Virus record (IMG/VR): IMGVR_UViG_3300037502_002506 | Coordinates: 2,324 to 66,323 of that record | DNA from: a virus | Reading direction: 5' to 3' (one strand) | Length of the DNA stretch: 64,000 nt | Shown here: one piece after another, positions 1 to 64,000 of the stretch | How positions within the stretch are numbered: position 1 is the first letter of the stretch | How the letters are laid out: each line of letters starts with the position of its first letter | The notes under the pieces: model-generated | The model's database searches: none | Seen by the model: only the letters and a program-made list of their open reading frames with translations | Told to the model about the DNA's origin: nothing | Program-made: the position numbers and the translations under genes

Positions 1-1
1 G

Positions 2-376
2 TACACTAAAATTAGAAGCATCAGTATTTCCAACATATGAAGGATCTACAATATCTGCAATAGGAATATAACAATAATTTTGTGTTGTAAAGTCTATGCT
101 TGTATTTTTAACATAAGTGTTTGGAATTAATTTTGTAAGTGTTTGCCATTGTAATGTTCCTAATGCCTCAACATATTGATAAATCATTAAATATTCGTCA
201 TCTGTTGTAAGAAGGTTTATGTAAAGGTCAAATACATTTGGAGTCTGTCCAATATCTACAAGATCTGGTTTTCCATTACCAGCATAGATTCTGCTTCCAC
301 GATCACCTTGTGGCCCAAAATCAACTTCTACTTCAACTATTTCTGGTCCGCCAAGAACTAATATATCTTCTGCCAT
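2..376 (-). CDS. Probable virion structural protein, runs off window edge
   Basis: ATG at 376, MAEDILVLGGPEIVEVEVDFGPQGDRGS...; co-oriented with collagen-like genes. Confidence 0.6.
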   Translation of the reverse strand, partial: MAEDILVLGGPEIVEVEVDFGPQGDRGSRIYAGNGKPDLVDIGQTPNVFDLYINLLTTDDEYLMIYQYVEALGTLQWQTLTKLIPNTYVKNTSIDFTTQNYCYIPIADIVDPSYVGNTDASNFSV

Positions 377-378
377 AT

Positions 379-798
379 TTATCCTAGATTTGAAGAACTT
401 GTAACTTGATCAATTATAGTTATAGTTCCTGTCATTAAAGTAACAATCATTGGATAGTCTCCACCATTTGCTGGCTTACTTACTTGAACATCATAAACAT
501 AAGTTTTTGCTGGATCTAAATACTGAGAATCGCCTGGTCTTATTGCACACGTTACATAAGTTTTATCATCAGAAATTTTTGCATAACACTTGTGATACCC
601 AGGAGCAGAATCTCCACCTCTGGCTTCTGCAAATGCAAAAACAGCACTGTCAAAATTAGCAGTTAATTGATTGTTATCGTGATCATAAACGAATGGAGAT
701 AAAGAATAAACGCTTCCATCTGATGCTTTAGGATAGACACGAAACTCATAGGTGTCACCCTTATAATAGTTAATATTGTATGTACCTGGAAATGCCAT
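379..798 (-). CDS. Virion structural protein, BppU-like beta domain
   Basis: YKGDTYEF...YVYDVQV...GTITI pattern; GAGGAGG SD. Confidence 0.55.
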   Translation of the reverse strand: MAFPGTYNINYYKGDTYEFRVYPKASDGSVYSLSPFVYDHDNNQLTANFDSAVFAFAEARGGDSAPGYHKCYAKISDDKTYVTCAIRPGDSQYLDPAKTYVYDVQVSKPANGGDYPMIVTLMTGTITIIDQVTSSSNLG

Positions 799-814
799 AG
801 TTCCTCCTCGTAAA

Positions 815-1534
815 TTATATCACAGACACGTATATAGAATTCATTATTACGGATGAGTCATAATCAGTTCTAATTTGAGGTACCGCTCCAGAATTCCACA
901 TAGCATTATCTTCTATAAAAAAATGTTGTGTTACGTACATATTATAAACATACTGATATTTTAATGATGCTACAAACTGCGAAATCTCGGTGGTAGATTT
1001 AGGAAAGAACGTTCTTATCCAAATTTCAGTATTGTTATAGTTTGTAGTAAGTTCAAAATTATAAGTAACAAATACTTGGGATCCTAATTTTAAACCTTTA
1101 AAATTTAACATTCTTTGCTCTTTATTCCAAAGGCTTACAGATCCTTCTGGCAGATATTTTTCATTTGTATTAGATCCTTGACCATCTACCCAAACATTTA
1201 CCCAACCATCGTCTCCATAATTAACGCCAAGATTTGTTGGTCTTCTATTATTATTAAAATATGATGCCCATCCCGCTTGCTGTCCAGACGAAGACAAAGA
1301 ACTTAAGCCGTCTTTGCCAGGTGTGCCTCTATCGCCTTTAGGACCCTGAATCCCGTCTTTTCCTGCAGGCCCTTGAGGTCCAGGTACCCCTTCAGGTCCC
1401 TGTGGTCCCATCGGGCCAGGAACAGGAACATAATTAATTAAAACATCAGTGTTGGTAGTCTGAGTTTCTACAACTTGTGCAGCATAACTAGATTTTTTGC
1501 TTGAAGGAAAGTCCATGGATTTTGAGACTGCCAT
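815..1534 (-). CDS. Collagen-like (G-X-Y) tail/virion protein
   Basis: GPMGPQGPEGVPGPQGPAGKDG repeat. Confidence 0.7.
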   Translation of the reverse strand: MAVSKSMDFPSSKKSSYAAQVVETQTTNTDVLINYVPVPGPMGPQGPEGVPGPQGPAGKDGIQGPKGDRGTPGKDGLSSLSSSGQQAGWASYFNNNRRPTNLGVNYGDDGWVNVWVDGQGSNTNEKYLPEGSVSLWNKEQRMLNFKGLKLGSQVFVTYNFELTTNYNNTEIWIRTFFPKSTTEISQFVASLKYQYVYNMYVTQHFFIEDNAMWNSGAVPQIRTDYDSSVIMNSIYVSVI

Positions 1535-1543
1535 GGATTAATC

Positions 1544-2137
1544 CTATAGATCTCCGACTTTATTTACTGTCAAAATAATCGACGGTATAGAAGGAACTCC
1601 AACTGGAGTAACAGCGTCAGTAACTGCACCAATAGAAACGTTTGTAGATGCTGTATACCACATTAACTGAAAGTCTTGTGGAAGTGTATTACAATCAACA
1701 AAGAAGTTCCATGCAGCAACGCTATATGTTGTATTATTTGCCATATGAATTATTGTTGCGGTATCTGGAACATCCACCCCATTATGTCTTAACCAAATAT
1801 AAATCTCTGCAGAGGATCCACCTGTTTTTTGTAATTGTGCAGAGAATGCAATATTATAAATTCCAAGGTTTGCCATTGTAATATGTGATCCATCTACAAT
1901 AGAAACTCCGTTGCTTACATCTGTTGAGTTTAATTCAAATGGTCTAATTGATCCGCCAGTTTGTATTGTTGTATCAAAAAATGATCCAAATTTTAAATTT
2001 GTAATTGATCCAGGTTCTCCTTGTGGGCCAGGTTCTCCTTGTGGACCCTGTAGTCCTTGTGGTCCTTGTGGTCCTTGTGGTCCTTGTTCTCCTGGAACTG
2101 ATGCTCCTGGCATCGGGACTATCTTAATAACTGCCAT
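1544..2137 (-). CDS. Collagen-like tail/virion protein
   Basis: GPQ repeats; start reassigned to MAVIKIVP at 2137 behind AGGAGG. Confidence 0.7.
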
Positions 2138-2523
2138 TATAAACTTCCTCCTGGTGAAACATCTCCAATAACATATATTGTTCCTACTACTGGAGTCCAA
2201 ACTAAATCATCAACAATTACCTGAACGTCAAATAATAACTCTGCAACAGTTGATTTATATCCAGTTCCCCAGTTTTCTGTTGTTTCTGGTTCTGCTGTTA
2301 TATCTACATATCCATCAAATGCGTTACAATTTAAAGAATCTAGTACATCTCCAAATTGATCGTACGCTGTACACTTATATGTCCAATTTTCTGTATCGTA
2401 ATATGTTACTTCGTCGTCTTGATAAAATTCAACACGTAATGTTGCTGTATCTCCACGAACTACTCTCCATTGTATAGTAACTGGATCAGCACCAAAAATT
2501 TCGGGAGCACAAGAATTTGCCAT
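2137..2523 (-). CDS. Virion structural protein, BppU-like
   Basis: VRGDT...FDVQV...GTIYV pattern, similar to 379..798. Confidence 0.5.
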
Positions 2524-2802
2524 AATAACAGATTATACCATGAAAAATGGACTTGCTCCAAAGTCGGTGGGTATGAGAGACAGACCAAGGAGCAAGCAAT
2601 TAAAATTATATCATAACGGATAAAACGGACAAATGGTAATTATAGTTTTTGAACTATAAAATCTTTATGGTATAGTGTTTATAGGGTTTGTGGGGGCTTT
2701 GCACTGAGAGATAATACTCACTTCTCAACATCAGATTGCTATATAAAAATCTATGGGGGGAGGGGGGGCTTTCCCTAAAAGATAATACTTATATTATATA
2801 TA

Positions 2803-3087
2803 TTACTTTTTATTAGAAATATAATCAATAAGAATTACATACATCTTATCGAGTTTTTTATCCATATCTCTTCTAACCATATCTGCTTCATTTTGACGCT
2901 CTTTGATATCGTACATTTCTTTTTTTATGTCTTTGATTTCATCTCTCATTGAAGATCCAGAATTTGGTTTTAATTCAGACAAATAATGTTTAACCATCCA
3001 CTTGATTCCATAAGCAATACCTGATAGAATAGTACAGATGCCTATTATTATTTCAATTACTAGAGCGGTTCCTTCTGTAGCAAACAT
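2803..3087 (-). CDS. Membrane protein with coiled-coil C-terminus (holin-like)
   Basis: One hydrophobic segment then a charged coiled coil; start uncertain. Confidence 0.4.
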   Translation of the reverse strand: MFATEGTALVIEIIIGICTILSGIAYGIKWMVKHYLSELKPNSGSSMRDEIKDIKKEMYDIKERQNEADMVRRDMDKKLDKMYVILIDYISNKK

Positions 3088-3119
3088 AACGAGTATATTA
3101 TAAAGGGAATTTTTAAAAA

Positions 3120-3887
3120 ATGAAAACTGAGATACTTCAAACACTAGAGCATTCTACAAATTTAATAATATCCCCAGATATGGATGGTTTTGTTTCGGCG
3201 CAGTTATTGAATCGTTACAACGGAGCAAAAATTGTCGGCACGTATGACAAGAATATTCTTTGTCTTTCGAACGGAATTAGTCCTAGAGATTGTTTGTTTG
3301 TCGATTGCGATATAAATCATCCAGATTATGTTTCAATAGGCAATCATATGCGTTTAGCAAATGACAATATGTCGTCGAAAAGTTTTAACCCCAATATTCA
3401 CTTCGGCATAACTAAGTACAGCGACAAGTTTCCATTCGCAACCGCTTATTTAATTGCGTTCGCAACAGGAATTCAAACATCGGCGACAGAGATGATACGC
3501 ATGGCATACGCTGACTCTACTCTACGCAATATGGATAATTACAGCGACAACATGCGAACATGGTCTGATAGGATGGTTTGTCCTGCAGTAGAGTATGTTA
3601 TTTATGAAACCGAAGATGCCAGAAAAATTGACGACGGTATACGAATCAAATATCCAAACCAATCCTTTACGTCAAAGAGATATGGCAAAGATCGGTATAT
3701 ACAAACCCTTAATGAGGCTTTCGTCCAAGAGAAGGTTTCACATGAAACATTAACACATGGATATAAATATCAAACCGATAAAGTTGGTTTGACCACCACC
3801 AAGAAATATATGTGTGATATTTTCTCATATGCTGAAGTATATTCAGGAGAATATTCTGTTACGTATTATGATATGATGGATTGGTGA
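3120..3887 (+). CDS. DHH-like phosphoesterase
   Basis: IISPDMDG resembles DHH motif I; FVDCD and GNH downstream. Confidence 0.45.
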   Translation: MKTEILQTLEHSTNLIISPDMDGFVSAQLLNRYNGAKIVGTYDKNILCLSNGISPRDCLFVDCDINHPDYVSIGNHMRLANDNMSSKSFNPNIHFGITKYSDKFPFATAYLIAFATGIQTSATEMIRMAYADSTLRNMDNYSDNMRTWSDRMVCPAVEYVIYETEDARKIDDGIRIKYPNQSFTSKRYGKDRYIQTLNEAFVQEKVSHETLTHGYKYQTDKVGLTTTKKYMCDIFSYAEVYSGEYSVTYYDMMDW

Positions 3888-4084
3888 GAGATGATGTTAA
3901 GTTTACGGATTTATTTGATCCTAATCAGCCAAGAAGTGATAGGGCCTTAATTGAATCCCGCCTCGAAATATGCAATTCGTGTGAATGGTTTAACAAGCGT
4001 ATGGTAAAATGTAAGAAGTGTGGTTGTTTTATGAAATTGAAGTCAACCTTAAAACAAGCAAAATGTCCGATAGGAAAGTGGTAA
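3881..4084 (+). CDS. Small Cys-rich protein
   Basis: CxxC...CxxCGC...CPxGKW. Confidence 0.6.
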   Translation: MVRDDVKFTDLFDPNQPRSDRALIESRLEICNSCEWFNKRMVKCKKCGCFMKLKSTLKQAKCPIGKW

Positions 4085-4085
4085 T

Positions 4086-4277
4086 ATGAAAAAAGAAGAA
4101 GTTGTAGAGATTATGATTTATACCGTCAATAATTACAATATTGAAGGTGCCGAGAGGGCTGGTTTAAACCATGAACAAATTCAAAACATGTTAGATACTA
4201 GCAGGCCAGGATTAGAGTATATGTTTAATAGGATTTATGATGATCTTGTTAAAAAGGGTGCTCTTACGGCTGAGTAG
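4086..4277 (+). CDS. Hypothetical protein
   Basis: ORF packed against upstream gene. Confidence 0.55.
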   Translation: MKKEEVVEIMIYTVNNYNIEGAERAGLNHEQIQNMLDTSRPGLEYMFNRIYDDLVKKGALTAE

Positions 4278-4479
4278 GTTTACAAGAACAGTTTGAGCAA
4301 CATTGTTCTTTGAAGATTTTTAATGCCAAACCATCGTTTTCTGGTCTGCCTAGATCTTCCCAAAACTTTTCTCTACCCATAGCATCTGTTTCTGGTATAA
4401 CTGATGATTCATAGTTAGGGGATATACCACTTTTACACCAATCGAGATTTTGATCCCCCGCATTTTTTAGGTTTTCCAT
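4264..4479 (-). CDS. Hypothetical protein
   Basis: ATG 6 nt after TATAAT (4486-4491, -). Confidence 0.5.
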   Translation of the reverse strand: MENLKNAGDQNLDWCKSGISPNYESSVIPETDAMGREKFWEDLGRPENDGLALKIFKEQCCSNCSCKPTQP

Positions 4480-4649
4480 ATATTGATTATACACTAAATC
4501 TGAAAAATTTTTTAAAAACCATTTTTATGAAAATCTGAATATTTTTCAAAGATGCATGATACATAAATAATAAAAATAAAAGCAAAAAAATAGTGAGCAC
4601 ATAATGAAGGATCAGAGTTATGCGCTCACTACTGGGGCAAGTTTTTATT

Positions 4650-4841
4650 CTATTCCGCACCCTGCCTTTTTCCAAATAGCCACCCATGATGTATTCCAAT
4701 GAGAGGTGCGTCAATATTTACCGCAATACCTACTGGAAGTGATGTTGAAAATGTAGAAATAAAAGTTTCTACTGTTTCTTTGTTAGGGAGATTTATTGTC
4801 TTACTCTCTCCGTTAGTTGTTGTTAGTTTTACTGGTATCAT
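4650..4841 (-). CDS. Hypothetical early protein
   Basis: AGGAG SD, ORF. Confidence 0.6.
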   Translation of the reverse strand: MIPVKLTTTNGESKTINLPNKETVETFISTFSTSLPVGIAVNIDAPLIGIHHGWLFGKRQGAE

Positions 4842-4956
4842 TTTTATTTTCTCCTAATTGTATTTTATCATAATGTGAGCGGTCATAGTTAGCAAGTGTT
4901 CCACCATTAGCAAGGTGAGCCTTTCTGCGTAGTTGTTCTGCTGAGTAGTTAGCCAT
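4813..4956 (-). CDS. Small hypothetical protein (47 aa), below ORF-track cutoff
   Basis: MANYSAEQLRRKAHL...; overlaps neighbours. Confidence 0.5.
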   Translation of the reverse strand: MANYSAEQLRRKAHLANGGTLANYDRSHYDKIQLGENKNDTSKTNNN

Positions 4957-5068
4957 TTGCTACACACTCGCAAGGTTCAATGCTGTAATCGTATCTATCA
5001 CCATAGAATACATAACCTTTTCCGTAGCATGATGAGCATTTGATTTCTATTGTTTTGTATAGTTTCAT
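4949..5068 (-). CDS. Small Zn-finger protein (39 aa)
   Basis: CSSCYGKG...CEC; GAAAGGA SD and own promoter. Confidence 0.65.
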   Translation of the reverse strand: MKLYKTIEIKCSSCYGKGYVFYGDRYDYSIEPCECVANG

Positions 5069-5117
5069 TTATTTATCCTTTCAATAATGTAAGTCTATCA
5101 GGTAGCACTGACAAGGA

Positions 5118-5294
5118 CTAGCCTTGCCAATGTTGAGAGTCATCACCCTCATCTACTCTAACAGTTTCGATAGTGTAGCCCCAACGGACTAGGCTATCTA
5201 GCAAGTCATTTATTTGATACTCGCTAACCATGAGGCGATTTACTACCTCTACTAGTGTGCCGTCTTTTTCGGCTGTGTAACTAAGTGTTTTCAT
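5118..5294 (-). CDS. Small hypothetical protein (58 aa)
   Basis: MKTLSYTAEKDG...; AGAAAGGA SD and promoter. Confidence 0.65.
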   Translation of the reverse strand: MKTLSYTAEKDGTLVEVVNRLMVSEYQINDLLDSLVRWGYTIETVRVDEGDDSQHWQG

Positions 5295-5383
5295 TTAGTT
5301 ATCCTTTCTATTTAGTAATCTTATCCTATACCCTGCCACTGACATTTTGGGGTGTCTGTGGGGTGTGTCCCCTGTGATTTATA

Positions 5384-5503
5384 TCACTTGCAATCGCACA
5401 CTTTGTGCTGCTTGTAGAATTGATGCCCACTCTTTGGGCAAGTTACATATTCACTAGGCTTGACTATCATATAGTCGTTTCTTGATTCGAAAATTGTGTT
5501 CAT
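5384..5503 (-). CDS. Small Cys/His protein (39 aa)
   Basis: MNTIFESRND...CPKSGH...CDCK; AGAAAGGA SD. Confidence 0.6.
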   Translation of the reverse strand: MNTIFESRNDYMIVKPSEYVTCPKSGHQFYKQHKVCDCK

Positions 5504-5588
5504 TTTCTTATCCTTTCTTTATTTTCTAATACTGGAAGTATAACAGAGGGGACTGACATTTTGACCCGTTTTTCGGGCGTGTCGTCCA

Positions 5589-5756
5589 TCAATTTTTGTG
5601 AGTTGCCTCACACTCTGGAGCACACTTAGATGGGAGGCTCCATAGGTACTTGAGGAGAGCCTTTCTCTCAGATAGTGAGATTTCAGGGTGATGTCCCTTG
5701 ACACCTCCATGCTGATACTCATAAACGATTTTTTCTAATGTTTTATTTGATAACAT
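5589..5756 (-). CDS. Small hypothetical protein (55 aa)
   Basis: MLSNKTLEKIVYEYQHGG...; AGAAAGGA SD. Confidence 0.6.
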   Translation of the reverse strand: MLSNKTLEKIVYEYQHGGVKGHHPEISLSERKALLKYLWSLPSKCAPECEATHKN

Positions 5757-5868
5757 AACTAAATATCCTTTCTAAAAATACAATAGTATCCTATCACAAA
5801 AATATCAAAAAGTCAAGTCCTAACACGGCGTGTCGTGTGTGAATTAGGTCACATTTTCTGCCTCGCTG

Positions 5869-5890
5869 CGACACGCCCGACAGCGTCGGC
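5869..5890 (+). repeat. 22-bp repeat CGACACGCCCGACAGCGTCGGC, copy 1
   Basis: Identical to 7417-7438; contains CCGAC-N3-GTCGG palindrome. Confidence 0.95.
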
Positions 5891-5977
5891 AAAATGTCCG
5901 TTTTGTCCACTTACGTACGATGTGATTTTTCTCACAAAAATATTTTACAAAATGTCCGATTTATCCGCATTTTAGAT

Positions 5978-6006
5978 TTGAGATTGTCAGACCCCTGTGC
6001 TAGACT
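5978..6006 (+). promoter_or_regulatory. Sigma-A-like early promoter with TGTCAG spacer element
   Basis: TTGAGA-17-TAGACT, extended -10 TG, TGTCAG 10 nt before -10. Confidence 0.75.
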
Positions 6007-6035
6007 TACAGCATTAGAAAGAAAGGAAAAATGAA

Positions 6036-6218
6036 ATGAAAACTCCAATGTCGCTTAGAGAAATTGAGGAATTAGGTTTCTCTCTTGAAAGTAAAATTTG
6101 CGTGTTCTGCTCTCAAATAGTAGATGAAAGAATTTGCCTAAATTGCGGTGAATATAAAGGTGTAATAAATATCGTCGAAGCCGTAGGATACTACGGAAAA
6201 GAAATTCTCGGATACTAG
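6036..6218 (+). CDS. Small Zn-ribbon protein
   Basis: CVFC...CLNC; AGAAAGGA SD. Confidence 0.65.
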   Translation: MKTPMSLREIEELGFSLESKICVFCSQIVDERICLNCGEYKGVINIVEAVGYYGKEILGY

Positions 6219-6233
6219 AAAGGAAAACCGAAA

Positions 6234-6380
6234 ATGAATTATCAAGAACTAAAAGAGGCTCAAGATAAACAACGAGCCAAAGAAATGGAAAGAATTCGTC
6301 TAATGAATGAAATGTCTTTCGCTAATCGTAATCCTCGCCCTCTAAATAATGCCTATGAGTTAGGGAAATTAGATCGCTAA
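6234..6380 (+). CDS. Small hypothetical protein (48 aa)
   Basis: MNYQELKEAQ...; AGAAAGGA SD. Confidence 0.6.
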   Translation: MNYQELKEAQDKQRAKEMERIRLMNEMSFANRNPRPLNNAYELGKLDR

Positions 6381-6417
6381 ATGTGATATACCCCACAAAA
6401 ATCAACGGCGTGTCGCC

Positions 6418-6446
6418 TTGATTTTGTCAGGGGAAAATGCTAAAAT
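6418..6446 (+). promoter_or_regulatory. Early promoter
   Basis: TTGATT-17-TAAAAT with TGTCAG; GGCGTGTCG and CRP-like box upstream. Confidence 0.75.
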
Positions 6447-6476
6447 TACAGAGTAATAAAATGAAAGAAGGTAAAA

Positions 6477-6674
6477 ATGAAAACTTATTCAATTCCAGAC
6501 CTGCTAATTGGTCAGACTTACTACCCTCGCTCTATGGCGAGAAAATACCAGTATGGTGAAATCAACTTCGCTGAAAAGCGTGAGGATATTTACCTAAGCG
6601 AAGGCTATGAGCCTTTCGCAATTCGTTTCAATGGCAACAAGTGGGCTACTGTTGCGGTTAGGGTGGCTGACTAA
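6477..6674 (+). CDS. Hypothetical early protein
   Basis: SD and promoter. Confidence 0.65.
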   Translation: MKTYSIPDLLIGQTYYPRSMARKYQYGEINFAEKREDIYLSEGYEPFAIRFNGNKWATVAVRVAD

Positions 6675-6790
6675 TGAAACTTCATGAATTTCAAGAATTA
6701 GTAAAAGCGCAACGCAAAGCGCAAGAATTGACAAACTTAGAGAAAATCGCTAAAATTGTATCAACAACGAAAGAAAAGGAAAATAACTAA
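6674..6790 (+). CDS. Small hypothetical protein (38 aa)
   Basis: TAATG coupling on both sides. Confidence 0.55.
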   Translation: MKLHEFQELVKAQRKAQELTNLEKIAKIVSTTKEKENN

Positions 6791-7047
6791 TGACTAACGC
6801 AACTTACACAGATTTCCCCTTCACAGTAAAGGGAATCAACTTCATCTCACGAGTTTATTCTCACTCAGAAATGCTAAAAACAATTCTTAGCCTGCCTGCG
6901 GGAATTTTTGAAACCATGAATCAGGAAGCAGTTTCCGAAATTATTGGTGACCCTTCATTGCTAACTAATGATGAACTATTGACAGAACTAGACAGAGTAA
7001 ATGAAGGCGGAACTCATGCCTTTATTTTGTTAGGAGAAAATAACTAA
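6790..7047 (+). CDS. Hypothetical early protein
   Basis: SD, TAATG coupling. Confidence 0.65.
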   Translation: MTNATYTDFPFTVKGINFISRVYSHSEMLKTILSLPAGIFETMNQEAVSEIIGDPSLLTNDELLTELDRVNEGGTHAFILLGENN

Positions 7048-7238
7048 TGACACTTTCTAAAACACACTTCAAGGCTATTGCTTCAATCCTCGCAGATGTA
7101 AAAGATGAAATTCATCCGCAAGTCTATGAGGATTTAGTAGAAGGCTTCTCAACTTATTTCGGAACTAAAAACGAATTATTTGATAAAGCAAAATTCGAAA
7201 CCGCTTGCGGTGTTGATGAGTTAGGAATTATCGCATGA
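7047..7238 (+). CDS. Hypothetical early protein
   Basis: KTHFKAIA...FDKAKFETAC, a common small phage protein pattern. Confidence 0.65.
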   Translation: MTLSKTHFKAIASILADVKDEIHPQVYEDLVEGFSTYFGTKNELFDKAKFETACGVDELGIIA

Positions 7239-7416
7239 GCAGATTTCTGACTACACTTGTTCAAATTTTTCTCATCGCTTCTATTTATTACACTATAAAA
7301 CTTGCGACAAAAGAAAACTAAATTCAAAACATGCGAGGTCTGCGGTAGAATTTTTGTCGCAGATCTAAAATGTTTTTTGTGCGCTGCTAAACAGTAGTTC
7401 AACTTTCAACTAATTC

Positions 7417-7438
7417 CGACACGCCCGACAGCGTCGGC
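7417..7438 (+). repeat. 22-bp repeat, copy 2
   Basis: Identical to 5869-5890. Confidence 0.95.
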
Positions 7439-7441
7439 CAC

Positions 7442-7461
7442 TTATCCACAGGATATCCACA
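7442..7461 (+). promoter_or_regulatory. Tandem DnaA boxes
   Basis: TTATCCACA 7442-7450 and ATATCCACA 7453-7461. Confidence 0.6.
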
Positions 7462-7569
7462 ATGTGAATTACGTTACAATAAAAAAAATTCCCGAATTAC
7501 GGCGTGTCGATTTGCTTTCCAGAAATATTTTTGATAGGCTTGAAGCCTGAAAATGAAAGAAGGTAAAAA

Positions 7570-7725
7570 ATGAAAAATATTCTAATCTCATATGTAATCG
7601 ATGCTGATACGGATAAAGAAGCGATTAGTCATCTAAAGGCTTTGCTTTATTTGTTGCCACAAGACTATGCGAAAAACTTTCAAGTTTTTGATATTTGTGA
7701 TGTAGATAACAGCGTTTTGGCTTGA
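7570..7725 (+). CDS. Small hypothetical protein (51 aa)
   Basis: MKNILISYVID...; SD and promoter. Confidence 0.55.
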   Translation: MKNILISYVIDADTDKEAISHLKALLYLLPQDYAKNFQVFDICDVDNSVLA

Positions 7726-7750
7726 AAATGTCAGTAGCCTATGATAGGCT
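7722..7750 (+). promoter_or_regulatory. Early promoter
   Basis: TTGAAA-17-TAGGCT with TGTCAG. Confidence 0.75.
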
Positions 7751-7777
7751 CAGAGTATTGAAAGAAAGGAAATAAAA

Positions 7778-7990
7778 ATGGATAAATTGGAATACGCACT
7801 ACGACAGATTGCTAATTGTAATCTATGCGAAGGCAAGGGTGTCTTTTACTTTGGTAGCGGAGACTACTATGACTTTGAGGATTGCGAGTGTAATACTTAT
7901 GGAATTATCTTTGATGAAACAGGCGAGGTAATTTTTGATAATGGACTACTAAGTGAGCCTGAACTACTAATGAGCGGAGAAGCACGATAA
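7778..7990 (+). CDS. Small Zn-finger protein
   Basis: CNLCEGKG...CEC; resembles 4949..5068. Confidence 0.65.
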   Translation: MDKLEYALRQIANCNLCEGKGVFYFGSGDYYDFEDCECNTYGIIFDETGEVIFDNGLLSEPELLMSGEAR

Positions 7991-8289
7991 TGGGAAGCAA
8001 CATGGCTAACGAAATGGCAAGCGGTGTATTAGATGATTTAGGAATACACCTAGACATTGAAACTCAGATAGGAATTCACTTATCTGCTAATCACTACCCT
8101 CCCGTACCCTCCAGCATGGTCAAGCCTTGTATTGAGGCTATTGACGCAGTAAATGATTTGGGACTATGGGACGCAGACATAGAATTGCCTGAAGGAATAT
8201 CGTGGCGAGGTAGCAATTATGCCCCTGCCCATGCTATTATTGAGGCACACCACCTAGAGGCTTGGCTTATTGAAAGAGAGGAATACTAA
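7990..8289 (+). CDS. Hypothetical early protein
   Basis: HLSANHYPPVP...HHL; coupled to upstream gene. Confidence 0.7.
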   Translation: MGSNMANEMASGVLDDLGIHLDIETQIGIHLSANHYPPVPSSMVKPCIEAIDAVNDLGLWDADIELPEGISWRGSNYAPAHAIIEAHHLEAWLIEREEY

Positions 8290-8290
8290 A

Positions 8291-8443
8291 ATGAATGGAT
8301 ATAAATTCAGAACTGCGCTTGCTAAAATCGCACCTGATTATCAGATAGATGAGGATAATGACGGACAGATAATTATCTACACTAATCTAAAAGATGACGG
8401 AAATGACAACTATATTGAATTTGACCTAGATGAGGAGAACTAA
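8291..8443 (+). CDS. Small acidic protein (50 aa)
   Basis: MNGYKFRTAL...; GAGG SD. Confidence 0.55.
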   Translation: MNGYKFRTALAKIAPDYQIDEDNDGQIIIYTNLKDDGNDNYIEFDLDEEN

Positions 8444-8445
8444 AA

Positions 8446-8655
8446 ATGGAATACACTTATGCGCTAACTACTTCCTATGACGGGGAACTAGTAAATACCC
8501 TGCGGGTTTCAGATTTACTTGAAGCCGTAAATGCGTGGGATAAATGCGTAGACTTTGGCGATGCTAAAGAATACGCAACCTATAACTTATCAGACCCACT
8601 AGGTAAAATGTATACAAAAACTTTTTACCGAAATGGTGAAGTGAGCATTCGCTAA
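8446..8655 (+). CDS. Hypothetical early protein
   Basis: GAGGAG SD. Confidence 0.65.
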   Translation: MEYTYALTTSYDGELVNTLRVSDLLEAVNAWDKCVDFGDAKEYATYNLSDPLGKMYTKTFYRNGEVSIR

Positions 8656-8883
8656 ATGTCTGATACAATGATGAGCATGGAATTGCGATTCGCTGATTAT
8701 CTTCTGCCAAACCAATTGGCGGAAGGTGATCTCATCAAACTTGAAAACCAGTATCTAACTGTAAAAGAAATTAGCGAAACTAAAGAAGGATACAATTTAG
8801 TTTTAGCAGATGACTTTGATGATGAAGAAGAATATTTTATTCTTGATGATACAAAAATTGAATGGTATGTTTTTGTAGAATAA
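8656..8883 (+). CDS. Hypothetical acidic protein
   Basis: ORF adjacent to upstream stop. Confidence 0.6.
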   Translation: MSDTMMSMELRFADYLLPNQLAEGDLIKLENQYLTVKEISETKEGYNLVLADDFDDEEEYFILDDTKIEWYVFVE

Positions 8884-9138
8884 AATCCCGAAAAAGCGGG
8901 CCGACCAATTTATACCAAATGTCCGTTTTACGTAGTTTACGTAGAATCTCCCAAAATTTGTGATTTTTATTTGTTTGTGATATTATTATTTTATGTTTAG
9001 AAAAAGCAAAGAAGAGTTGAGACGCATTCAAGAGTTGCGTAGATCCAATGCAGCCTCTGCCGTAAATAGCAAGCGTGTTTATACTAGACAAAGCAATAAA
9101 AAAATGATAGACTTATCAATGAAAGAAAGGGATGAGCA

Positions 9139-9858
9139 ATGAAACTAAAACGCTCTAATGATAGGAAGGTGGCCAATGCAGTCTCCCCAAATGGGAAAAC
9201 GCCAACAATTGCTAACACTTTTGGACTACCTAGTGGTAAGGCTTACTCATGTCCTGGTGAGACCTCTGTATGCGCTAAAGTCTGCTACGCAGGAAAACTC
9301 GAAAAAATCTACAAAGGAGTAAGAGATACTCTATTACACAATTGGAATTTGCTAAAAGACGCAGACCATGACACAATGGAAAATCTATTGCAAGAAATGA
9401 TAGATGATTTCAAAAAAGATTGTGATAAGAAAGACGCCCCTAAACTATTCCGTATCCACTGGGATGGCGATTTCTTTAGCAAGGAATACGCATTCGCATG
9501 GAAACACGTAATCCTAAATAATCCTGATGTTCAATTCTGGGTTTATACTCGTGTAAAGATTGCTGCAGAAATGCTAAAGAATATTGATAATCTTAGTTTA
9601 TATTTCTCTGCAGATAGTGAGAATATCAAAACAGCCGTAGAACTAAAACAAAATCATGGTGTACGCATGGCATACCTTGCACAGAATTTTGTAGCGGGTC
9701 AAGAAAAAATGAAAGAACTAATTTCTAAGCCTGGTGCTAAATGTCCTGAAAATGCAAAACGTATTCCTCTAATCTCTACTAATGGCAGCGCATGCGTTAG
9801 TTGTGGATTGTGTGTTTATAATAAAGCAGATATTGTATTTAGTGCGAGTAAAAAATAA
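9139..9858 (+). CDS. Gp88-like (radical-SAM-related) protein
   Basis: CPGETSVCAKVCYA, RIHWDGDF, C-terminal CVSCGLC. Confidence 0.7.
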   Translation: MKLKRSNDRKVANAVSPNGKTPTIANTFGLPSGKAYSCPGETSVCAKVCYAGKLEKIYKGVRDTLLHNWNLLKDADHDTMENLLQEMIDDFKKDCDKKDAPKLFRIHWDGDFFSKEYAFAWKHVILNNPDVQFWVYTRVKIAAEMLKNIDNLSLYFSADSENIKTAVELKQNHGVRMAYLAQNFVAGQEKMKELISKPGAKCPENAKRIPLISTNGSACVSCGLCVYNKADIVFSASKK

Positions 9859-10081
9859 AATGCGTGTAGAGTATTTATTGATAGCATGGCTAATACTTTA
9901 CTTTTTTATTTCTCAATAGATCCCCCGCAAAAAGTGGTCGGCCCCCAAAACCTATTTTGTCAAGTTACGACTATGTGATTATGTTCACAAAAAAAATACC
10001 CCCAAAACCCTCCCCAAATTGTATTTTTGGTATTTTTCTGCTAAACTTATACTAAGACCCAAACAGAAAGGAAAAACGCAA

Positions 10082-10249
10082 ATGACACTAGGCGGATACA
10101 CTTATCAGGTAGGAGATTTATTTACTACCAGCAAGACAGGTGTGACAGGTCGTATTGAGAAGTTCGTTCCAATGCGTCAAAATGTCACTAAGGTCATGCT
10201 TCGCTTGGCAAATAATCAAACTAGATTTGCTATGGTGAAAACACACTAA
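10082..10249 (+). CDS. Small SH3/KOW-like protein
   Basis: YQVGD...SKTGVTGRI; paralog of next gene. Confidence 0.6.
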   Translation: MTLGGYTYQVGDLFTTSKTGVTGRIEKFVPMRQNVTKVMLRLANNQTRFAMVKTH

Positions 10250-10348
10250 TCTCAAAATGTGAGAAATATCAGGTTTCGGCTTGACATTATCTCTCAAAAA
10301 TGTAATAATAATACAAGTAATAAAAACCAACTAACAAAGGAGAAAGAA

Positions 10349-10516
10349 ATGGCAGTAGCAACAGCAACTTACAAGGTAGGCGACACCTACACCTCACAGA
10401 AGTCAAAGGTGACAGGCGTTATTACTGAAATCAAGCCAAACACAGACGGAACAAGCGTTCGTGTAAAACTTGATGTCAATGGCTCACCTCGCTGGACAAC
10501 TTGGACAGCAAAGTAA
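10349..10516 (+). CDS. Small SH3/KOW-like protein
   Basis: YKVGD...SKVTGVI; AAGGAG SD. Confidence 0.65.
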   Translation: MAVATATYKVGDTYTSQKSKVTGVITEIKPNTDGTSVRVKLDVNGSPRWTTWTAK

Positions 10517-10534
10517 TTCCTAAATAACAGGAAA

Positions 10535-10563
10535 AGTCCTGAGCATGACTACTAAAACTGCTC
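10535..10563 (+). ncRNA. Conserved H-type pseudoknot element, copy 1
   Basis: AGTC-CTGAGCAT-GACT-ACTAAAAC-TGCTC. Confidence 0.7.
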
Positions 10564-10628
10564 ACTTGATTTCTAGCAGTAAAAATGCTAGACTATAAAT
10601 AACAACCCACTAAGAAAGGATAAAGTAA

Positions 10629-11048
10629 ATGGCACGACAGAAAGCAATTAGCGTGAAAATCGCTACAACTAAAGTCATCAAGGCTTTAGAAACAAAACTA
10701 GCACAAATCCAAAAGGATAAGGCTAGTCAGAAATCAAACGAGGAAAAGTTTGATAAGGCTCTAAAGGCTTACAACAAAGAGGTAGCAAAGTTAGCACTAG
10801 ATAAAATCTCTAAGGCAACTGACCTATCTGCTCACAAGAGATACAATGGAGAAGTCCAAGTATCCTTCGCTCTACCTGCTGGAACTATTGACCTACCTAC
10901 TGAACCTGAAAGAGAGTTTCAGAGTTTCCATGAGTGGCAATACAAGGAAATGATAGAGGAAATTGAGAACGCAATTCGTATTCTCAAGATGACAGATGAG
11001 GAAGTAGTTTCTACTTCTACTTACAACGCTATCGCTAGATACTTGTAA
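10629..11048 (+). CDS. Hypothetical coiled-coil protein
   Basis: AGAAAGGA SD, promoter. Confidence 0.75.
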   Translation: MARQKAISVKIATTKVIKALETKLAQIQKDKASQKSNEEKFDKALKAYNKEVAKLALDKISKATDLSAHKRYNGEVQVSFALPAGTIDLPTEPEREFQSFHEWQYKEMIEEIENAIRILKMTDEEVVSTSTYNAIARYL

Positions 11049-11052
11049 AATT

Positions 11053-11076
11053 GAGAGGGGTGTAAAAGCCCCTCTC
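11053..11076 (+). terminator. Hairpin after gene stop, possible terminator
   Basis: GAGAGGGG/CCCCTCTC stem; weak U-tract. Confidence 0.5.
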
Positions 11077-11125
11077 TCTATCCCCTGCGTTCCACGCTAT
11101 TTATAGCAAGTGTCCCCTGGGGATC

Positions 11126-11151
11126 GTCCTGAGCATGACACTAAACTGCTC
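11126..11151 (+). ncRNA. Pseudoknot element, copy 2
   Basis: GTC-CTGAGCAT-GAC-ACTAAAC-TGCTC. Confidence 0.7.
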
Positions 11152-11161
11152 CACCTCCAAC

Positions 11162-11191
11162 TTGACAAATGTCAGACCCCAATGCTAAACT
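11162..11191 (+). promoter_or_regulatory. Early promoter
   Basis: TTGACA-18-TAAACT with TGTCAG. Confidence 0.8.
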
Positions 11192-11217
11192 TAGTATTAG
11201 AAAGAAAGGAAACTAAA

Positions 11218-11490
11218 ATGATAGCAACCGCTATAGCACTACAACAAGCAACACAAGAAGCAGTTCATGATGAAATGACTATGGACATGGCTTCTCACTT
11301 ATTTCACGCAAGAAATGAAATGTCAGATAATGATTTCGCAAGAGCATTATTTGAATATTCTGCTCTGCTCTCATCACTAACAACAACTCTTGTAACCCAT
11401 GTATTATTGACAGAGGAACAAGTAAATGCTATGATTAGTGATATCAAAGAATTTGATGAACTTGGAAAGGATGTAACAAATGGAAACTAA
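11218..11490 (+). CDS. Hypothetical protein
   Basis: Start reassigned behind AGAAAGGA. Confidence 0.7.
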   Translation: MIATAIALQQATQEAVHDEMTMDMASHLFHARNEMSDNDFARALFEYSALLSSLTTTLVTHVLLTEEQVNAMISDIKEFDELGKDVTNGN

Positions 11491-11890
11491 TGTAATTCAT
11501 GCGACGGAGGAGTATCTTCGTAATCGAATCACAGAACTAGAGGAGCGAGTAAAGACTGTAGAAGAGTCTCATGCTCGTGTTGTACAGCGGGATTTTAGTA
11601 CATCTGCTGCACTGAATGCAATGTCAGAGTCGCTACGTGACTGGACCGTGGAGAACCTAGAAAATGGCTCTATCAATGATGAGCAGGCCTTGGAACTGGC
11701 GGAGATTGGTTCGTTTGAACTAACAAAAGAAGTAGAGGCTGAAGTCTCTGTAACTTACTACATAACATTGAATGTGCCTGCAGGAGAAAATGCTGAAGAC
11801 ATAATCAATGATATTGATTTCGACGCAATTGTATATGACACGGACCATGTTACACATGTTTCATCTAGTGTCGACAGTGTTGACATCTAA
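11480..11890 (+). CDS. Hypothetical acidic protein
   Basis: GAAAGGA SD, overlap with upstream gene. Confidence 0.7.
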   Translation: METNVIHATEEYLRNRITELEERVKTVEESHARVVQRDFSTSAALNAMSESLRDWTVENLENGSINDEQALELAEIGSFELTKEVEAEVSVTYYITLNVPAGENAEDIINDIDFDAIVYDTDHVTHVSSSVDSVDI

Positions 11891-11896
11891 ATAAAT

Positions 11897-11999
11897 TTGC
11901 GTGGTTCATGAAAGGCCACGCAATGTGCACGGATCTCTTCTTTCATCCTTTCTTTCAAAGAGACCGTGAGGGACCTGAGCACGTCCACGTAAACTGCTC
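11897..11999 (+). ncRNA. Candidate small RNA: hairpin + anti-SD hairpin + pseudoknot copy 3
   Basis: Stems 11897-11923 and 11928-11968 (loop CTTTCATCCTTTCTTTCA); GGAC-CTGAGCAC-GTCC-ACGTAAAC-TGCTC at 11971-11999. Confidence 0.65.
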
Positions 12000-12081
12000 A
12001 CCTCCAAAAAAGTGGTCGGCCCGTTTTGTCCTAAAATGTCCGATTTACGAAGTTACGATCAAAACGCCCGAATCCCAGGAT

Positions 12082-12110
12082 TTGCTTTTGTCAGACCGCT
12101 GTGCTAAACT
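12082..12110 (+). promoter_or_regulatory. Early promoter
   Basis: TTGCTT-17-TAAACT with TGTCAG. Confidence 0.75.
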
Positions 12111-12143
12111 TTAGATAATAAACAAAACAGAAAGGAATAAAAA

Positions 12144-13145
12144 ATGGCTCATGAATTAGAATCAGAAAAGTCATTCGCTAGTTTCCGTGAACCTGCTTGG
12201 CATGGTTTAGGAACCGTATTTACAGAGGAAGTTTCCACACGGGAAATGTTGTCTCTTGCTAATCTCCAGAATTGGAATGTTAGATTGGAAGATGTTGTGA
12301 TTCCAGAAAATCTCACATCAGATAAATCTTATCAGTATGTTGTGCGTACTAATCCGTTTGATAAAAATCAGACAGATGTTCTTGGTGTTGTAGGTGAGCG
12401 TTATGTTCCACTACAAAATGAAGACCTATTCACTTTTGGTGATGCGATTCTTGATGGCGGTGGTCGTTGGGAAACAGCAGGTTCTCTAAAAGGTGGTCGT
12501 GTAGTGTTTGGCTCTCTTGCGTTAGAGCGTGAGACAGTTCTTGACCCTAATGGCGTTGCTGATGTTGTCAAGACTTATCTTCTTGTCAATACATCACATG
12601 ACGGTTCAGTTGCTATTCAAGCAAGTGTGACCCCCGTTCGTGTTGTGTGTGCTAATACTCTTGCCGTTGCTCTTGGTAGAGGTAAGCGTGGTATAAAGCA
12701 ATCATTCAAGATTCGTCACACGCAATCTGCTGATGGTAAAGTTCAACAGGCTCGTGAGGCTCTAGGTGTTGCTAATGCATACATGGATGAGTTTTCTAAA
12801 ATGGCTCAGTTGATGATTCAAAAAGAAATCACAGCGCAACAGTTCAATGACATTGTTTTGCTTGCGTATCCAAAGCCTGATGAGACTAAGAAGGGTGCAT
12901 TGAAAAAGTGGGAAAATAAAATTGACACTATCAATGACATCTACACAGGTCAATTCAATGGCATGATTGCCAATACTGCTTGGGGTGCTTGGAATGCACT
13001 CACAGAAAGAATCGATTGGTATCGTGGAGGTAAGCGTGGTCTTACTGAATCAATCCTAATGGGTTCAAGTGGTTTTGACCCTGCTATCACAGCAGAAAAA
13101 AATCGTTTGCTACAAGTTGTGAATTCAACTTTAGAATTAGTATAA
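12144..13145 (+). CDS. DUF932 / phage-plasmid-like protein
   Basis: PAWHGLG, WETAGSL, SHDGS, TPVRVVCANT. Confidence 0.85.
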   Translation: MAHELESEKSFASFREPAWHGLGTVFTEEVSTREMLSLANLQNWNVRLEDVVIPENLTSDKSYQYVVRTNPFDKNQTDVLGVVGERYVPLQNEDLFTFGDAILDGGGRWETAGSLKGGRVVFGSLALERETVLDPNGVADVVKTYLLVNTSHDGSVAIQASVTPVRVVCANTLAVALGRGKRGIKQSFKIRHTQSADGKVQQAREALGVANAYMDEFSKMAQLMIQKEITAQQFNDIVLLAYPKPDETKKGALKKWENKIDTINDIYTGQFNGMIANTAWGAWNALTERIDWYRGGKRGLTESILMGSSGFDPAITAEKNRLLQVVNSTLELV

Positions 13146-13154
13146 ACTAATTCA

Positions 13155-13181
13155 ACTCCTGAGCATGAGTATAAACTGCTC
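13155..13181 (+). ncRNA. Pseudoknot element, copy 4
   Basis: ACTC-CTGAGCAT-GAGT-ATAAAC-TGCTC. Confidence 0.7.
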
Positions 13182-13348
13182 TATTTTTTATTTGACAAAA
13201 GATCAAAAAAGTGGCCGACTAAAAATATCATCAAAAACTTTTATTACGTAACCGACTAAAAATGTCATGAATTTTTTTCATTACGTACAACTTGCTTTTT
13301 CCCCTAGATTTTGGTAGAATAATAATAGAACCCATGAAAGGAAATATA

Positions 13349-13510
13349 ATGCTAGGATATACAACAGAGCAGGTAGAAAATATGGCTACTACTTTAAACT
13401 ATTCTATTCATCATCATATTAATAATACTGTATTTGCTGATGAGGATAAGAAGGTATTGAGAGATCTAGAGGATTTCTTATGGGGATTATTGGCAGAGGG
13501 ACGTGTTTGA
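13349..13510 (+). CDS. Small hypothetical protein
   Basis: GAAAGGA SD before MLGYT. Confidence 0.6.
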   Translation: MLGYTTEQVENMATTLNYSIHHHINNTVFADEDKKVLRDLEDFLWGLLAEGRV

Positions 13511-13564
13511 CATACCCTGCCTAATTTGCTAGAATAATACAAGAACCCACAGAAAGGACCCATA

Positions 13565-14311
13565 ATGCCAAATTGGTGTTACAACTATCTAACTATCGAG
13601 GGCAATGAGCAAGACATTGCTAAAGTTAAAGCACAACTTAACCAACCATTTACTAAAATGCATGATACATTCAATATGGAGACAGGTCAAATGGAGTTCA
13701 CAGAGACCTCATACTCTAACCCTGTATTTGCATTCCATAATATATATAATCACACACAGGCAGGTATATCTGATGAGGATTATATGAAGCAACCTGACCA
13801 TACCCTGCCAATTCAAGAGGCTATGATGTTTAAGGGTAATCATTGGTACGACTTTAATGTTCGTGAATGGGGAACCAAATGGGATGTGGCTGTCCGTGAC
13901 GGAGAAGACTATCCTGAAACTGAGTTAAATACAGAGGACGACTGGTCAACTAGTTTGACATATAGGTTTAATACAGCATGGTCACCCCCTGTTCCTGCTA
14001 TTGAGAAGTTATCTCTTCAATATCCTAATCTAGAATTTACCTTGTCTTATGAAGAAGAGACTGGGTGGGGTGGAGAAGTTCTATTCGTGGACGGAAGCGG
14101 AAGCGAAATAGAATCCTATGAAAACAAGTGTAGAGATTGTGATTCAGTCAATACATTACAGTATTGTGATAACGATTGTGGAGAAATCTGTGATTCTTGT
14201 CACTATCTAGGCGAGGCAGACCTAGAGTGTGTTGCAGAGTGTGATGAGCACAAGATATACTTAGACGACGAACACGTACCCAACTACAGAATGGACCAAC
14301 CAAATGTCTAA
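13565..14311 (+). CDS. DUF1281/YubB ferredoxin-like protein with Cys-rich tail
   Basis: MPNWC, WGTKWD, FNTAWSPP. Confidence 0.75.
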   Translation: MPNWCYNYLTIEGNEQDIAKVKAQLNQPFTKMHDTFNMETGQMEFTETSYSNPVFAFHNIYNHTQAGISDEDYMKQPDHTLPIQEAMMFKGNHWYDFNVREWGTKWDVAVRDGEDYPETELNTEDDWSTSLTYRFNTAWSPPVPAIEKLSLQYPNLEFTLSYEEETGWGGEVLFVDGSGSEIESYENKCRDCDSVNTLQYCDNDCGEICDSCHYLGEADLECVAECDEHKIYLDDEHVPNYRMDQPNV

Positions 14312-14510
14312 TTACTTATTAGAGTATATGAAGATACATCTGGTCTCTATTGAACAAGACCAATCAGACGTATCAGAACAAATGGAATCGCTTGACCCTA
14401 ACTCTAAAGACTATGCTGAGTTAGACTTTGAATATAACTGGTTGGCAGGTCAGATTATTGCTACCCGCCACTTTATACAGATTGGAGAAGAGCATGCAAA
14501 CAAACTTTAA
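14304..14510 (+). CDS. Hypothetical protein
   Basis: Overlapping operon ORF. Confidence 0.6.
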   Translation: MSNYLLEYMKIHLVSIEQDQSDVSEQMESLDPNSKDYAELDFEYNWLAGQIIATRHFIQIGEEHANKL

Positions 14511-14778
14511 TCCAGATTACAATCTAGAGGAGCACATACAGTTAGCAGTAGATATGCGTGTGCCTGCTTTAGATATCATGCATGGTGAACTTAAGAACCT
14601 AATGTATGAGGCTGAACTACAACTTGAGGAAGCACGTCGCATAGAACAAGATAATCATTACTCAGACGCTATGCAGTCCATGGAACGTACATATGCTGAG
14701 GGATATATTGACGCTCTTGTACATCTTTATAATTTAACTTATCAGTTATCATTTGCTATCGCAGAACGGGAGGAGTAA
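14494..14778 (+). CDS. Hypothetical protein
   Basis: GGAG SD before MQTNF. Confidence 0.6.
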   Translation: MQTNFNPDYNLEEHIQLAVDMRVPALDIMHGELKNLMYEAELQLEEARRIEQDNHYSDAMQSMERTYAEGYIDALVHLYNLTYQLSFAIAEREE

Positions 14779-14926
14779 TGGAGATCTTGATCGGACTATT
14801 TCTAGTATTAATGGTACTAGGAGCAGCAGCAGGAGGGTATACAAATGAGCCAAAACTATGAGCAGTTGACATTAGACCTACAATTTGATACACTAGAAGA
14901 AAACCCTACTACCGAAAGGACCCACC

Positions 14927-15283
14927 ATGGGAGCACGTTGTACATTCGTTTTTAAGCAGTCAGAAGACCAGGCAGTGGCCTTATACAGCCATTGGGGTGA
15001 ATACTCTATTTATCCAGACCTGGCAGCAGCCCTGCAGCATGCAGCACCACGCCTAGGCGATGAGTCATACTACATACGTATGGCTGTTAGTTATCTAATC
15101 AAGGATAATATTATGGACGAGACGGGGTATGGAATTTATGCCTGCAATCCTAATGACCTGGGATTCATGGACCATCCCGTGCTAATTGATTTAATTAATA
15201 AGACTGTAACTGATGACACTGGTATACATACTATACAAGATTTTATTAACTATCACAGTCTTGTGACGACGGTCACATCCTAG
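14927..15283 (+). CDS. Hypothetical phage protein
   Basis: MGAR...LYSHWG; GAAAGGA SD. Confidence 0.7.
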   Translation: MGARCTFVFKQSEDQAVALYSHWGEYSIYPDLAAALQHAAPRLGDESYYIRMAVSYLIKDNIMDETGYGIYACNPNDLGFMDHPVLIDLINKTVTDDTGIHTIQDFINYHSLVTTVTS

Positions 15284-15347
15284 GAGGGTTGGGTCCCCTC
15301 CGTAATAACGGGGGCGTAGGTAGCACCTTTCTTCTACTTGCGCCCCC
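15283..15347 (+). ncRNA. Candidate small RNA: hairpin + anti-SD hairpin
   Basis: GGAGGG/CCCTCC stem, then 14-bp stem 15310-15347 with loop CACCTTTCTT. Confidence 0.5.
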
Positions 15348-15382
15348 ACCTCTTATTTGATACAATGACTATAAGGAGAACT

Positions 15383-15595
15383 ATGAGAAAACACAGACTA
15401 ACTGACGAGGAGAAAGTTGCCATGCGTATTTCCGCTATCGTATCTGACCTTCGCCTTGACATTGAGCAGGTGGGCGAGTATTTAGCAGTAATCGCACCAA
15501 CAGTTTCCTACAACAGACTTATCACTATCGCAGAAAGCGCACAATACCACAAAGAGGAGAAATACAATGAGCAACACCAATACAGACTTTTCTAG
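15383..15595 (+). CDS. Hypothetical protein
   Basis: AAGGAG SD before MRKHRL. Confidence 0.65.
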   Translation: MRKHRLTDEEKVAMRISAIVSDLRLDIEQVGEYLAVIAPTVSYNRLITIAESAQYHKEEKYNEQHQYRLF

Positions 15596-15842
15596 TAGAT
15601 GTAGTATCTTGGGGGACTTGTGGGTAAATTACAAAAGCGAACCTGAGTTTGAGGATTTCATTGACTACAATGATATTGGTTTGCCATTAGCATTTGCTAT
15701 CGCACAAGATATTATTCCTGCTTCCGAAATGGCTACAAAATATATCAACGAAACATGGGATTTATTTTTAGAGTCACTTGGTGTAAAAGATACAGGATAT
15801 TCTGGTCTTGATGAATTGCTGTCAGGATTTGACAATTTGTAA
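15567..15842 (+). CDS. Hypothetical protein
   Basis: GAGGAG SD; YNDIGLPLA. Confidence 0.7.
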   Translation: MSNTNTDFSSRCSILGDLWVNYKSEPEFEDFIDYNDIGLPLAFAIAQDIIPASEMATKYINETWDLFLESLGVKDTGYSGLDELLSGFDNL

Positions 15843-15849
15843 AAAGCCC

Positions 15850-16918
15850 TGAAAACGGGTCGGTGCATTTTTCTTTGTTAACAAACCATTACGAACCGAC
15901 ATAAATTTTTCCCAGATTTTGGGATTACGATCCAAACCAAAAAATCCCCAAACCATTTACCATAATATTTCTATATTGTCAAACCGATGTTATAATTTAT
16001 ATATGAGTCCAAGGCATTTTTATAATTACAGTAGGAATGATCCAAAAGGATATAAAGCCTTTAGCGATAATCTACATAACTCTTTTGTAGCCTTTACTAA
16101 TGTCATTAATTTAAGAAAGTTCTTTTCTATCTCCCTCCCGTTTTTGAGTCAGATGAAATCGGCAGAGCGATGTGACTTAGTTGCTATAAAGAGTGGACCT
16201 ATAGATGTTTGGAACAATCCAGATGATCCTGGTAATGGATCTATCTTTATAGCAGTCCCGCCGACTTCGAGCGGGGCCGAAAATCCTGGCGGGAATAAGA
16301 AAAACACCAAACCATTACATAGAGACCTATATAAGTAATAACAAACCATTGTTTTTAAGGTTTTCAAACATTTTAAAACATTTTTCCTGGATATAAAACA
16401 TATTACGAAATTATCAGAAATTTCCCAGACTTTTGGCAATTTTTCTGCATAAATCTATTACGAAGATACTTGACAAACCATGGTTTTGCAGATATAATGC
16501 CAAACCTTTTATACATGGTTTGACAGATATGGGGCATATATGGTATAAGGGTTTGGGGATATAGGGTTTGATAGATATATGGTTTGTGGTTTGACATTAC
16601 GATCCCGCCTTAAAAAACGCTCCATGCTCCACTATCCTCCACTTCACTCCACTTTAACCCTATTTAATAAAAATATCAGTAAGATTTTTCTGTGGATAAC
16701 TTGTGGATAACTTTTTGATATACTAAGATTATGAGTCAAATAACAAGATGGTTTAAAGATAAATCCTATGCTATGTATCTAGAAAAAATCAGGGAATACA
16801 ACAAATCCTGGTCTGCCAAATGTTATTTTTGTAATAAGCCATCTATAGACTATGACTGTGAAGATCATTTAATTAGACCAGTATGCCAGAAACATTATAT
16901 TCATTGACCTGTGGATAA
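15850..16918. other. Candidate replication origin / regulatory non-coding region
   Basis: AAACC-to-GGTTT repeat switch, CTCCAC repeats, DnaA boxes TGTGGATAA at 16691, 16702, 16910. Confidence 0.5.
16731..16907 (+). CDS. Small Zn-binding protein (58 aa)
   Basis: CYFC...CQKH; ATG 6 nt after TATACT. Confidence 0.5.
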   Translation: MSQITRWFKDKSYAMYLEKIREYNKSWSAKCYFCNKPSIDYDCEDHLIRPVCQKHYIH

Positions 16919-17191
16919 CTATTCCTTATTGAGTATCTTTTTCAACAAATCTTTGGGGGTAGTCTTATCTTCATCTGACAATCCACCATACTTATGAAGT
17001 AATTTTAAAAGCAGGGTAGCCAGAAATAAATCATCAGAATAAGCCATCCAAGGAAATAATATATCAAACAAATCTACAGGTATGGCTATATAAACTAAAC
17101 AAAATGTTACTGTGATTTTGACCCATAGAGGAGATCTTTTGAATTGAGCCTTATATGGTTTGATAATATCTTTTATTTTTTGCGAGGGCAT
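16919..17191 (-). CDS. DUF1232/YkvA-like membrane protein
   Basis: YIAIPVDLF...YSDDL. Confidence 0.65.
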   Translation of the reverse strand: MPSQKIKDIIKPYKAQFKRSPLWVKITVTFCLVYIAIPVDLFDILFPWMAYSDDLFLATLLLKLLHKYGGLSDEDKTTPKDLLKKILNKE

Positions 17192-17204
17192 ATAGATAAG
17201 TCTA

Positions 17205-17543
17205 TCATGTCTGTCTTATAGCCCTATTGACCATATTGATCAATCTTCTCTTGGTTATTTTCTTGGCATTAAATGTCTCCGTATATCCCCCATATGGCAT
17301 ATCCCCCTTATCCAGATAATGTCCATATCTCTCTCTTAGGGTTTGTAGTACTATAGATTCTATTCTTCTGGCTCCCCGCCGATCTTGAAAATACCAATAA
17401 CAAACCAATTCCCATCCTTTGGTCTTATGCTGGCGAAACCTTTTACCAGTTATATCTCCAACCCCTATCTTTATGGCGTTATATTCTTTATGGTAGATAA
17501 TATATAAGATGGTTGGGGACATAGGCATATTATAGGCTATCAA
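17205..17543 (-). CDS. GIY-YIG-like nuclease domain protein
   Basis: LYII...KIGV...R..QH...E...GYTETF. Confidence 0.6.
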   Translation of the reverse strand: MIAYNMPMSPTILYIIYHKEYNAIKIGVGDITGKRFRQHKTKGWELVCYWYFQDRRGARRIESIVLQTLRERYGHYLDKGDMPYGGYTETFNAKKITKRRLINMVNRAIRQT

Positions 17544-17619
17544 ACATATTGCTCGTTTAGAGCATAAGGGGTTTGTGTTTCTATTTTCCGCCGAACTTTA
17601 AATGGTGTATAATGTAATT

Positions 17620-18285
17620 ATGGATCCCATTTCGAAAGAAGAAGATACAAGTACTTATAATTTTGACGCTTTAAAATCAAATGTTCCGTTTATTGTAAAT
17701 GGACAGGTTGTAGGACAACACCCAGACTATTTCGATAGATCTGAAATCTATAAGCAAAATTTTGAAAAAATGGGTAGCGATTCAAAAAATATTAAAATTA
17801 TTAAAAATTTTATTTCTGAAAGAGAATGTAAAATATTAATACAGTATATAAATACTTTTGCAATACCAAAGGAATATCCAGTTAAATGGGATGAAAAACT
17901 TGAACCAATTGTTACAAGAAAATCATATGTAAATGTAGAACCTACATATAAATATGTTCCATTAGTACAAGATTTACTAGAAAAAGAATACGGATTTCCA
18001 GTAAAAAATAAAAATGTATTTGTCGGTAGATGGGACGTAGGGGATAATTTAGATTTACATGTAGATGATTTAGGCACAACCAGTACTAATCATATGGCAA
18101 CACTTATATATTTAAACAGTGATTATGAGGGGGGAGAGATTGAGTTTCCAACTCACAACATATCTCACAAGCCTCAAGCAGGAGATCTCATAATGTTTCC
18201 TGGCAATATGCACTATGCTCATGAGGTAAAAACCATTACATCTGGATCAAGATATAGTATTCCGATGTGGTTTGAGTTTGTATAA
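17620..18285 (+). CDS. 2OG-Fe(II) oxygenase, prolyl-4-hydroxylase-like
   Basis: HVD...YLNSDYEGGE...HEV...RYS. Confidence 0.85.
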   Translation: MDPISKEEDTSTYNFDALKSNVPFIVNGQVVGQHPDYFDRSEIYKQNFEKMGSDSKNIKIIKNFISERECKILIQYINTFAIPKEYPVKWDEKLEPIVTRKSYVNVEPTYKYVPLVQDLLEKEYGFPVKNKNVFVGRWDVGDNLDLHVDDLGTTSTNHMATLIYLNSDYEGGEIEFPTHNISHKPQAGDLIMFPGNMHYAHEVKTITSGSRYSIPMWFEFV

Positions 18286-18288
18286 GTC

Positions 18289-18924
18289 ATGAATGATGAT
18301 TCATATATAATTAAAGATTGGGCTATAGTCACATTACCCCGTGTCGGAAGCCATTACTTACAGGAAAGAATATTTGCACATACGGGCAAATTGATAGTAA
18401 AGTATCATGAACCAAAACCTCAAACCTGGGGCTATGCAATTAAGGGATTGCTTAAACGCAACAACCGTTTTTGGAGCGGATTAGAGGTAGATAAATTAAA
18501 ATTAATAACCATAGTTAGAGACCCAAAAGATTTACTAATATCACATATTGCTTTATCTATAAAGCAAAAAGATACAAGATTTGTTATAGAAGATAATTTT
18601 TCATTAAATCTTGGTAATATTAAGGGTTTGATAGACAAATCTTGCAAACAGTACCTAGAACTTGAAGAAATTAGCAGTATAGTTATAGACTATAATCAAT
18701 TAGTATCATTTCCATTTGAGGTTACTTCAGCCGTAGCCAATATTTTAGAAATTGATATAATTACAGATAAATATGAGACACGCCTAGCAGATTCTGAAGG
18801 ATATTCCGTAAGTAGTAAAGAGTTACCACAATATGATGATGTAAAAAATGTTATAAATGATATGGATCTCTCAGATTTTTATCAGGCTTACAATAAAATA
18901 TTATCTAGGGCCATCACCCTATAA
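18289..18924 (+). CDS. Sulfotransferase-like P-loop protein
   Basis: PRVGSHYL and IVRDP motifs. Confidence 0.55.
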   Translation: MNDDSYIIKDWAIVTLPRVGSHYLQERIFAHTGKLIVKYHEPKPQTWGYAIKGLLKRNNRFWSGLEVDKLKLITIVRDPKDLLISHIALSIKQKDTRFVIEDNFSLNLGNIKGLIDKSCKQYLELEEISSIVIDYNQLVSFPFEVTSAVANILEIDIITDKYETRLADSEGYSVSSKELPQYDDVKNVINDMDLSDFYQAYNKILSRAITL

Positions 18925-19479
18925 AAATAAACGTAAAAACGCTATATAATATATCATCATGCTATCCCGTGAATCCAAAATAGACTCGATAATTGAAATT
19001 ATTCACGATCAAATAAAAGGAAAGCATAAGGATAAGTTGGCAAGAAAGTTAGCCGAAGAAATATTAGAGGCAATTGATGACGATGCCCCCAGTTGGTACG
19101 AGCATGGATAAAGAACAGATAAGGTATCTTTGCTATAGTTGTGGGGTTATATTTATGATAGATATTGATCTTGAGGATAAATGGGAACATTGTCCGAGAT
19201 GCTATAATAAATAGATGAAAGATGAGAAGTGCTATTATTGTGATAACAAGGCAGAATACAATCAGCCTGAAAAAGAGACAGGCATCATAGTTGGTGTTTG
19301 TTTTAAACATTTTACATATATTTATGCAGGATAGGGGCATATATGGCGATCAATACTAAAGAGTGGTCTAAAGAAACTAAAACAAGAATTATTCTTTCTA
19401 CCCTCGTTATTTTGGCAGCATTTGTATTTTTTTCTTTCATCTAATATAGTGTATAATTAAAAGATGATTCGGGGATGCT

Positions 19480-19737
19480 TTGTCACAAGAAAATATTAAA
19501 AAAAGAAAGTTGTTGGATGGTTCTGAGGTTAATGATTATGACTATCCAATTGATTTAATTTTACATACTAAGGCTCCAGGTAAATGGAAAGTTATTGATC
19601 TTGAAACTGGGCAAGAATATTTGGGTTCTGAAATAACACATAGCACCTTTGGAGAGATTTTACGCACCAAAGTAAGTAATGGTAAAATAGGATCTTGGCT
19701 TAAAACTAAAAGGAGAGACGGATCTAATGTCGAATAA
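19480..19737 (+). CDS. Hypothetical protein
   Basis: ORF overlapping next gene. Confidence 0.6.
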   Translation: MSQENIKKRKLLDGSEVNDYDYPIDLILHTKAPGKWKVIDLETGQEYLGSEITHSTFGEILRTKVSNGKIGSWLKTKRRDGSNVE

Positions 19738-21181
19738 ACCAATAACCTTCCACTGGATGTGGAGGAGACACTGGCAGATAAGTGACAGTATCGAAAACCT
19801 AGACCTTGATGGAATTCTACGTATGGCACAAGAATTAGATGGTGCAAACGTTAAGTCCGTTTTACTTCCATATGGTCCAGGTGGTATTGATTTTTCTTTA
19901 GTTATAAAAGACGCATTAGAAAAAACAAATCAATTAATTATGACAATTGCTTTACCTGCATATGGAACAAGTCCTGACTATGCTGCTAAAATTTTAGAAA
20001 CATTAAATCGTTTTGCTCCTGGAAGAATTGGAGTAAACCTTGTTGCTGGAAGATGGGGAGATGAAGGAAACAGCACTGCAGAAAAATTAGTAATAGATCA
20101 TTATATGCATGACTCTTCACTTATTGATACCCTTGCAAAAAGGGTGGCAATATCAGAAGTTTGGATGGATAAGGTTATGGCATTAATGGAAAAACATCAG
20201 CATAAAACACATATGGCTGTTGTTGGTTCCTCAGACACAACAATCAGGATAGCAAACAAGCATTGCGAATACATATACGTAGATGATAATCTGTTACGTA
20301 ATCCTGAGCAGTACGCAAAAATAACTAATTCAAAGCCAATCCTTATTGTAGATCCGCTAATAATTGAAAAGCCTGAAGACGTAGACAATGTTATCTATGA
20401 CGAGAATGCTCCGCCAAGAAAACAATTTCATCATATAATTGGAACACATGATGAGGTTGTTTCTGCAATTAAAGGTATTGCAGAAAAATTTAATATTTAT
20501 GATTTTATGATACATACAGATCAAAAAGATATTAGCAAATTGTTAAAACTAGTAAAGGAATTTGATAAAGTGCAACCTAACAACAATGATATGGAACATT
20601 TTGATATATCGAATGATGACAGAAGGCCTGAAGGATCTACAATTCATCATGAGGTTTTTGAAAAATTAGGATCTAAGCCAGATAATTTAAAAGTCTTTAC
20701 TAATTTTATTTCTCCAGAACAATGCAGCGCTATTATAGAAAGCATAAAAAATTCAGAGCCATCGTCTGAAAAACCAGTTCAGTTTAGCCCTGATGGGAAT
20801 CCCCTGACTTTTAGAAAAGACTGGGATATAAATCCGTACATAGATACATACAATGACATTGTTCGTGGTGTTATTGAGGCAGAATATCCAGTTAGAGTAA
20901 AAAGCAGAAGTGCAAAAATTGCAGAGTGGACAAAGAATGATGTTTATGATTTACACATTAATGATCTAGGGATAAATGATTTTAATAATATGTCTGTCAC
21001 TATATATCTTAATGATGATTTTGAAGGCGGAGAATATTATTTTCCCACTCAAAATAAAATCTTTAAACCAAAGGCTGGAGATTTAATTATTTTTCCAGGG
21101 AACATGCACTATAATCACATTATAAGCAAAGTTACTTCTGGATCAAGATATACTATTCCCTTATGGTATACCTTTATTTAA
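19727..21181 (+). CDS. Luciferase-like monooxygenase domain fused to 2OG-Fe(II) oxygenase
   Basis: N-term GRIGVNLVAG LLM-like; C-term HIND, YLNDDFEGGE, HII, RYT. Confidence 0.65.
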   Translation: MSNKPITFHWMWRRHWQISDSIENLDLDGILRMAQELDGANVKSVLLPYGPGGIDFSLVIKDALEKTNQLIMTIALPAYGTSPDYAAKILETLNRFAPGRIGVNLVAGRWGDEGNSTAEKLVIDHYMHDSSLIDTLAKRVAISEVWMDKVMALMEKHQHKTHMAVVGSSDTTIRIANKHCEYIYVDDNLLRNPEQYAKITNSKPILIVDPLIIEKPEDVDNVIYDENAPPRKQFHHIIGTHDEVVSAIKGIAEKFNIYDFMIHTDQKDISKLLKLVKEFDKVQPNNNDMEHFDISNDDRRPEGSTIHHEVFEKLGSKPDNLKVFTNFISPEQCSAIIESIKNSEPSSEKPVQFSPDGNPLTFRKDWDINPYIDTYNDIVRGVIEAEYPVRVKSRSAKIAEWTKNDVYDLHINDLGINDFNNMSVTIYLNDDFEGGEYYFPTQNKIFKPKAGDLIIFPGNMHYNHIISKVTSGSRYTIPLWYTFI

Positions 21182-21648
21182 AATCAGAATGAACATAAAA
21201 GATAAGATAGACAATGTATTGTTCAAAATTGGACAAGAAATAAAAATACATAAAATCAACCCTGATAATACTATTATTGAAATAAATTATGACAAATATT
21301 CTGATGAGATTTTAAAATTATTTGAAGAATATAAACACTTATAACTTTACAAATCTATTGTATTGGTGTATACTAAAGATATGATCAATAGGGTAGTAGT
21401 ATGTCCTAAATGCAATAAAGAAATAGAAGTCAGAACTGGTATATTTGCCCATGATACACTTAATAGACATATGAAAGAGCATAAATGAAAGAATATACTT
21501 TTCCAGATACAGATAAAGAAGGGTATGAAATTATTATCCCTAATAATGTAACAAAAGATATTATCCGTGACTACCTTCAAAAAACTTATTATTGGTCTAT
21601 TGCTCTTGGGTCTTTTATAATTGGGTTTTTGGCTGGAGTAGTGGTATC

Positions 21649-22023
21649 GTGAATCAGTCAGATGAAATAAAAGAACCAAAATCTATTTTAGATAACTCAG
21701 TCGCAGAACATAAATCTCGTCCTCCATTACGATGGATCGCAAATTGGGCGGGATCAATAGCATCTTCAGGATTACTAGAGATATCATATCTAGAAGATGA
21801 AGGCAAAACAGATACATTTAGATATAAGTTTCATGCATGGAAATGGGATACATTCTGGCCACTATATAGAGAGTATGGAACTGCATATAGATTGAGAATG
21901 GATTTGAGCGGGGCAGAATGGGATGACTATGATGCTGATGGTATTCCATATTGGGATAAGTGGGAAGAATGGGATTTCGTAGATGAAGAGACAGATGATG
22001 CATTTAGGGTTATATATAAATGA
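21649..22023 (+). CDS. Hypothetical Trp/Asp-rich protein
   Basis: GTG start behind GGAG. Confidence 0.55.
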   Translation: MNQSDEIKEPKSILDNSVAEHKSRPPLRWIANWAGSIASSGLLEISYLEDEGKTDTFRYKFHAWKWDTFWPLYREYGTAYRLRMDLSGAEWDDYDADGIPYWDKWEEWDFVDEETDDAFRVIYK

Positions 22024-22100
22024 AATACGCTATCGGTATCCTAATACTACTATTTGCTATACTTAACTACATGGCATACTTACAGGGAAGGACATATTAA

Positions 22101-22649
22101 ATGATTTATCACAAGCACTTATTGGTTAATGCTAAAGTAAAGAATCCAATAAATACAGAAGAAGAGGGAATTAATTTCCTTCGCAATTTAGTCGAAAAGA
22201 TCGACATGAAGATTATTAAGGGTCCATTTGCATCCTATGTGGATAAAGATGGCAATAAGGGTCTAACAGGAATTGTAATGATTGAGACCAGCCATATTGC
22301 TTTTCACATATGGGATGAAGTAGACCCAGGATTAATTCAATTTGATTTATATACTTGTGGTCAACTAGAATTCAATAAAGTTATTAATATCTTCAAAGAA
22401 ACATTTAATGTTGTTGAATTTGATTATGTATTATTTGATCGTGAAAATGGATTTGTTGTAGAACAAAGCGGTCGGGAAGCCGATGGAGTTCAATACAACC
22501 AATACCCTGACGGCAAAACAGTCCCAAAAGAAATGCTAAATCCAAATATTGGAGGGTGGTTAAAACCAAAAAATCATCAAGATGATACAGACTTTGACCC
22601 TTCAATCATAGAAGAAATATGGGGTAAAAAAATAGGAAAAAATAAATAG
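22101..22649 (+). CDS. speD: S-adenosylmethionine decarboxylase proenzyme
   Basis: GLTGIVMIETSHIAFHIWDE...DLYTCG. Confidence 0.8.
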   Translation: MIYHKHLLVNAKVKNPINTEEEGINFLRNLVEKIDMKIIKGPFASYVDKDGNKGLTGIVMIETSHIAFHIWDEVDPGLIQFDLYTCGQLEFNKVINIFKETFNVVEFDYVLFDRENGFVVEQSGREADGVQYNQYPDGKTVPKEMLNPNIGGWLKPKNHQDDTDFDPSIIEEIWGKKIGKNK

Positions 22650-22764
22650 ATATTAAAAACAATTACAAATCCTAATATAAAAAATAGTTTAAATGGTAAA
22701 GATATTTGACAATTTATCTTGAATATTGTACAATTATAATATAACCTAAACAAAAGGATTTAAA

Positions 22765-23961
22765 ATGAAAAAAATTATCTACATTGTTTTTGCAAGTTTA
22801 TTATTTTCTTCATCTCCATCAGTAGCAGTAGAGTTTGGCCAAGATGCGACTGGAGATCCAACTGCGGTGAAGGTTGGAGGCGCATCTGGGTTTTTGTATT
22901 CCGAGAGAATTGTTATAACTGTTGGGCACGTAATTGATAGCACTGGCGGTCTGGCTTATTGGGAGCGAAGTGGTGTCATATATAAGCCAGGCATTGCTAG
23001 TATTGCAGGGCAAAGAGGCTACAAAGTTAAAAAGGTAATTATTCCAAGTACCTATGTTTACCCAGATTATGCAAATAATATAATTTTCGATGATCTCGCC
23101 ATAATTGTTTTGAGTGAGGACATTCCCGTAACAAAGAAGGCTGTTCTTGCAACAGAGGAGCAGATGAAACGTTTTGTGAGGGAAAAGTCTAAAGTTGAGT
23201 TGGTTGGTTATGGAATTACAAATGTAAATCAGAGAAATAGGCCATGGGCAGAAATCATTAATCGGCCACCAAACAGACTTACAAGCACTTTATTGTCTCC
23301 TGAAGAGGTGCTTAACTTCTACAGACAATACACAGTGGATTGGAAGAAGATCAATAAGCCAGGTGTTTACGGCATAGTTCAAAATCGTGACCTGAAGCAG
23401 AGTCACATTTGTGATGGAGATTCAGGATCAGTATTTTTTGTCGAAGAAAATAATGTTCGTTATGTTCTTGGAACAACTGGACTTGGACTGGTCAATAATA
23501 ATTGTCAGGCACCAGAAAGATTGTCTCCGTTTCCTTCGATGAGTTGGATTGATCCCAAATCAAAGTTACCAAGTTTAATAAAAGAGGCAGAAGAGATTGT
23601 TGCTGAAGATAGGAAAATAGAATTCGCTCAGGCAGAAGCAGTACGTCTTGCTGCAGAGTTGAAAGCAGAGCAAGAAGCAGAAGCGAAGGCAAAGGTTGAA
23701 GCAGAGGCCAAAGCAAAGGCTGAGGAAGAAGCACGGGCAAAGACTGAAGCAGAACTAAAAGCCAAGGCAGAAACGGAAGCGAAGGCTGAGGCAGAAATTG
23801 CAGCAAAAAATGTTGCAGCATTAGCAACTAAAAAAGCATTTGCTGGCAAAAGATGCACTAAACTAAACAAAACTACAACTGTAGTAAAATTGGTCAAGTT
23901 TACTTGTGTCAAAAAGGGCAATAAACTTGTTTGGAATAACGGGGTAATCATAAATAACTAA
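22765..23961 (+). CDS. Secreted trypsin-like serine protease with Ala/Glu/Lys coiled coil
   Basis: Signal peptide; TVGH, DDLAI, CDGDSG triad; EAEAKAK repeats. Confidence 0.75.
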   Translation: MKKIIYIVFASLLFSSSPSVAVEFGQDATGDPTAVKVGGASGFLYSERIVITVGHVIDSTGGLAYWERSGVIYKPGIASIAGQRGYKVKKVIIPSTYVYPDYANNIIFDDLAIIVLSEDIPVTKKAVLATEEQMKRFVREKSKVELVGYGITNVNQRNRPWAEIINRPPNRLTSTLLSPEEVLNFYRQYTVDWKKINKPGVYGIVQNRDLKQSHICDGDSGSVFFVEENNVRYVLGTTGLGLVNNNCQAPERLSPFPSMSWIDPKSKLPSLIKEAEEIVAEDRKIEFAQAEAVRLAAELKAEQEAEAKAKVEAEAKAKAEEEARAKTEAELKAKAETEAKAEAEIAAKNVAALATKKAFAGKRCTKLNKTTTVVKLVKFTCVKKGNKLVWNNGVIINN

Positions 23962-23971
23962 ATAGTTTTAG

Positions 23972-24045
23972 GGAGCAGTAGCCAAGTTGGTCAAGGCCCC
24001 GAACTCATAATTCGGCTATCGTAGGTTCAAGTCCTACCTGCTCTA
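23972..24045 (+). tRNA. tRNA with CAT anticodon (elongator Met or Ile2)
   Basis: GGAGCAG/CTGCTCT acceptor, CCGAA-CTCATAA-TTCGG, TTCAAGT loop. Confidence 0.9.
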
Positions 24046-24048
24046 CAA

Positions 24049-24206
24049 GGTCTATCCAGAATTCGACTCAGGATAGATACAACTGCCCCGAAACTTTCGC
24101 AGGTGGAAGTCGTTAGATAACCCAGTCGAATGGGCCTAAGCAGACAGCATCTAGGGAGCAGAGCCAGTGGTTATATTCGCCGTAGAAACGGGTAGCGTGA
24201 CTGGCA
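24049..24206 (+). ncRNA. Candidate structured RNA with kissing loop
   Basis: Five predicted stems; loop TTCGAC complementary to loop GTCGAA. Confidence 0.6.
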
Positions 24207-24225
24207 CTTATAATTGCGTAGTTTA

Positions 24226-24298
24226 GCCCTTGTAGCCCAGTGGTAGAGGCACACGACTTAAAATCGTGACAGCGTTGGTTCGAATCCAACCAGGGGCA
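24226..24298 (+). tRNA. tRNA-Leu(TAA), short variable loop
   Basis: GCCCTTG/CAGGGGC, CACGA-CTTAAAA-TCGTG, TTCGAAT. Confidence 0.85.
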
Positions 24299-24326
24299 CG
24301 ATGGTATACTTGATGTGGAGGAATAA

Positions 24327-25085
24327 ATGATTATACAAATTATTGGGCTGCCTGGTTCTGGCAAGACAGCACTTGCACAGGCACTTAAAGAAAGAATTAA
24401 TGCTATTCATCTTAATGCAGATGAAGTTAGATCAACGGTAAACTCCGATCTAGGATTTAGCAATGAAGATAGAATTGAGCAAGCAAGAAGAATGGGAGAA
24501 ATGGCTAGGCTTATTGCCAAGCAAAATGTTGCCCCTGTCATTGTTGATTTTGTTTGTCCAACTGAAGAAGCGAGAGAGGCATTTGGTTTTGCAGATTTAG
24601 TGGTATGGGTTGATAGAATTAAGCAGGGCAGATTTGAAGATACCAATAAACTTTGGGCAGACCCTTGGCATTTTCATATAAGAATTCTTGATGGTTATAC
24701 TATAGAAGAAGAGGTTAATACTGTAATTCAAACTGGATCATTATTTGACTGGTCTGCTCCAACTACTTTGCAACTTGGAAGATATCAACCTTGGCACGAA
24801 GGGCATCAGGCTTTAAAAGAAGAAGCCCATAAGAGAACACCACAGGTTCTTGTCGGTGTTCGTAATACCTATAAAACATCTGAAAAGGATCCATTGAAAT
24901 ATGACGAGGTGTCCGAATTTATTAAGCAGGATAATCCATTTAAAGATACGTTAGTATTACGACTACCCAATATTACCAATGTTGTTTATGGTCGTGATGT
25001 AGGATATAAGATTGAACAAGTAAAGTTAGGAGAAGACATTGAGTCTATTAGTGCTACTCAAAAGCGTAAAGAAATGGGTATTTGA
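24327..25085 (+). CDS. Adenylyl-sulfate kinase-like domain fused to HxGH nucleotidyltransferase
   Basis: GLPGSGKT, ADEVR...DLGFS..DR; GRYQPWHEGH. Confidence 0.75.
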   Translation: MIIQIIGLPGSGKTALAQALKERINAIHLNADEVRSTVNSDLGFSNEDRIEQARRMGEMARLIAKQNVAPVIVDFVCPTEEAREAFGFADLVVWVDRIKQGRFEDTNKLWADPWHFHIRILDGYTIEEEVNTVIQTGSLFDWSAPTTLQLGRYQPWHEGHQALKEEAHKRTPQVLVGVRNTYKTSEKDPLKYDEVSEFIKQDNPFKDTLVLRLPNITNVVYGRDVGYKIEQVKLGEDIESISATQKRKEMGI

Positions 25086-25150
25086 TAATTCAAGTAATTC
25101 CTGGGCAGATAAAGAAGCAGAATTATTTATTAACTTTAAAGAAAAAATAG

Positions 25151-25354
25151 ATGAGAGTAACGAAGAGTAGATCGTTTGCTAAAGCCTGGAGTTATAGAGT
25201 ATTTGGCACCTTGACTTCTTTTCTTGTTGTGTATATAATTACTGGAGAGGCTGTTTTGGCTACCGCTATTGCATTTTGGGAAACCGTATTAAAAATAGGT
25301 GTATATTATTGGCACGAAAGAATATGGGACAAAATACAGTGGGGTAGAAAATAA
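25151..25354 (+). CDS. DUF2061 membrane protein
   Basis: RSFAKAWSYR...YYWHERIW. Confidence 0.8.
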   Translation: MRVTKSRSFAKAWSYRVFGTLTSFLVVYIITGEAVLATAIAFWETVLKIGVYYWHERIWDKIQWGRK

Positions 25355-25357
25355 AAT

Positions 25358-25429
25358 ACCTCTGTAACTCAGCGGAAGAGTAGCGGACTTCTAATCCGTT
25401 TGTCGCAGGTTCGATTCCTGCCAGGGGCA
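25358..25429 (+). tRNA. tRNA-Arg(TCT)
   Basis: GCGGA-CTTCTAA-TCCGT; TTCGATT; A1:C72 mismatch. Confidence 0.85.
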
Positions 25430-25445
25430 CTACAATTAAATACTT

Positions 25446-25521
25446 TGGTCTGTAGTTCAGTTGGTAGAACACTCGACTGTTAATCGAGATGTCGCAGGAT
25501 CGAGACCTGCCAGACCAGCCA
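25446..25521 (+). tRNA. tRNA-Asn(GTT)
   Basis: TGGTCTG/CAGACCA, CTCGA-CTGTTAA-TCGAG, encoded CCA. Confidence 0.9.
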
Positions 25522-25546
25522 TGATACAATTTAGTGTGGAGTTAAT

Positions 25547-27151
25547 ATGTCAATAAACAAAATAGTAATTGTTGGCGGTGGATCTGCTGGATGGATGTCA
25601 GCAGCAACACTAATAAAAGCATTTCCAGATAAAGACATAAGTGTAATAGAATCTAAACATGTTCCAATTATAGGTGTTGGAGAGTCTACATTGGGTCAGA
25701 TTAAACGCTGGACAGATTTTATAGGATTACAAGATAAAGATTTTTTAAAGGCTACAGATGCTACATATAAATTAAGCATAAAATTTACTGATTTTTATAA
25801 AAAAGATTCTGGCGGATTTCATTATCCATTTGGAACCCCAATGGTATATAAAAATAGAAATCCATTTTACGATTGGCATATTAAAAAATATATATCTCCA
25901 GAGACACCAGTTACAGATTTTGTAGAATGTTTATTTCCAGCAGCAGCATTATTTGCAAAAAATAAATACTCTGAAAATCTTAATAATGAGTTCGATAATT
26001 TTGATACTAAGAGGGCTGTTGCATATCATTTTAATGCTGTTAAGTTTGGGCAGTGGCTTAAGGATTTTGTATGTTTGCCAAATGGAGTAAAACATATTGA
26101 AGCAACTGTTACTAATGTTATTAAAGATGATGAGGCAGGAATTAAATATCTTGAATTAGATAATAACGAAATTGTTAATGCAGATTTGTTTGTAGATTGC
26201 ACAGGCTTTAAAAGTCTGTTACTTGGTGAAACTTTAAATGAACCATATATTTCTTTTCAACATTTAATTCCAAATAACGGTGCTTGGGCTGCACAGGTGC
26301 CGTACAAGGATAAAGAAAAAGAAATGGAATCCTATACAAACTGTACAGCCCTTGGAAATGGATGGTGCTGGAATACCCCACTATATTCTAGATTAGGAAC
26401 TGGATATGTCCATTCAACAAAATTTATTACAAAAGAACAGGCGCTAGATGAGTTTAAGCAATACCTAATGTCAGATAAAATGATAATTCCTAGAACTAAA
26501 GAAGAAGTCGAAGATTTAAAGTTTAGATACATTGACATGAAAATTGGTATTCACGAGAGAACATTTGTAAAAAATGTAGTAGCAATAGGAATGGCTGCTG
26601 GTTTTATTGAGCCACTAGAATCTAACGGCTTATATACAGTACATGAATTTTTGTTTAAGTTAATAGATATATTACAAAGAGATAATATAAGTCAGTTTGA
26701 TCGAAACATGTATAATCAATCAACTAAGTCTATATATCAAGGATTTGCTAAATTTGTATCCTTACATTATTTATTGTCTCACAGAGATGATACAGAATAT
26801 TGGAGAAGCATTAAAAATGGAACCACAATAGATGTGGAAAATGAAATGCTAACTTCTTTATTTGATAAAGAAGATCCTTTTAATGATTTAGTTCAAAGAT
26901 ATATGACAAAACAGGAGCACCCTTTCGGTCCTGCTGGAATAACATACATAGCCACTGGAATGAACTTAAACATGATGAATATTGCTAGGGCAAAAGCGGA
27001 TTACTTTGGAACAGGAATACCGCTAGGACATTCGGCCTTTCAATTTAATTCAATCTGGGAAGAAAGAAAGCAAAAATGGAAGAATAATGCAATTAATGCA
27101 CCGTCCTTATATGAGTATTTAAAAAATAATTATTTTGACGGAGAAGAATAA
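25547..27151 (+). CDS. Tryptophan-halogenase family flavin-dependent enzyme (PrnA/RebH-like)
   Basis: GGGSAG, GVGEST, TYKLSIKF lysine, WCWNTP, FIEPLESNG. Confidence 0.85.
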   Translation: MSINKIVIVGGGSAGWMSAATLIKAFPDKDISVIESKHVPIIGVGESTLGQIKRWTDFIGLQDKDFLKATDATYKLSIKFTDFYKKDSGGFHYPFGTPMVYKNRNPFYDWHIKKYISPETPVTDFVECLFPAAALFAKNKYSENLNNEFDNFDTKRAVAYHFNAVKFGQWLKDFVCLPNGVKHIEATVTNVIKDDEAGIKYLELDNNEIVNADLFVDCTGFKSLLLGETLNEPYISFQHLIPNNGAWAAQVPYKDKEKEMESYTNCTALGNGWCWNTPLYSRLGTGYVHSTKFITKEQALDEFKQYLMSDKMIIPRTKEEVEDLKFRYIDMKIGIHERTFVKNVVAIGMAAGFIEPLESNGLYTVHEFLFKLIDILQRDNISQFDRNMYNQSTKSIYQGFAKFVSLHYLLSHRDDTEYWRSIKNGTTIDVENEMLTSLFDKEDPFNDLVQRYMTKQEHPFGPAGITYIATGMNLNMMNIARAKADYFGTGIPLGHSAFQFNSIWEERKQKWKNNAINAPSLYEYLKNNYFDGEE

Positions 27152-27173
27152 GTATGATAGTATATTTATTGTT

Positions 27174-27247
27174 GGTCCGTTAGTTCAGTTGGTTAGAACG
27201 CTACCCTGTCACGGTAGAGGTCGTCGGTTCAAGTCCGATACGGATCG
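27174..27247 (+). tRNA. tRNA-Asp(GTC)
   Basis: GGTCCGT/ACGGATC, CTACC-CTGTCAC-GGTAG. Confidence 0.9.
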
Positions 27248-27287
27248 CTAGAGCCTGGTGTATCCGTTATTGGTGTATAATGATTGT

Positions 27288-27857
27288 ATGCAACAAAATA
27301 ATTATTTGGTAAATGAGTGTGTCCCTCACCTACTTACATATAATAGAAGTGGGATGCATTTTTTTGATGATAATCTATATGAAATAGAAAAAATTCATTT
27401 TACTCAATCACACCTTATAGAACAACTATTTGATGAAAACAACAATAAGAAAAGAGTGATAGTAACAATAGCAAGAGAGCCGACTGGAAGTATTCCTTCT
27501 TATATAGCACATCTTGGTAATTATTATTTAGAAAATGCTATCGATTTTGGAATTAGAGAAAAAATAACAGAGTATATACTAATGTATTCTTTCTTATGTG
27601 AACATGCAGACTATGTCATAGATTTTAATGATCTCATAAAATATCCAAAAATTGTAATTAAAAAATTATTAGAGTTATTAAATATAGATAAAGATAAATA
27701 TGTTTATTTTGAAAGAGACATTATACCTAGAAGTGAACACTATATTCCATCAAGCAAGTCGTTACCAAACTATAAAGAAAATCTGTTAGATGGCTATAAT
27801 CTTGATTTATGTTATTATTACTATCATAAACTTTTAGAAAAGAAAATTATAATTTAG
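27288..27857 (+). CDS. Sulfotransferase-like protein
   Basis: TYNRSGMHF, IAREP; paralog of 18289 and 29210. Confidence 0.5.
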   Translation: MQQNNYLVNECVPHLLTYNRSGMHFFDDNLYEIEKIHFTQSHLIEQLFDENNNKKRVIVTIAREPTGSIPSYIAHLGNYYLENAIDFGIREKITEYILMYSFLCEHADYVIDFNDLIKYPKIVIKKLLELLNIDKDKYVYFERDIIPRSEHYIPSSKSLPNYKENLLDGYNLDLCYYYYHKLLEKKIII

Positions 27858-27920
27858 TTTTATTTGTAACTTTACAAAACTACTGAATCAATGTATAATG
27901 GTAATATGTCTACCAATCAT

Positions 27921-27995
27921 GGCACTATCGTCTATCGGATAGGACATCGCCCTTTCACGGCGGAAAGACGGGTTCGATTCCCGTTAGTGCTACCA
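27921..27995 (+). tRNA. tRNA-Glu(TTC)
   Basis: GGCACTA/TAGTGCT, TCGCC-CTTTCAC-GGCGG, encoded CCA. Confidence 0.9.
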
Positions 27996-28036
27996 GTTTG
28001 GTATAATAGAATGACTACTAGTAGAAAGAAGAGCAA

Positions 28037-28606
28037 ATGAGAACTATCGGAGATAAGTTAGAGCCGTTTCGTATCATTGGAGTAAAACCAGGTAGACTGG
28101 ATGCTTCTGATGATGTATTTGAAGTATTGGATGAAAAATCATTTCCAGGAAAATGGAAGGTAATTGTATATTATCCAAAGGATTTTACATTTGTATGCCC
28201 GACAGAAATTGTGGCATATGATAAATTAGTTAACGATTTTAATGATCGTGACGCAGTATTGTTAACAGGATCAACAGATAACGAGTTCTGTAAAATTGCA
28301 TGGCGTAACGCACATGAAGATTTAAAAAAGACTAATTCTTGGTCTTTTGCAGATCAAATTCGTGAATGGTCTTGGGCAGAAGATGAAGGCTATACTGGAC
28401 TTGCAAACCAATTAGGGATCTTAAATAAAGATGGTGTTGCACTTCGTGCTACCTTTATTGTTGATCCAGATAATGTTATTCAACATGTAACTGTAAATAA
28501 TCTTAATGTAGGTCGTAGTCCAGAAGAAACTCTTCGTGTACTTGATGCCTTGCAAACAGGAGAACTTTGTGCCTGCAATAGAAGCCTTGGTGGAGAAACA
28601 CTGTGA
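28037..28606 (+). CDS. ahpC: Peroxiredoxin AhpC
   Basis: YPKDFTFVCPTE, GELCACN. Confidence 0.92.
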   Translation: MRTIGDKLEPFRIIGVKPGRLDASDDVFEVLDEKSFPGKWKVIVYYPKDFTFVCPTEIVAYDKLVNDFNDRDAVLLTGSTDNEFCKIAWRNAHEDLKKTNSWSFADQIREWSWAEDEGYTGLANQLGILNKDGVALRATFIVDPDNVIQHVTVNNLNVGRSPEETLRVLDALQTGELCACNRSLGGETL

Positions 28607-29115
28607 GTTGGGTAGATGAAGTAAAGGAACTTGTTCCTGAGTATGCTAAAGACATTAAGTTAAATCTTGATGCTGTGATCAATAGAAGTACTTTTGATTA
28701 CGATTACTCTTCATCCCTTGCACTTGCAGCAGCCCTTGCAACAGGTAATCAGGACATTGTCGCTATGGTTTCTGATGGTGTTACAGATGAGGTAGAAAAA
28801 AATGCAGCCTTTACAGCAGCAGCCTTGATGGCACAGAACAATGTATGGTATCCATATACTGAGATGGCAGATGATCCAAATCTAACTGGATTACCAGCAC
28901 AACTTAGAATGAATGCTATTGCATCTCATGGCGGTACAACTAAGGCGAAGTTTGAGTCGTATGCGCTTATTGCATCTATTATTGGAAAATGTCATTTCTG
29001 TGTAAAGGCTCATTATGAAACCTTAAAACAAGAAGGATATACAACTGAACAACTTCGTGATATCGGAAGAATTGCTGCAACAATTAATGCTATCGCCAAG
29101 GTTGTCGTAGCGTAA
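28603..29115 (+). CDS. ahpD: Alkyl hydroperoxide reductase AhpD
   Basis: PEYAKDIKLNL, MAQNNVWY, CHFC; overlaps ahpC. Confidence 0.9.
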   Translation: MSWVDEVKELVPEYAKDIKLNLDAVINRSTFDYDYSSSLALAAALATGNQDIVAMVSDGVTDEVEKNAAFTAAALMAQNNVWYPYTEMADDPNLTGLPAQLRMNAIASHGGTTKAKFESYALIASIIGKCHFCVKAHYETLKQEGYTTEQLRDIGRIAATINAIAKVVVA

Positions 29116-29120
29116 TGGTT

Positions 29121-29192
29121 GCCTCCTTAACTCAGGGGTAGAGTACTCGCCTTGTAAGCGAGATGTCGTAGGTTCAAATCCTACAGGAGGCT
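29121..29192 (+). tRNA. tRNA-Thr(TGT)
   Basis: GCCTCCT/AGGAGGC, CTCGC-CTTGTAA-GCGAG. Confidence 0.9.
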
Positions 29193-29209
29193 CTGATATG
29201 ATTAACAAT

Positions 29210-29809
29210 ATGAGTAAAGAGATACATCTTATTACATATCCTAGATGTGGATCAACTTATCTTTCTAAATTATTAAGTGACAGTTTTCAAAAAGAAATTT
29301 ATAGAAGACATCTTAATGGAACAAAGAAGATGGATCCCGAATATAGTAAAGATAACGATTATTATAATGATGCAGGATCAAAATCTTTTAAAGAAAACAA
29401 TTATGCAATTACCGTATTAAGAAATCCTGTAGACTCTATCTCATCTTTATGTTCTATGGAAAATTTTTATAATAAAAATATTGATATTGATTTTAATATT
29501 AAACAATATACTGAATATTATATTTATTTTTTTAAAGATATTTTAAAAATTGTAGATTTAATGATAGATTTTAATGATATCAATATACATAAAGATAATA
29601 TTTTAAAATATGTAGGTGATAAAACTAATAATAGTATTATAAATAAAAATTATTCACCAGATATATCAGATCTTTCAGATCATCAATTTTTAAAATCTTC
29701 TAAAATAAATAAAAACTATGAATGCATTAAAGAAAAGGTTAAAAATAATGACTTAACTGAATGCTTTAACGTTTATAATAGTTTGATAACAGAATGCAAA
29801 AAATTTTAA
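29210..29809 (+). CDS. Sulfotransferase-like protein
   Basis: TYPRCGSTYL, VLRNP. Confidence 0.55.
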   Translation: MSKEIHLITYPRCGSTYLSKLLSDSFQKEIYRRHLNGTKKMDPEYSKDNDYYNDAGSKSFKENNYAITVLRNPVDSISSLCSMENFYNKNIDIDFNIKQYTEYYIYFFKDILKIVDLMIDFNDINIHKDNILKYVGDKTNNSIINKNYSPDISDLSDHQFLKSSKINKNYECIKEKVKNNDLTECFNVYNSLITECKKF

Positions 29810-29821
29810 ATAGTTTAAAAA

Positions 29822-29962
29822 CTATTTTTTATCTTTGTTATACTCGCCGTATTTTCCAAGAACAGCCTTTACAGTACCATCTTTACGAAGACGAACGATC
29901 ATTCCATCTTTAATTTGTATAGGGTTAAACTTATCGTGTCTTTTAAATTTACCAGATGACAT
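29822..29962 (-). CDS. Small basic protein (46 aa)
   Basis: MSSGKFKRHDKFNP...; TAATG coupling. Confidence 0.55.
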   Translation of the reverse strand: MSSGKFKRHDKFNPIQIKDGMIVRLRKDGTVKAVLGKYGEYNKDKK

Positions 29963-30243
29963 TATTTTTGCTTTCTTTCAAAGGCAGAGCCTTCCCAAAA
30001 TATCTTTTCTACTGGTATACAATTAGGAACCATTTTTCCATCTTGTTCTTTCATTCCTCTTTGTACGTATCCTTCCCAGCATGGGTTATCAGCCTTTATA
30101 TTGCCCTCAGAGCGGTTTATAGCATAGATCTGTGCTGCAGCCTCAGAACGAGTCTTATGGCATCCCATAACCTCTCCTGTGTCCTTCATAGCGGGGTATC
30201 CAGAGCATCCTCCAGAACCTTTAGCACCTACATGATACGGCAT
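29962..30243 (-). CDS. Hypothetical protein
   Basis: CWEGY...VPNC motif; leaderless-type start. Confidence 0.65.
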   Translation of the reverse strand: MPYHVGAKGSGGCSGYPAMKDTGEVMGCHKTRSEAAAQIYAINRSEGNIKADNPCWEGYVQRGMKEQDGKMVPNCIPVEKIFWEGSAFERKQK

Positions 30244-30282
30244 AATAAATAGTATACCATATTCTTATGGTAAAATAGATAT

Positions 30283-30462
30283 ATGGAACAAACACTGACA
30301 TCAGAGCAACAGGCAGAAATTCTTATTAATAAAATTATGCAAATAACAAAAGATAGGATTGTATCTATACTACAGCCAGAGTTTGATAAAATATCGGATG
30401 GACACTATCATTTTGATAAAGCACTAGCAGATGCTATTATTACTGATATTAAAAATGCTTAA
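30283..30462 (+). CDS. Small hypothetical protein (59 aa)
   Basis: ATG 6 nt after TGGTAAAAT. Confidence 0.5.
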   Translation: MEQTLTSEQQAEILINKIMQITKDRIVSILQPEFDKISDGHYHFDKALADAIITDIKNA

Positions 30463-31135
30463 AAAAATAATACAACCTTTAGGATATGATCAAGAAGTTT
30501 TATTCAAAACTAATGAAATTGAAAAGGCAATTCCTATATCCCAAAATCAATTAAACGATGCAAAACTCTTTACTTCAAAATATGAGTACGCAAAAACTTT
30601 AAATAAAAATATATCTTATTTAGAGATTGGAGTTGGTTGGGGATACTCTGCTCAAATGTTTATAGATACAACTAATGCTAAAAGTGCTGACCTTGTAGAT
30701 GTTTATAATAATTGCGACGGTGTTGTTGCAGCGGGAGGACCTGCGCCCAAAGATAGTTTACTAACACATGAGGAGTATATAAAGTCTAAATTTTCTTATC
30801 ATCCTAATGTTAATATTATAAAAGGAGACGCAAGAGACATAGCACCTACCTTAAATAAAAAATATGATTTAATATTATTAGATATGGAAAGAGAAAGATT
30901 TTTTATAAGAAATCTTTTATCAATTTGTTCCAAAATAACTAATGTAGATGGAATTATAGGATTAACCTCTTATATAATTTATGATGGTATTTTTTATAAT
31001 GAGTTGCGCCATGAGCAAGTAGGCGTATTTCAAAGTGTAAATGAATTTTTACACTTAAATAAAAATTGGTCTGTTGATGCTATGGTGTTAAATGATCTTG
31101 GGTATCATGACATATATATTAAAAGAAAATCATAA
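30455..31135 (+). CDS. Class I SAM-dependent methyltransferase
   Basis: LEIGVGWGYS, KGDA, YDLILLD. Confidence 0.75.
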   Translation: MLKKIIQPLGYDQEVLFKTNEIEKAIPISQNQLNDAKLFTSKYEYAKTLNKNISYLEIGVGWGYSAQMFIDTTNAKSADLVDVYNNCDGVVAAGGPAPKDSLLTHEEYIKSKFSYHPNVNIIKGDARDIAPTLNKKYDLILLDMERERFFIRNLLSICSKITNVDGIIGLTSYIIYDGIFYNELRHEQVGVFQSVNEFLHLNKNWSVDAMVLNDLGYHDIYIKRKS

Positions 31136-31140
31136 TAAAA

Positions 31141-31167
31141 GAGCAGTTTAGCCACATGCTCAGGTGG
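31141..31167 (-). ncRNA. Pseudoknot element, copy 5
   Basis: CCAC-CTGAGCAT-GTGG-CTAAAC-TGCTC, 8 nt after Hsp20 stop. Confidence 0.7.
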
Positions 31168-31175
31168 TCTTTTAC

Positions 31176-31595
31176 TTACTTGATTTTGATAGTTTTTGGT
31201 TTCTTTTCTTCGGGAATGTTTCTTTCCACAAAGACGCTAAGAATACCGTCTGCCATTTCAGCACGATCTACCTCCATATACTCTCCAAGAGCAAAGGTGC
31301 GTGTGAATTTTCTGGTTGCGATACCCTTATGAAGTACCTCAGAAGAGGACTCTTCGGCTTTCTCACCCTTGATAAATAGACTTCCATTATCCACAGAAAC
31401 CTCTACCTCGTCCTTGCTAAATCCAGCAACAGCCAAAGATAGTTTGTAAGTATCCTCATCTAACTTTACCAAATCATATGGTGGAAAAGATTGACGAGTT
31501 GCCTCACGATGGATATTTGAAAGACGGTCCAACTCTCTGTTGAAACCAATAAAAAATGGATCCTTAAATAGATCCAATGCAAATGAACTTACCAT
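31176..31595 (-). CDS. Small heat-shock protein Hsp20 (IbpA-like)
   Basis: FPPYDL, LAVAGF, HKGIATRKFTRTF, DGILSV. Confidence 0.92.
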   Translation of the reverse strand: MVSSFALDLFKDPFFIGFNRELDRLSNIHREATRQSFPPYDLVKLDEDTYKLSLAVAGFSKDEVEVSVDNGSLFIKGEKAEESSSEVLHKGIATRKFTRTFALGEYMEVDRAEMADGILSVFVERNIPEEKKPKTIKIK

Positions 31596-31663
31596 TATTC
31601 CTCCTTGTTAAGCGAGTTCGTTTATACCCCCCTTTGGGCAGGTACATATAAATTATAGCATAA

Positions 31664-31695
31664 TAAAACAGGGATGTCAATTACCCATCCCTGTT
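31664..31695 (-). terminator. Intrinsic terminator
   Basis: AACAGGGATG/CATCCCTGTT stem then T-run on - strand. Confidence 0.7.
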
Positions 31696-31710
31696 CTAAA
31701 CCAAATACTA

Positions 31711-32019
31711 TTAAAGCATTTGTGATGGCTTACCGCCACCGCCAGACTTCTTTTTTACAGTAGCCTTTTTCTTCTTTGCAGGAGCCTTTACTGAAATGTT
31801 TTCTAAAGCATCCTGTAATGCTTTGAGTGCAGGCATTCTGCCAAATGCGGTATCGTTTGGATTGAGTGCTCTCAATGCAACTGGTGCAATAGCAGCCACC
31901 AGCGAGTACGCAAGTGTCTTAGGATCTGTAACCCCAGACATATAGAGTGCAAGTGCAGCACCTAGAACTGATCGTCCGTATGATGCAAGCATTGCTTTGT
32001 TTTGTTCACTAAGTTTCAT
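31711..32019 (-). CDS. Holin-like membrane protein
   Basis: Two hydrophobic segments, LNPNDTAFG, basic tail. Confidence 0.5.
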   Translation of the reverse strand: MKLSEQNKAMLASYGRSVLGAALALYMSGVTDPKTLAYSLVAAIAPVALRALNPNDTAFGRMPALKALQDALENISVKAPAKKKKATVKKKSGGGGKPSQML

Positions 32020-32028
32020 TTTTTCCTC

Positions 32029-32187
32029 CTAGGATATGAATCTAGTTATGGCATCGTAACCTAGCCATAATCCAATTATACCAGCAACCCCAGCAAACAC
32101 GGGAGGGGCTGGAACTGGAAGTTTAAAGGCTGCAAAAATAACTCCGCATCCAAAGCCTGTCAATATTGAAAATACTATCTCTTTCAT
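32029..32187 (-). CDS. XapX/DUF1427 small membrane protein
   Basis: GVIFAAFKLPVPAPPVFAGVAGIIG. Confidence 0.75.
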   Translation of the reverse strand: MKEIVFSILTGFGCGVIFAAFKLPVPAPPVFAGVAGIIGLWLGYDAITRFIS

Positions 32188-32375
32188 AACTCATTCTCCT
32201 TTATCTTATCTAATGGGGTTGGCAATGTTACCAACGTGCCACACTCCTTACAACTTCCATCTAAAAAATACAAGCCTATCTCATAATCTAAGGGGTCAAA
32301 TTGAACAGTAGCAACAAAATATACGCATCCACAATTTGGACAACTACAAGTTGGGATTCCTCTAGCGTCCATCAT
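32184..32375 (-). CDS. Zn-ribbon protein
   Basis: CPNCG...CKECG. Confidence 0.7.
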   Translation of the reverse strand: MMDARGIPTCSCPNCGCVYFVATVQFDPLDYEIGLYFLDGSCKECGTLVTLPTPLDKIKENEL

Positions 32376-32766
32376 TTATCTCATTTGGCAAAAGATTTTT
32401 TAATTTTTTATATTCCTCAGATACTTTTTTAAGAGTATTGTAATGCGGGTATTGTGACATTAAAATTCCATATTCATCAAAATAGTTAAATTCTTTATCT
32501 GCAATGTCTATAAACTCTTTAATGTTTTTTTGCAATTTTTCAATTTCATTAAATGCAAGTTCTCTAGTTTCACTTAAAAAATTAATCAGATGATCTTTTT
32601 CTATATCTTCATTGGACAATACCTTTTTCTTTATTGATTCATTATCCAACTTTAATTGTGTCATTAAAAATAATAACTCTATATTTTTATTTTTTAATCT
32701 TATATTTTCAAAAACAACACTAAAGATAACAAAAATAACTATTATGAATACTATAAAGTCAAACAT
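32362..32766 (-). CDS. Membrane-anchored coiled-coil protein
   Basis: N-terminal hydrophobic helix. Confidence 0.6.
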   Translation of the reverse strand: MFDFIVFIIVIFVIFSVVFENIRLKNKNIELLFLMTQLKLDNESIKKKVLSNEDIEKDHLINFLSETRELAFNEIEKLQKNIKEFIDIADKEFNYFDEYGILMSQYPHYNTLKKVSEEYKKLKNLLPNEINDGR

Positions 32767-33256
32767 TAGAAACCTCATGTGTTGGCCAATAATATTTACA
32801 TGGAAGTTTGCGCTCAGGGCAACAAGGAGAGTTATTAATACTTGTTACTGCATATTGAAATTGTGAATAAAAAAGCGGATCTTTTTTAAATAAATTGGCA
32901 CGATGAGTTGTTACAATACGAATTAATTTTTTTTCATCTTGGAAATACTCAGGCATATTATTGCCCCAATTTTCCCAACACATTTCTTTTAATATGTTAA
33001 GATTTATTTCATTGTTTTCGGTCTTGATGCCACGACTTTTAGCCTCAGCAATCATAGCCTGTATATAAGACCACAGGCCTCGCTCAAAACCTTTCCACAT
33101 CAATACTGCTGGATGATTACGCCAACCACCTGTAGGAGATTTACCAGATAAAACATTAAGAATCTGATAGCCTTCTAAGATTTGTTTGTTAAGTCGTTTA
33201 TTATCAAGCATGTAAGCAGATACACTGTAATCGCTTTGTGGTAAAAATGTTTGCAT
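32759..33256 (-). CDS. Pyrimidine-dimer DNA glycosylase family (DenV-like)
   Basis: MQTFLP, LDNKRLNKQILE, WRNHPAVLMW, HRANL. Confidence 0.8.
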   Translation of the reverse strand: MQTFLPQSDYSVSAYMLDNKRLNKQILEGYQILNVLSGKSPTGGWRNHPAVLMWKGFERGLWSYIQAMIAEAKSRGIKTENNEINLNILKEMCWENWGNNMPEYFQDEKKLIRIVTTHRANLFKKDPLFYSQFQYAVTSINNSPCCPERKLPCKYYWPTHEVSNV

Positions 33257-33287
33257 ATACTAATTATACTCCCAAACGTCAATTAAG

Positions 33288-34298
33288 TCAAAGATGCAAT
33301 GAGTCTTTTTGATATAAATTATAAAATAAATCTGCAAAATGTTGTTGAACATGAATGCCTGGATGAGCATAGTCAGTTACCTTTTTATAATTTATAATAG
33401 AATAATCTGATCCTTGAAACCAACAAACGTCATCCTTAAACTCAGACCCATGATCTGAATTACAACTATTAGATACAAGACTGCCAATAGGTAATGTTTT
33501 TTGTGTTTGAAATATAGAAGTAAAATTTTTTAATTTAAAATCTTTAATTTTAATTAATTCTGTCATAACTAAATCAGTGTGTAGGTCCCATGTCGACCAA
33601 TATAGTTTTATGTTATTTGTTAAACAAAATGATTCTAAAATATATATAAAGTTTACAGCATCTAAAATTAATTGGTGTGGAGAAACTGAATCTTCTATAT
33701 TTGTTTTATCTTTTACTTCCATAAACAAAGAATCTTCATATAAAAGGGTAACTGGATTACAAAAGGTTAAATGTAACTGATGCTTGTTTGGATCATCACG
33801 TACTATTTTACTTGACTTATAAAATTCGTGATCTGCAACAACCATGCTTCTAAAAAAATCTGGAAATAAACAAAAAATTTCTTTTGGCATTTTGTTATTC
33901 CTACAATACTGAATGATATTAGTACAAATACTTTCTACGGATCCTCCAGGATTTCCTAAATTTGTAATATTCTTATTAAGTTTTTTTCCTAAAATGTTTG
34001 TCCATCTTCCTAATTCTGGAACCCCAATGCCAAAAGTTATAGAGCATCCAGATGCTATTGCAGTTGCATTTTCGTCAATTTCTCCACGAAGACCAAGATG
34101 ATTAATTTTGTAAGTATTCTGTTCATCAATAGTTGCAATATGAGAATCAGTTTGATTCCATTCTGTATCAACAGAATTTTTAGCATTTGCAGGATAGAAT
34201 CCTAAATGATTGTTGTCTGAAAAGTATTTTTCTAAATACCATTTATTTTCGCTATTTTCTCTATAAGCATCTAAAATATTTCTCGTTAAAAATGACAT
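33288..34298 (-). CDS. SGNH-hydrolase-like protein
   Basis: GCSITFG, NLGNPGGS, DYAHPG. Confidence 0.5.
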   Translation of the reverse strand: MSFLTRNILDAYRENSENKWYLEKYFSDNNHLGFYPANAKNSVDTEWNQTDSHIATIDEQNTYKINHLGLRGEIDENATAIASGCSITFGIGVPELGRWTNILGKKLNKNITNLGNPGGSVESICTNIIQYCRNNKMPKEIFCLFPDFFRSMVVADHEFYKSSKIVRDDPNKHQLHLTFCNPVTLLYEDSLFMEVKDKTNIEDSVSPHQLILDAVNFIYILESFCLTNNIKLYWSTWDLHTDLVMTELIKIKDFKLKNFTSIFQTQKTLPIGSLVSNSCNSDHGSEFKDDVCWFQGSDYSIINYKKVTDYAHPGIHVQQHFADLFYNLYQKDSLHL

Positions 34299-34299
34299 A

Positions 34300-34893
34300 T
34301 CATCTTGTTTCTCTTACAGAATCAGGAATTGTATTTTCTGTAGATTCATATTCATTTATATTTCCACGATAAGGTGAACCTTCAAAATTAAACCACAATG
34401 TAGAAGAATATCGCTCTCCAGTATTTTTAAGCACTTCATGCAAATAATGCTGATTGCTAGGGAATGTAACAAAACTATTTGCTTTTGGCTTAATTTTTAA
34501 ATCATGCCACGGGAAGTTTATTTCTCCGCCAATATAATCATCATTAATGTAGTAGATTATAGCAAAATCTCCTGTTGTATCTACATGTTTATTCATGGAA
34601 TAGTCTGTTTCAAATTTAATTAAATGAAGTTCGTGTTTGTCAAAAACACGAAACTTTACATTAAAATGTTCTTCACACTTCTTAAAGCCAAGCCTAAAAA
34701 CTTTATCTAATATGTCAATAATTTCTAAGGACAACCCTTTATCAAAACTAAAGTATTTGACTCCCCAGGGCTGAGTATGCCAATCCTTAACATTAACCGT
34801 ATAGTCAAGTAATTTTTTATGATCTTCTTCAGATAAAACATTTTCTGTAATATGTATATTTTCTACAGAGTTTCCAAAATCATATTCTGTCAT
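34300..34893 (-). CDS. 2OG-Fe(II) oxygenase
   Basis: HVD, YINDDYIGGE, HEV, RYS. Confidence 0.85.
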   Translation of the reverse strand: MTEYDFGNSVENIHITENVLSEEDHKKLLDYTVNVKDWHTQPWGVKYFSFDKGLSLEIIDILDKVFRLGFKKCEEHFNVKFRVFDKHELHLIKFETDYSMNKHVDTTGDFAIIYYINDDYIGGEINFPWHDLKIKPKANSFVTFPSNQHYLHEVLKNTGERYSSTLWFNFEGSPYRGNINEYESTENTIPDSVRETR

Positions 34894-34896
34894 AAT

Positions 34897-35499
34897 TTAT
34901 CCATACCATTCTTTATTTTTATTAAATGTAGAGCCAGTAAACTGAAACCATATAGTAGAACTATATCTATCACCTTTAAAGATTGTGGACACTTCATGCA
35001 TATAACCTTCGTTTCCAGGGAAAAAGATTAAACTATTAGGATCTGGTTTAATGTTTAAATTAAATTTTGGAAAACAAATTTCTCCACCAATATAGTCATC
35101 GTTAATGTAATATATTACTGCAATATGGTTTTCTTCACTTGACAGCGTGTCTACATGTGCATCCAGGAACATGCCTTGTCTAAATTTAATTAAATTAAGT
35201 CTATGTTTGTCTACTGGATTGATCTCTACACCATATAAATTTGTGCACTTTTCATAGGCAAGTGTAAAAACTTTATTTAATATTTTAACAATTTCTTCTG
35301 GTAAATCGTCATGGAAAACAGATTCAGAATCCCATGGTTGTCGTCTCCACATCTTATTATTTTTTACATAATCAAGTATAATTTTATGTTCTTCTTCAGA
35401 CAAAACATTTCGTATGTATTGTATATTTTCTTCAGAGTCTCCTATTTTGGCAACATTATTTAAATAAATGTCATCTTTTTCAGAAGGATCGATAATCAT
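34897..35499 (-). CDS. 2OG-Fe(II) oxygenase
   Basis: HVD, YINDDYIGGE, HEV, RYS. Confidence 0.85.
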   Translation of the reverse strand: MIIDPSEKDDIYLNNVAKIGDSEENIQYIRNVLSEEEHKIILDYVKNNKMWRRQPWDSESVFHDDLPEEIVKILNKVFTLAYEKCTNLYGVEINPVDKHRLNLIKFRQGMFLDAHVDTLSSEENHIAVIYYINDDYIGGEICFPKFNLNIKPDPNSLIFFPGNEGYMHEVSTIFKGDRYSSTIWFQFTGSTFNKNKEWYG

Positions 35500-35540
35500 A
35501 TACTTATTTTACCATACTCTCTAGGATACAACTTTTTGTC

Positions 35541-36194
35541 CTAATATTTCAATTGTTGGTTATAGATCTCACGAAGTTCTGTTGTTCCTAAAAATGTAGA
35601 ACCAGCAAACTGAAACCTCATTGGAAAGGTGTATCTAAATCCTTCTAAAACCTCAAGTACTCCGTGAACATAGTTTTCGTTACCAGGAAACATAATTAAA
35701 CTATTTGATTTAGGTTTAATTTTTAAATTATAATCTGGAAATTCTAATTCTCCGCCTTTATAGTTATCATTAATATAATACATACAGACAATATGTTGGT
35801 GTTTTTGAGCGTCTGTATCTATATGGGGGGTCATCTTACTGCCCCTGCTCCACTTAGTTAAAAGATATTCACCCATAAAATTATCATTTGCTTCTATATC
35901 TATATCATAATAATCTATACATTTTATTCTAGCAGTTTGAAATATTTTTTTTAAAAGTTTAAGAATATTTTCTGGAATTGCTTCTTTATGGGTTCTTTCG
36001 GTGGTCCATGGCTCTTTAATCCAAATTTGATTAGAATTATTTACAAAATAAGATAATGTTTGATATTCTTCATCAGATAAAAAATTATCTACAATATATA
36101 CATTTTTTGCAGAACTTCCTAACTTAGCAACATTTTTTAAATAAATTTCATCTTTTTCTAAATCAAGACGTTTTCTAAAAACTTCTTCATCCAT
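35541..36194 (-). CDS. 2OG-Fe(II) oxygenase
   Basis: HID, YINDNYKGGE, HGV, RYT. Confidence 0.85.
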   Translation of the reverse strand: MDEEVFRKRLDLEKDEIYLKNVAKLGSSAKNVYIVDNFLSDEEYQTLSYFVNNSNQIWIKEPWTTERTHKEAIPENILKLLKKIFQTARIKCIDYYDIDIEANDNFMGEYLLTKWSRGSKMTPHIDTDAQKHQHIVCMYYINDNYKGGELEFPDYNLKIKPKSNSLIMFPGNENYVHGVLEVLEGFRYTFPMRFQFAGSTFLGTTELREIYNQQLKY

Positions 36195-36433
36195 TATCCC
36201 ATTCCTCCTTCTCTAACTAAAAGAACAATGGCTCCATTGTCCTCAAGAGCCTTCTTTACCCTTATCATATATTGTACTGCAAGTTTTTTATCATCATCAA
36301 GCAAAGACATAAAAGATTTTTCTGAAGCACGAACGGTAATAAAACTATCATTATCTATTAAATCTAACTTAAATCCCTTGGGTGCAAAATGATCAAGAGA
36401 TCGAAAAGCCTTACGCATAGCATCTGTATACAC
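36194..36433 (-). CDS. Hypothetical protein
   Basis: Coupled operon ORF. Confidence 0.65.
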   Translation of the reverse strand: MYTDAMRKAFRSLDHFAPKGFKLDLIDNDSFITVRASEKSFMSLLDDDKKLAVQYMIRVKKALEDNGAIVLLVREGGMG

Positions 36434-36729
36434 TATAGCAATTCCTCTGGCTGTTTTCTAATAGCAGTAATAATTGCCTTTGTGCCTTCCCACCTTACAC
36501 GACCAAGGCAACCTACATTATACTTTATATCACCTTCATACTTAGATGAAATAGCATACGCATACCCATGAATTTCAAAGTCACTTGCTAATGCTTGATT
36601 TCCATTAATAAAAATTCTCCATACAAGCGGATCGTCTGCCTCTGCTTTAGTATTAAATCTTAAAATAATATCATCATATGGGCGCATCCATCTATCTTTT
36701 ATGATAGTCCAAATATATTTAATCTTCAT
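36433..36729 (-). CDS. Hypothetical protein
   Basis: Coupled operon ORF. Confidence 0.65.
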   Translation of the reverse strand: MKIKYIWTIIKDRWMRPYDDIILRFNTKAEADDPLVWRIFINGNQALASDFEIHGYAYAISSKYEGDIKYNVGCLGRVRWEGTKAIITAIRKQPEELL

Positions 36730-37487
36730 AGACCCATTTCTTTTCTTTTTTGTGTTGCAGAAATAGAGTGAATTTGTTCGCCTAAATCTAATTGCTCAAC
36801 CTTATAACCTACATCACGACCACATACAATGTTTGTAATGTTTGGTAATCTTAGCACCATTGCACTATCCATAAACTTATCTTTATCAATATAACCCTTT
36901 ACCTGATCAAAGGTAAATGGGTCTTTCTCACTTGTGTTATAGGTATTACGGACTCCTACTAGTACCTGGCTTGTTCTCTTCCCCGCTTCTCTGTAGAGTG
37001 CGTGATGCCCTTCATGCCATGGCTGATATCTACCAAGCATTAATGTTGTTGGTGCAGACCAATCATGTAATTTAAATTGTTTAATAATTTCTGTTGCCTT
37101 TTCGTCAGGATTCCATTCGTGACTAATAAAAGCCATATCAAAATTATTAGGAACTTCAAATATCTTATTAGTATCTTCGAATCTGCCCTCTTCGATAGTT
37201 TCCATATAAATCAAAATATCTGGTTTACCAAATGCTGCACGAGTTAATTCTGTCGGACATACAAAATCTACAATTACTGGCGCTACATTTTGCTTTGCAA
37301 TCAACCTCGCCATCTCTCCCATACGACGAGCCTGTTCAATCCTATCTTCAGCGGTAAATCCAAGATCAGAATTAACCGTAGCCCTGACTTCATCTGCATT
37401 AAGATGAATTGCATTAATGCGTTCTTTAAGTGCTTTTGCTAGTTCTGTTTTTCCAGAACCAGGAAGTCCTATAATTTGAATTATCAT
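36726..37487 (-). CDS. Second APS-kinase-like / nucleotidyltransferase fusion
   Basis: Close paralog of 24327..25085. Confidence 0.75.
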   Translation of the reverse strand: MIIQIIGLPGSGKTELAKALKERINAIHLNADEVRATVNSDLGFTAEDRIEQARRMGEMARLIAKQNVAPVIVDFVCPTELTRAAFGKPDILIYMETIEEGRFEDTNKIFEVPNNFDMAFISHEWNPDEKATEIIKQFKLHDWSAPTTLMLGRYQPWHEGHHALYREAGKRTSQVLVGVRNTYNTSEKDPFTFDQVKGYIDKDKFMDSAMVLRLPNITNIVCGRDVGYKVEQLDLGEQIHSISATQKRKEMGL

Positions 37488-37771
37488 TTTTTCTCCATTG
37501 TTAGTGCTTGCCAAATCTCTGACCAATTATCGGAATCCTTGTGACTGTTAAATTCTTTTGATATTGATCCACCCTCTAAGTATATCCCACCCCAAACTCC
37601 CCACTCTTTACTAGAAATGCCTACGGCAAAACAAGTTTTTACTACTGGGCAGTCCTGACATAACTTATCTATGGCAGGTCTTAAAGACTCTTCTTCTTCA
37701 TATTTTTCAAAAAATATATTTGTGTCGTAATCAACACAAGCAGCGCTATCTTTCCATTTTAGTTTGTGCAT
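37484..37771 (-). CDS. whiB: WhiB family transcription factor
   Basis: Four Cys (C..CQDCPVVKTC) and GVWGG. Confidence 0.9.
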   Translation of the reverse strand: MHKLKWKDSAACVDYDTNIFFEKYEEEESLRPAIDKLCQDCPVVKTCFAVGISSKEWGVWGGIYLEGGSISKEFNSHKDSDNWSEIWQALTMEKK

Positions 37772-37976
37772 TTATAAAACTTTCTGGTATATCCCAACCA
37801 TTTTTTCCTGGTATAAACTTACGAGTCATATACCATTTTCCATCAATATATGCACCATATTTTGAGGTTCTACCCTTTTCAGATCTATATCTATTAATAA
37901 CAGACCATCCATCCCAAAATAATGTATTGCTTGAGTTTACTATTTTTTCCATTTGCTCTAATGATTTAATATTCAT
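37746..37976 (-). CDS. Hypothetical protein
   Basis: Operon ORF, AGGAG SD. Confidence 0.65.
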   Translation of the reverse strand: MNIKSLEQMEKIVNSSNTLFWDGWSVINRYRSEKGRTSKYGAYIDGKWYMTRKFIPGKNGWDIPESFINAQTKMER

Positions 37977-37984
37977 ATCTTCTC

Positions 37985-38335
37985 CTAGTATCTAAAGATT
38001 CCAACTTCTATATTTTTTAATTCTGCTTCCTTAACTAATTTTGAAACAGAATCGTTTGGTGTTGATAAAAATGCAAGATAATTAAAGTCTTGTATGTTTT
38101 CTTCAATCCAAGAAGGAGGCACCTTATACATTTTAATCTTCTTGCCCCTTGATCTCATACTGCGTTCAGACACATTAACAAATTCCATTACCATAGAATT
38201 TATTTTTGCTGGTCCTGCTGTATAAATATAAAAGTATGGATCATCCTCTTTAGCACTTGAGAGTGCTACCCCCATAGCACGAAGAAAAACCTGGTAGTCG
38301 TCAAATGACTTACTACCCTGCACTCCCACTATCAT
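37985..38335 (-). CDS. SLOG/YspA-like protein
   Basis: VGVQGSKSFDDY N-terminus. Confidence 0.45.
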   Translation of the reverse strand: MIVGVQGSKSFDDYQVFLRAMGVALSSAKEDDPYFYIYTAGPAKINSMVMEFVNVSERSMRSRGKKIKMYKVPPSWIEENIQDFNYLAFLSTPNDSVSKLVKEAELKNIEVGIFRY

Positions 38336-38738
38336 CTAAAGTCCCTTCTCGTAATTTATCTATAATAAATATCATCTTATCTAATTGTACCCTATTCATA
38401 GTCATTGTGTCAACCCTTCTTGTGGTTTCTTTGTTAACTGTTCCATCAATAGACATATCTGCCACATATAATGCATTATCTTTAATCCAGTAGGCCCTGT
38501 TGTCCATAATTATTACTTTAATGTTATTTTTTGCCTCATGGATCTTAGATTGAGTTTTTTTAATTTTTTTAATTTTTGTGCCTTTCGGTAGTAACGGAAA
38601 TATTAAAGAATGAATATGGCTTTGGCTATACCTTATAGGCTTTATTTTGCTTTCTTGTAATATATTATGTTTAGCCTGAAACTTTTCAAACAAATATATT
38701 AAAATAAAAGCCAATATAAATCCTGATATGTATTTCAT
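38313..38738 (-). CDS. Membrane-anchored hypothetical protein
   Basis: N-terminal hydrophobic helix. Confidence 0.6.
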   Translation of the reverse strand: MKYISGFILAFILIYLFEKFQAKHNILQESKIKPIRYSQSHIHSLIFPLLPKGTKIKKIKKTQSKIHEAKNNIKVIIMDNRAYWIKDNALYVADMSIDGTVNKETTRRVDTMTMNRVQLDKMIFIIDKLREGTLDDSGSAG

Positions 38739-38757
38739 TATGGACTTATTATACTAC

Positions 38758-39081
38758 CTATTGAATCAGATTGCGCTTAATCTCCTTAAGAGAAAATTGC
38801 ATGTCTTCATCTAATTCATTAATATTTGTTTCATTAAAGGCACGACTAGTTAATGAAACCATCGGATTGTTTGAAGTAACATCCATATTGATAAATCCCA
38901 ATTCCCAAAGTTTCATGGCAGAAGATATAAAATTATCTAATACCAATTTATGTAACTCAGGGTTTATCTTTTCTAAATCTTTATTAAAGGTATACAGCAT
39001 TTCTCCAGTATCTGGATCAAGTGCTGCTGGCTCTACTACCCCAGATAATACCAATTTGTCGAAATCACTTGGTTCTTGCAT
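38758..39081 (-). CDS. Hypothetical protein
   Basis: Operon ORF; start uncertain. Confidence 0.6.
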   Translation of the reverse strand: MQEPSDFDKLVLSGVVEPAALDPDTGEMLYTFNKDLEKINPELHKLVLDNFISSAMKLWELGFINMDVTSNNPMVSLTSRAFNETNINELDEDMQFSLKEIKRNLIQ

Positions 39082-39484
39082 TTTTTGACTTTTCTCGCTG
39101 TTGGGCAAGTACAGCAAAATCTTTTACCTTGGTATCTCCAAGATATCCCCAAGCATATCCATCCTCAATCATATGATCATTAATAGATACGGTGTCTCCA
39201 TTAACATAAAGCCAACCAAGAATTCTGCCATACTTCTCAGAAGAATCTGGTTTTTCAGTTTTAATTACTATTAACTCTGCGTCTTTTAATTTTGTTTTAA
39301 GATATTCTTTTGCTTCAAGTCCAAGACTTTTTTCAAACTTATCCTTGGTGCGTGATTCTGGAGTGTCAATACCAGCAAGGCGTACTCGTTGGGAGTAGGA
39401 CACATTGAAGCCAAGGTCAATGTCCACATCAATAGTGTCTCCATCTACCACTCCCGTAATCTTTTTTACTCTATATTCGTACAT
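39065..39484 (-). CDS. Thermonuclease (SNase) family
   Basis: VVDGDT, VRLAGIDTPE, KYGRIL. Confidence 0.9.
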   Translation of the reverse strand: MYEYRVKKITGVVDGDTIDVDIDLGFNVSYSQRVRLAGIDTPESRTKDKFEKSLGLEAKEYLKTKLKDAELIVIKTEKPDSSEKYGRILGWLYVNGDTVSINDHMIEDGYAWGYLGDTKVKDFAVLAQQREKSKNARTK

Positions 39485-39741
39485 TAGTTCTCGCTTCCAA
39501 CCTGTCGGTTTTCAATAAGTCGCTCTCTTTCGTCAACAATTTCTAATGCAAACTTCATCATATTGTCATACCCAATTGCATTATCCATTGCCTTATTGTA
39601 ATGATGTCCACAAAACAATAGGTCAGACCCATTCTTTCCGATCACCTTTACATAAGCCTGAGCAGAGCAACGATCACAACGATCTGTTGCATCAAGAAGC
39701 CATACCTTTTCTTCTTCTTTGCTCTTTAGCATACTGAACAT
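39484..39741 (-). CDS. Small Zn-binding protein typical of Actinobacteria
   Basis: DRCDRCSAQAY...LLFCGHH. Confidence 0.7.
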   Translation of the reverse strand: MFSMLKSKEEEKVWLLDATDRCDRCSAQAYVKVIGKNGSDLLFCGHHYNKAMDNAIGYDNMMKFALEIVDERERLIENRQVGSEN

Positions 39742-39742
39742 A

Positions 39743-39928
39743 TTATACCTTTCTATTATCAGTTTTATAAAAACCAGAGCCGTTAAAGGTGACTCCTATA
39801 TTAGAGTATACACGAACTAAAGGTTTATCGCAAGTCTCGCAGGCATAACCTGGATCTTCATCAGACATCGATCTAACTTTTGTATATCGTACAGCACATG
39901 CCATACAATCATATTCATATGATGGCAT
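39743..39928 (-). CDS. FmdB family zinc-ribbon protein
   Basis: MPSYEYDC..C...C..C...FNGSGFYKTD. Confidence 0.85.
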   Translation of the reverse strand: MPSYEYDCMACAVRYTKVRSMSDEDPGYACETCDKPLVRVYSNIGVTFNGSGFYKTDNRKV

Positions 39929-40037
39929 TATTTATTCTTTGTCTTAGCCTTTACCTGCCATACAGGAAGTTTTAAATTGTCTCCAGACCACTCATAGCCT
40001 AGAAGTTTGACAACGAACTTAATAATTTTAATACGCA

Positions 40038-40256
40038 TTATTTCACCTTCTTGCCAAATTTGGCCCAGACTCTTTCGTGAAGATAATAAAATGTCATCTC
40101 TAGTGCCATATACGATATCGCATATAGACCAACATATTCCCATTCAGCCTCACCATAAATTATATGACTTACTGCAAATAAAATTCCAGCAACAAATGTA
40201 AAATGTACAAATGGCCAACTAATTGTTTTTAGCAGGCTTTTCTTTTTTGATTCCAT
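40038..40256 (-). CDS. DUF2061 membrane protein
   Basis: KSLLKTISW...YYLHERVW. Confidence 0.75.
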   Translation of the reverse strand: MESKKKSLLKTISWPFVHFTFVAGILFAVSHIIYGEAEWEYVGLYAISYMALEMTFYYLHERVWAKFGKKVK

Positions 40257-40283
40257 AACTCCTCCTATTTATATTATAGCACC

Positions 40284-41705
40284 CTACCTGCAGATTGTAA
40301 AGTTATATGTATTTTCCCATGCCGTGATGTCTTTTTCATCATTCAATAAAGGCTGTCCCTTTATGTTTAAACTTGTATTTAGTAGTATTGGAACCCCAGT
40401 CATAGTATACCAATTAGATAGAACCTCGTATAGACCTGGATGCTGTTGTCTATTGACCGTCTGCACCCTTGAGGTTCCGTCTTTATGAACAACAGATGGT
40501 ATTTTGTCTGGCCTTAAGCATTTTACAGCATACTGCATGTATGGCGATGAAAATCTCATGTCAAACCATTTATCAGCGTGTTCTTCCATAACTACTGGAG
40601 CAAAAGGTCTAAATAGTTCTCTTTTTTTAATAAGATTAACTTTATCTTTTATGAGTGGGTCTCTAGGATCAGCAAAAATTGATCTATTGCCTAAAGCCCT
40701 AGGACCATACTCTGCTCTTCCTGTTGCTACTGCTGCCACCTTATCTCTAATTAAACTAGTAATAATTTGATTTACTGGATACTCCCCGCCTAAATCATGA
40801 CCAAGGTATGGGCTTTTCCAATTTAAATGCTTTCCATAAAACGCTGCTGCTGCACCAAGAGATGATCCTGCGTCTCCAGGATTGGGCATAATCCATACAT
40901 CATCAAACATTCTCCAAAGCATCGTATTCGCTGCACAATTTAAAGCACATCCCCCCATAAAAACAAGATTGCGCTTGCCTGTAAGTTTTTGTGCCATCGA
41001 CATAAAGTTTACTAATCTATTTTCATATACCCGTTGTACTGCTGCTGCAATATCAAACTTATCTTGTTCTGTAATGGGCATATCCCAATCAAAAATGCCT
41101 TTATGAAAGTTATATTTTTGTTTTTGTAAGTCTGGGAAATATTCATTTACCTTAAGAAAATATTTTGACCAATCTCCATATGCCGCCATGCCCATAAATA
41201 TATATTCTTCTTCATTAGGTTTTAGTCCAACTAACTGCGTAAATGCCGAATAAAATAATCCAAAACTAAATGGATAATTTTTTTTATAAACAGATTTTAT
41301 ATCTGATCCTTGACCCACCCAAATACTTGAAGTGTTATATTCTCCGATTGCATCTAATACAACTATGACCGCATCATTAAACTTACTTGTATAGTACCCA
41401 GCGCAAGCATGTGAATAATGATGATTAAAATATTTAATTGGTAAATCCATTGGGATATTCGGCTTCCAATCAGCAGCCCCACCCTTTAAAAATATTCTTG
41501 ATCTTTTCAACTGAGGATGCTCGTAGTATGCAATATGTGTTGGCGTCCCATAATTTAAGAGATCTAGGTAAATATCTTTATTGTTATACCAGTCATTTTT
41601 TTGCTTGCTGTACCTTTCTGCATGTCCAGAAAATAAAATTTCTCCGTCTTTAATTAAAGATACAGAAGCGTCATGAGAAGTTTCATTTATTCCAAGTATT
41701 ATCAT
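40284..41705 (-). CDS. Carbamoyltransferase (CmcH/NodU family)
   Basis: HDAS, ERYS, HHYSHA, GGCALN, GPRALGNRS, FRPFAP, NTSLN. Confidence 0.92.
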   Translation of the reverse strand: MIILGINETSHDASVSLIKDGEILFSGHAERYSKQKNDWYNNKDIYLDLLNYGTPTHIAYYEHPQLKRSRIFLKGGAADWKPNIPMDLPIKYFNHHYSHACAGYYTSKFNDAVIVVLDAIGEYNTSSIWVGQGSDIKSVYKKNYPFSFGLFYSAFTQLVGLKPNEEEYIFMGMAAYGDWSKYFLKVNEYFPDLQKQKYNFHKGIFDWDMPITEQDKFDIAAAVQRVYENRLVNFMSMAQKLTGKRNLVFMGGCALNCAANTMLWRMFDDVWIMPNPGDAGSSLGAAAAFYGKHLNWKSPYLGHDLGGEYPVNQIITSLIRDKVAAVATGRAEYGPRALGNRSIFADPRDPLIKDKVNLIKKRELFRPFAPVVMEEHADKWFDMRFSSPYMQYAVKCLRPDKIPSVVHKDGTSRVQTVNRQQHPGLYEVLSNWYTMTGVPILLNTSLNIKGQPLLNDEKDITAWENTYNFTICR

Positions 41706-41789
41706 TTTAATAAATATACCTTCTATTATTGTCTGCCTTTTTTATTTTACGAATTAAAAAATAAAGTTTAATTTTTTTAATTATTTTTT

Positions 41790-42449
41790 TCATGCTTCTC
41801 CTGTCGAATAGACCATTTCTCTCATATTATGATACCAATGAGGCAAGGAATACCTAGAACCGCTTGTTATTGGATATACTTCGTGAACATATAAAAAGTT
41901 AGAAGGAAAAAAAATAATACTTCCTGCAGGAGGCTTAATTTTTATTTTAGAATTTTGAAACTCTATCTCTCCACCCTCATAGTCATCGTTTAGATAACTT
42001 ACAGTGGAAAGAATCCTACTGCTAATGCCGTGATCAATATGTGCAGGCAAAAATCCGCCAACTTCGTATCTTAATAAATGAATGCTGAATTCTCTATTTT
42101 TTATATTTTTTCCACAAAAGGGATAAAGTGTGTTTGCATAATGATTGGTAGCAAAATCTAAAGATTCATATAGTTTTTTGGATATACTTAGTTGCTCATT
42201 AAAATAATAATCGCTAGGCTTTATGGCATGCCGTGGGGGTAAAAACTTTTGCCAACAAAAAGTTTCCATAGTTTTAGCGCTTTCATTTTGCCATGGCTTC
42301 CATGGCTTTATATTAGTAAAAGATGTTCCATGTTCTTTATTCTCGTATCTTTTATCTAAAGAGTTAAGGTCTTCTATAATTTGTCCAGGTTCTTTAATTA
42401 CATTTTTATATAATACTAAACCAAGATCTAAAATTTCATATTCTAGCAA
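41790..42449 (-). CDS. 2OG-Fe(II) oxygenase
   Basis: HID, YLNDDYEGGE, HEV, RYS; TTG start inferred. Confidence 0.85.
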   Translation of the reverse strand: MLEYEILDLGLVLYKNVIKEPGQIIEDLNSLDKRYENKEHGTSFTNIKPWKPWQNESAKTMETFCWQKFLPPRHAIKPSDYYFNEQLSISKKLYESLDFATNHYANTLYPFCGKNIKNREFSIHLLRYEVGGFLPAHIDHGISSRILSTVSYLNDDYEGGEIEFQNSKIKIKPPAGSIIFFPSNFLYVHEVYPITSGSRYSLPHWYHNMREMVYSTGEA

Positions 42450-43032
42450 GAGGATATACACCAGCCTTCCATAAGCCTGGATTAGGATGATAATCTGGAT
42501 CTGCATGTTGTGGCAGACTAGTATGCATAAAAAGCGCTGTAAATCTTTCACCACGGGTAACTGTAGTTATTCCATGAATATATTCTGTTCCCGCTCCTGG
42601 AAAAAATACTGCAGAATACTGTTTTGGTTTATACTGAAAATCTTGGTTTGGAAAATAAATTACTCCACCATCATAACTTTTTTCATCACTTAAATAAATA
42701 ATTGTACTAAACTCAATAAAAGATTCGGGGTCTTGTGCATCAATATGTAGTCCGCCCTTAGTTCCAGGCACCCAGTGAGATCCAAAACCTTTAAACACAT
42801 ATATTGGATTTACAAATCCATTTAACGCTTTGTGCATTTCGTTAGATTTTTTCCCATATCTTATCATTATATCTTGTACCGTTTTGTTGTATGGTAATGA
42901 AGTTCCGCCATATCTATCAGAGTAATACTTTGGGTATGGATTTTTTTCTGAATTAGGGTCTAGTTGTTGCTGAATTAGAGTCGCTGCATCATCTGGTGTA
43001 ATAAAATTTTCTATAACTGTTATTCTATGCAT
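42436..43032 (-). CDS. 2OG-Fe(II) oxygenase
   Basis: HID, YDGG, HGI, RFT. Confidence 0.8.
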   Translation of the reverse strand: MHRITVIENFITPDDAATLIQQQLDPNSEKNPYPKYYSDRYGGTSLPYNKTVQDIMIRYGKKSNEMHKALNGFVNPIYVFKGFGSHWVPGTKGGLHIDAQDPESFIEFSTIIYLSDEKSYDGGVIYFPNQDFQYKPKQYSAVFFPGAGTEYIHGITTVTRGERFTALFMHTSLPQHADPDYHPNPGLWKAGVYPLARI

Positions 43033-43054
43033 AATTATCTCCTATTATACTGTA

Positions 43055-43885
43055 CTAGGTTATTTGTACCTTATTATATCCCGCTATAAATCTTGGGGCA
43101 TTCATATTTTCAAGACTAATATTATAATCACTATAATAAACATCATCAACCTGATAAGGAATTTCTAGTATATCTCCAATGGATATACCGTGAAAAGATT
43201 CAAACTTATCATTATTTTCTTTTTTTATTATTGATAACATTTTGTTGTATCCATGATTTATTGAAAATGATTTGTATGTATTGGAATTTTCTTGTATTTC
43301 CTTATGGTATAAATTAGTCGGCAATGAATATATGCTATATCCCTTATTTACAAATAGCAAAGACGCAAAAAGATCTTGTCCAATTTCTTTTAATTTTTTT
43401 AATTTAATTAAAGTCATTGCATCAATTTGAGAGCAAAATATTAAATCTGTATCAACATAATTTGTTTCTTTTATTGAATCAGAGTATTGCCTGTCTACAA
43501 CAACATGATGCTTATTTATAGATAATTTTGGCATACCGAATCCAGAAATTATTTGTTTATCATCAATGTTGGAAGTTAAATAAATATCCCATTCATTCAT
43601 TAAAGAAATATTTGGATTTATTTCTAAATAATATTTACAATTACTATAATGCAATAAGGCCATGTTTCTGTAATAGGTTATAGATTTCATATCATCCCAT
43701 TTAATATGATTATATACAATATCAGCATCTACTTTATTAAACAAAAAATCTCTATTGACATTATTTTGATCATAAACATAATAGGTTATGCCATTTTGGT
43801 TGCTTTGTTTACTTATTATATCTTGTAAATTTTCTAATAAGTTTTTATTTTTATAACCATAAACAAAAACTTTTATAGATGTCAT
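43055..43885 (-). CDS. Hypothetical protein, possibly degenerate glycosyltransferase fold
   Basis: Long ORF in modification cluster; no clear DxD. Confidence 0.4.
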   Translation of the reverse strand: MTSIKVFVYGYKNKNLLENLQDIISKQSNQNGITYYVYDQNNVNRDFLFNKVDADIVYNHIKWDDMKSITYYRNMALLHYSNCKYYLEINPNISLMNEWDIYLTSNIDDKQIISGFGMPKLSINKHHVVVDRQYSDSIKETNYVDTDLIFCSQIDAMTLIKLKKLKEIGQDLFASLLFVNKGYSIYSLPTNLYHKEIQENSNTYKSFSINHGYNKMLSIIKKENNDKFESFHGISIGDILEIPYQVDDVYYSDYNISLENMNAPRFIAGYNKVQIT

Positions 43886-43886
43886 G

Positions 43887-44555
43887 TTATACCAATGGAA
43901 TCCAGTGTTGTGGCAATGCCGAAGTCATCCTTAAAGAAGCAAGTGGAGCAATGTCATATGCCAAAGTAATTCTTGGCCCATCCCAATCCCAGTCTCCCAT
44001 CGCATGAGGGTGTCCCATTTCAGAAAGAATAAGCCTGTTGTCTTTATTATGATTTTCAATAATTAATTCATCTTTATTTTCTAACTTATAAAAAGTTGAT
44101 GAAGGCTCTGCCTTAATACAATAATACCCATGCCAAAATGGCGCCCAAGGACCGCCATGGTCATGCCAATTTAACTTTCCAAGTTTACGATCATTAATAT
44201 TAAACCATCCCTGAATATAATATTTTTGCTGTTTAAAGTTAACCCCATAGTAATCGCAAGCCTCAAGGGTGAGATCTTTTACTGCAGAATAAACATTATA
44301 AATTTCTTCTGTGTAAAATTGAAAAACATTATACTCTGACCACTTAACGGTAGAAACGCTACCAGATTCGATCCAAAATTTATCGTTTTCTGATCCCACT
44401 GGAGATACTCCACGCAAATTTGTATTTTGGATATCTCTATATACCTGAATTAGATCATTTGTCATTTGGTTTAAATCATTATTTAAATACTTTTCAAAAA
44501 ATTTATGTGGTTTGTTATAAGTTTTTGGTATATTATAAATATTAAAGCCTTGCAT
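43887..44555 (-). CDS. 2OG-Fe(II)/cupin-fold oxygenase-like protein
   Basis: WFNIN, WHDH, GYY, H, RITLAYD. Confidence 0.6.
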   Translation of the reverse strand: MQGFNIYNIPKTYNKPHKFFEKYLNNDLNQMTNDLIQVYRDIQNTNLRGVSPVGSENDKFWIESGSVSTVKWSEYNVFQFYTEEIYNVYSAVKDLTLEACDYYGVNFKQQKYYIQGWFNINDRKLGKLNWHDHGGPWAPFWHGYYCIKAEPSSTFYKLENKDELIIENHNKDNRLILSEMGHPHAMGDWDWDGPRITLAYDIAPLASLRMTSALPQHWIPLV

Positions 44556-44592
44556 ATTTTCTCCTTTTATGATTACTATCTATTATACACTA

Positions 44593-45324
44593 TTAATAGT
44601 TTTTTCTTTGCCATGTAGATTTTTTATAATGTGCTGTAATGTGTGAGCGTCTTTTTTCTTCTTTTATTTTATTTTCCCAATGCTTCTCTTCGGAATAATC
44701 TAGTTCAAGAGACCAGTCTTCTCTTTTTATTGGAATCATTTGAAATAAAGGTGTACCTTTTTCTATAACCCCTTCAAAACCTCTTTTAAGAAAAAATGAA
44801 AAGAATACAGGCAGTCCCCAAATATCGCTATCCACTATTCCAGATGGACTATAAAAGGGCAAGTCATATCTATTAAAAGGATGAGTTATTAAAAGAGAAT
44901 ACCCTGGAGGGGTTTCATAATACCAAAACATTTTCCATCCAAAGTGGATTGGATGGCATTCTTTTGGAATAGCAAAATCTACTAAAGGTCTGGTATCAAT
45001 TAATGGAACTTCTGTTTTCCAAAATAAAGACGGCTTTTCATCTTTATCTAATACAACTTCAACATCTTCTGGCAATGTTTGAATGTATCCAGATGTCATA
45101 GCATCCATTAATGGATTACAAAGTTTAGTAGATACATCAGAGCCATCTTGACCTCGATCATTTACTGGATGTAAAAAACTTTTACTATGACTTGATCCAT
45201 GACGATAACCTGCTAAATCTTTATACCAGTCTGGCAAAACTGAAAGCGCTTTTACTGGAGGAGTATTATATAAACTATTATTTGCATTGACTCCAGTTGG
45301 AGAAAATATTACTTTATTTACCAT
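44593..45324 (-). CDS. Hypothetical protein commonly found beside phage oxygenases
   Basis: KLCNPLMDAMTSGY, TPPGYSLL, GIVDSD, GTPLFQ. Confidence 0.6.
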   Translation of the reverse strand: MVNKVIFSPTGVNANNSLYNTPPVKALSVLPDWYKDLAGYRHGSSHSKSFLHPVNDRGQDGSDVSTKLCNPLMDAMTSGYIQTLPEDVEVVLDKDEKPSLFWKTEVPLIDTRPLVDFAIPKECHPIHFGWKMFWYYETPPGYSLLITHPFNRYDLPFYSPSGIVDSDIWGLPVFFSFFLKRGFEGVIEKGTPLFQMIPIKREDWSLELDYSEEKHWENKIKEEKRRSHITAHYKKSTWQRKNY

Positions 45325-45979
45325 ATTCTCTTTCTACTTTATCAATAATTTCTTTATTTTCAATAATTATATCACATATGGGTGTGTTAATTGGAATTAC
45401 TCCGTAAATATAATCATTATATTTTTCTATATGGTCTCCTTCAGACTTAATTAAAAAATGAAACCAATCGCAATTCCAATCTTCATTCTGATTTAGTTTA
45501 TAAAAATTTACCTTTGTATTTAAAATTTTAAATGGAGAATCTTCTATTTCTTTTATACTTAATGTTAAATTTTCATCAAAAATCCATGGTATGTAAAATT
45601 TATAACAAGCATTAAAATAACCTTGTAAATTACCAACAGATATTTCGGAAGGATAAAACTGTCTTTGCCATGTTTTGTCTAAAGCATATAATCCATCTCG
45701 CATTGGCTGAAACCATATTTCTGCATGTGTAAAATATCTTAAGTGTATTGTCTCGTTGTTTTTTATAATTTTTGGCCTTGGCCAAAACTCTTTGGCATAA
45801 CCATTTATTGGTTTTAAAATATTATCATAGTAAAAACTATGAACAATGGGTTGTGATGATGCCCAAACCCCAGGCATAGTTATGTTTGCCTTTACTATTT
45901 CTGTAAAACTTTTATTTTCTGAATTAATCCAAAATTCGGATCCGATTCTGTTTTTGTTTACTAATCTCTTTATATCCAT
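45314..45979 (-). CDS. Hypothetical protein
   Basis: Operon ORF. Confidence 0.6.
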   Translation of the reverse strand: MDIKRLVNKNRIGSEFWINSENKSFTEIVKANITMPGVWASSQPIVHSFYYDNILKPINGYAKEFWPRPKIIKNNETIHLRYFTHAEIWFQPMRDGLYALDKTWQRQFYPSEISVGNLQGYFNACYKFYIPWIFDENLTLSIKEIEDSPFKILNTKVNFYKLNQNEDWNCDWFHFLIKSEGDHIEKYNDYIYGVIPINTPICDIIIENKEIIDKVEREYGK

Positions 45980-45988
45980 GACGTCACA

Positions 45989-46192
45989 TTAAATAAATAT
46001 TCTAACTACATGTTCGCATGGGTCTCCCCCTGCTTCCCATTCCTCTAACTCTTCTTCACCCATATACTGATATCCCCCATCGTGGGTGTGACAGTATGGA
46101 TCGCTAATCCAGCCTCTTTCAATACCGTTTTGCAACCAAATACCAAATTCTTGTTCCTCTGGAGACAAATCTTCCATACCCATATGATTCAT
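45989..46192 (-). CDS. Small acidic protein
   Basis: CHTHDG...DPCEH; leaderless-type start. Confidence 0.65.
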   Translation of the reverse strand: MNHMGMEDLSPEEQEFGIWLQNGIERGWISDPYCHTHDGGYQYMGEEELEEWEAGGDPCEHVVRIFI

Positions 46193-46207
46193 ATATTTAT
46201 TGTACTC

Positions 46208-46741
46208 CTAAATGCTTAGGATGTCAATAGGACCTTTGCAAGACGTGGAATGGGTAATAGCAGCATTTACTGCAAGTACCGCCCTTTTCCTTGCATCCTT
46301 TTGTTTTTGTGTTGAATACAATGAGCCTAATGCTAAATCTCCACCAGAACCCATTGCTAAATAATCTTGTTCGTATTGTGTTAACGACATATCGGCTGCA
46401 TTATGCTCATATATTTTTCCACGCACACAGATAATCATTCCAAAATCTGATGACGTAGATGTATCTACCCACCAACCTTCATAAAAATTACGCAAGGCTT
46501 TCAAAAACTTACTATACATAAACTTATCAATACTTCCACGACCCTCAAATTGTGGAGGCACAAATAAATGCCTTATCCTATCTCCGTCCATTGATCCAGC
46601 GTATCCAAATAGGTAGCCTTCTTTTTTCCATATCTTAGGACTTGAAGATATATTTACTGTATTGTCATCTGAGATAGCACGATCACCAGCCATCCATATT
46701 TTATTATTTACTTTGTCACGAACGACTGCGATACAAGTCAT
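46208..46741 (-). CDS. Ntn-hydrolase, HslV/proteasome-beta-like protease
   Basis: N-terminal (M)TCIAV, AGD, K, AMGSGG. Confidence 0.7.
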   Translation of the reverse strand: MTCIAVVRDKVNNKIWMAGDRAISDDNTVNISSSPKIWKKEGYLFGYAGSMDGDRIRHLFVPPQFEGRGSIDKFMYSKFLKALRNFYEGWWVDTSTSSDFGMIICVRGKIYEHNAADMSLTQYEQDYLAMGSGGDLALGSLYSTQKQKDARKRAVLAVNAAITHSTSCKGPIDILSI

Positions 46742-46796
46742 TACATACCCTTCTGTGTTTAGTATTTAGTATAGCATTGAACTAAAAATGTGTCAA

Positions 46797-47390
46797 CTAC
46801 TTAATAGTTTGTCCACATTCTGGACATGTTTTAGGCTTCTTAGCAGTCTTATTAGGCTTTGAAGATTCATCAGATTTCTTTACTGCTGCCCCGCCAAACT
46901 TGGGACGACCAAAACCTACGATAGATATCATTATATTCTTTTTATTTTTTTTATAGGCACGGAGTTGCTTACAAACCTCTCCACCATTTCTCTGACTGCC
47001 CTTTTTATTGCTTGAAGTATTGCCCTCAATGCACCAAACAGTACCATCGCCATTATCTTCAATAACAATACCTACGTGAGAAATTCTATCGACACCGTCT
47101 GATGGGAAATCAAAATAGGCGATATCTCCTGGTTCTGGATCTGCTAAGTCTCCATCAATCCATGAGCCTGCTTTCTTAAATGCAGCAGCACCACTTGGAG
47201 TATAAACGGTATTGGGAACCTTTACGCCTGCCTCATTTGCACACCACATAACAAATGAACCACACCATGGTTGAAAATTGGCCTTAGCAAATTTACCATA
47301 TTTAGTTTCATTATCTTTCGGACCTTCAATAGTTCCAACTTCACCCTTGGCTACTTCAATTAATTTTTCTGCTGTTCCCATTTCTGCCAT
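46797..47390 (-). CDS. CHAP-domain endolysin/peptidoglycan hydrolase
   Basis: QPWCGSFV, PGDIAYF, SHVGIV, IEGNT. Confidence 0.85.
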   Translation of the reverse strand: MAEMGTAEKLIEVAKGEVGTIEGPKDNETKYGKFAKANFQPWCGSFVMWCANEAGVKVPNTVYTPSGAAAFKKAGSWIDGDLADPEPGDIAYFDFPSDGVDRISHVGIVIEDNGDGTVWCIEGNTSSNKKGSQRNGGEVCKQLRAYKKNKKNIMISIVGFGRPKFGGAAVKKSDESSKPNKTAKKPKTCPECGQTIK

Positions 47391-47392
47391 GA

Positions 47393-47806
47393 TTAATCCT
47401 TATCCCAATCAGTATCTACTGGCTGCTCTTCTGGCATAGCACCATCTGGTTTTTTAGCAAGTCTTGCTCTAACTTCATCAAGTTCTGCATCAAGTTTATC
47501 TTCTGCCATTCTAATTTCTGAGTCTACTTTTTTATTATCCACTTGTGCTTGCATAATATCTTTTGCTCCACTTTGCCCAATCAATAAACCAGCAAGTGTT
47601 CCTGTGATAAATGTCGCTACTGATCCCAACACATTGAAGAACATCTTGTCGTTTTCTGACTGTGCTCCAATTGGTTGGGTTACAAATATAAGAGCGTACA
47701 AAATTCCTAACGATGTCGCTAATAAAATTGTTCCAAGCGTTATGCCAAGAATAAACTTAAGTCGTGCGTCAAGATCCTGCGGTGTTAATCTTTCTTTTTT
47801 ACTCAT
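47393..47806 (-). CDS. Two-TM membrane protein (lysis-associated)
   Basis: Two hydrophobic helices next to endolysin. Confidence 0.6.
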   Translation of the reverse strand: MSKKERLTPQDLDARLKFILGITLGTILLATSLGILYALIFVTQPIGAQSENDKMFFNVLGSVATFITGTLAGLLIGQSGAKDIMQAQVDNKKVDSEIRMAEDKLDAELDEVRARLAKKPDGAMPEEQPVDTDWDKD

Positions 47807-47984
47807 CCTGTTTTCCTATCAAGTCTTTTGTACAAGTTCCTGTAGCCTCACATATAGGTGGGTTACACTCCGCCTTTTCCCAGTTTGCTGGATCCTGGCA
47901 AGGATAGCGATAGTGACCGTCATACCCGCAGCCACCAAGGCCTAATACAAGTATACACGATAATAAAATATGAGGAATCTTCAT
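47799..47984 (-). CDS. Small Cys-rich lipoprotein
   Basis: LGLGGC lipobox-like; YRYPCQDPANW. Confidence 0.6.
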   Translation of the reverse strand: MKIPHILLSCILVLGLGGCGYDGHYRYPCQDPANWEKAECNPPICEATGTCTKDLIGKQDE

Positions 47985-48001
47985 ATCTGTATTATACCAA
48001 G

Positions 48002-48211
48002 TTATTCTTTCTCTTCACGAAGCGGGATGGTGATAAGCCATAGGGCTATTGATATTAATGTGGCTACCCCCACTACCTGCTGGGCGGTACCTGTAAGGGT
48101 AAGCCAGGCGATAAAGAAGCCAAGGATGGTAAATACTTGGGCTATGCTCTCAATAATAGCAGCCTTAAACCACTTAAAGAGTCCTTTGACTACCTTCTTA
48201 ATCATGTTCAT
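48002..48211 (-). CDS. Small two-TM protein (holin-like)
   Basis: Two hydrophobic helices. Confidence 0.55.
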   Translation of the reverse strand: MNMIKKVVKGLFKWFKAAIIESIAQVFTILGFFIAWLTLTGTAQQVVGVATLISIALWLITIPLREEKE

Positions 48212-48212
48212 A

Positions 48213-49838
48213 TTATAACCTCCTTAGTGACATAACTGAACTAACAATATTTCCTACCAAAATAACAGGTATAACTACCTCTTGAACCTTTTCTCTTTGA
48301 TCATCTGTCATATCTTTACCCCACTCTGATGGGTTTAAAACCTTAGATAAATCTATATCAGTCAATGCTGCTATTGGATTTTCTAAAAACTTGTCTGCTT
48401 GTATTTCTGTTACAGCATCTGCTAATGTATAAGGCATAGGAGCGTCTGCATTTTCTTGTGCCCTTTCAGCAAACTCAACAACGGCTGCTGCTACAGCAGG
48501 ATTTTCTTTTGCTACTTCTGCAATAAGGGCAACTTCTTCTGCCTTAATGCCAAGATCTTCTGCCAACTCTTTCTTTGCCTCTGGATTTAATTCAGTCAAA
48601 AAGTTTGATACTGCTGACATTAATTTAGCATCATTAACGCTAATTAGTTTGTTTAACTTTTTAAGTTCTTCGTCAGAAATAGGGCTACCATCTGTGTTAT
48701 CCTTATCTGGTGTTACTACAGGATCTTCATCAACAGGTTGCTCAGGTTCAGGCTCTGGGGTTGGATTTGTATCCGTTGGCTGAGGTGAAGGCTCTTCTAA
48801 AGGCTCTGGAGTTGGATCCGTCTCTTCGTTCTCCTTATCTGTGGTATCAGGGCTTGGAGTTGGATTGGGATCTTCTGGTTCAGTTTGCTCATCATCTGGC
48901 CAACGAGGATCCTCTGGAGTAACTATCTCTGGATCAACCTCAACATCAGGTTCAGGCAAATCTGGTTCTTCTGTAGAGTCAGGTGTTGGTGTAGGATCTG
49001 GCTCTGGGGTAACTTCTTCTACTGGCTCGTCACCATTAATAGAAGCAATAAGATTATTTAAGTCTGATATTTCATTAGCGAGTTGCGCTGCCTCTGCTAC
49101 CTGCTCCTGCTGTTCTTCAGGCGTTATAGGGGCTTCTGTGGGCGTTGGAGAAGGTTCTGGAGATGGTTGTTGGGTAGGAGTAGGAGAAGGTTCTGGGATA
49201 GGCTCTGCAGCAAGTGTAGGGGCTGGATCAGAGGCTGATACCTGCGTAGCACCCCATTGCTCAAGAGACACGATAGAGCCATCATGCAATCGAACGCCTG
49301 TTCTAAGATTTTGATATTCTGGACCTTGATAACTATAGGACACTGCTATACCACCAGTATTAGTAATAGCCACTAATATATTTACTGTGCTTGGTTGTGC
49401 CCCATAGTTACCGAATGGAACCATGTTTAGGTTAATTTGAAATCCACCCTCTGAATAATATATATCCAAACCAGATGTACCGCTTGCTCCTGGAAACCAG
49501 TCCATTGAGTATAAGGAGATAGATGGCGTATTAGGATATGCCCAGTATGTGGGATCAGGTTGTCCAAATGTAATTACTGAATTAGTTGTAGCGTAAATGT
49601 TTTCATACTGTACCCCGTCAAAAGTCACGGTAGTTGCAATTGGTATTTGATAAGATATGTCGTCACCTGAACAAGTATCCATATGATTTACTGTAGGTTG
49701 TTCATCACCATTATATGCTGCTGCGATGGTTTGCGATTGAATATAGTTTACACAAGTAGCGTTAGCGTTTTCTGGAAGCCATAGGTTGAACCCAAAAGCC
49801 AATAAAGATGCTGTCAGTATTCGGGTTAATTTTTTAAT
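48213..49838 (-). CDS. Secreted Pro/Glu/Thr-rich surface protein with C-terminal anchor
   Basis: Signal peptide, beta-rich N-domain, PEPSPTPT repeats, C-terminal helix; ATT start inferred. Confidence 0.7.
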   Translation of the reverse strand: MKKLTRILTASLLAFGFNLWLPENANATCVNYIQSQTIAAAYNGDEQPTVNHMDTCSGDDISYQIPIATTVTFDGVQYENIYATTNSVITFGQPDPTYWAYPNTPSISLYSMDWFPGASGTSGLDIYYSEGGFQINLNMVPFGNYGAQPSTVNILVAITNTGGIAVSYSYQGPEYQNLRTGVRLHDGSIVSLEQWGATQVSASDPAPTLAAEPIPEPSPTPTQQPSPEPSPTPTEAPITPEEQQEQVAEAAQLANEISDLNNLIASINGDEPVEEVTPEPDPTPTPDSTEEPDLPEPDVEVDPEIVTPEDPRWPDDEQTEPEDPNPTPSPDTTDKENEETDPTPEPLEEPSPQPTDTNPTPEPEPEQPVDEDPVVTPDKDNTDGSPISDEELKKLNKLISVNDAKLMSAVSNFLTELNPEAKKELAEDLGIKAEEVALIAEVAKENPAVAAAVVEFAERAQENADAPMPYTLADAVTEIQADKFLENPIAALTDIDLSKVLNPSEWGKDMTDDQREKVQEVVIPVILVGNIVSSVMSLRRL

Positions 49839-49895
49839 AGTCCTTTCTTCCTCCAGATTAAATACAGGACTATTATAACATTTTATTTGAAATAA

Positions 49896-49926
49896 AAGAA
49901 AAAGGGAGCCAGTTTCCTGACTCCCC
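49896..49926 (-). terminator. Intrinsic terminator
   Basis: GGGAGTCAG-GAAA-CTGGCTCCC then TTTTTCTTTT. Confidence 0.8.
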
Positions 49927-49944
49927 AATCTATTAATTTGTTAA

Positions 49945-51093
49945 TTACTTAACAAGTGTAACTTTTGCAGAAGGGTTCTTCTTGTTCCACTTCTTAGCAA
50001 GATCATTGAATGCCTTCTTCATTGCAGCGATTGCAGCAGCATTATCTGCCTTAACCTTTGCAAGTTCAGCAGCATGTGCAGCAGTTGCATCAGCAAGAGC
50101 CTTATCTGCAGTAACCTTAGCGGTTACGGCATCAGCCTTCAACTTAGCAATTTCAGCAGCAGCAGTAATAGCAGCAGCATCGGCAGCAGCCTTTGCAGCA
50201 ACTGCATCAGAGGCAGCCTTTGCTACAGCAGCAGCAAGAGCAGCATCTGCAGTTACCTTATCAGCAGCACGAGCAGCCTTTTCTGCAGCGAGTGCAGCAT
50301 TAGCAGTAGCAAGTGCTCCAGCAAGATCAGATACTGTTACGATTGCAGTCTGAGAAGTTGTTGCCAACTTAATTGTTGGAACAGATGTTGGTGCAGTAAT
50401 AGATGCTCCAACGGCAACGGTTCCAGCAGTTGCAGGAAGTGAGATCTCTGATGTGTAACGACCTGTTACAAGAGCATCAGCAGTTACTGTTCCAGCAGTT
50501 GCGCCACCGAGAGTAGTAACAGTTACTGTATCAGCAACAGCGTTGCCGAAAATATCTGCTACATCAAGAGTTGCAGTTACCTTGCCAGAAATATTTCCTG
50601 AAGCAGGGATTGACATCTTAAGATCGTATGCAGGACCTGCAACACCCTTAAGATAGATTGTTGTTGCTGCACCAGTTACAGAAACTGTAACAGCAGAAGC
50701 AGCAGTACTTGTTGTGTATGCATAAACAGTCGCTGTTGTTGAAGCAGGTGTGACTGTGATTGATGAGGATCCAGCAGATGCATTAACTGTTGAACCAATT
50801 GCAGATACGAGGCGTGTGTTCGCACCAACTGCAGTAAATGTTACTGGTGTTCCAGCAACGACAGTAGCAGTGATTAGAAGTGCTTCGTTGTTAGTAGCAG
50901 TTGAGGTATCTGCAACGCTTACTACGTTGTCAGATGGAACCTTAACTAGAAATGGTGAGGCTGCAGTACCTGCGCCAGAAACTTCAGTGGTTACGTCTAC
51001 TGAAACGGTATTGGCACTTGCAGGTGTCACTACGAGTGTGCCCAGTGTCATGGCTGCAACCACGGCAAGAGCGATCTTCTTAAATGAATTCAT
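49945..51093 (-). CDS. Secreted Ala/Thr-rich Ig-like surface protein with coiled coil
   Basis: MNSFKKIALAVVAA signal peptide; AAAKAAAD repeats. Confidence 0.7.
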   Translation of the reverse strand: MNSFKKIALAVVAAMTLGTLVVTPASANTVSVDVTTEVSGAGTAASPFLVKVPSDNVVSVADTSTATNNEALLITATVVAGTPVTFTAVGANTRLVSAIGSTVNASAGSSSITVTPASTTATVYAYTTSTAASAVTVSVTGAATTIYLKGVAGPAYDLKMSIPASGNISGKVTATLDVADIFGNAVADTVTVTTLGGATAGTVTADALVTGRYTSEISLPATAGTVAVGASITAPTSVPTIKLATTSQTAIVTVSDLAGALATANAALAAEKAARAADKVTADAALAAAVAKAASDAVAAKAAADAAAITAAAEIAKLKADAVTAKVTADKALADATAAHAAELAKVKADNAAAIAAMKKAFNDLAKKWNKKNPSAKVTLVK

Positions 51094-51120
51094 TTTTCTC
51101 CTTTTATTATTCATTTTGGT

Positions 51121-52905
51121 TTATATTGTTTTTAGTCTATCCAAATAGTCTTTTATATCTTCTATTTGACTAGGTTTATATTGTATCACGTTCTCAGGGA
51201 GCGTGTCAACTCTACGAGGCTGTCCACGAAAAGTGTGAATGTCTACTTCAAGGTTTTGATCCCTTGGAGTATATGATATCGCACCAAAGATGGAACCGCA
51301 AACTGCGTCTGCAAGGTCCTTAGATTTCTTTCGTGGATGGTCTACTTTATCATTTTTCATAATCTTAAGTTCTGTTAATTCTTCAAATAGTAATTCAATG
51401 GCAGGCATGGCAAGCCTTTCTTCGTATATAAGCATAGCCATATCTTCATAATGTTTCTTTGCTACAGATACCGTCTCTGTTCTTATGCCTACCGCCTGTA
51501 GTTCATTTTGAATATCAAATGATTGCCAACGGTCAAATGTAACAAGTCCTATATTAAACCCAAGTCTGCGTAGATTTTGTATCCACTGTTTTACTTCAGA
51601 TAAATTGACTGGTCCTTCTACCTTCGGCTCCCACCATGCCACCGCATCGACAACCACTACTGGCGATATCTGTTCATAATCTTTTATTACCTGCACATTA
51701 ACCCACTTCTCAACATGTGAGATTGCTACCGCACATTTATCATGCTTTTGTGCAAGGTCAGCATGAACATAATAAATTTTGTCTGGATCTGGTTTAAAGT
51801 TTTCTTCAAATCTTCTGAATTGGTCAAGTGGATTTCTTATTGTCATACAAGAACGAACCTTGTCTGCCTGCTTAAAAAATGCATCTGATGCATATGTAGG
51901 AACACAAGCAAAGCGCATCATTGCATCTCCTAGGTCTGTCATGAAAGCAATCTTAAAATCATCTACTTTTCTAGTAGGATTTACTTCCCATGTAGGTCTT
52001 TTAAGGGCAAAAACTCCAGGATATTTATATGACTTAATATGATCTTCGTCCCAGGCTATATCAAACCAGTTATCCTTGTCATCTTCTGGTAATAGTGGGT
52101 TAATTATAAATCTATGTGTTCTTGATATTATTTCTTTATCAGCAATTACTGCTTCATACCGCTCAGAAATGAAGTCTCCGTTATAACGGGGGAATGAAAG
52201 AAGAACTACTTTTCCAAGATCAGGGAAACGAGAATCCACTGACCCACGGAATGCTTTATAAATATTATCGGCAGTTTTACCTTGTTCATTTCCTGTTGCA
52301 ACCTCAGATGCAAAACCAGAAATCTCATCAAGAACTGCAAGCAAAAGATTTAGACCCTCATGTGATTCTCTTTCTGAATGTCCAGAGTAGACAGTAATTG
52401 ATTTATCAAAGCCTATTGAGTCTACCTTTGCTTCATATTTACCAGCAAACCAAGGAGACTTTTCGATCTTAGTCTTAAAACCTTTAAAGAAAACATTCTT
52501 TGCTTGTTGTGCGTTAATAGCCACATTGATTAGGTCTATTGCATCTCCACTTGGTTTTCCGAAATATCTTGCAGGGTCTTTAAGACATAATAACTTATAG
52601 ACAATATAAGCACAAGCAACAGTAGAGGTGAAGTCCTTCCCACTACCCTTCCCAAGTTGTAAAATGATTTCGTTTTTTGTGTATTTTTCATAATATCTTG
52701 CTCCTTCCTCTTCTCCCATAATGTTTTGTAAATCTTCTTTGCGATATATCTGACTCATTGCCTGGACTATATCGTATTGAATATCTGATAATCCTGGTTG
52801 TCCTAAATAATCTGGAGACTCAACAAATGTCTTTGCATCTACTGGAGTTTCTTCAAAATGGTTATCGGCAAGTGCCTCAAGAAAATCATTGAACATCGTG
52901 GACAA
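51121..52905 (-). CDS. terL: Terminase large subunit
   Basis: GKGSGKD Walker A, AVLDE Walker B, HADLA, DRWQS, KDLADAV. Confidence 0.88.
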   Translation of the reverse strand: MSTMFNDFLEALADNHFEETPVDAKTFVESPDYLGQPGLSDIQYDIVQAMSQIYRKEDLQNIMGEEEGARYYEKYTKNEIILQLGKGSGKDFTSTVACAYIVYKLLCLKDPARYFGKPSGDAIDLINVAINAQQAKNVFFKGFKTKIEKSPWFAGKYEAKVDSIGFDKSITVYSGHSERESHEGLNLLLAVLDEISGFASEVATGNEQGKTADNIYKAFRGSVDSRFPDLGKVVLLSFPRYNGDFISERYEAVIADKEIISRTHRFIINPLLPEDDKDNWFDIAWDEDHIKSYKYPGVFALKRPTWEVNPTRKVDDFKIAFMTDLGDAMMRFACVPTYASDAFFKQADKVRSCMTIRNPLDQFRRFEENFKPDPDKIYYVHADLAQKHDKCAVAISHVEKWVNVQVIKDYEQISPVVVVDAVAWWEPKVEGPVNLSEVKQWIQNLRRLGFNIGLVTFDRWQSFDIQNELQAVGIRTETVSVAKKHYEDMAMLIYEERLAMPAIELLFEELTELKIMKNDKVDHPRKKSKDLADAVCGSIFGAISYTPRDQNLEVDIHTFRGQPRRVDTLPENVIQYKPSQIEDIKDYLDRLKTI

Positions 52906-53422
52906 TTGTAATCACTTCATCTTTTTTAGCAATATCAGAAAGCCTACGCATGATCTCATCACGTATTTGTGGATATTCAGAAGCAATATCACGAAGAATT
53001 CCCATAAGTATTTCTTGCTTCTTTTCTATCTGCAACATTTCTTCTGCTAACTCTTTATTTTCTAATAGACCTGCTTTTTGAAGCATATCAATTCTTTTAG
53101 ACTCAATATCCATAACAAGTTTTATGGCTTGTGTCTTAGCGCCTAAATTATTAGTCAGGCTGGCTTCATCTATAACTTCGTATGATTTTGCAATTAATTT
53201 GTTATAGTGAGTATCAGCAATAGCAAGTGCTTCTTTTGCACGAGCACGAATAGCATCATTAGCAGATGCCATAACTTTCCATTCATTAATATGCTGAACT
53301 ACACGATTTCTTGGAATTGCCAAATCTTTAGATATTTTGGTAGCATCATTACCCTTTAGATATTCTCCTACTACTGTATTAAGTTCATCAAGATGCTTGA
53401 CTAAATCTTCTTCAGTTGACAT
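52886..53422 (-). CDS. HTH protein, probable terminase small subunit
   Basis: N-terminal HTH-like, helical; directly upstream of terL. Confidence 0.5.
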   Translation of the reverse strand: MSTEEDLVKHLDELNTVVGEYLKGNDATKISKDLAIPRNRVVQHINEWKVMASANDAIRARAKEALAIADTHYNKLIAKSYEVIDEASLTNNLGAKTQAIKLVMDIESKRIDMLQKAGLLENKELAEEMLQIEKKQEILMGILRDIASEYPQIRDEIMRRLSDIAKKDEVITIVHDVQ

Positions 53423-54380
53423 GATTCTCTTTCATATAAAAATCATACACTTCTGTTGACCAAAAGGAATGATATGCGGTTCCATAATGTATTTTATCCC
53501 TTGCAACCAAATAAAACTTATCTTCTTTATTTTTCATATGATAATTCTGTATCCAGTCTGGTGAAGGCCATGTAGTCTTATAAATTGAATCTAGTTCTAC
53601 TGCATTGCTATTTAAAAAATTTGCCATTGGAGGGGACCAGGAAAATATAAATAATTGTATGTTATTCATTTTACAAAATGTTTCTAGCATTAATAAATAT
53701 TGATATATATATATAAATTTTTCATAAACAATTGCTGAGTCAATTGTGTTTTGAAAGGGCATAACAGAATGAAAATATTTATCTTTAAAATATTCAAAGT
53801 TTTCCATTTTGTTCAAAGATATTTTATCTTTCCATTCTGTTTCTGTTGAAACTATGTTTTCTATTACAGTATAAAATCTACAAACATCTGGCAAGTTTAA
53901 AAAAATTACATCTGGTTTAGAATAATTATTTATGTATCTGAAAATATCTGTTACAATCTGAAAAGTACTAATTGCTGGCATACTGATATTATAATAACCC
54001 GAAACTTTTTCTTTTTCTTTTATTTTATTATAAACTAAATAGGGCCATATTTCTTTAGAATAAAGACCTGTCCCATAGGTTACAGAGCATCCAGCAAATA
54101 ATATATGTTTTCCATCATGCTCTTTTTTAAATTCATCAGATCTAAAATTTTGAGAATTCAAAGTCAGGGTATCAGGTTCATCAATATAATTAATAATCCA
54201 TGGTTCATAATTCATATCGTCAGTGTCTAATTGATCAAATACAAAGGCATGATTCCTACTCGAAATAGATTTTAATTCTTTACCAAAAGCATTTAAAATT
54301 TTTACACGAGAAGAAACATTAAGATTCATACATCCAGCATAATTTGTTAAAAAAGTGTTTAGATTTTTTTTGTATGACAT
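53412..54380 (-). CDS. SGNH-hydrolase-like protein
   Basis: GCSVTYG...DKIHYG; paralog of next gene. Confidence 0.5.
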   Translation of the reverse strand: MSYKKNLNTFLTNYAGCMNLNVSSRVKILNAFGKELKSISSRNHAFVFDQLDTDDMNYEPWIINYIDEPDTLTLNSQNFRSDEFKKEHDGKHILFAGCSVTYGTGLYSKEIWPYLVYNKIKEKEKVSGYYNISMPAISTFQIVTDIFRYINNYSKPDVIFLNLPDVCRFYTVIENIVSTETEWKDKISLNKMENFEYFKDKYFHSVMPFQNTIDSAIVYEKFIYIYQYLLMLETFCKMNNIQLFIFSWSPPMANFLNSNAVELDSIYKTTWPSPDWIQNYHMKNKEDKFYLVARDKIHYGTAYHSFWSTEVYDFYMKENHVN

Positions 54381-54382
54381 AA

Positions 54383-55414
54383 TTATTGATTATGATCCTT
54401 TTTATACCAAGAATATGCTAATTCAGCCCAAGCATACTGATATGCAGTCCCCTCATGTATGCCATCTCTTGCGTTGATTGTAAAATTATCATTTTTATTT
54501 AACAATATGTACTCAGCCATTAAATCCTGAGTTAATTTTATATCATCTTTAGTCCTAGAAATGTTTTTAAATGAATCCAAGTCTGTTTGATCTAAAAACC
54601 AATTTGTGCTTAAGTTATGAGAGAATATATATAATTCTATATTATTTGCTTTACAAAATGTTTCTAGCATCATTAAATATTGATACACATATATAAATCT
54701 TTCAGCATGTATTAAGTGTTGCGTTTCTGGAGGCTTTCGTTCCCCTGCCCATACAGGTCTTGCTGCTATGTTATCATCTTCTGCATTTAGCGGAACTGTA
54801 TGATGCCAACTAGGAAATGTTTTTAAAAAATTAAATTCTTTTGGAAAATGAAGAACACGATCTTTGTAAATAGGCATTGAGTAAAATCTTGATAAATTGG
54901 GTAAATTTATAAATATTGTATCTGGCTTTGAATAAGTATCAATATATTTAAAGATATCCGCAACAATTTCAAAAGTTCCTATTCCCGTAATTGCTAAATT
55001 ATAATAACCAGAAACTTTTTCTTTTTCTTTTATTTTATTATAAACTATCCATGGCCAAATTTCATTATTGTAAAGTCCAACACCATAAGAATTTGAACAT
55101 CCAGAAAACAATATGTGCTTTCCTTCATGTTCTTTTTTAAATTCATCAGATCTAAATAAAAGTGAATTAACCTGAAGGGGGTCTGGAGAATCTACATAAT
55201 CTAAAATCCATGGTTGGTGTTCTGCTAGGTGCTCCAAAGTTTGATATGTTAGTCTATTTTGAGAAACGCTTCTAATCTCATCTATGCTTTTATTAAATGA
55301 AAATACTAGTTCTGGAAAAGAAAATCCTACTAAATTTTTATTGAGTGGATTTTCTACTCTTTCTCCGATGTTTACATCTACTTCAGGGATATTGTGATAT
55401 TTTAAGGTTTTCAT
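54383..55414 (-). CDS. SGNH-hydrolase-like protein
   Basis: GCSNSYG...DGIHEG. Confidence 0.5.
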   Translation of the reverse strand: MKTLKYHNIPEVDVNIGERVENPLNKNLVGFSFPELVFSFNKSIDEIRSVSQNRLTYQTLEHLAEHQPWILDYVDSPDPLQVNSLLFRSDEFKKEHEGKHILFSGCSNSYGVGLYNNEIWPWIVYNKIKEKEKVSGYYNLAITGIGTFEIVADIFKYIDTYSKPDTIFINLPNLSRFYSMPIYKDRVLHFPKEFNFLKTFPSWHHTVPLNAEDDNIAARPVWAGERKPPETQHLIHAERFIYVYQYLMMLETFCKANNIELYIFSHNLSTNWFLDQTDLDSFKNISRTKDDIKLTQDLMAEYILLNKNDNFTINARDGIHEGTAYQYAWAELAYSWYKKDHNQ

Positions 55415-55426
55415 AATATTATTATA

Positions 55427-55762
55427 TCACTCCCCGTTTTTTGCTTTTGCTATTTTTAATAATACTAAATATCCTATTAAGTCATCAATGTCGTTATCAC
55501 CTGGGTAATCTGTACCCTTCATAAGCCTATTTAATTTATCATCAATACGGACATGGAGTTGCTCTCTTGGTCCCGCCTTTGAAAATATACGGACAGGATC
55601 TAGGGCTGAATTGCCGTAAGCGATATTTTTCTTAACAAGCATATGTGCAATTTCATGGCAGGTAGACAAAATTTCTTTACCTGCTTCTGTACCTACTGTC
55701 AATAAGGATAAGTCATCGCATTCAAAATGATCTCTATCTGGAAATACTGGTTCTAAACTCAT
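55427..55762 (-). CDS. DUF1599-like nucleotide-modification-associated protein
   Basis: KKNIAYG, RIDDKLNR, DLIGY. Confidence 0.7.
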   Translation of the reverse strand: MSLEPVFPDRDHFECDDLSLLTVGTEAGKEILSTCHEIAHMLVKKNIAYGNSALDPVRIFSKAGPREQLHVRIDDKLNRLMKGTDYPGDNDIDDLIGYLVLLKIAKAKNGE

Positions 55763-55914
55763 CTTTTTGACTTCCTTAATCCAAATTTAGCAAGATATAC
55801 ATATATGGTTTCCACGCTTGCACCACACTCCTTTGCTATCTCTTGAGGAGTCTTCTTGTCTATAAAATATCTTTTACGAAGCCAAGACTCGTTAGTATAT
55901 AGTTTAGCAGCCAT
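55759..55914 (-). CDS. Small HTH protein (51 aa)
   Basis: WLRKRY...TPQEIAKECGASVETIYVYL. Confidence 0.7.
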   Translation of the reverse strand: MAAKLYTNESWLRKRYFIDKKTPQEIAKECGASVETIYVYLAKFGLRKSKR

Positions 55915-55916
55915 GA

Positions 55917-56489
55917 CTACTCCTTGTCAACCCCAATAGCCTTGTTCCAATTATTTATAGACCAATGCCCTATTCCACAGGCATCAGCAACATCATTATC
56001 ATCAATTTTTTTATTATAAATAATATCCAATAACTTTATTGTTCTTTGTTTACGAAAATCTCTTTCATATGATTTATACCATGACTCTGATTTACCTGGA
56101 TTAGAAGATCTTATCTTAAACTGTTCTTCTTTGGTTAATCTTTTATTTCCTAAATAATTTTGCCAAGTTATCGGAGATACCTTGCCTATTATTTTAATCC
56201 CTGCCAAGCCTGCTCCTCCTAAAATACCACCTTGAATTAAAGCAAGGTCTGCTGCAGTTTTTGGGGAATTCATAAATACAGTATGTTCAATAACAATAGC
56301 ATCTATCAAATTATAATAATCAAATAATGCCTTAGATTTTTTACAAGCATCAGTTATTTTTTCATATATGTCATTACCTTCAAATGTAATTTTGCCATAT
56401 CGATCTAAATTTTTATTTGAGTAAATAGCAAATGCAATATTGTTAGTGCTGGCATCAATAGAACATATTGTTTTGGGCAAATTATTCAT
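55917..56489 (-). CDS. RuvC-like Holliday junction resolvase
   Basis: SIDAS, IVIE, DVADA. Confidence 0.75.
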   Translation of the reverse strand: MNNLPKTICSIDASTNNIAFAIYSNKNLDRYGKITFEGNDIYEKITDACKKSKALFDYYNLIDAIVIEHTVFMNSPKTAADLALIQGGILGGAGLAGIKIIGKVSPITWQNYLGNKRLTKEEQFKIRSSNPGKSESWYKSYERDFRKQRTIKLLDIIYNKKIDDNDVADACGIGHWSINNWNKAIGVDKE

Positions 56490-56760
56490 TGAGTAGCCTT
56501 TTTATTTGCTTTAGTGTTTTATTAACTTCAGAAGGATTGATTAAGCAGTTATTGCACAAAGGCTCATCGTTATAAATTGATAAACTTGTTTTGCACATTT
56601 TGCAAATCCTAACCTTTCCTTTTCTTTTTTGTCTTCGTTGAAGAATATATCTTTGTGCTATTTTTTCTTTTGTTGCTTCAGTTCTACATATTTCTGAACA
56701 ATATATTTGATAAGAAACACTTGCGCTAAATAATTTATCGCACCAGTTACAGTTCTTCAT
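56482..56760 (-). CDS. Zn-finger protein
   Basis: Four Cys pairs. Confidence 0.65.
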   Translation of the reverse strand: MKNCNWCDKLFSASVSYQIYCSEICRTEATKEKIAQRYILQRRQKRKGKVRICKMCKTSLSIYNDEPLCNNCLINPSEVNKTLKQIKRLLNE

Positions 56761-57604
56761 CTTTAAGCAACTCCAGAGGTTTAATTTTAATTACCCCTGT
56801 CTCTGCTTCAGCACATGCCTTTTGAATTGGACACACCTTACATATTTTAGAATTAGATCTGTATGGCTTCTGTGGAAGTTGCCGATCTTTCCAACTACTA
56901 TATGTTTCTCGCATCCAATCAAATGCCTGGTCTACCCACCGACGGTAATGATCGTTTACTACTACTGGCAACGTCAATAACTCATGATTATTTTTATTTT
57001 CATAAATCATTACACCTTTGCCAATTTTCCAAACCTTCATATAAATAAGCAATTGCATAAGATGACCCATCTTAGGCTTTCTACTATTCTTTTTATATTC
57101 AAACCCTTCATTAGTAATTGTTTTGATTTCTCCAATTACACGTTCATCGTTAATACTAAGCATAACATCACCATATCCATCAAATGGCGGGTCTTCTGTT
57201 TTAACCCTAAACTCCATTGCTGGATGAGTTTGCTTATTATATTTTCTTGGAAGCGGATCCATCTCCATTGTCTCATCTAACAATCCCGATGACTCAATAG
57301 CCTCTTGAATTCTTCCATGACCAAGAGTTCCGTTTGTTCTGTTTGCTACGCCATACGCATCAGAGTTATCATAAAATACTGCCCCATCGAATGCTAGATA
57401 CCAATATCTTGGACATTCCCCAGCACCATACGTTAATCCAGAAGCAGAAAAATTACTCTTTTTACTAAACTTAGGTTTAGTTTTAGCCATGTATCCAGAT
57501 TCAATCTTTTCAATTAACCCCTCAATAAAACCATGGTCTTCGTTATTTTTTGAAACTTTTTTATCATTTTTTAACATTACTTGTTGCAGTAAATTTTTTG
57601 TCAT
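56747..57604 (-). CDS. Cas4-like PD-(D/E)XK exonuclease
   Basis: CPRYW, GDV, EIKT, QLLIY, C-terminal CKVCPIQKAC. Confidence 0.8.
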   Translation of the reverse strand: MTKNLLQQVMLKNDKKVSKNNEDHGFIEGLIEKIESGYMAKTKPKFSKKSNFSASGLTYGAGECPRYWYLAFDGAVFYDNSDAYGVANRTNGTLGHGRIQEAIESSGLLDETMEMDPLPRKYNKQTHPAMEFRVKTEDPPFDGYGDVMLSINDERVIGEIKTITNEGFEYKKNSRKPKMGHLMQLLIYMKVWKIGKGVMIYENKNNHELLTLPVVVNDHYRRWVDQAFDWMRETYSSWKDRQLPQKPYRSNSKICKVCPIQKACAEAETGVIKIKPLELLKDEEL

Positions 57605-57638
57605 TGTTATCCTTTGGTTAACTTAATTATAGCAGATA

Positions 57639-57947
57639 TCATCTGGTTATATATTTAAGAGCAGACACTAAATTATTAATAGACTCCGCTGCAGTATAGT
57701 ATAAATTCTTTTTACCCCTGTCTGACTTGTCTACATTTGCCATCCATGTAGCCTTTAAAGACATTTTAGAGGCTATTGCTTGAAGTCTAACTATTTCTAG
57801 TGTAGCCACTTGCATGGGAATATCTGGCTTTAAAATAATCTTTGCTATTGTTGTTAAGGCAGTGGTAAACTCTTCATCTTTCATGTATTCAGCAATTTCT
57901 ACAAGACCATTTATTTGCTCAAGTGTTGTTTTTTGTTCATCAAGCAT
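57639..57947 (-). CDS. Hypothetical protein
   Basis: Operon ORF. Confidence 0.7.
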   Translation of the reverse strand: MLDEQKTTLEQINGLVEIAEYMKDEEFTTALTTIAKIILKPDIPMQVATLEIVRLQAIASKMSLKATWMANVDKSDRGKKNLYYTAAESINNLVSALKYITR

Positions 57948-58758
57948 TGTTATTTTTTCTTTCTATAGCATCTTGATATCTTGCCTCTAATTCTCTTATT
58001 TTAGCCAGCCGTATTAATCCATCTTCTTTTTCTAATTTTTCCATTTTTTCTTGCCATGCATTATTATATTCATCAAATTTACTTTTTTCTTTCCACTCTT
58101 GGAATCTAATTTTTCTGGCTTCTGGGTCACGTGCTGGAATATTTAATTCATCAAAATCTTTTTGAACTGCAAAGTGTGCTGTCCAAACCTCACAGTTATC
58201 GTCTTCTTTTAATAGAATAGGATCTCTCCAATGAATTGTACCTGCCCCCCAGAAAAGCAATAAATCTCCATATTCCAGATCAAAACGATAAAGTTCTCCA
58301 TTAACATCGATAACTATTGGCCAACTAATATTAGCATCTAGTTGATAATCTATTGTTAATTTAGTAAAATAATTATCTGAATCAAAATGTGGTGGAAGTT
58401 TGGGTGATATTGCAAGATCTGTTTCATTTCCTCTGTTTTCAAATGCATTTGGGTTATGCTTTTTGTTGTAAGAAAGATAACTGTTGTGTGTCATTTTAAC
58501 TTCTTCTCCAACAAAATCAGACGCAAAATCTTCTATTTTTTTTAACAATTTACCAGCAACTTTTAGTTCTATTTGTTCTCTAGCAAGTTCTGGAAGAACT
58601 AGAGGGGAGTAAAAACCACCTGGTGGCAAACCTTTTCCATGATTTATTAATTCTTTTATTTCTTTAACCTCGTCATCAGAAAAAAATCCTTTTATAACAT
58701 GGGGGATGACATCTTCATATTGTCCGAATTTTTTTGGTTTATATGCTGCGTTTATCAT
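57940..58758 (-). CDS. 2OG-Fe(II) hydroxylase-like protein
   Basis: LPPHFD, WPI, GDLLLFWG, HWR. Confidence 0.7.
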   Translation of the reverse strand: MINAAYKPKKFGQYEDVIPHVIKGFFSDDEVKEIKELINHGKGLPPGGFYSPLVLPELAREQIELKVAGKLLKKIEDFASDFVGEEVKMTHNSYLSYNKKHNPNAFENRGNETDLAISPKLPPHFDSDNYFTKLTIDYQLDANISWPIVIDVNGELYRFDLEYGDLLLFWGAGTIHWRDPILLKEDDNCEVWTAHFAVQKDFDELNIPARDPEARKIRFQEWKEKSKFDEYNNAWQEKMEKLEKEDGLIRLAKIRELEARYQDAIERKNNNA

Positions 58759-58765
58759 ATATATA

Positions 58766-59065
58766 TTATACCACTTTCCTAGAATCCAAACTTATCAATT
58801 CTTCTAATATAGAAAACTCAAGTACTGCCAATCTTACCTTCTTATTATCTTTTCCAATAACAACTATAATCGCAGGATCATTGTTATTTTTTATTGCATC
58901 GGTAACTGCTTTGGCCCAGACATCCTGATTGAGAGTAAAAGATTTTGATACCTCCTTAAAATCTATAGTAAAATTATTCCAGGTTGCGTCACCCTTTTTA
59001 ATTCCTCTACCAGAATTTTTATGTTGCTTGGCACCTATTCTTTTGCTTTCACTTTTTTCACTCAT
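58766..59065 (-). CDS. Hjc-like PD-(D/E)XK resolvase/nuclease
   Basis: NSGRG..KGD...IDFKE. Confidence 0.6.
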   Translation of the reverse strand: MSEKSESKRIGAKQHKNSGRGIKKGDATWNNFTIDFKEVSKSFTLNQDVWAKAVTDAIKNNNDPAIIVVIGKDNKKVRLAVLEFSILEELISLDSRKVV

Positions 59066-59226
59066 ATTTTTTTACCTTTTTATATCCAACTTTAAATAAT
59101 TGAACTTCTGATAAGTGTTTATCTGAGCACATCCAGGTTGCCATGCCTGTTGCAGGATAAAGTCTAATTGTTCTTACTTCTTTTTTACAAATCTTACAGG
59201 GAAACTTTCCTTCGTAGATAGTATAC

Positions 59227-60240
59227 TTATCCACTAATATTATTCTTAATCATATCTTGTAGATCAAGATCCTCTCTTACTCTGCTAACAAATCCTTCTC
59301 TACCCTGAACTTTAGAGCCGTCTGGTAAAAGATACCAGGCTCCTGTTCTTTCCACAATTCCCATTAATTCAGCAGTGTCCACGAGATCAGCAATAGAGTC
59401 AATTCCTAAATTGCTACCTCTAAAATAAAAATCATACTCACCAGATTGAAATGCTGCTGAAGTTTTTGAAAATTGAAGATCCCAGCGAATTTTTCTACCA
59501 ACTTTTTCTTCAATTGCCTTGTCTCCGACATATATCTTTCCCTTGATTGCTTGATTTTCTGACTCTGAAGAAAATAATTTAACTACAGTAGACGAATAAA
59601 ATTTTGTAGCCTGGCCTCCAGTTGGCTGCTGACTTGTGTACATTGCACTAATATTATTTCTTGACTGACTAATTAAAAGTAATAGGGTTGGCTTAACTTT
59701 ATTATTTGCATAATTAAGCATTTTCCATGCATTACTGAAGTCACGAGACTCGGCACCTATTTGTTTTGTATTTTCTAATTGTTTTAATTCTGTAGAATCT
59801 TTTTCAAAATAAATTGCTGGCAATAAAGATGTAATTGAGTCTACAACAATAATATCAACACCAGCCTCTATTAAACTTACCCCTACATCCACCATCTCAT
59901 TAATAGTTCTTGCTTGTGAAACAATTAGTTTGGATGTATCAACGCCTAGTTTTTCAGCCCAACTTTTGTCATATGACATTTCAGCATCAATCCAAGCGCA
60001 TACTTTTCCTTCTGATTGTGCAAGAGCAATTGTTTGCAAGCATAATGATGATTTTGCACTTGACTTGCTGCCCCAAACTAGTACCTGTCTGCCGTAAGGA
60101 AATCCGCCATTCAATGCACGATTAAGACCGTAACTTGGTGTTGCTGCATATTCTGTTTTTGGAACTTCATCACCTACAAGAATATTTTTTCGTAGTTTGG
60201 GATTTAGTTGTGCTAATACATCTTCAAGGCTAACTGACAT
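59227..60240 (-). CDS. recA: RecA/UvsX-like recombinase
   Basis: GGFPYGR, GSKSSAKS, IDAE, VVDS, PTGG, GAWY. Confidence 0.9.
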   Translation of the reverse strand: MSVSLEDVLAQLNPKLRKNILVGDEVPKTEYAATPSYGLNRALNGGFPYGRQVLVWGSKSSAKSSLCLQTIALAQSEGKVCAWIDAEMSYDKSWAEKLGVDTSKLIVSQARTINEMVDVGVSLIEAGVDIIVVDSITSLLPAIYFEKDSTELKQLENTKQIGAESRDFSNAWKMLNYANNKVKPTLLLLISQSRNNISAMYTSQQPTGGQATKFYSSTVVKLFSSESENQAIKGKIYVGDKAIEEKVGRKIRWDLQFSKTSAAFQSGEYDFYFRGSNLGIDSIADLVDTAELMGIVERTGAWYLLPDGSKVQGREGFVSRVREDLDLQDMIKNNISG

Positions 60241-63200
60241 TTATATCCTCCAATATTACTGTACCGTCTTTAGTTTTACCTAATTCAAACTTATATGCAT
60301 GGCCTTCTTCAATCTTCATATATGCCTTAGCAAAGGCAGTAGGGAATACTGTTACTGGATGAAGTTCTCTAGATGTATCTGCTAGAGTCAGCGATGCCAT
60401 TTTCTTTCCTGCTTTCGTTATTCTAGGTTTAAATGATACCACAAATAACTCATCATCTTTGTATGGAAGCATTCTGTAGTTTAGAAATTTAATTAATGCA
60501 GCATCTGAGTTTTTTATTTCGTCCACAGGAATAGCACTAACAATTCTATTATCAGAACAGAGTGCAATATAACTTCGTCCAGCCTCAATTGTAGTTTGCT
60601 CTTCATCAAACACACCTATACTTCCTGTTTTATCTAATATTTCAACACGAGACCAACCTTTACCACGCTTGATACCTTTAACCATTCCCATAAGAATAAA
60701 GGATCCCTTTTCCTCAAAGTCTTCTACAGGATTAATAAAGGCGTGATAGTGTGACGGAACTGTTTGTGTAAATTCTGGTAAACCCAAATACTCATAAAGA
60801 TTTTCACGGATCTCATTATCATTTCTAGGATTATCTGGGAATGTAGCAGCACCAATAATTCTTAATGCTTCTAGTGCTCTACTATTTACTCCATTCCCTT
60901 TCGTAAACGTAAAATCTCTAAGTTCTTCAAAAGATTTAAAAGGTCGTGCCGATATATATCGTTCTGCAATCTTGTCAGAGATAAACTTGATCCCCGAGAG
61001 TCCAAACCGAATACCCTTACCCTCAATCTTAAAATCGATATCCGAATCATTAATGTGAGGCAACTTAATGCTAATGCCCATTCTCTTCGCTTCAATAAGA
61101 TATTCAGTTCGTGCATCTTTGTCCCTTTCATTTTTTAATAATGAGTACATAAACTCAATTGGATAATAATATTTTAGCCATGCCGTCCAATACGAGAGCG
61201 TAGAGTAAGCAACCGCATGAGACTTGTTGAACGAATAACCCGCATGCGCCTCAAAGTCATGCCATAAATCACGAGCCTGATTAGGACTAACAAACTTACT
61301 AGCACCATCAACGAACCTATCACGAAAAGCATCAAATTCTCTAGCATCTTTCTTTTTACCAATGATCTTACGAACCTTGTCCGCTTCAGACCAAGACATC
61401 CCTCCAAGTTCAACGCAGGCCTGCATGACCTGCTCTTGGTATAGGATACACCCATATGTTTCTTGTGTGAATGGTTTCATGGTTTGATGCAGATAATTTA
61501 CTGCCTGTCTACCGTGCTTGCGTTCAATATAGTCCTTGCCAATAGTATTCATTGCACCTGGACGAACCAAGGCATTGGAAGCAGCAAGTTCTGCTAAATT
61601 CTTTACACCCATCTTAACAAGTAGGTTGGTATAAGGTGTGGCTTCACATTGGAACACACCCTTTGTATATCCCTCAGAAAGCATCTGATAAACCTTGGAA
61701 TCATCCATATCAAGACTTAAAAGATCTATCTCAGTGCCCTCTCGCTCCTTGATAATATTTAATGTATCGTTAATAACGCTTAAGGTTTTAAGACCAAGTG
61801 CGTCGATTTTGATGAGTCCGATTTTCTCAGCCTCTTCCATATCAACTGCCACAACAGGAATACGCTCATCGGAACCAGGAGAATTACGTGTCTCCATCGG
61901 TGCGTACCTAAAAATAGGATTTTTACTAGTGACAACACCAGCAGCGTGTATGCCAGTACCTCTAATACGACCACGAAGTTGTTCTCCATATTGCTCCACC
62001 TCTGGATATTTTTCTCTAAACCATGCCGTTGTTTTTGAAGTGCAATACTCATCCCAAGTATCTACTAACTTCAAAACTTTGTTTACGTCTGCCAACGGAA
62101 TGTTTAATGCACGAGCAACATCTCGTACAACACCTTTGTCTTTAAATTCTAAAAATGTAGCGATAGATGCAACATGCTTATACTGCCTAACAAGATAATC
62201 CTTAACCTCATCACGACGAGAATCTTGAATATCTGTATCAATATCTGGGAAGTCATTACGCTCTGGATTAATAAAACGGAAGAATAAAAGACCATGCTTG
62301 ATAGGATCTATATCTGTAATTCCTAGAGCATAGCAAAGCAAAGAACCAGCGGATGATCCACGACCTGGGCCTACCATAATTCCCTCTTTCTTAGCCCATG
62401 AAATCATACTCTGGACTACAAGAAAGTACGGACCAAACTTTTTATCTTTAATAACTTTAAGTTCTTCATCGAGTCTATCTAAATATTCTTTATTTTTATC
62501 TAAACCTTTTTCTGACAAACCCTCTATTGCAAGATCTTCTAATTGTTTGTCGGGATTTTTATATTGAACTGGAAGAAGATTTAGCCCATCCTTAATATCA
62601 TAGTCTTCTACTTTATTGGCAAGTTCAATTGTATTTTCATAAATATCTGTTCTAAAAATAGCCTGCTTTTCCATAGCAGCCTGAATCTCTTCATACGACA
62701 GAAGATGAATATCAAATTTATTAAATGACATTTGTCTATCTGCGCCATATAGGTAATCAAGACGCTTCATCAAGTCCCCTTGCTTTTTGGACTTTTCATA
62801 TGTGGCATCCTTCTGAATCTTATTTGAATAAGTATTGAGAATAAGTTTTAATTCTTGAATTTCTTTTTGTGATGGATCAACATGATGGCAGTCTGGAGTT
62901 ACGATTGGTTTAATCTTAAACTCATCTGCTAACTGCAATATTGTTTGATTAATGCCTTCATCATTATGTGGCATTACTTCAAGATAATAATCATCGCCAA
63001 ATTCTTCTTTAAACCACTTTATATATTTCTTTGCCATGCCAAGTTCACCTAGTTCAATTGACTTAGCAATAATTCCGCTTGGACATGCAGAAGATACAAT
63101 AATGCCTTCTTTATATTTAGAAAGAACCTCAAAATCTATTCTAGGCTTTTTATAATATCCTTCTGTCCAAGCAATTTCATTTAACTTATTTAAATTTTCT

Positions 63201-63508
63201 AAGCCTACCTTATTCTTGGCTAGAAGAATTATATGATTGTATACCATGTCTAATGGTGTAGTGCGATCTTCTTTGTCTCTTCTATCAAAACGATCCTCAC
63301 ACATATAACCTTCTATGCCAAGAATAGGCTTAATACCACTTGCTTTAGCAACACGATACATTTCTCTATGGCCAGAAAGGGAGCCATGGTCTGTGATTGA
63401 TATTGCTGGCATACCCAATTTTGATGCACGATCTACATATTCAGAAGGCAACCCAATACCATCGAATAATGAAAAATGAGTATGTAAGTGTAGCGGTACG
63501 TAATTCAT
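60230..63508 (-). CDS. dnaE: DNA polymerase III alpha subunit
   Basis: PHP HLHT/TDHG, GRGSSAGS, PDIDTD, HAAGV, FNKSHA. Confidence 0.95.
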   Translation of the reverse strand: MNYVPLHLHTHFSLFDGIGLPSEYVDRASKLGMPAISITDHGSLSGHREMYRVAKASGIKPILGIEGYMCEDRFDRRDKEDRTTPLDMVYNHIILLAKNKVGLENLNKLNEIAWTEGYYKKPRIDFEVLSKYKEGIIVSSACPSGIIAKSIELGELGMAKKYIKWFKEEFGDDYYLEVMPHNDEGINQTILQLADEFKIKPIVTPDCHHVDPSQKEIQELKLILNTYSNKIQKDATYEKSKKQGDLMKRLDYLYGADRQMSFNKFDIHLLSYEEIQAAMEKQAIFRTDIYENTIELANKVEDYDIKDGLNLLPVQYKNPDKQLEDLAIEGLSEKGLDKNKEYLDRLDEELKVIKDKKFGPYFLVVQSMISWAKKEGIMVGPGRGSSAGSLLCYALGITDIDPIKHGLLFFRFINPERNDFPDIDTDIQDSRRDEVKDYLVRQYKHVASIATFLEFKDKGVVRDVARALNIPLADVNKVLKLVDTWDEYCTSKTTAWFREKYPEVEQYGEQLRGRIRGTGIHAAGVVTSKNPIFRYAPMETRNSPGSDERIPVVAVDMEEAEKIGLIKIDALGLKTLSVINDTLNIIKEREGTEIDLLSLDMDDSKVYQMLSEGYTKGVFQCEATPYTNLLVKMGVKNLAELAASNALVRPGAMNTIGKDYIERKHGRQAVNYLHQTMKPFTQETYGCILYQEQVMQACVELGGMSWSEADKVRKIIGKKKDAREFDAFRDRFVDGASKFVSPNQARDLWHDFEAHAGYSFNKSHAVAYSTLSYWTAWLKYYYPIEFMYSLLKNERDKDARTEYLIEAKRMGISIKLPHINDSDIDFKIEGKGIRFGLSGIKFISDKIAERYISARPFKSFEELRDFTFTKGNGVNSRALEALRIIGAATFPDNPRNDNEIRENLYEYLGLPEFTQTVPSHYHAFINPVEDFEEKGSFILMGMVKGIKRGKGWSRVEILDKTGSIGVFDEEQTTIEAGRSYIALCSDNRIVSAIPVDEIKNSDAALIKFLNYRMLPYKDDELFVVSFKPRITKAGKKMASLTLADTSRELHPVTVFPTAFAKAYMKIEEGHAYKFELGKTKDGTVILEDINVS

Positions 63509-63511
63509 CTA

Positions 63512-64000
63512 TTACCAGTCGATATTAGTCGCTGATGTAGATGATGGGGAGTCAAACCCAAGATAGAATGCTTCTTGCTCCGCATATGGAACACGACGCA
63601 ATGCTTTTTCTAATGGGTATGGCTCAATGCCTTCCCAGTTAAACGGTTCCTTATCTGGAGCCGAAGGAATCAAAGTATAGGATGTCTCAGTACCCTGACC
63701 ATTGCGCTTTAACTTCCAAGTAATATTTGAGATACTTCCTGTTTCAAGAGCATATTCACGAATGGTGTTAAACGAGGACTGCTTGCTTACGCCCATGGAC
63801 CAGATAGCGACATAAGGCTTATCTTCAATGCCGTCGTCTACAAGTACATTGCAATAAAAACGTAGACGGCCACGCCATCCACTATTTCCCTTTGGATCCT
63901 TGCGATACATCTCTTCAGCCCAGTCACGACCTTCGGTATCCATAGTGTCTACAGCCTTACGCTTGTAATCTTTTGGATTTGTATGTTCCTTAACGACAAG
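63512..64000 (-). CDS. Single-stranded DNA-binding protein (gp32-like), 5' truncated
   Basis: KLKRNGQGTETSY, acidic C-terminus; frame open to window edge; upstream of dnaE. Confidence 0.6.
   Translation of the reverse strand, partial: LVVKEHTNPKDYKRKAVDTMDTEGRDWAEEMYRKDPKGNSGWRGRLRFYCNVLVDDGIEDKPYVAIWSMGVSKQSSFNTIREYALETGSISNITWKLKRNGQGTETSYTLIPSAPDKEPFNWEGIEPYPLEKALRRVPYAEQEAFYLGFDSPSSTSATNIDW

Follow-up and report, generated by a model that had tools for sequence, protein, structure and literature searches.

A conserved, covarying structured RNA of about 160 nt in the tRNA arrays of large lake viruses

For fifty years it has been known that phage tRNA clusters contain a few stable RNAs other than tRNAs, namely the species 1 and species 2 RNAs of T4. 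YrlA-type Y RNA-like RNAs, which are present in some phages, are structured, about 100 to 200 nt long, and show tRNA-like features. The annotation of NC_000866 gives T4 species 1 (rnaC) and species 2 (rnaD) as small RNAs of 139 and 119 nt, encoded head to tail directly after tRNA-Arg on the tRNA strand of the phage tRNA cluster. PMC9697503 calls them RNAs "of yet unknown functions." Theta ribozymes are reported to lie at most 5 nt from tRNAs, and more than 70% of them adjoin tRNA-Met, a suppressor tRNA, or tRNA-Leu; in HDV-like ribozymes, theta included, the catalytic cytosine takes the first position of J4/2 (PMC10879173 for both points). A screen of IMG/VR v3 yields 8495 covarying intergenic candidates of 29 to 151 nt, some of them tRNA-like, in the DNAVirus_N catalogue (PMC10690425).

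The element described here lies between tRNA-Met and tRNA-Leu in the window, a stretch of 64,000 nt from a 66-kb IMG/VR contig. Its closest analogues are the T4 species 1 and 2 RNAs, by position and kind only, with no similarity in sequence or structure. Like the element, rnaC and rnaD follow a tRNA on the tRNA strand and have no Rfam entry. The covariance model R2 of the new family (see below), run with filters off on the T4 tRNA region, reaches at best 5.1 bits (E = 0.12), in a match that falls on neither rnaC nor rnaD. The element lacks the canonical T-arm and the acceptor-like closure with which T4 rnaC ends, and T4 infects Escherichia coli, whereas the new family belongs to lake viruses related to actinophages. 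Theta ribozymes resemble the element in standing a few nucleotides from a phage tRNA, often tRNA-Met or tRNA-Leu. They differ from it in their double pseudoknot; the element shows no P2 and no assignable catalytic cytosine, and of its roughly 160 nt, just the first ∼30 lend themselves to a comparison at all. The YrlA model (RF02553) does not match the element, and no Ro60/TROVE partner is found in three records. The DNAVirus_N catalogue (PMC10690425) and the element both derive from IMG/VR, and the catalogue may already include the element, whole or in part, as a numbered entry.

The locus, its relatives, and their distribution

The arrangement at the junction of the two tRNAs in the window is as follows.

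23972-24046, + strand: tRNA-Met(CAT) (ARAGORN; Rfam tRNA, 66.5 bits)
24047-24207, + strand: core element, a conserved structured RNA (covariance models R1 and R2)
24207-24225, + strand: nonconserved tail (covariance model alignments)
24226-24299, + strand: tRNA-Leu(TAA) (ARAGORN; Rfam tRNA, 65.6 bits)

The spacer between the two tRNAs measures 179 nt, and the first helix of the element, P1, opens 4 nt past the 3' end of tRNA-Met. Both tRNAs belong to a loose array of seven with metabolic genes in between (ARAGORN and Rfam). The original prediction singled out this spacer as GC-richer than its surroundings, which is borne out by a G+C content of 0.51 for positions 24047-24207 against 0.35 across the full window. 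The first ∼15 nt of the tail match the start of an extension of ∼100 nt that follows the element in two variants (L215 and L218), and the tail is absent from two others (L170 and L178). By consensus matching, the only basis for promoter-like and terminator-like calls in the window, the + strand holds no terminator-like site in 22600-25600, and neither a promoter-like nor a + strand terminator-like site lies between the promoter-like site of the upstream gene (22706-22734) and the tRNAs. Taken singly, the sequence has an unexceptional fold energy: the minimum is -47.6 kcal/mol, compared to -45.3 ± 4.5 for dinucleotide shuffles (z = -0.52; equaled by 51 of 200 shuffles), and with a z of -1.03 for the reverse strand, neither strand beats its shuffles. 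The decisive evidence comes instead from the comparison of variants.

Relatives of the window were collected through two flanking protein genes, a kinase gene and a trypsin-like gene. An initial blastn search against 87 loci returned identical copies only; the identical spacer is carried by two further contigs besides that of the window. A pattern built from the flanks alone (tRNA-Met 3' end, a gap of 155 to 185, and tRNA-Leu 5' end) yields four more contigs with a 167-nt spacer that is ∼78% identical to that of the window. Model R1, a covariance model made from only two sequences (those of the window and of the first homologue), recognizes seven further distinct variants with 120 to 193 bits among candidates supplied by patterns for an internal block, for the tRNA-Met end plus AAGG, and for the two loops plus the linker. 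Model R2, made from nine sequences and applied to whole records, adds three contigs and scores all 12 rows of its alignment A7, 11 of them distinct, at 169 to 197 bits. Across 17 viral contigs of IMG/VR, the family is represented by 11 distinct variants that share 63 to 94% pairwise identity; the element of the window shares 65 to 83% with the other variants. Each record holding the element has a single copy. Several pattern matches were discarded: L176, L179, and L230 are chance matches by covariance model or inspection, L217, L219, L223, and L224 are chance matches inside coding regions, and 16 matches on genome contigs (L189 to L204) gave no covariance model hit. Among 50,697 isolate phage records, blastn with the 501-nt region and three element variants finds tRNA matches or nothing.

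The element is oriented with the tRNA strand throughout, and 10 of the 11 variants begin within ∼5 nt of a tRNA 3' end. The directly preceding tRNA is tRNA-Met in seven variants and tRNA-Asn in three (on four contigs). Downstream contexts are more diverse. Five variants are followed within ∼20 nt by tRNA-Leu, tRNA-Arg, or tRNA-Trp; in L215 and L218 a tRNA comes after the ∼100-nt extension, which is wholly or partly lost in the other lineages with the core intact, a sign of selection on the core; and L232, L235, and L249 continue with a ribosome-binding site and an open reading frame. The remaining context is that of L238, where no tRNA lies within 1.5 kb of the element, a terminator-like hairpin precedes it, and a run of 15 T follows 9 nt past P5, the only such run among the 11 variants. 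The element is therefore kept when standing alone, and the L238 copy has the look of an independent small-RNA gene. The flanking reading frames vary with context, and no protein gene accompanies the element.

Close relatives show the same junction without the element. Near-identical Met and Leu tRNAs are joined by just 3 to 4 nt in L087, L089, and L070 to L074, and tRNA-Ile(TAT) occupies the junction in L086 and L088. Of the 80 records retrieved via the neighboring kinase gene, 7 carry the element, which is a lower bound since many of these records are fragments. Among the six related records that are at least 83% complete, the element is present in G001 and G002 and absent from G010, G026, G041, and G065 (83 to 99% complete). 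None of the 78 metagenome loci with the trypsin-like neighbor that were searched with R1 or R2 contains it (79 loci, L166 left out). The trypsin-like gene is followed by tRNA-Met in four of these loci, with tRNA-Ile next in L088, tRNA-Leu after 4 nt in L089, and the contig end in L090 and L091. By this comparison, the element is an insertion relative to close kin, accessory and dispensable, and its family is narrow.

The carriers are large lake viruses of about 100 to 123 kb. The gene content of the virus from which the window comes includes a DnaE-type polymerase, a CHAP lysin, RecA, a GP88-like protein, and many 2OG-Fe(II) oxygenases. The sequences closest to its DnaE, with ∼55% identity, come from Streptomyces phages of ∼127 kb, from which a freshwater actinobacterial host is inferred; R2 finds no element in two such phages, BillNye and Bmoc. 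The element is best described as an accessory cassette in the tRNA arrays of large lake viruses whose nearest cultured relatives are Streptomyces phages. Sequencing runs that contain the exact stretch are all aquatic, mainly from lake water, which serves as a habitat hint only. In two metatranscriptome runs (X15 and X16), contigs reach only the flanking tRNAs, which are common to many organisms. One X16 contig links tRNA-Met and tRNA-Leu via ∼260 other letters and may be a long form.

Secondary structure and a probable loop-loop pair

Covariation across the variants supports a three-domain fold, in which a 5' and a 3' hairpin flank a long irregular one. The adopted structure contains nine helices, the loop-loop pair included.

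24050-24078, + strand: hairpin 1, made of P1, P1b, and the loop AAUUCGA (24060-24066)
24050-24056/24072-24078, + strand: P1, 7 pairs, 4 double changes, 100% of cells paired
24058-24059/24067-24068, + strand: P1b, apical in hairpin 1, A-U alternating with G·U
24078-24085, + strand: invariant run UACAACUG (11 of 11 distinct variants)
24083-24161, + strand: central long hairpin, made of PC, P4, P3a, P3b, and the apical loop GUCGAA (24125-24130)
24083-24089/24154-24161, + strand: PC, long-range helix with A24157 bulged, 2 pairs double-changed
24102-24105/24148-24151, + strand: P4, 2 pairs double-changed
24113-24116/24136-24139, + strand: P3a, 2 pairs double-changed
24121-24124/24131-24134, + strand: P3b, 3 pairs double-changed
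24163-24205, + strand: hairpin 3, made of P5, its extension, P5b, and a large internal loop
24163-24168/24200-24205, + strand: P5, with a two-pair extension at 24170-24171/24197-24198; together 2 pairs double-changed and 3 changed on one side, 100% of cells paired
24180-24183/24188-24191, + strand: P5b, inner stem CCGU/ACGG with NAAA loop, invariant
24062-24066/24126-24130, + strand: loop-loop pair, one one-sided change

The domains are joined by an invariant UACAA linker and by a single A. The invariant run UACAACUG spans the last base of P1 (24078), this linker, and the first three bases of PC, and PC pairs CUGCCCC with GGGAGCAG. When the first two sequences are compared, each of the 14 substitutions in paired columns is compensatory and none breaks a pair; the 5' hairpin, CCCA/TGGG, and CUGCCCC/GGGAGCAG all show compensatory exchanges. 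In alignment A7, standard pairs fill 98.6% of 491 cells compared to 89.3 ± 0.8% in shuffles, and 15 of 45 pairs are double-changed compared to 9.0 ± 1.6, with none of 500 shuffles reaching either observed value; double-change cells number 51 against 16.6 ± 3.2, although the shared kinship of the eleven sequences means that these shuffle controls overstate significance. Sliding the partner strand by 1 to 3 columns leaves 0 to 4 double-changed pairs and 27.7 to 40.6% of cells paired.

A7 was aligned by a model already containing the counted helices, with the exception of P4 and the loop-loop pair. The structure-free MAFFT alignment A6 gives the same exchanges in P1 as A7. P4, contained in neither model, emerges from a blind scan of column pairs and agrees with the RNAalifold drawing of the first two sequences. 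Other candidate pairings were set aside. The P2' hairpin (UUUC/GAAG), part of R1, is not conserved and excludes the better-supported P4 in L218 and L239; column pairs 72-74/132-134, 9-11/72-74, and 34-36/131-133 from the scan clash with stronger helices and are taken as lineage correlation; and a pairing of the P5 internal loop with the AGAUAAC linker is possible in the window sequence alone. A G·U pair at 24050/24078 occurs in all 11 variants, and further G·U or U·G pairs are found in P5 and P4. Such pairs are retained on one strand only, which indicates selection on an RNA of the + strand.

The original prediction of a conserved structured noncoding RNA of ∼160 nt between the tRNAs and on their strand is upheld by the 11 variants and their covariation; conservation and covariation in related phages, on which it had staked itself, are both found. 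All the motifs it listed are present where it placed them, but not all of them form helices. Three of its five proposed helices stand, namely TCTATCC/GGATAGA as P1, CCCA/TGGG as P3b, and GCCAGT/ACTGGC as P5, with 4, 3, and 2 covarying pairs, respectively. The other two fall: CTGC/GCAG (24083-24102) is already broken in the first homologue by a change of GCAG to GCTG, and CCTA/TAGG (24135-24155) is missing from most variants. The four segments of these rejected helices belong instead to PC, P3a, and P4, and the implied row of five hairpins gives way to three hairpin domains, of which the middle one is long and irregular.

The proposed pairing between two loops rests on TTCGAC (24062-24067) and GTCGAA (24125-24130), which are exact reverse complements as predicted. 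They correspond to the apical loops of domain 1, (A)AUUCGA, and of domain 2, (N)GUCGAA, so that UUCGA can form five pairs with UCGAA, or six if the closing G-C pair of P1b opens. The probability of a chance complement between two 7-nt loops is ∼0.0008 for 6 nt and ∼0.007 for 5 nt. UUCGA (24062-24066) is unchanged in all 11 variants, and loop-loop complementarity is kept in every one of them (55 of 55 cells paired); four of the pairs never vary, and the fifth goes from U-A to U·G in L243. Of the kissing-loop columns, 9 of 10 are invariant, compared to 20 of 75 other unpaired columns (Fisher P = 0.0002), and the stems immediately below both loops vary freely. By alignment, the loops are strongly constrained and able to pair. 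As they are nearly invariant and A7 contains no double change between them, the kissing loop is consistent with the data but not proven, and a tertiary contact between the loops is probable. Three other readings could also account for the loop conservation: recognition of both loops by a single protein, two T-loop-like motifs conserved separately, or dimerization driven by the palindrome UCGA.

Identity tests and rival explanations

No known RNA family accounts for the element, in agreement with the expectation that it would match no Rfam entry. At gathering scores, Rfam 15 finds only the seven tRNAs in the window, and at E ≤ 10 only the two tRNAs in 23940-24330 (RF00005; also RF04354, below threshold and on the antisense strand). 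In eight other variants, nothing falls on the element in its own orientation at E ≤ 1, the sole overlap being MicC on the opposite strand of L232/L235 with 32 bits against a cutoff of 90. ARAGORN reports no tmRNA gene on the element (option -m, 0 genes). Matches of RF02553 (YrlA) are below threshold and overlap true tRNAs, with none on the element, and a Ro60/TROVE gene (PF05731) is absent from all three records searched (G000, G001 at 93%, and G002 at 100% completeness), while control genomes respond. Full-text searches of the literature, as distinct from the alignments of the DNAVirus catalogue, find no description of such an RNA.

Very probably, the element is a real structured RNA under selection, and three readings that deny this carry little weight. 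The length of about two tRNAs, the T-loop-like UUCGA in the loops, and the tRNA-Ile(TAT) at the same junction in L086 and L088 might suggest one or more decayed tRNA genes or other nonfunctional filler. The local alignment to that tRNA-Ile scores 14, however, compared to 14.5 ± 2.2 for shuffles; ARAGORN finds no tRNA on the + strand of the spacer at default, 80%, or 60% thresholds, and RF00005 gives no match on the element at E ≤ 10. The compensatory changes show that purifying selection maintains a fold other than the cloverleaf, and this covariation effectively refutes decay, which retains very little probability. The element might also act at the level of DNA, as a site of recombination or attachment for the movement of tRNA cassettes or as an inverted repeat bound by a protein, and its RNA fold would then be incidental. 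This would fit the presence or absence of the element at exact tRNA junctions in highly rearranged arrays, and TTCGAC/GTCGAA is also an inverted repeat in DNA. Such a site has no need of 15 double changes spread over separate short helices or of G-U pairs retained on one strand only; together with the single copy per genome and the lack of flanking direct repeats in the alignments, this makes a DNA-level feature highly improbable. That the element encodes a small protein has virtually no probability. A single stop-free frame does cross the element in each of four variants, but it is the same minus-strand frame in only two of them and differs in the others, the remaining 7 of the 11 variants are stopped in all six frames, and the variants differ by single-base indels. 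The reading frames show the element to be noncoding for protein.

A role in cis only and catalysis are the main rivals. As a spacer, the element could set the order or efficiency of processing, protect the precursor, or attenuate or terminate transcription. Its place within the tRNA array on the same strand, the lack of promoter-like and + strand terminator-like sites between 22706-22734 and the tRNAs, and the T-run after the 3' hairpin in L238 speak for this. An intrinsic terminator is nevertheless not recognizable, as no + strand site occurs in 22600-25600 and the T-run is confined to 1 of the 11 variants. The neighbors vary, from tRNA-Met or tRNA-Asn before the element to tRNA-Leu, tRNA-Arg, tRNA-Trp, tRNA-Ile, a protein gene, or nothing after it, while loops and linkers stay invariant across these contexts, beyond what a passive spacer needs, and in L238, where the element stands alone, there is no tRNA for it to act upon. 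An exclusively cis-acting element is thus considered unlikely.

A self-cleaving or otherwise catalytic RNA maturing the adjacent tRNAs, as theta ribozymes do, is judged quite unlikely. In all variants but one, the element starts 4 to 5 nt past a tRNA 3' end, which recalls the placement of theta ribozymes near tRNA-Met and tRNA-Leu reported in PMC10879173, and invariant single-stranded runs together with a probable tertiary contact are ribozyme-like. A distance of at most ∼5 nt from a tRNA end is found in the window and in 10 of 11 variants, but position alone does not define the HDV-like family. The original prediction could not fit an HDV or theta topology, and the covarying helices confirm this: all of them are nested, and the 1 to 2 nt between P1 and the apical P1b leave no room for a P2 strand, so an HDV-like double pseudoknot cannot be drawn. 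The hammerhead core CUGANGA is missing, although GAAA does follow PC; all variants have UCUA at the end of the strand leading into PC, and with P4 included, the central domain is a single irregular hairpin rather than a three-way junction. Rfam ribozyme families give no match to the element of the window at E ≤ 10 and none to the eight other variants at E ≤ 1. In addition, L238 has no tRNA to process, and the same tRNAs are matured in relatives that lack the element.

A proposed role and its significance

The preferred reading, an uncatalogued structured noncoding RNA gene of ∼160 nt that is coprocessed with tRNAs and acts in trans, is held as a whole with slightly better than even confidence. 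The element would be transcribed within the tRNA precursor and released by the tRNA-maturation nucleases of the host, a route suggested by its position. One side would be freed where RNase P cuts the next tRNA at its 5' end, and the other by 3' trimming of the preceding tRNA. The loop-loop contact may compact the fold, and the freed element could act in trans, whether as a small stable RNA or as an RNA-protein particle. A role in tRNA or translation biology is a guess from the tRNA neighbors and the T-loop-like loops.

A bolder reading, in which the element would be the first representative of a novel class of phage RNAs released by host tRNA maturation, is tentative and rather doubtful. Here, the complementary T-loop-like loops UUCGA and UCGAA would give the RNA a shape resembling the tRNA elbow. 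Such a shape might bind or decoy a host factor that recognizes tRNAs, such as an anticodon nuclease, another tRNA-directed defense, a modification enzyme, or an RNase; alternatively, the elbow-like RNA could itself be a new kind of ribozyme.

As far as sequence comparison can establish it, the element represents a new covariation-supported RNA family of a kind known since T4, and it adds a well-supported motif to the catalogue of phage RNAs; a listing in the DNAVirus catalogue, if present, would leave the knowledge of the element unchanged. It occurs with and without tRNA neighbors, in uncultured lake viruses. As an unrelated RNA in a position like that of T4 species 1 and 2, it provides a second independent system for studying their role. 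If the loops mimic or bind the T-loops of tRNAs, a tie to the arms race over tRNA-targeting defenses is possible, and the new class of phage RNAs, if real, would offer a first handle on the role of the non-tRNA RNAs in phage tRNA clusters.

Plasticity of the tRNA array, and protein genes of the window

Close relatives of the window differ strongly in the tRNA array (window 23972-29193; loci L086, L088, L178 and L209). The number and order of the tRNAs vary among them, tRNA-Ile(TAT) lies 5' of tRNA-Leu in some contigs and 3' of it in others, and protein genes are scattered between the tRNAs of the array. Three protein genes of the window are as follows:

22765-23961, plus strand: trypsin-like serine protease, directly upstream of the tRNA array
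24327-25085, plus strand: kinase-like paralogue 1
36726-37526, minus strand: kinase-like paralogue 2

The protease carries a long low-complexity tail rich in Ala, Glu and Lys, and a strong promoter-like site lies ahead of its gene at 22706-22734. Both kinase-like paralogues show an N terminus with an APS-kinase-like P-loop and a weakly cytidylyltransferase-like C terminus, and relatives of the 24327-25085 gene abound in lake viral contigs, with more than 589 matches.

Tailoring-type genes are densely present in the window (17602-21181, 25547-27151, 29198-29809, 34300-36194 and 40284-42554). Six genes of this set contain a 2OG-Fe(II) oxygenase domain; the set also holds a tryptophan-halogenase-family protein, two sulfotransferase-like proteins, a carbamoyltransferase, an AdoMet decarboxylase and a peroxiredoxin with a CMD-family partner.

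The 3' extension of the core element

Two variants of the core element, the conserved structured RNA between tRNA-Met(CAT) and tRNA-Leu(TAA), are followed by an extension of ∼100 nucleotides that reaches to the next tRNA:

L218 339-440, minus strand: extension, found also in L215

The extension contains no tRNA and has no Rfam match, and its fold gives a z score of -1.4. In the window, the tail at 24207-24225 retains only its first ∼15 nucleotides. One contig of the metatranscriptome run X16 links the Met and Leu tRNAs via ∼260 other letters and may represent the long form, core element plus extension.

Other RNAs and models of tRNA regions

Among the tRNAs at 23972-24046 and 24226-24299 of the window and those of other loci with element variants, many show on their antisense strand (the minus strand in the window) a subthreshold match to the Rfam family RF04354 (Plastid-ycf2 5'UTR), at 23 to 41 bits against a cutoff of 65.7; the model seems to resemble antisense tRNA. 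Neither of the T4 stable RNAs rnaC and rnaD (10909-11172 of the T4 tRNA region, L251) has an Rfam family. rnaC contains a canonical T-arm and folds with a z score of -4.6; the fold of rnaD gives no thermodynamic signal (z score of -0.8).

In two lake viral contigs, the tRNA-Met/tRNA-Lys(TTT) junction holds an insert distinct from the core element:

L220 471-605, minus strand: 135-nucleotide insert, present also in L222

This insert opens with CAAGG, as does the core element, and has a 13-bp long-range helix as its closing stem; it folds much better than its shuffles (z score of -5.27). It is not matched by R1, the covariance model built from two sequences of the core element, and could be a further tRNA-array RNA.
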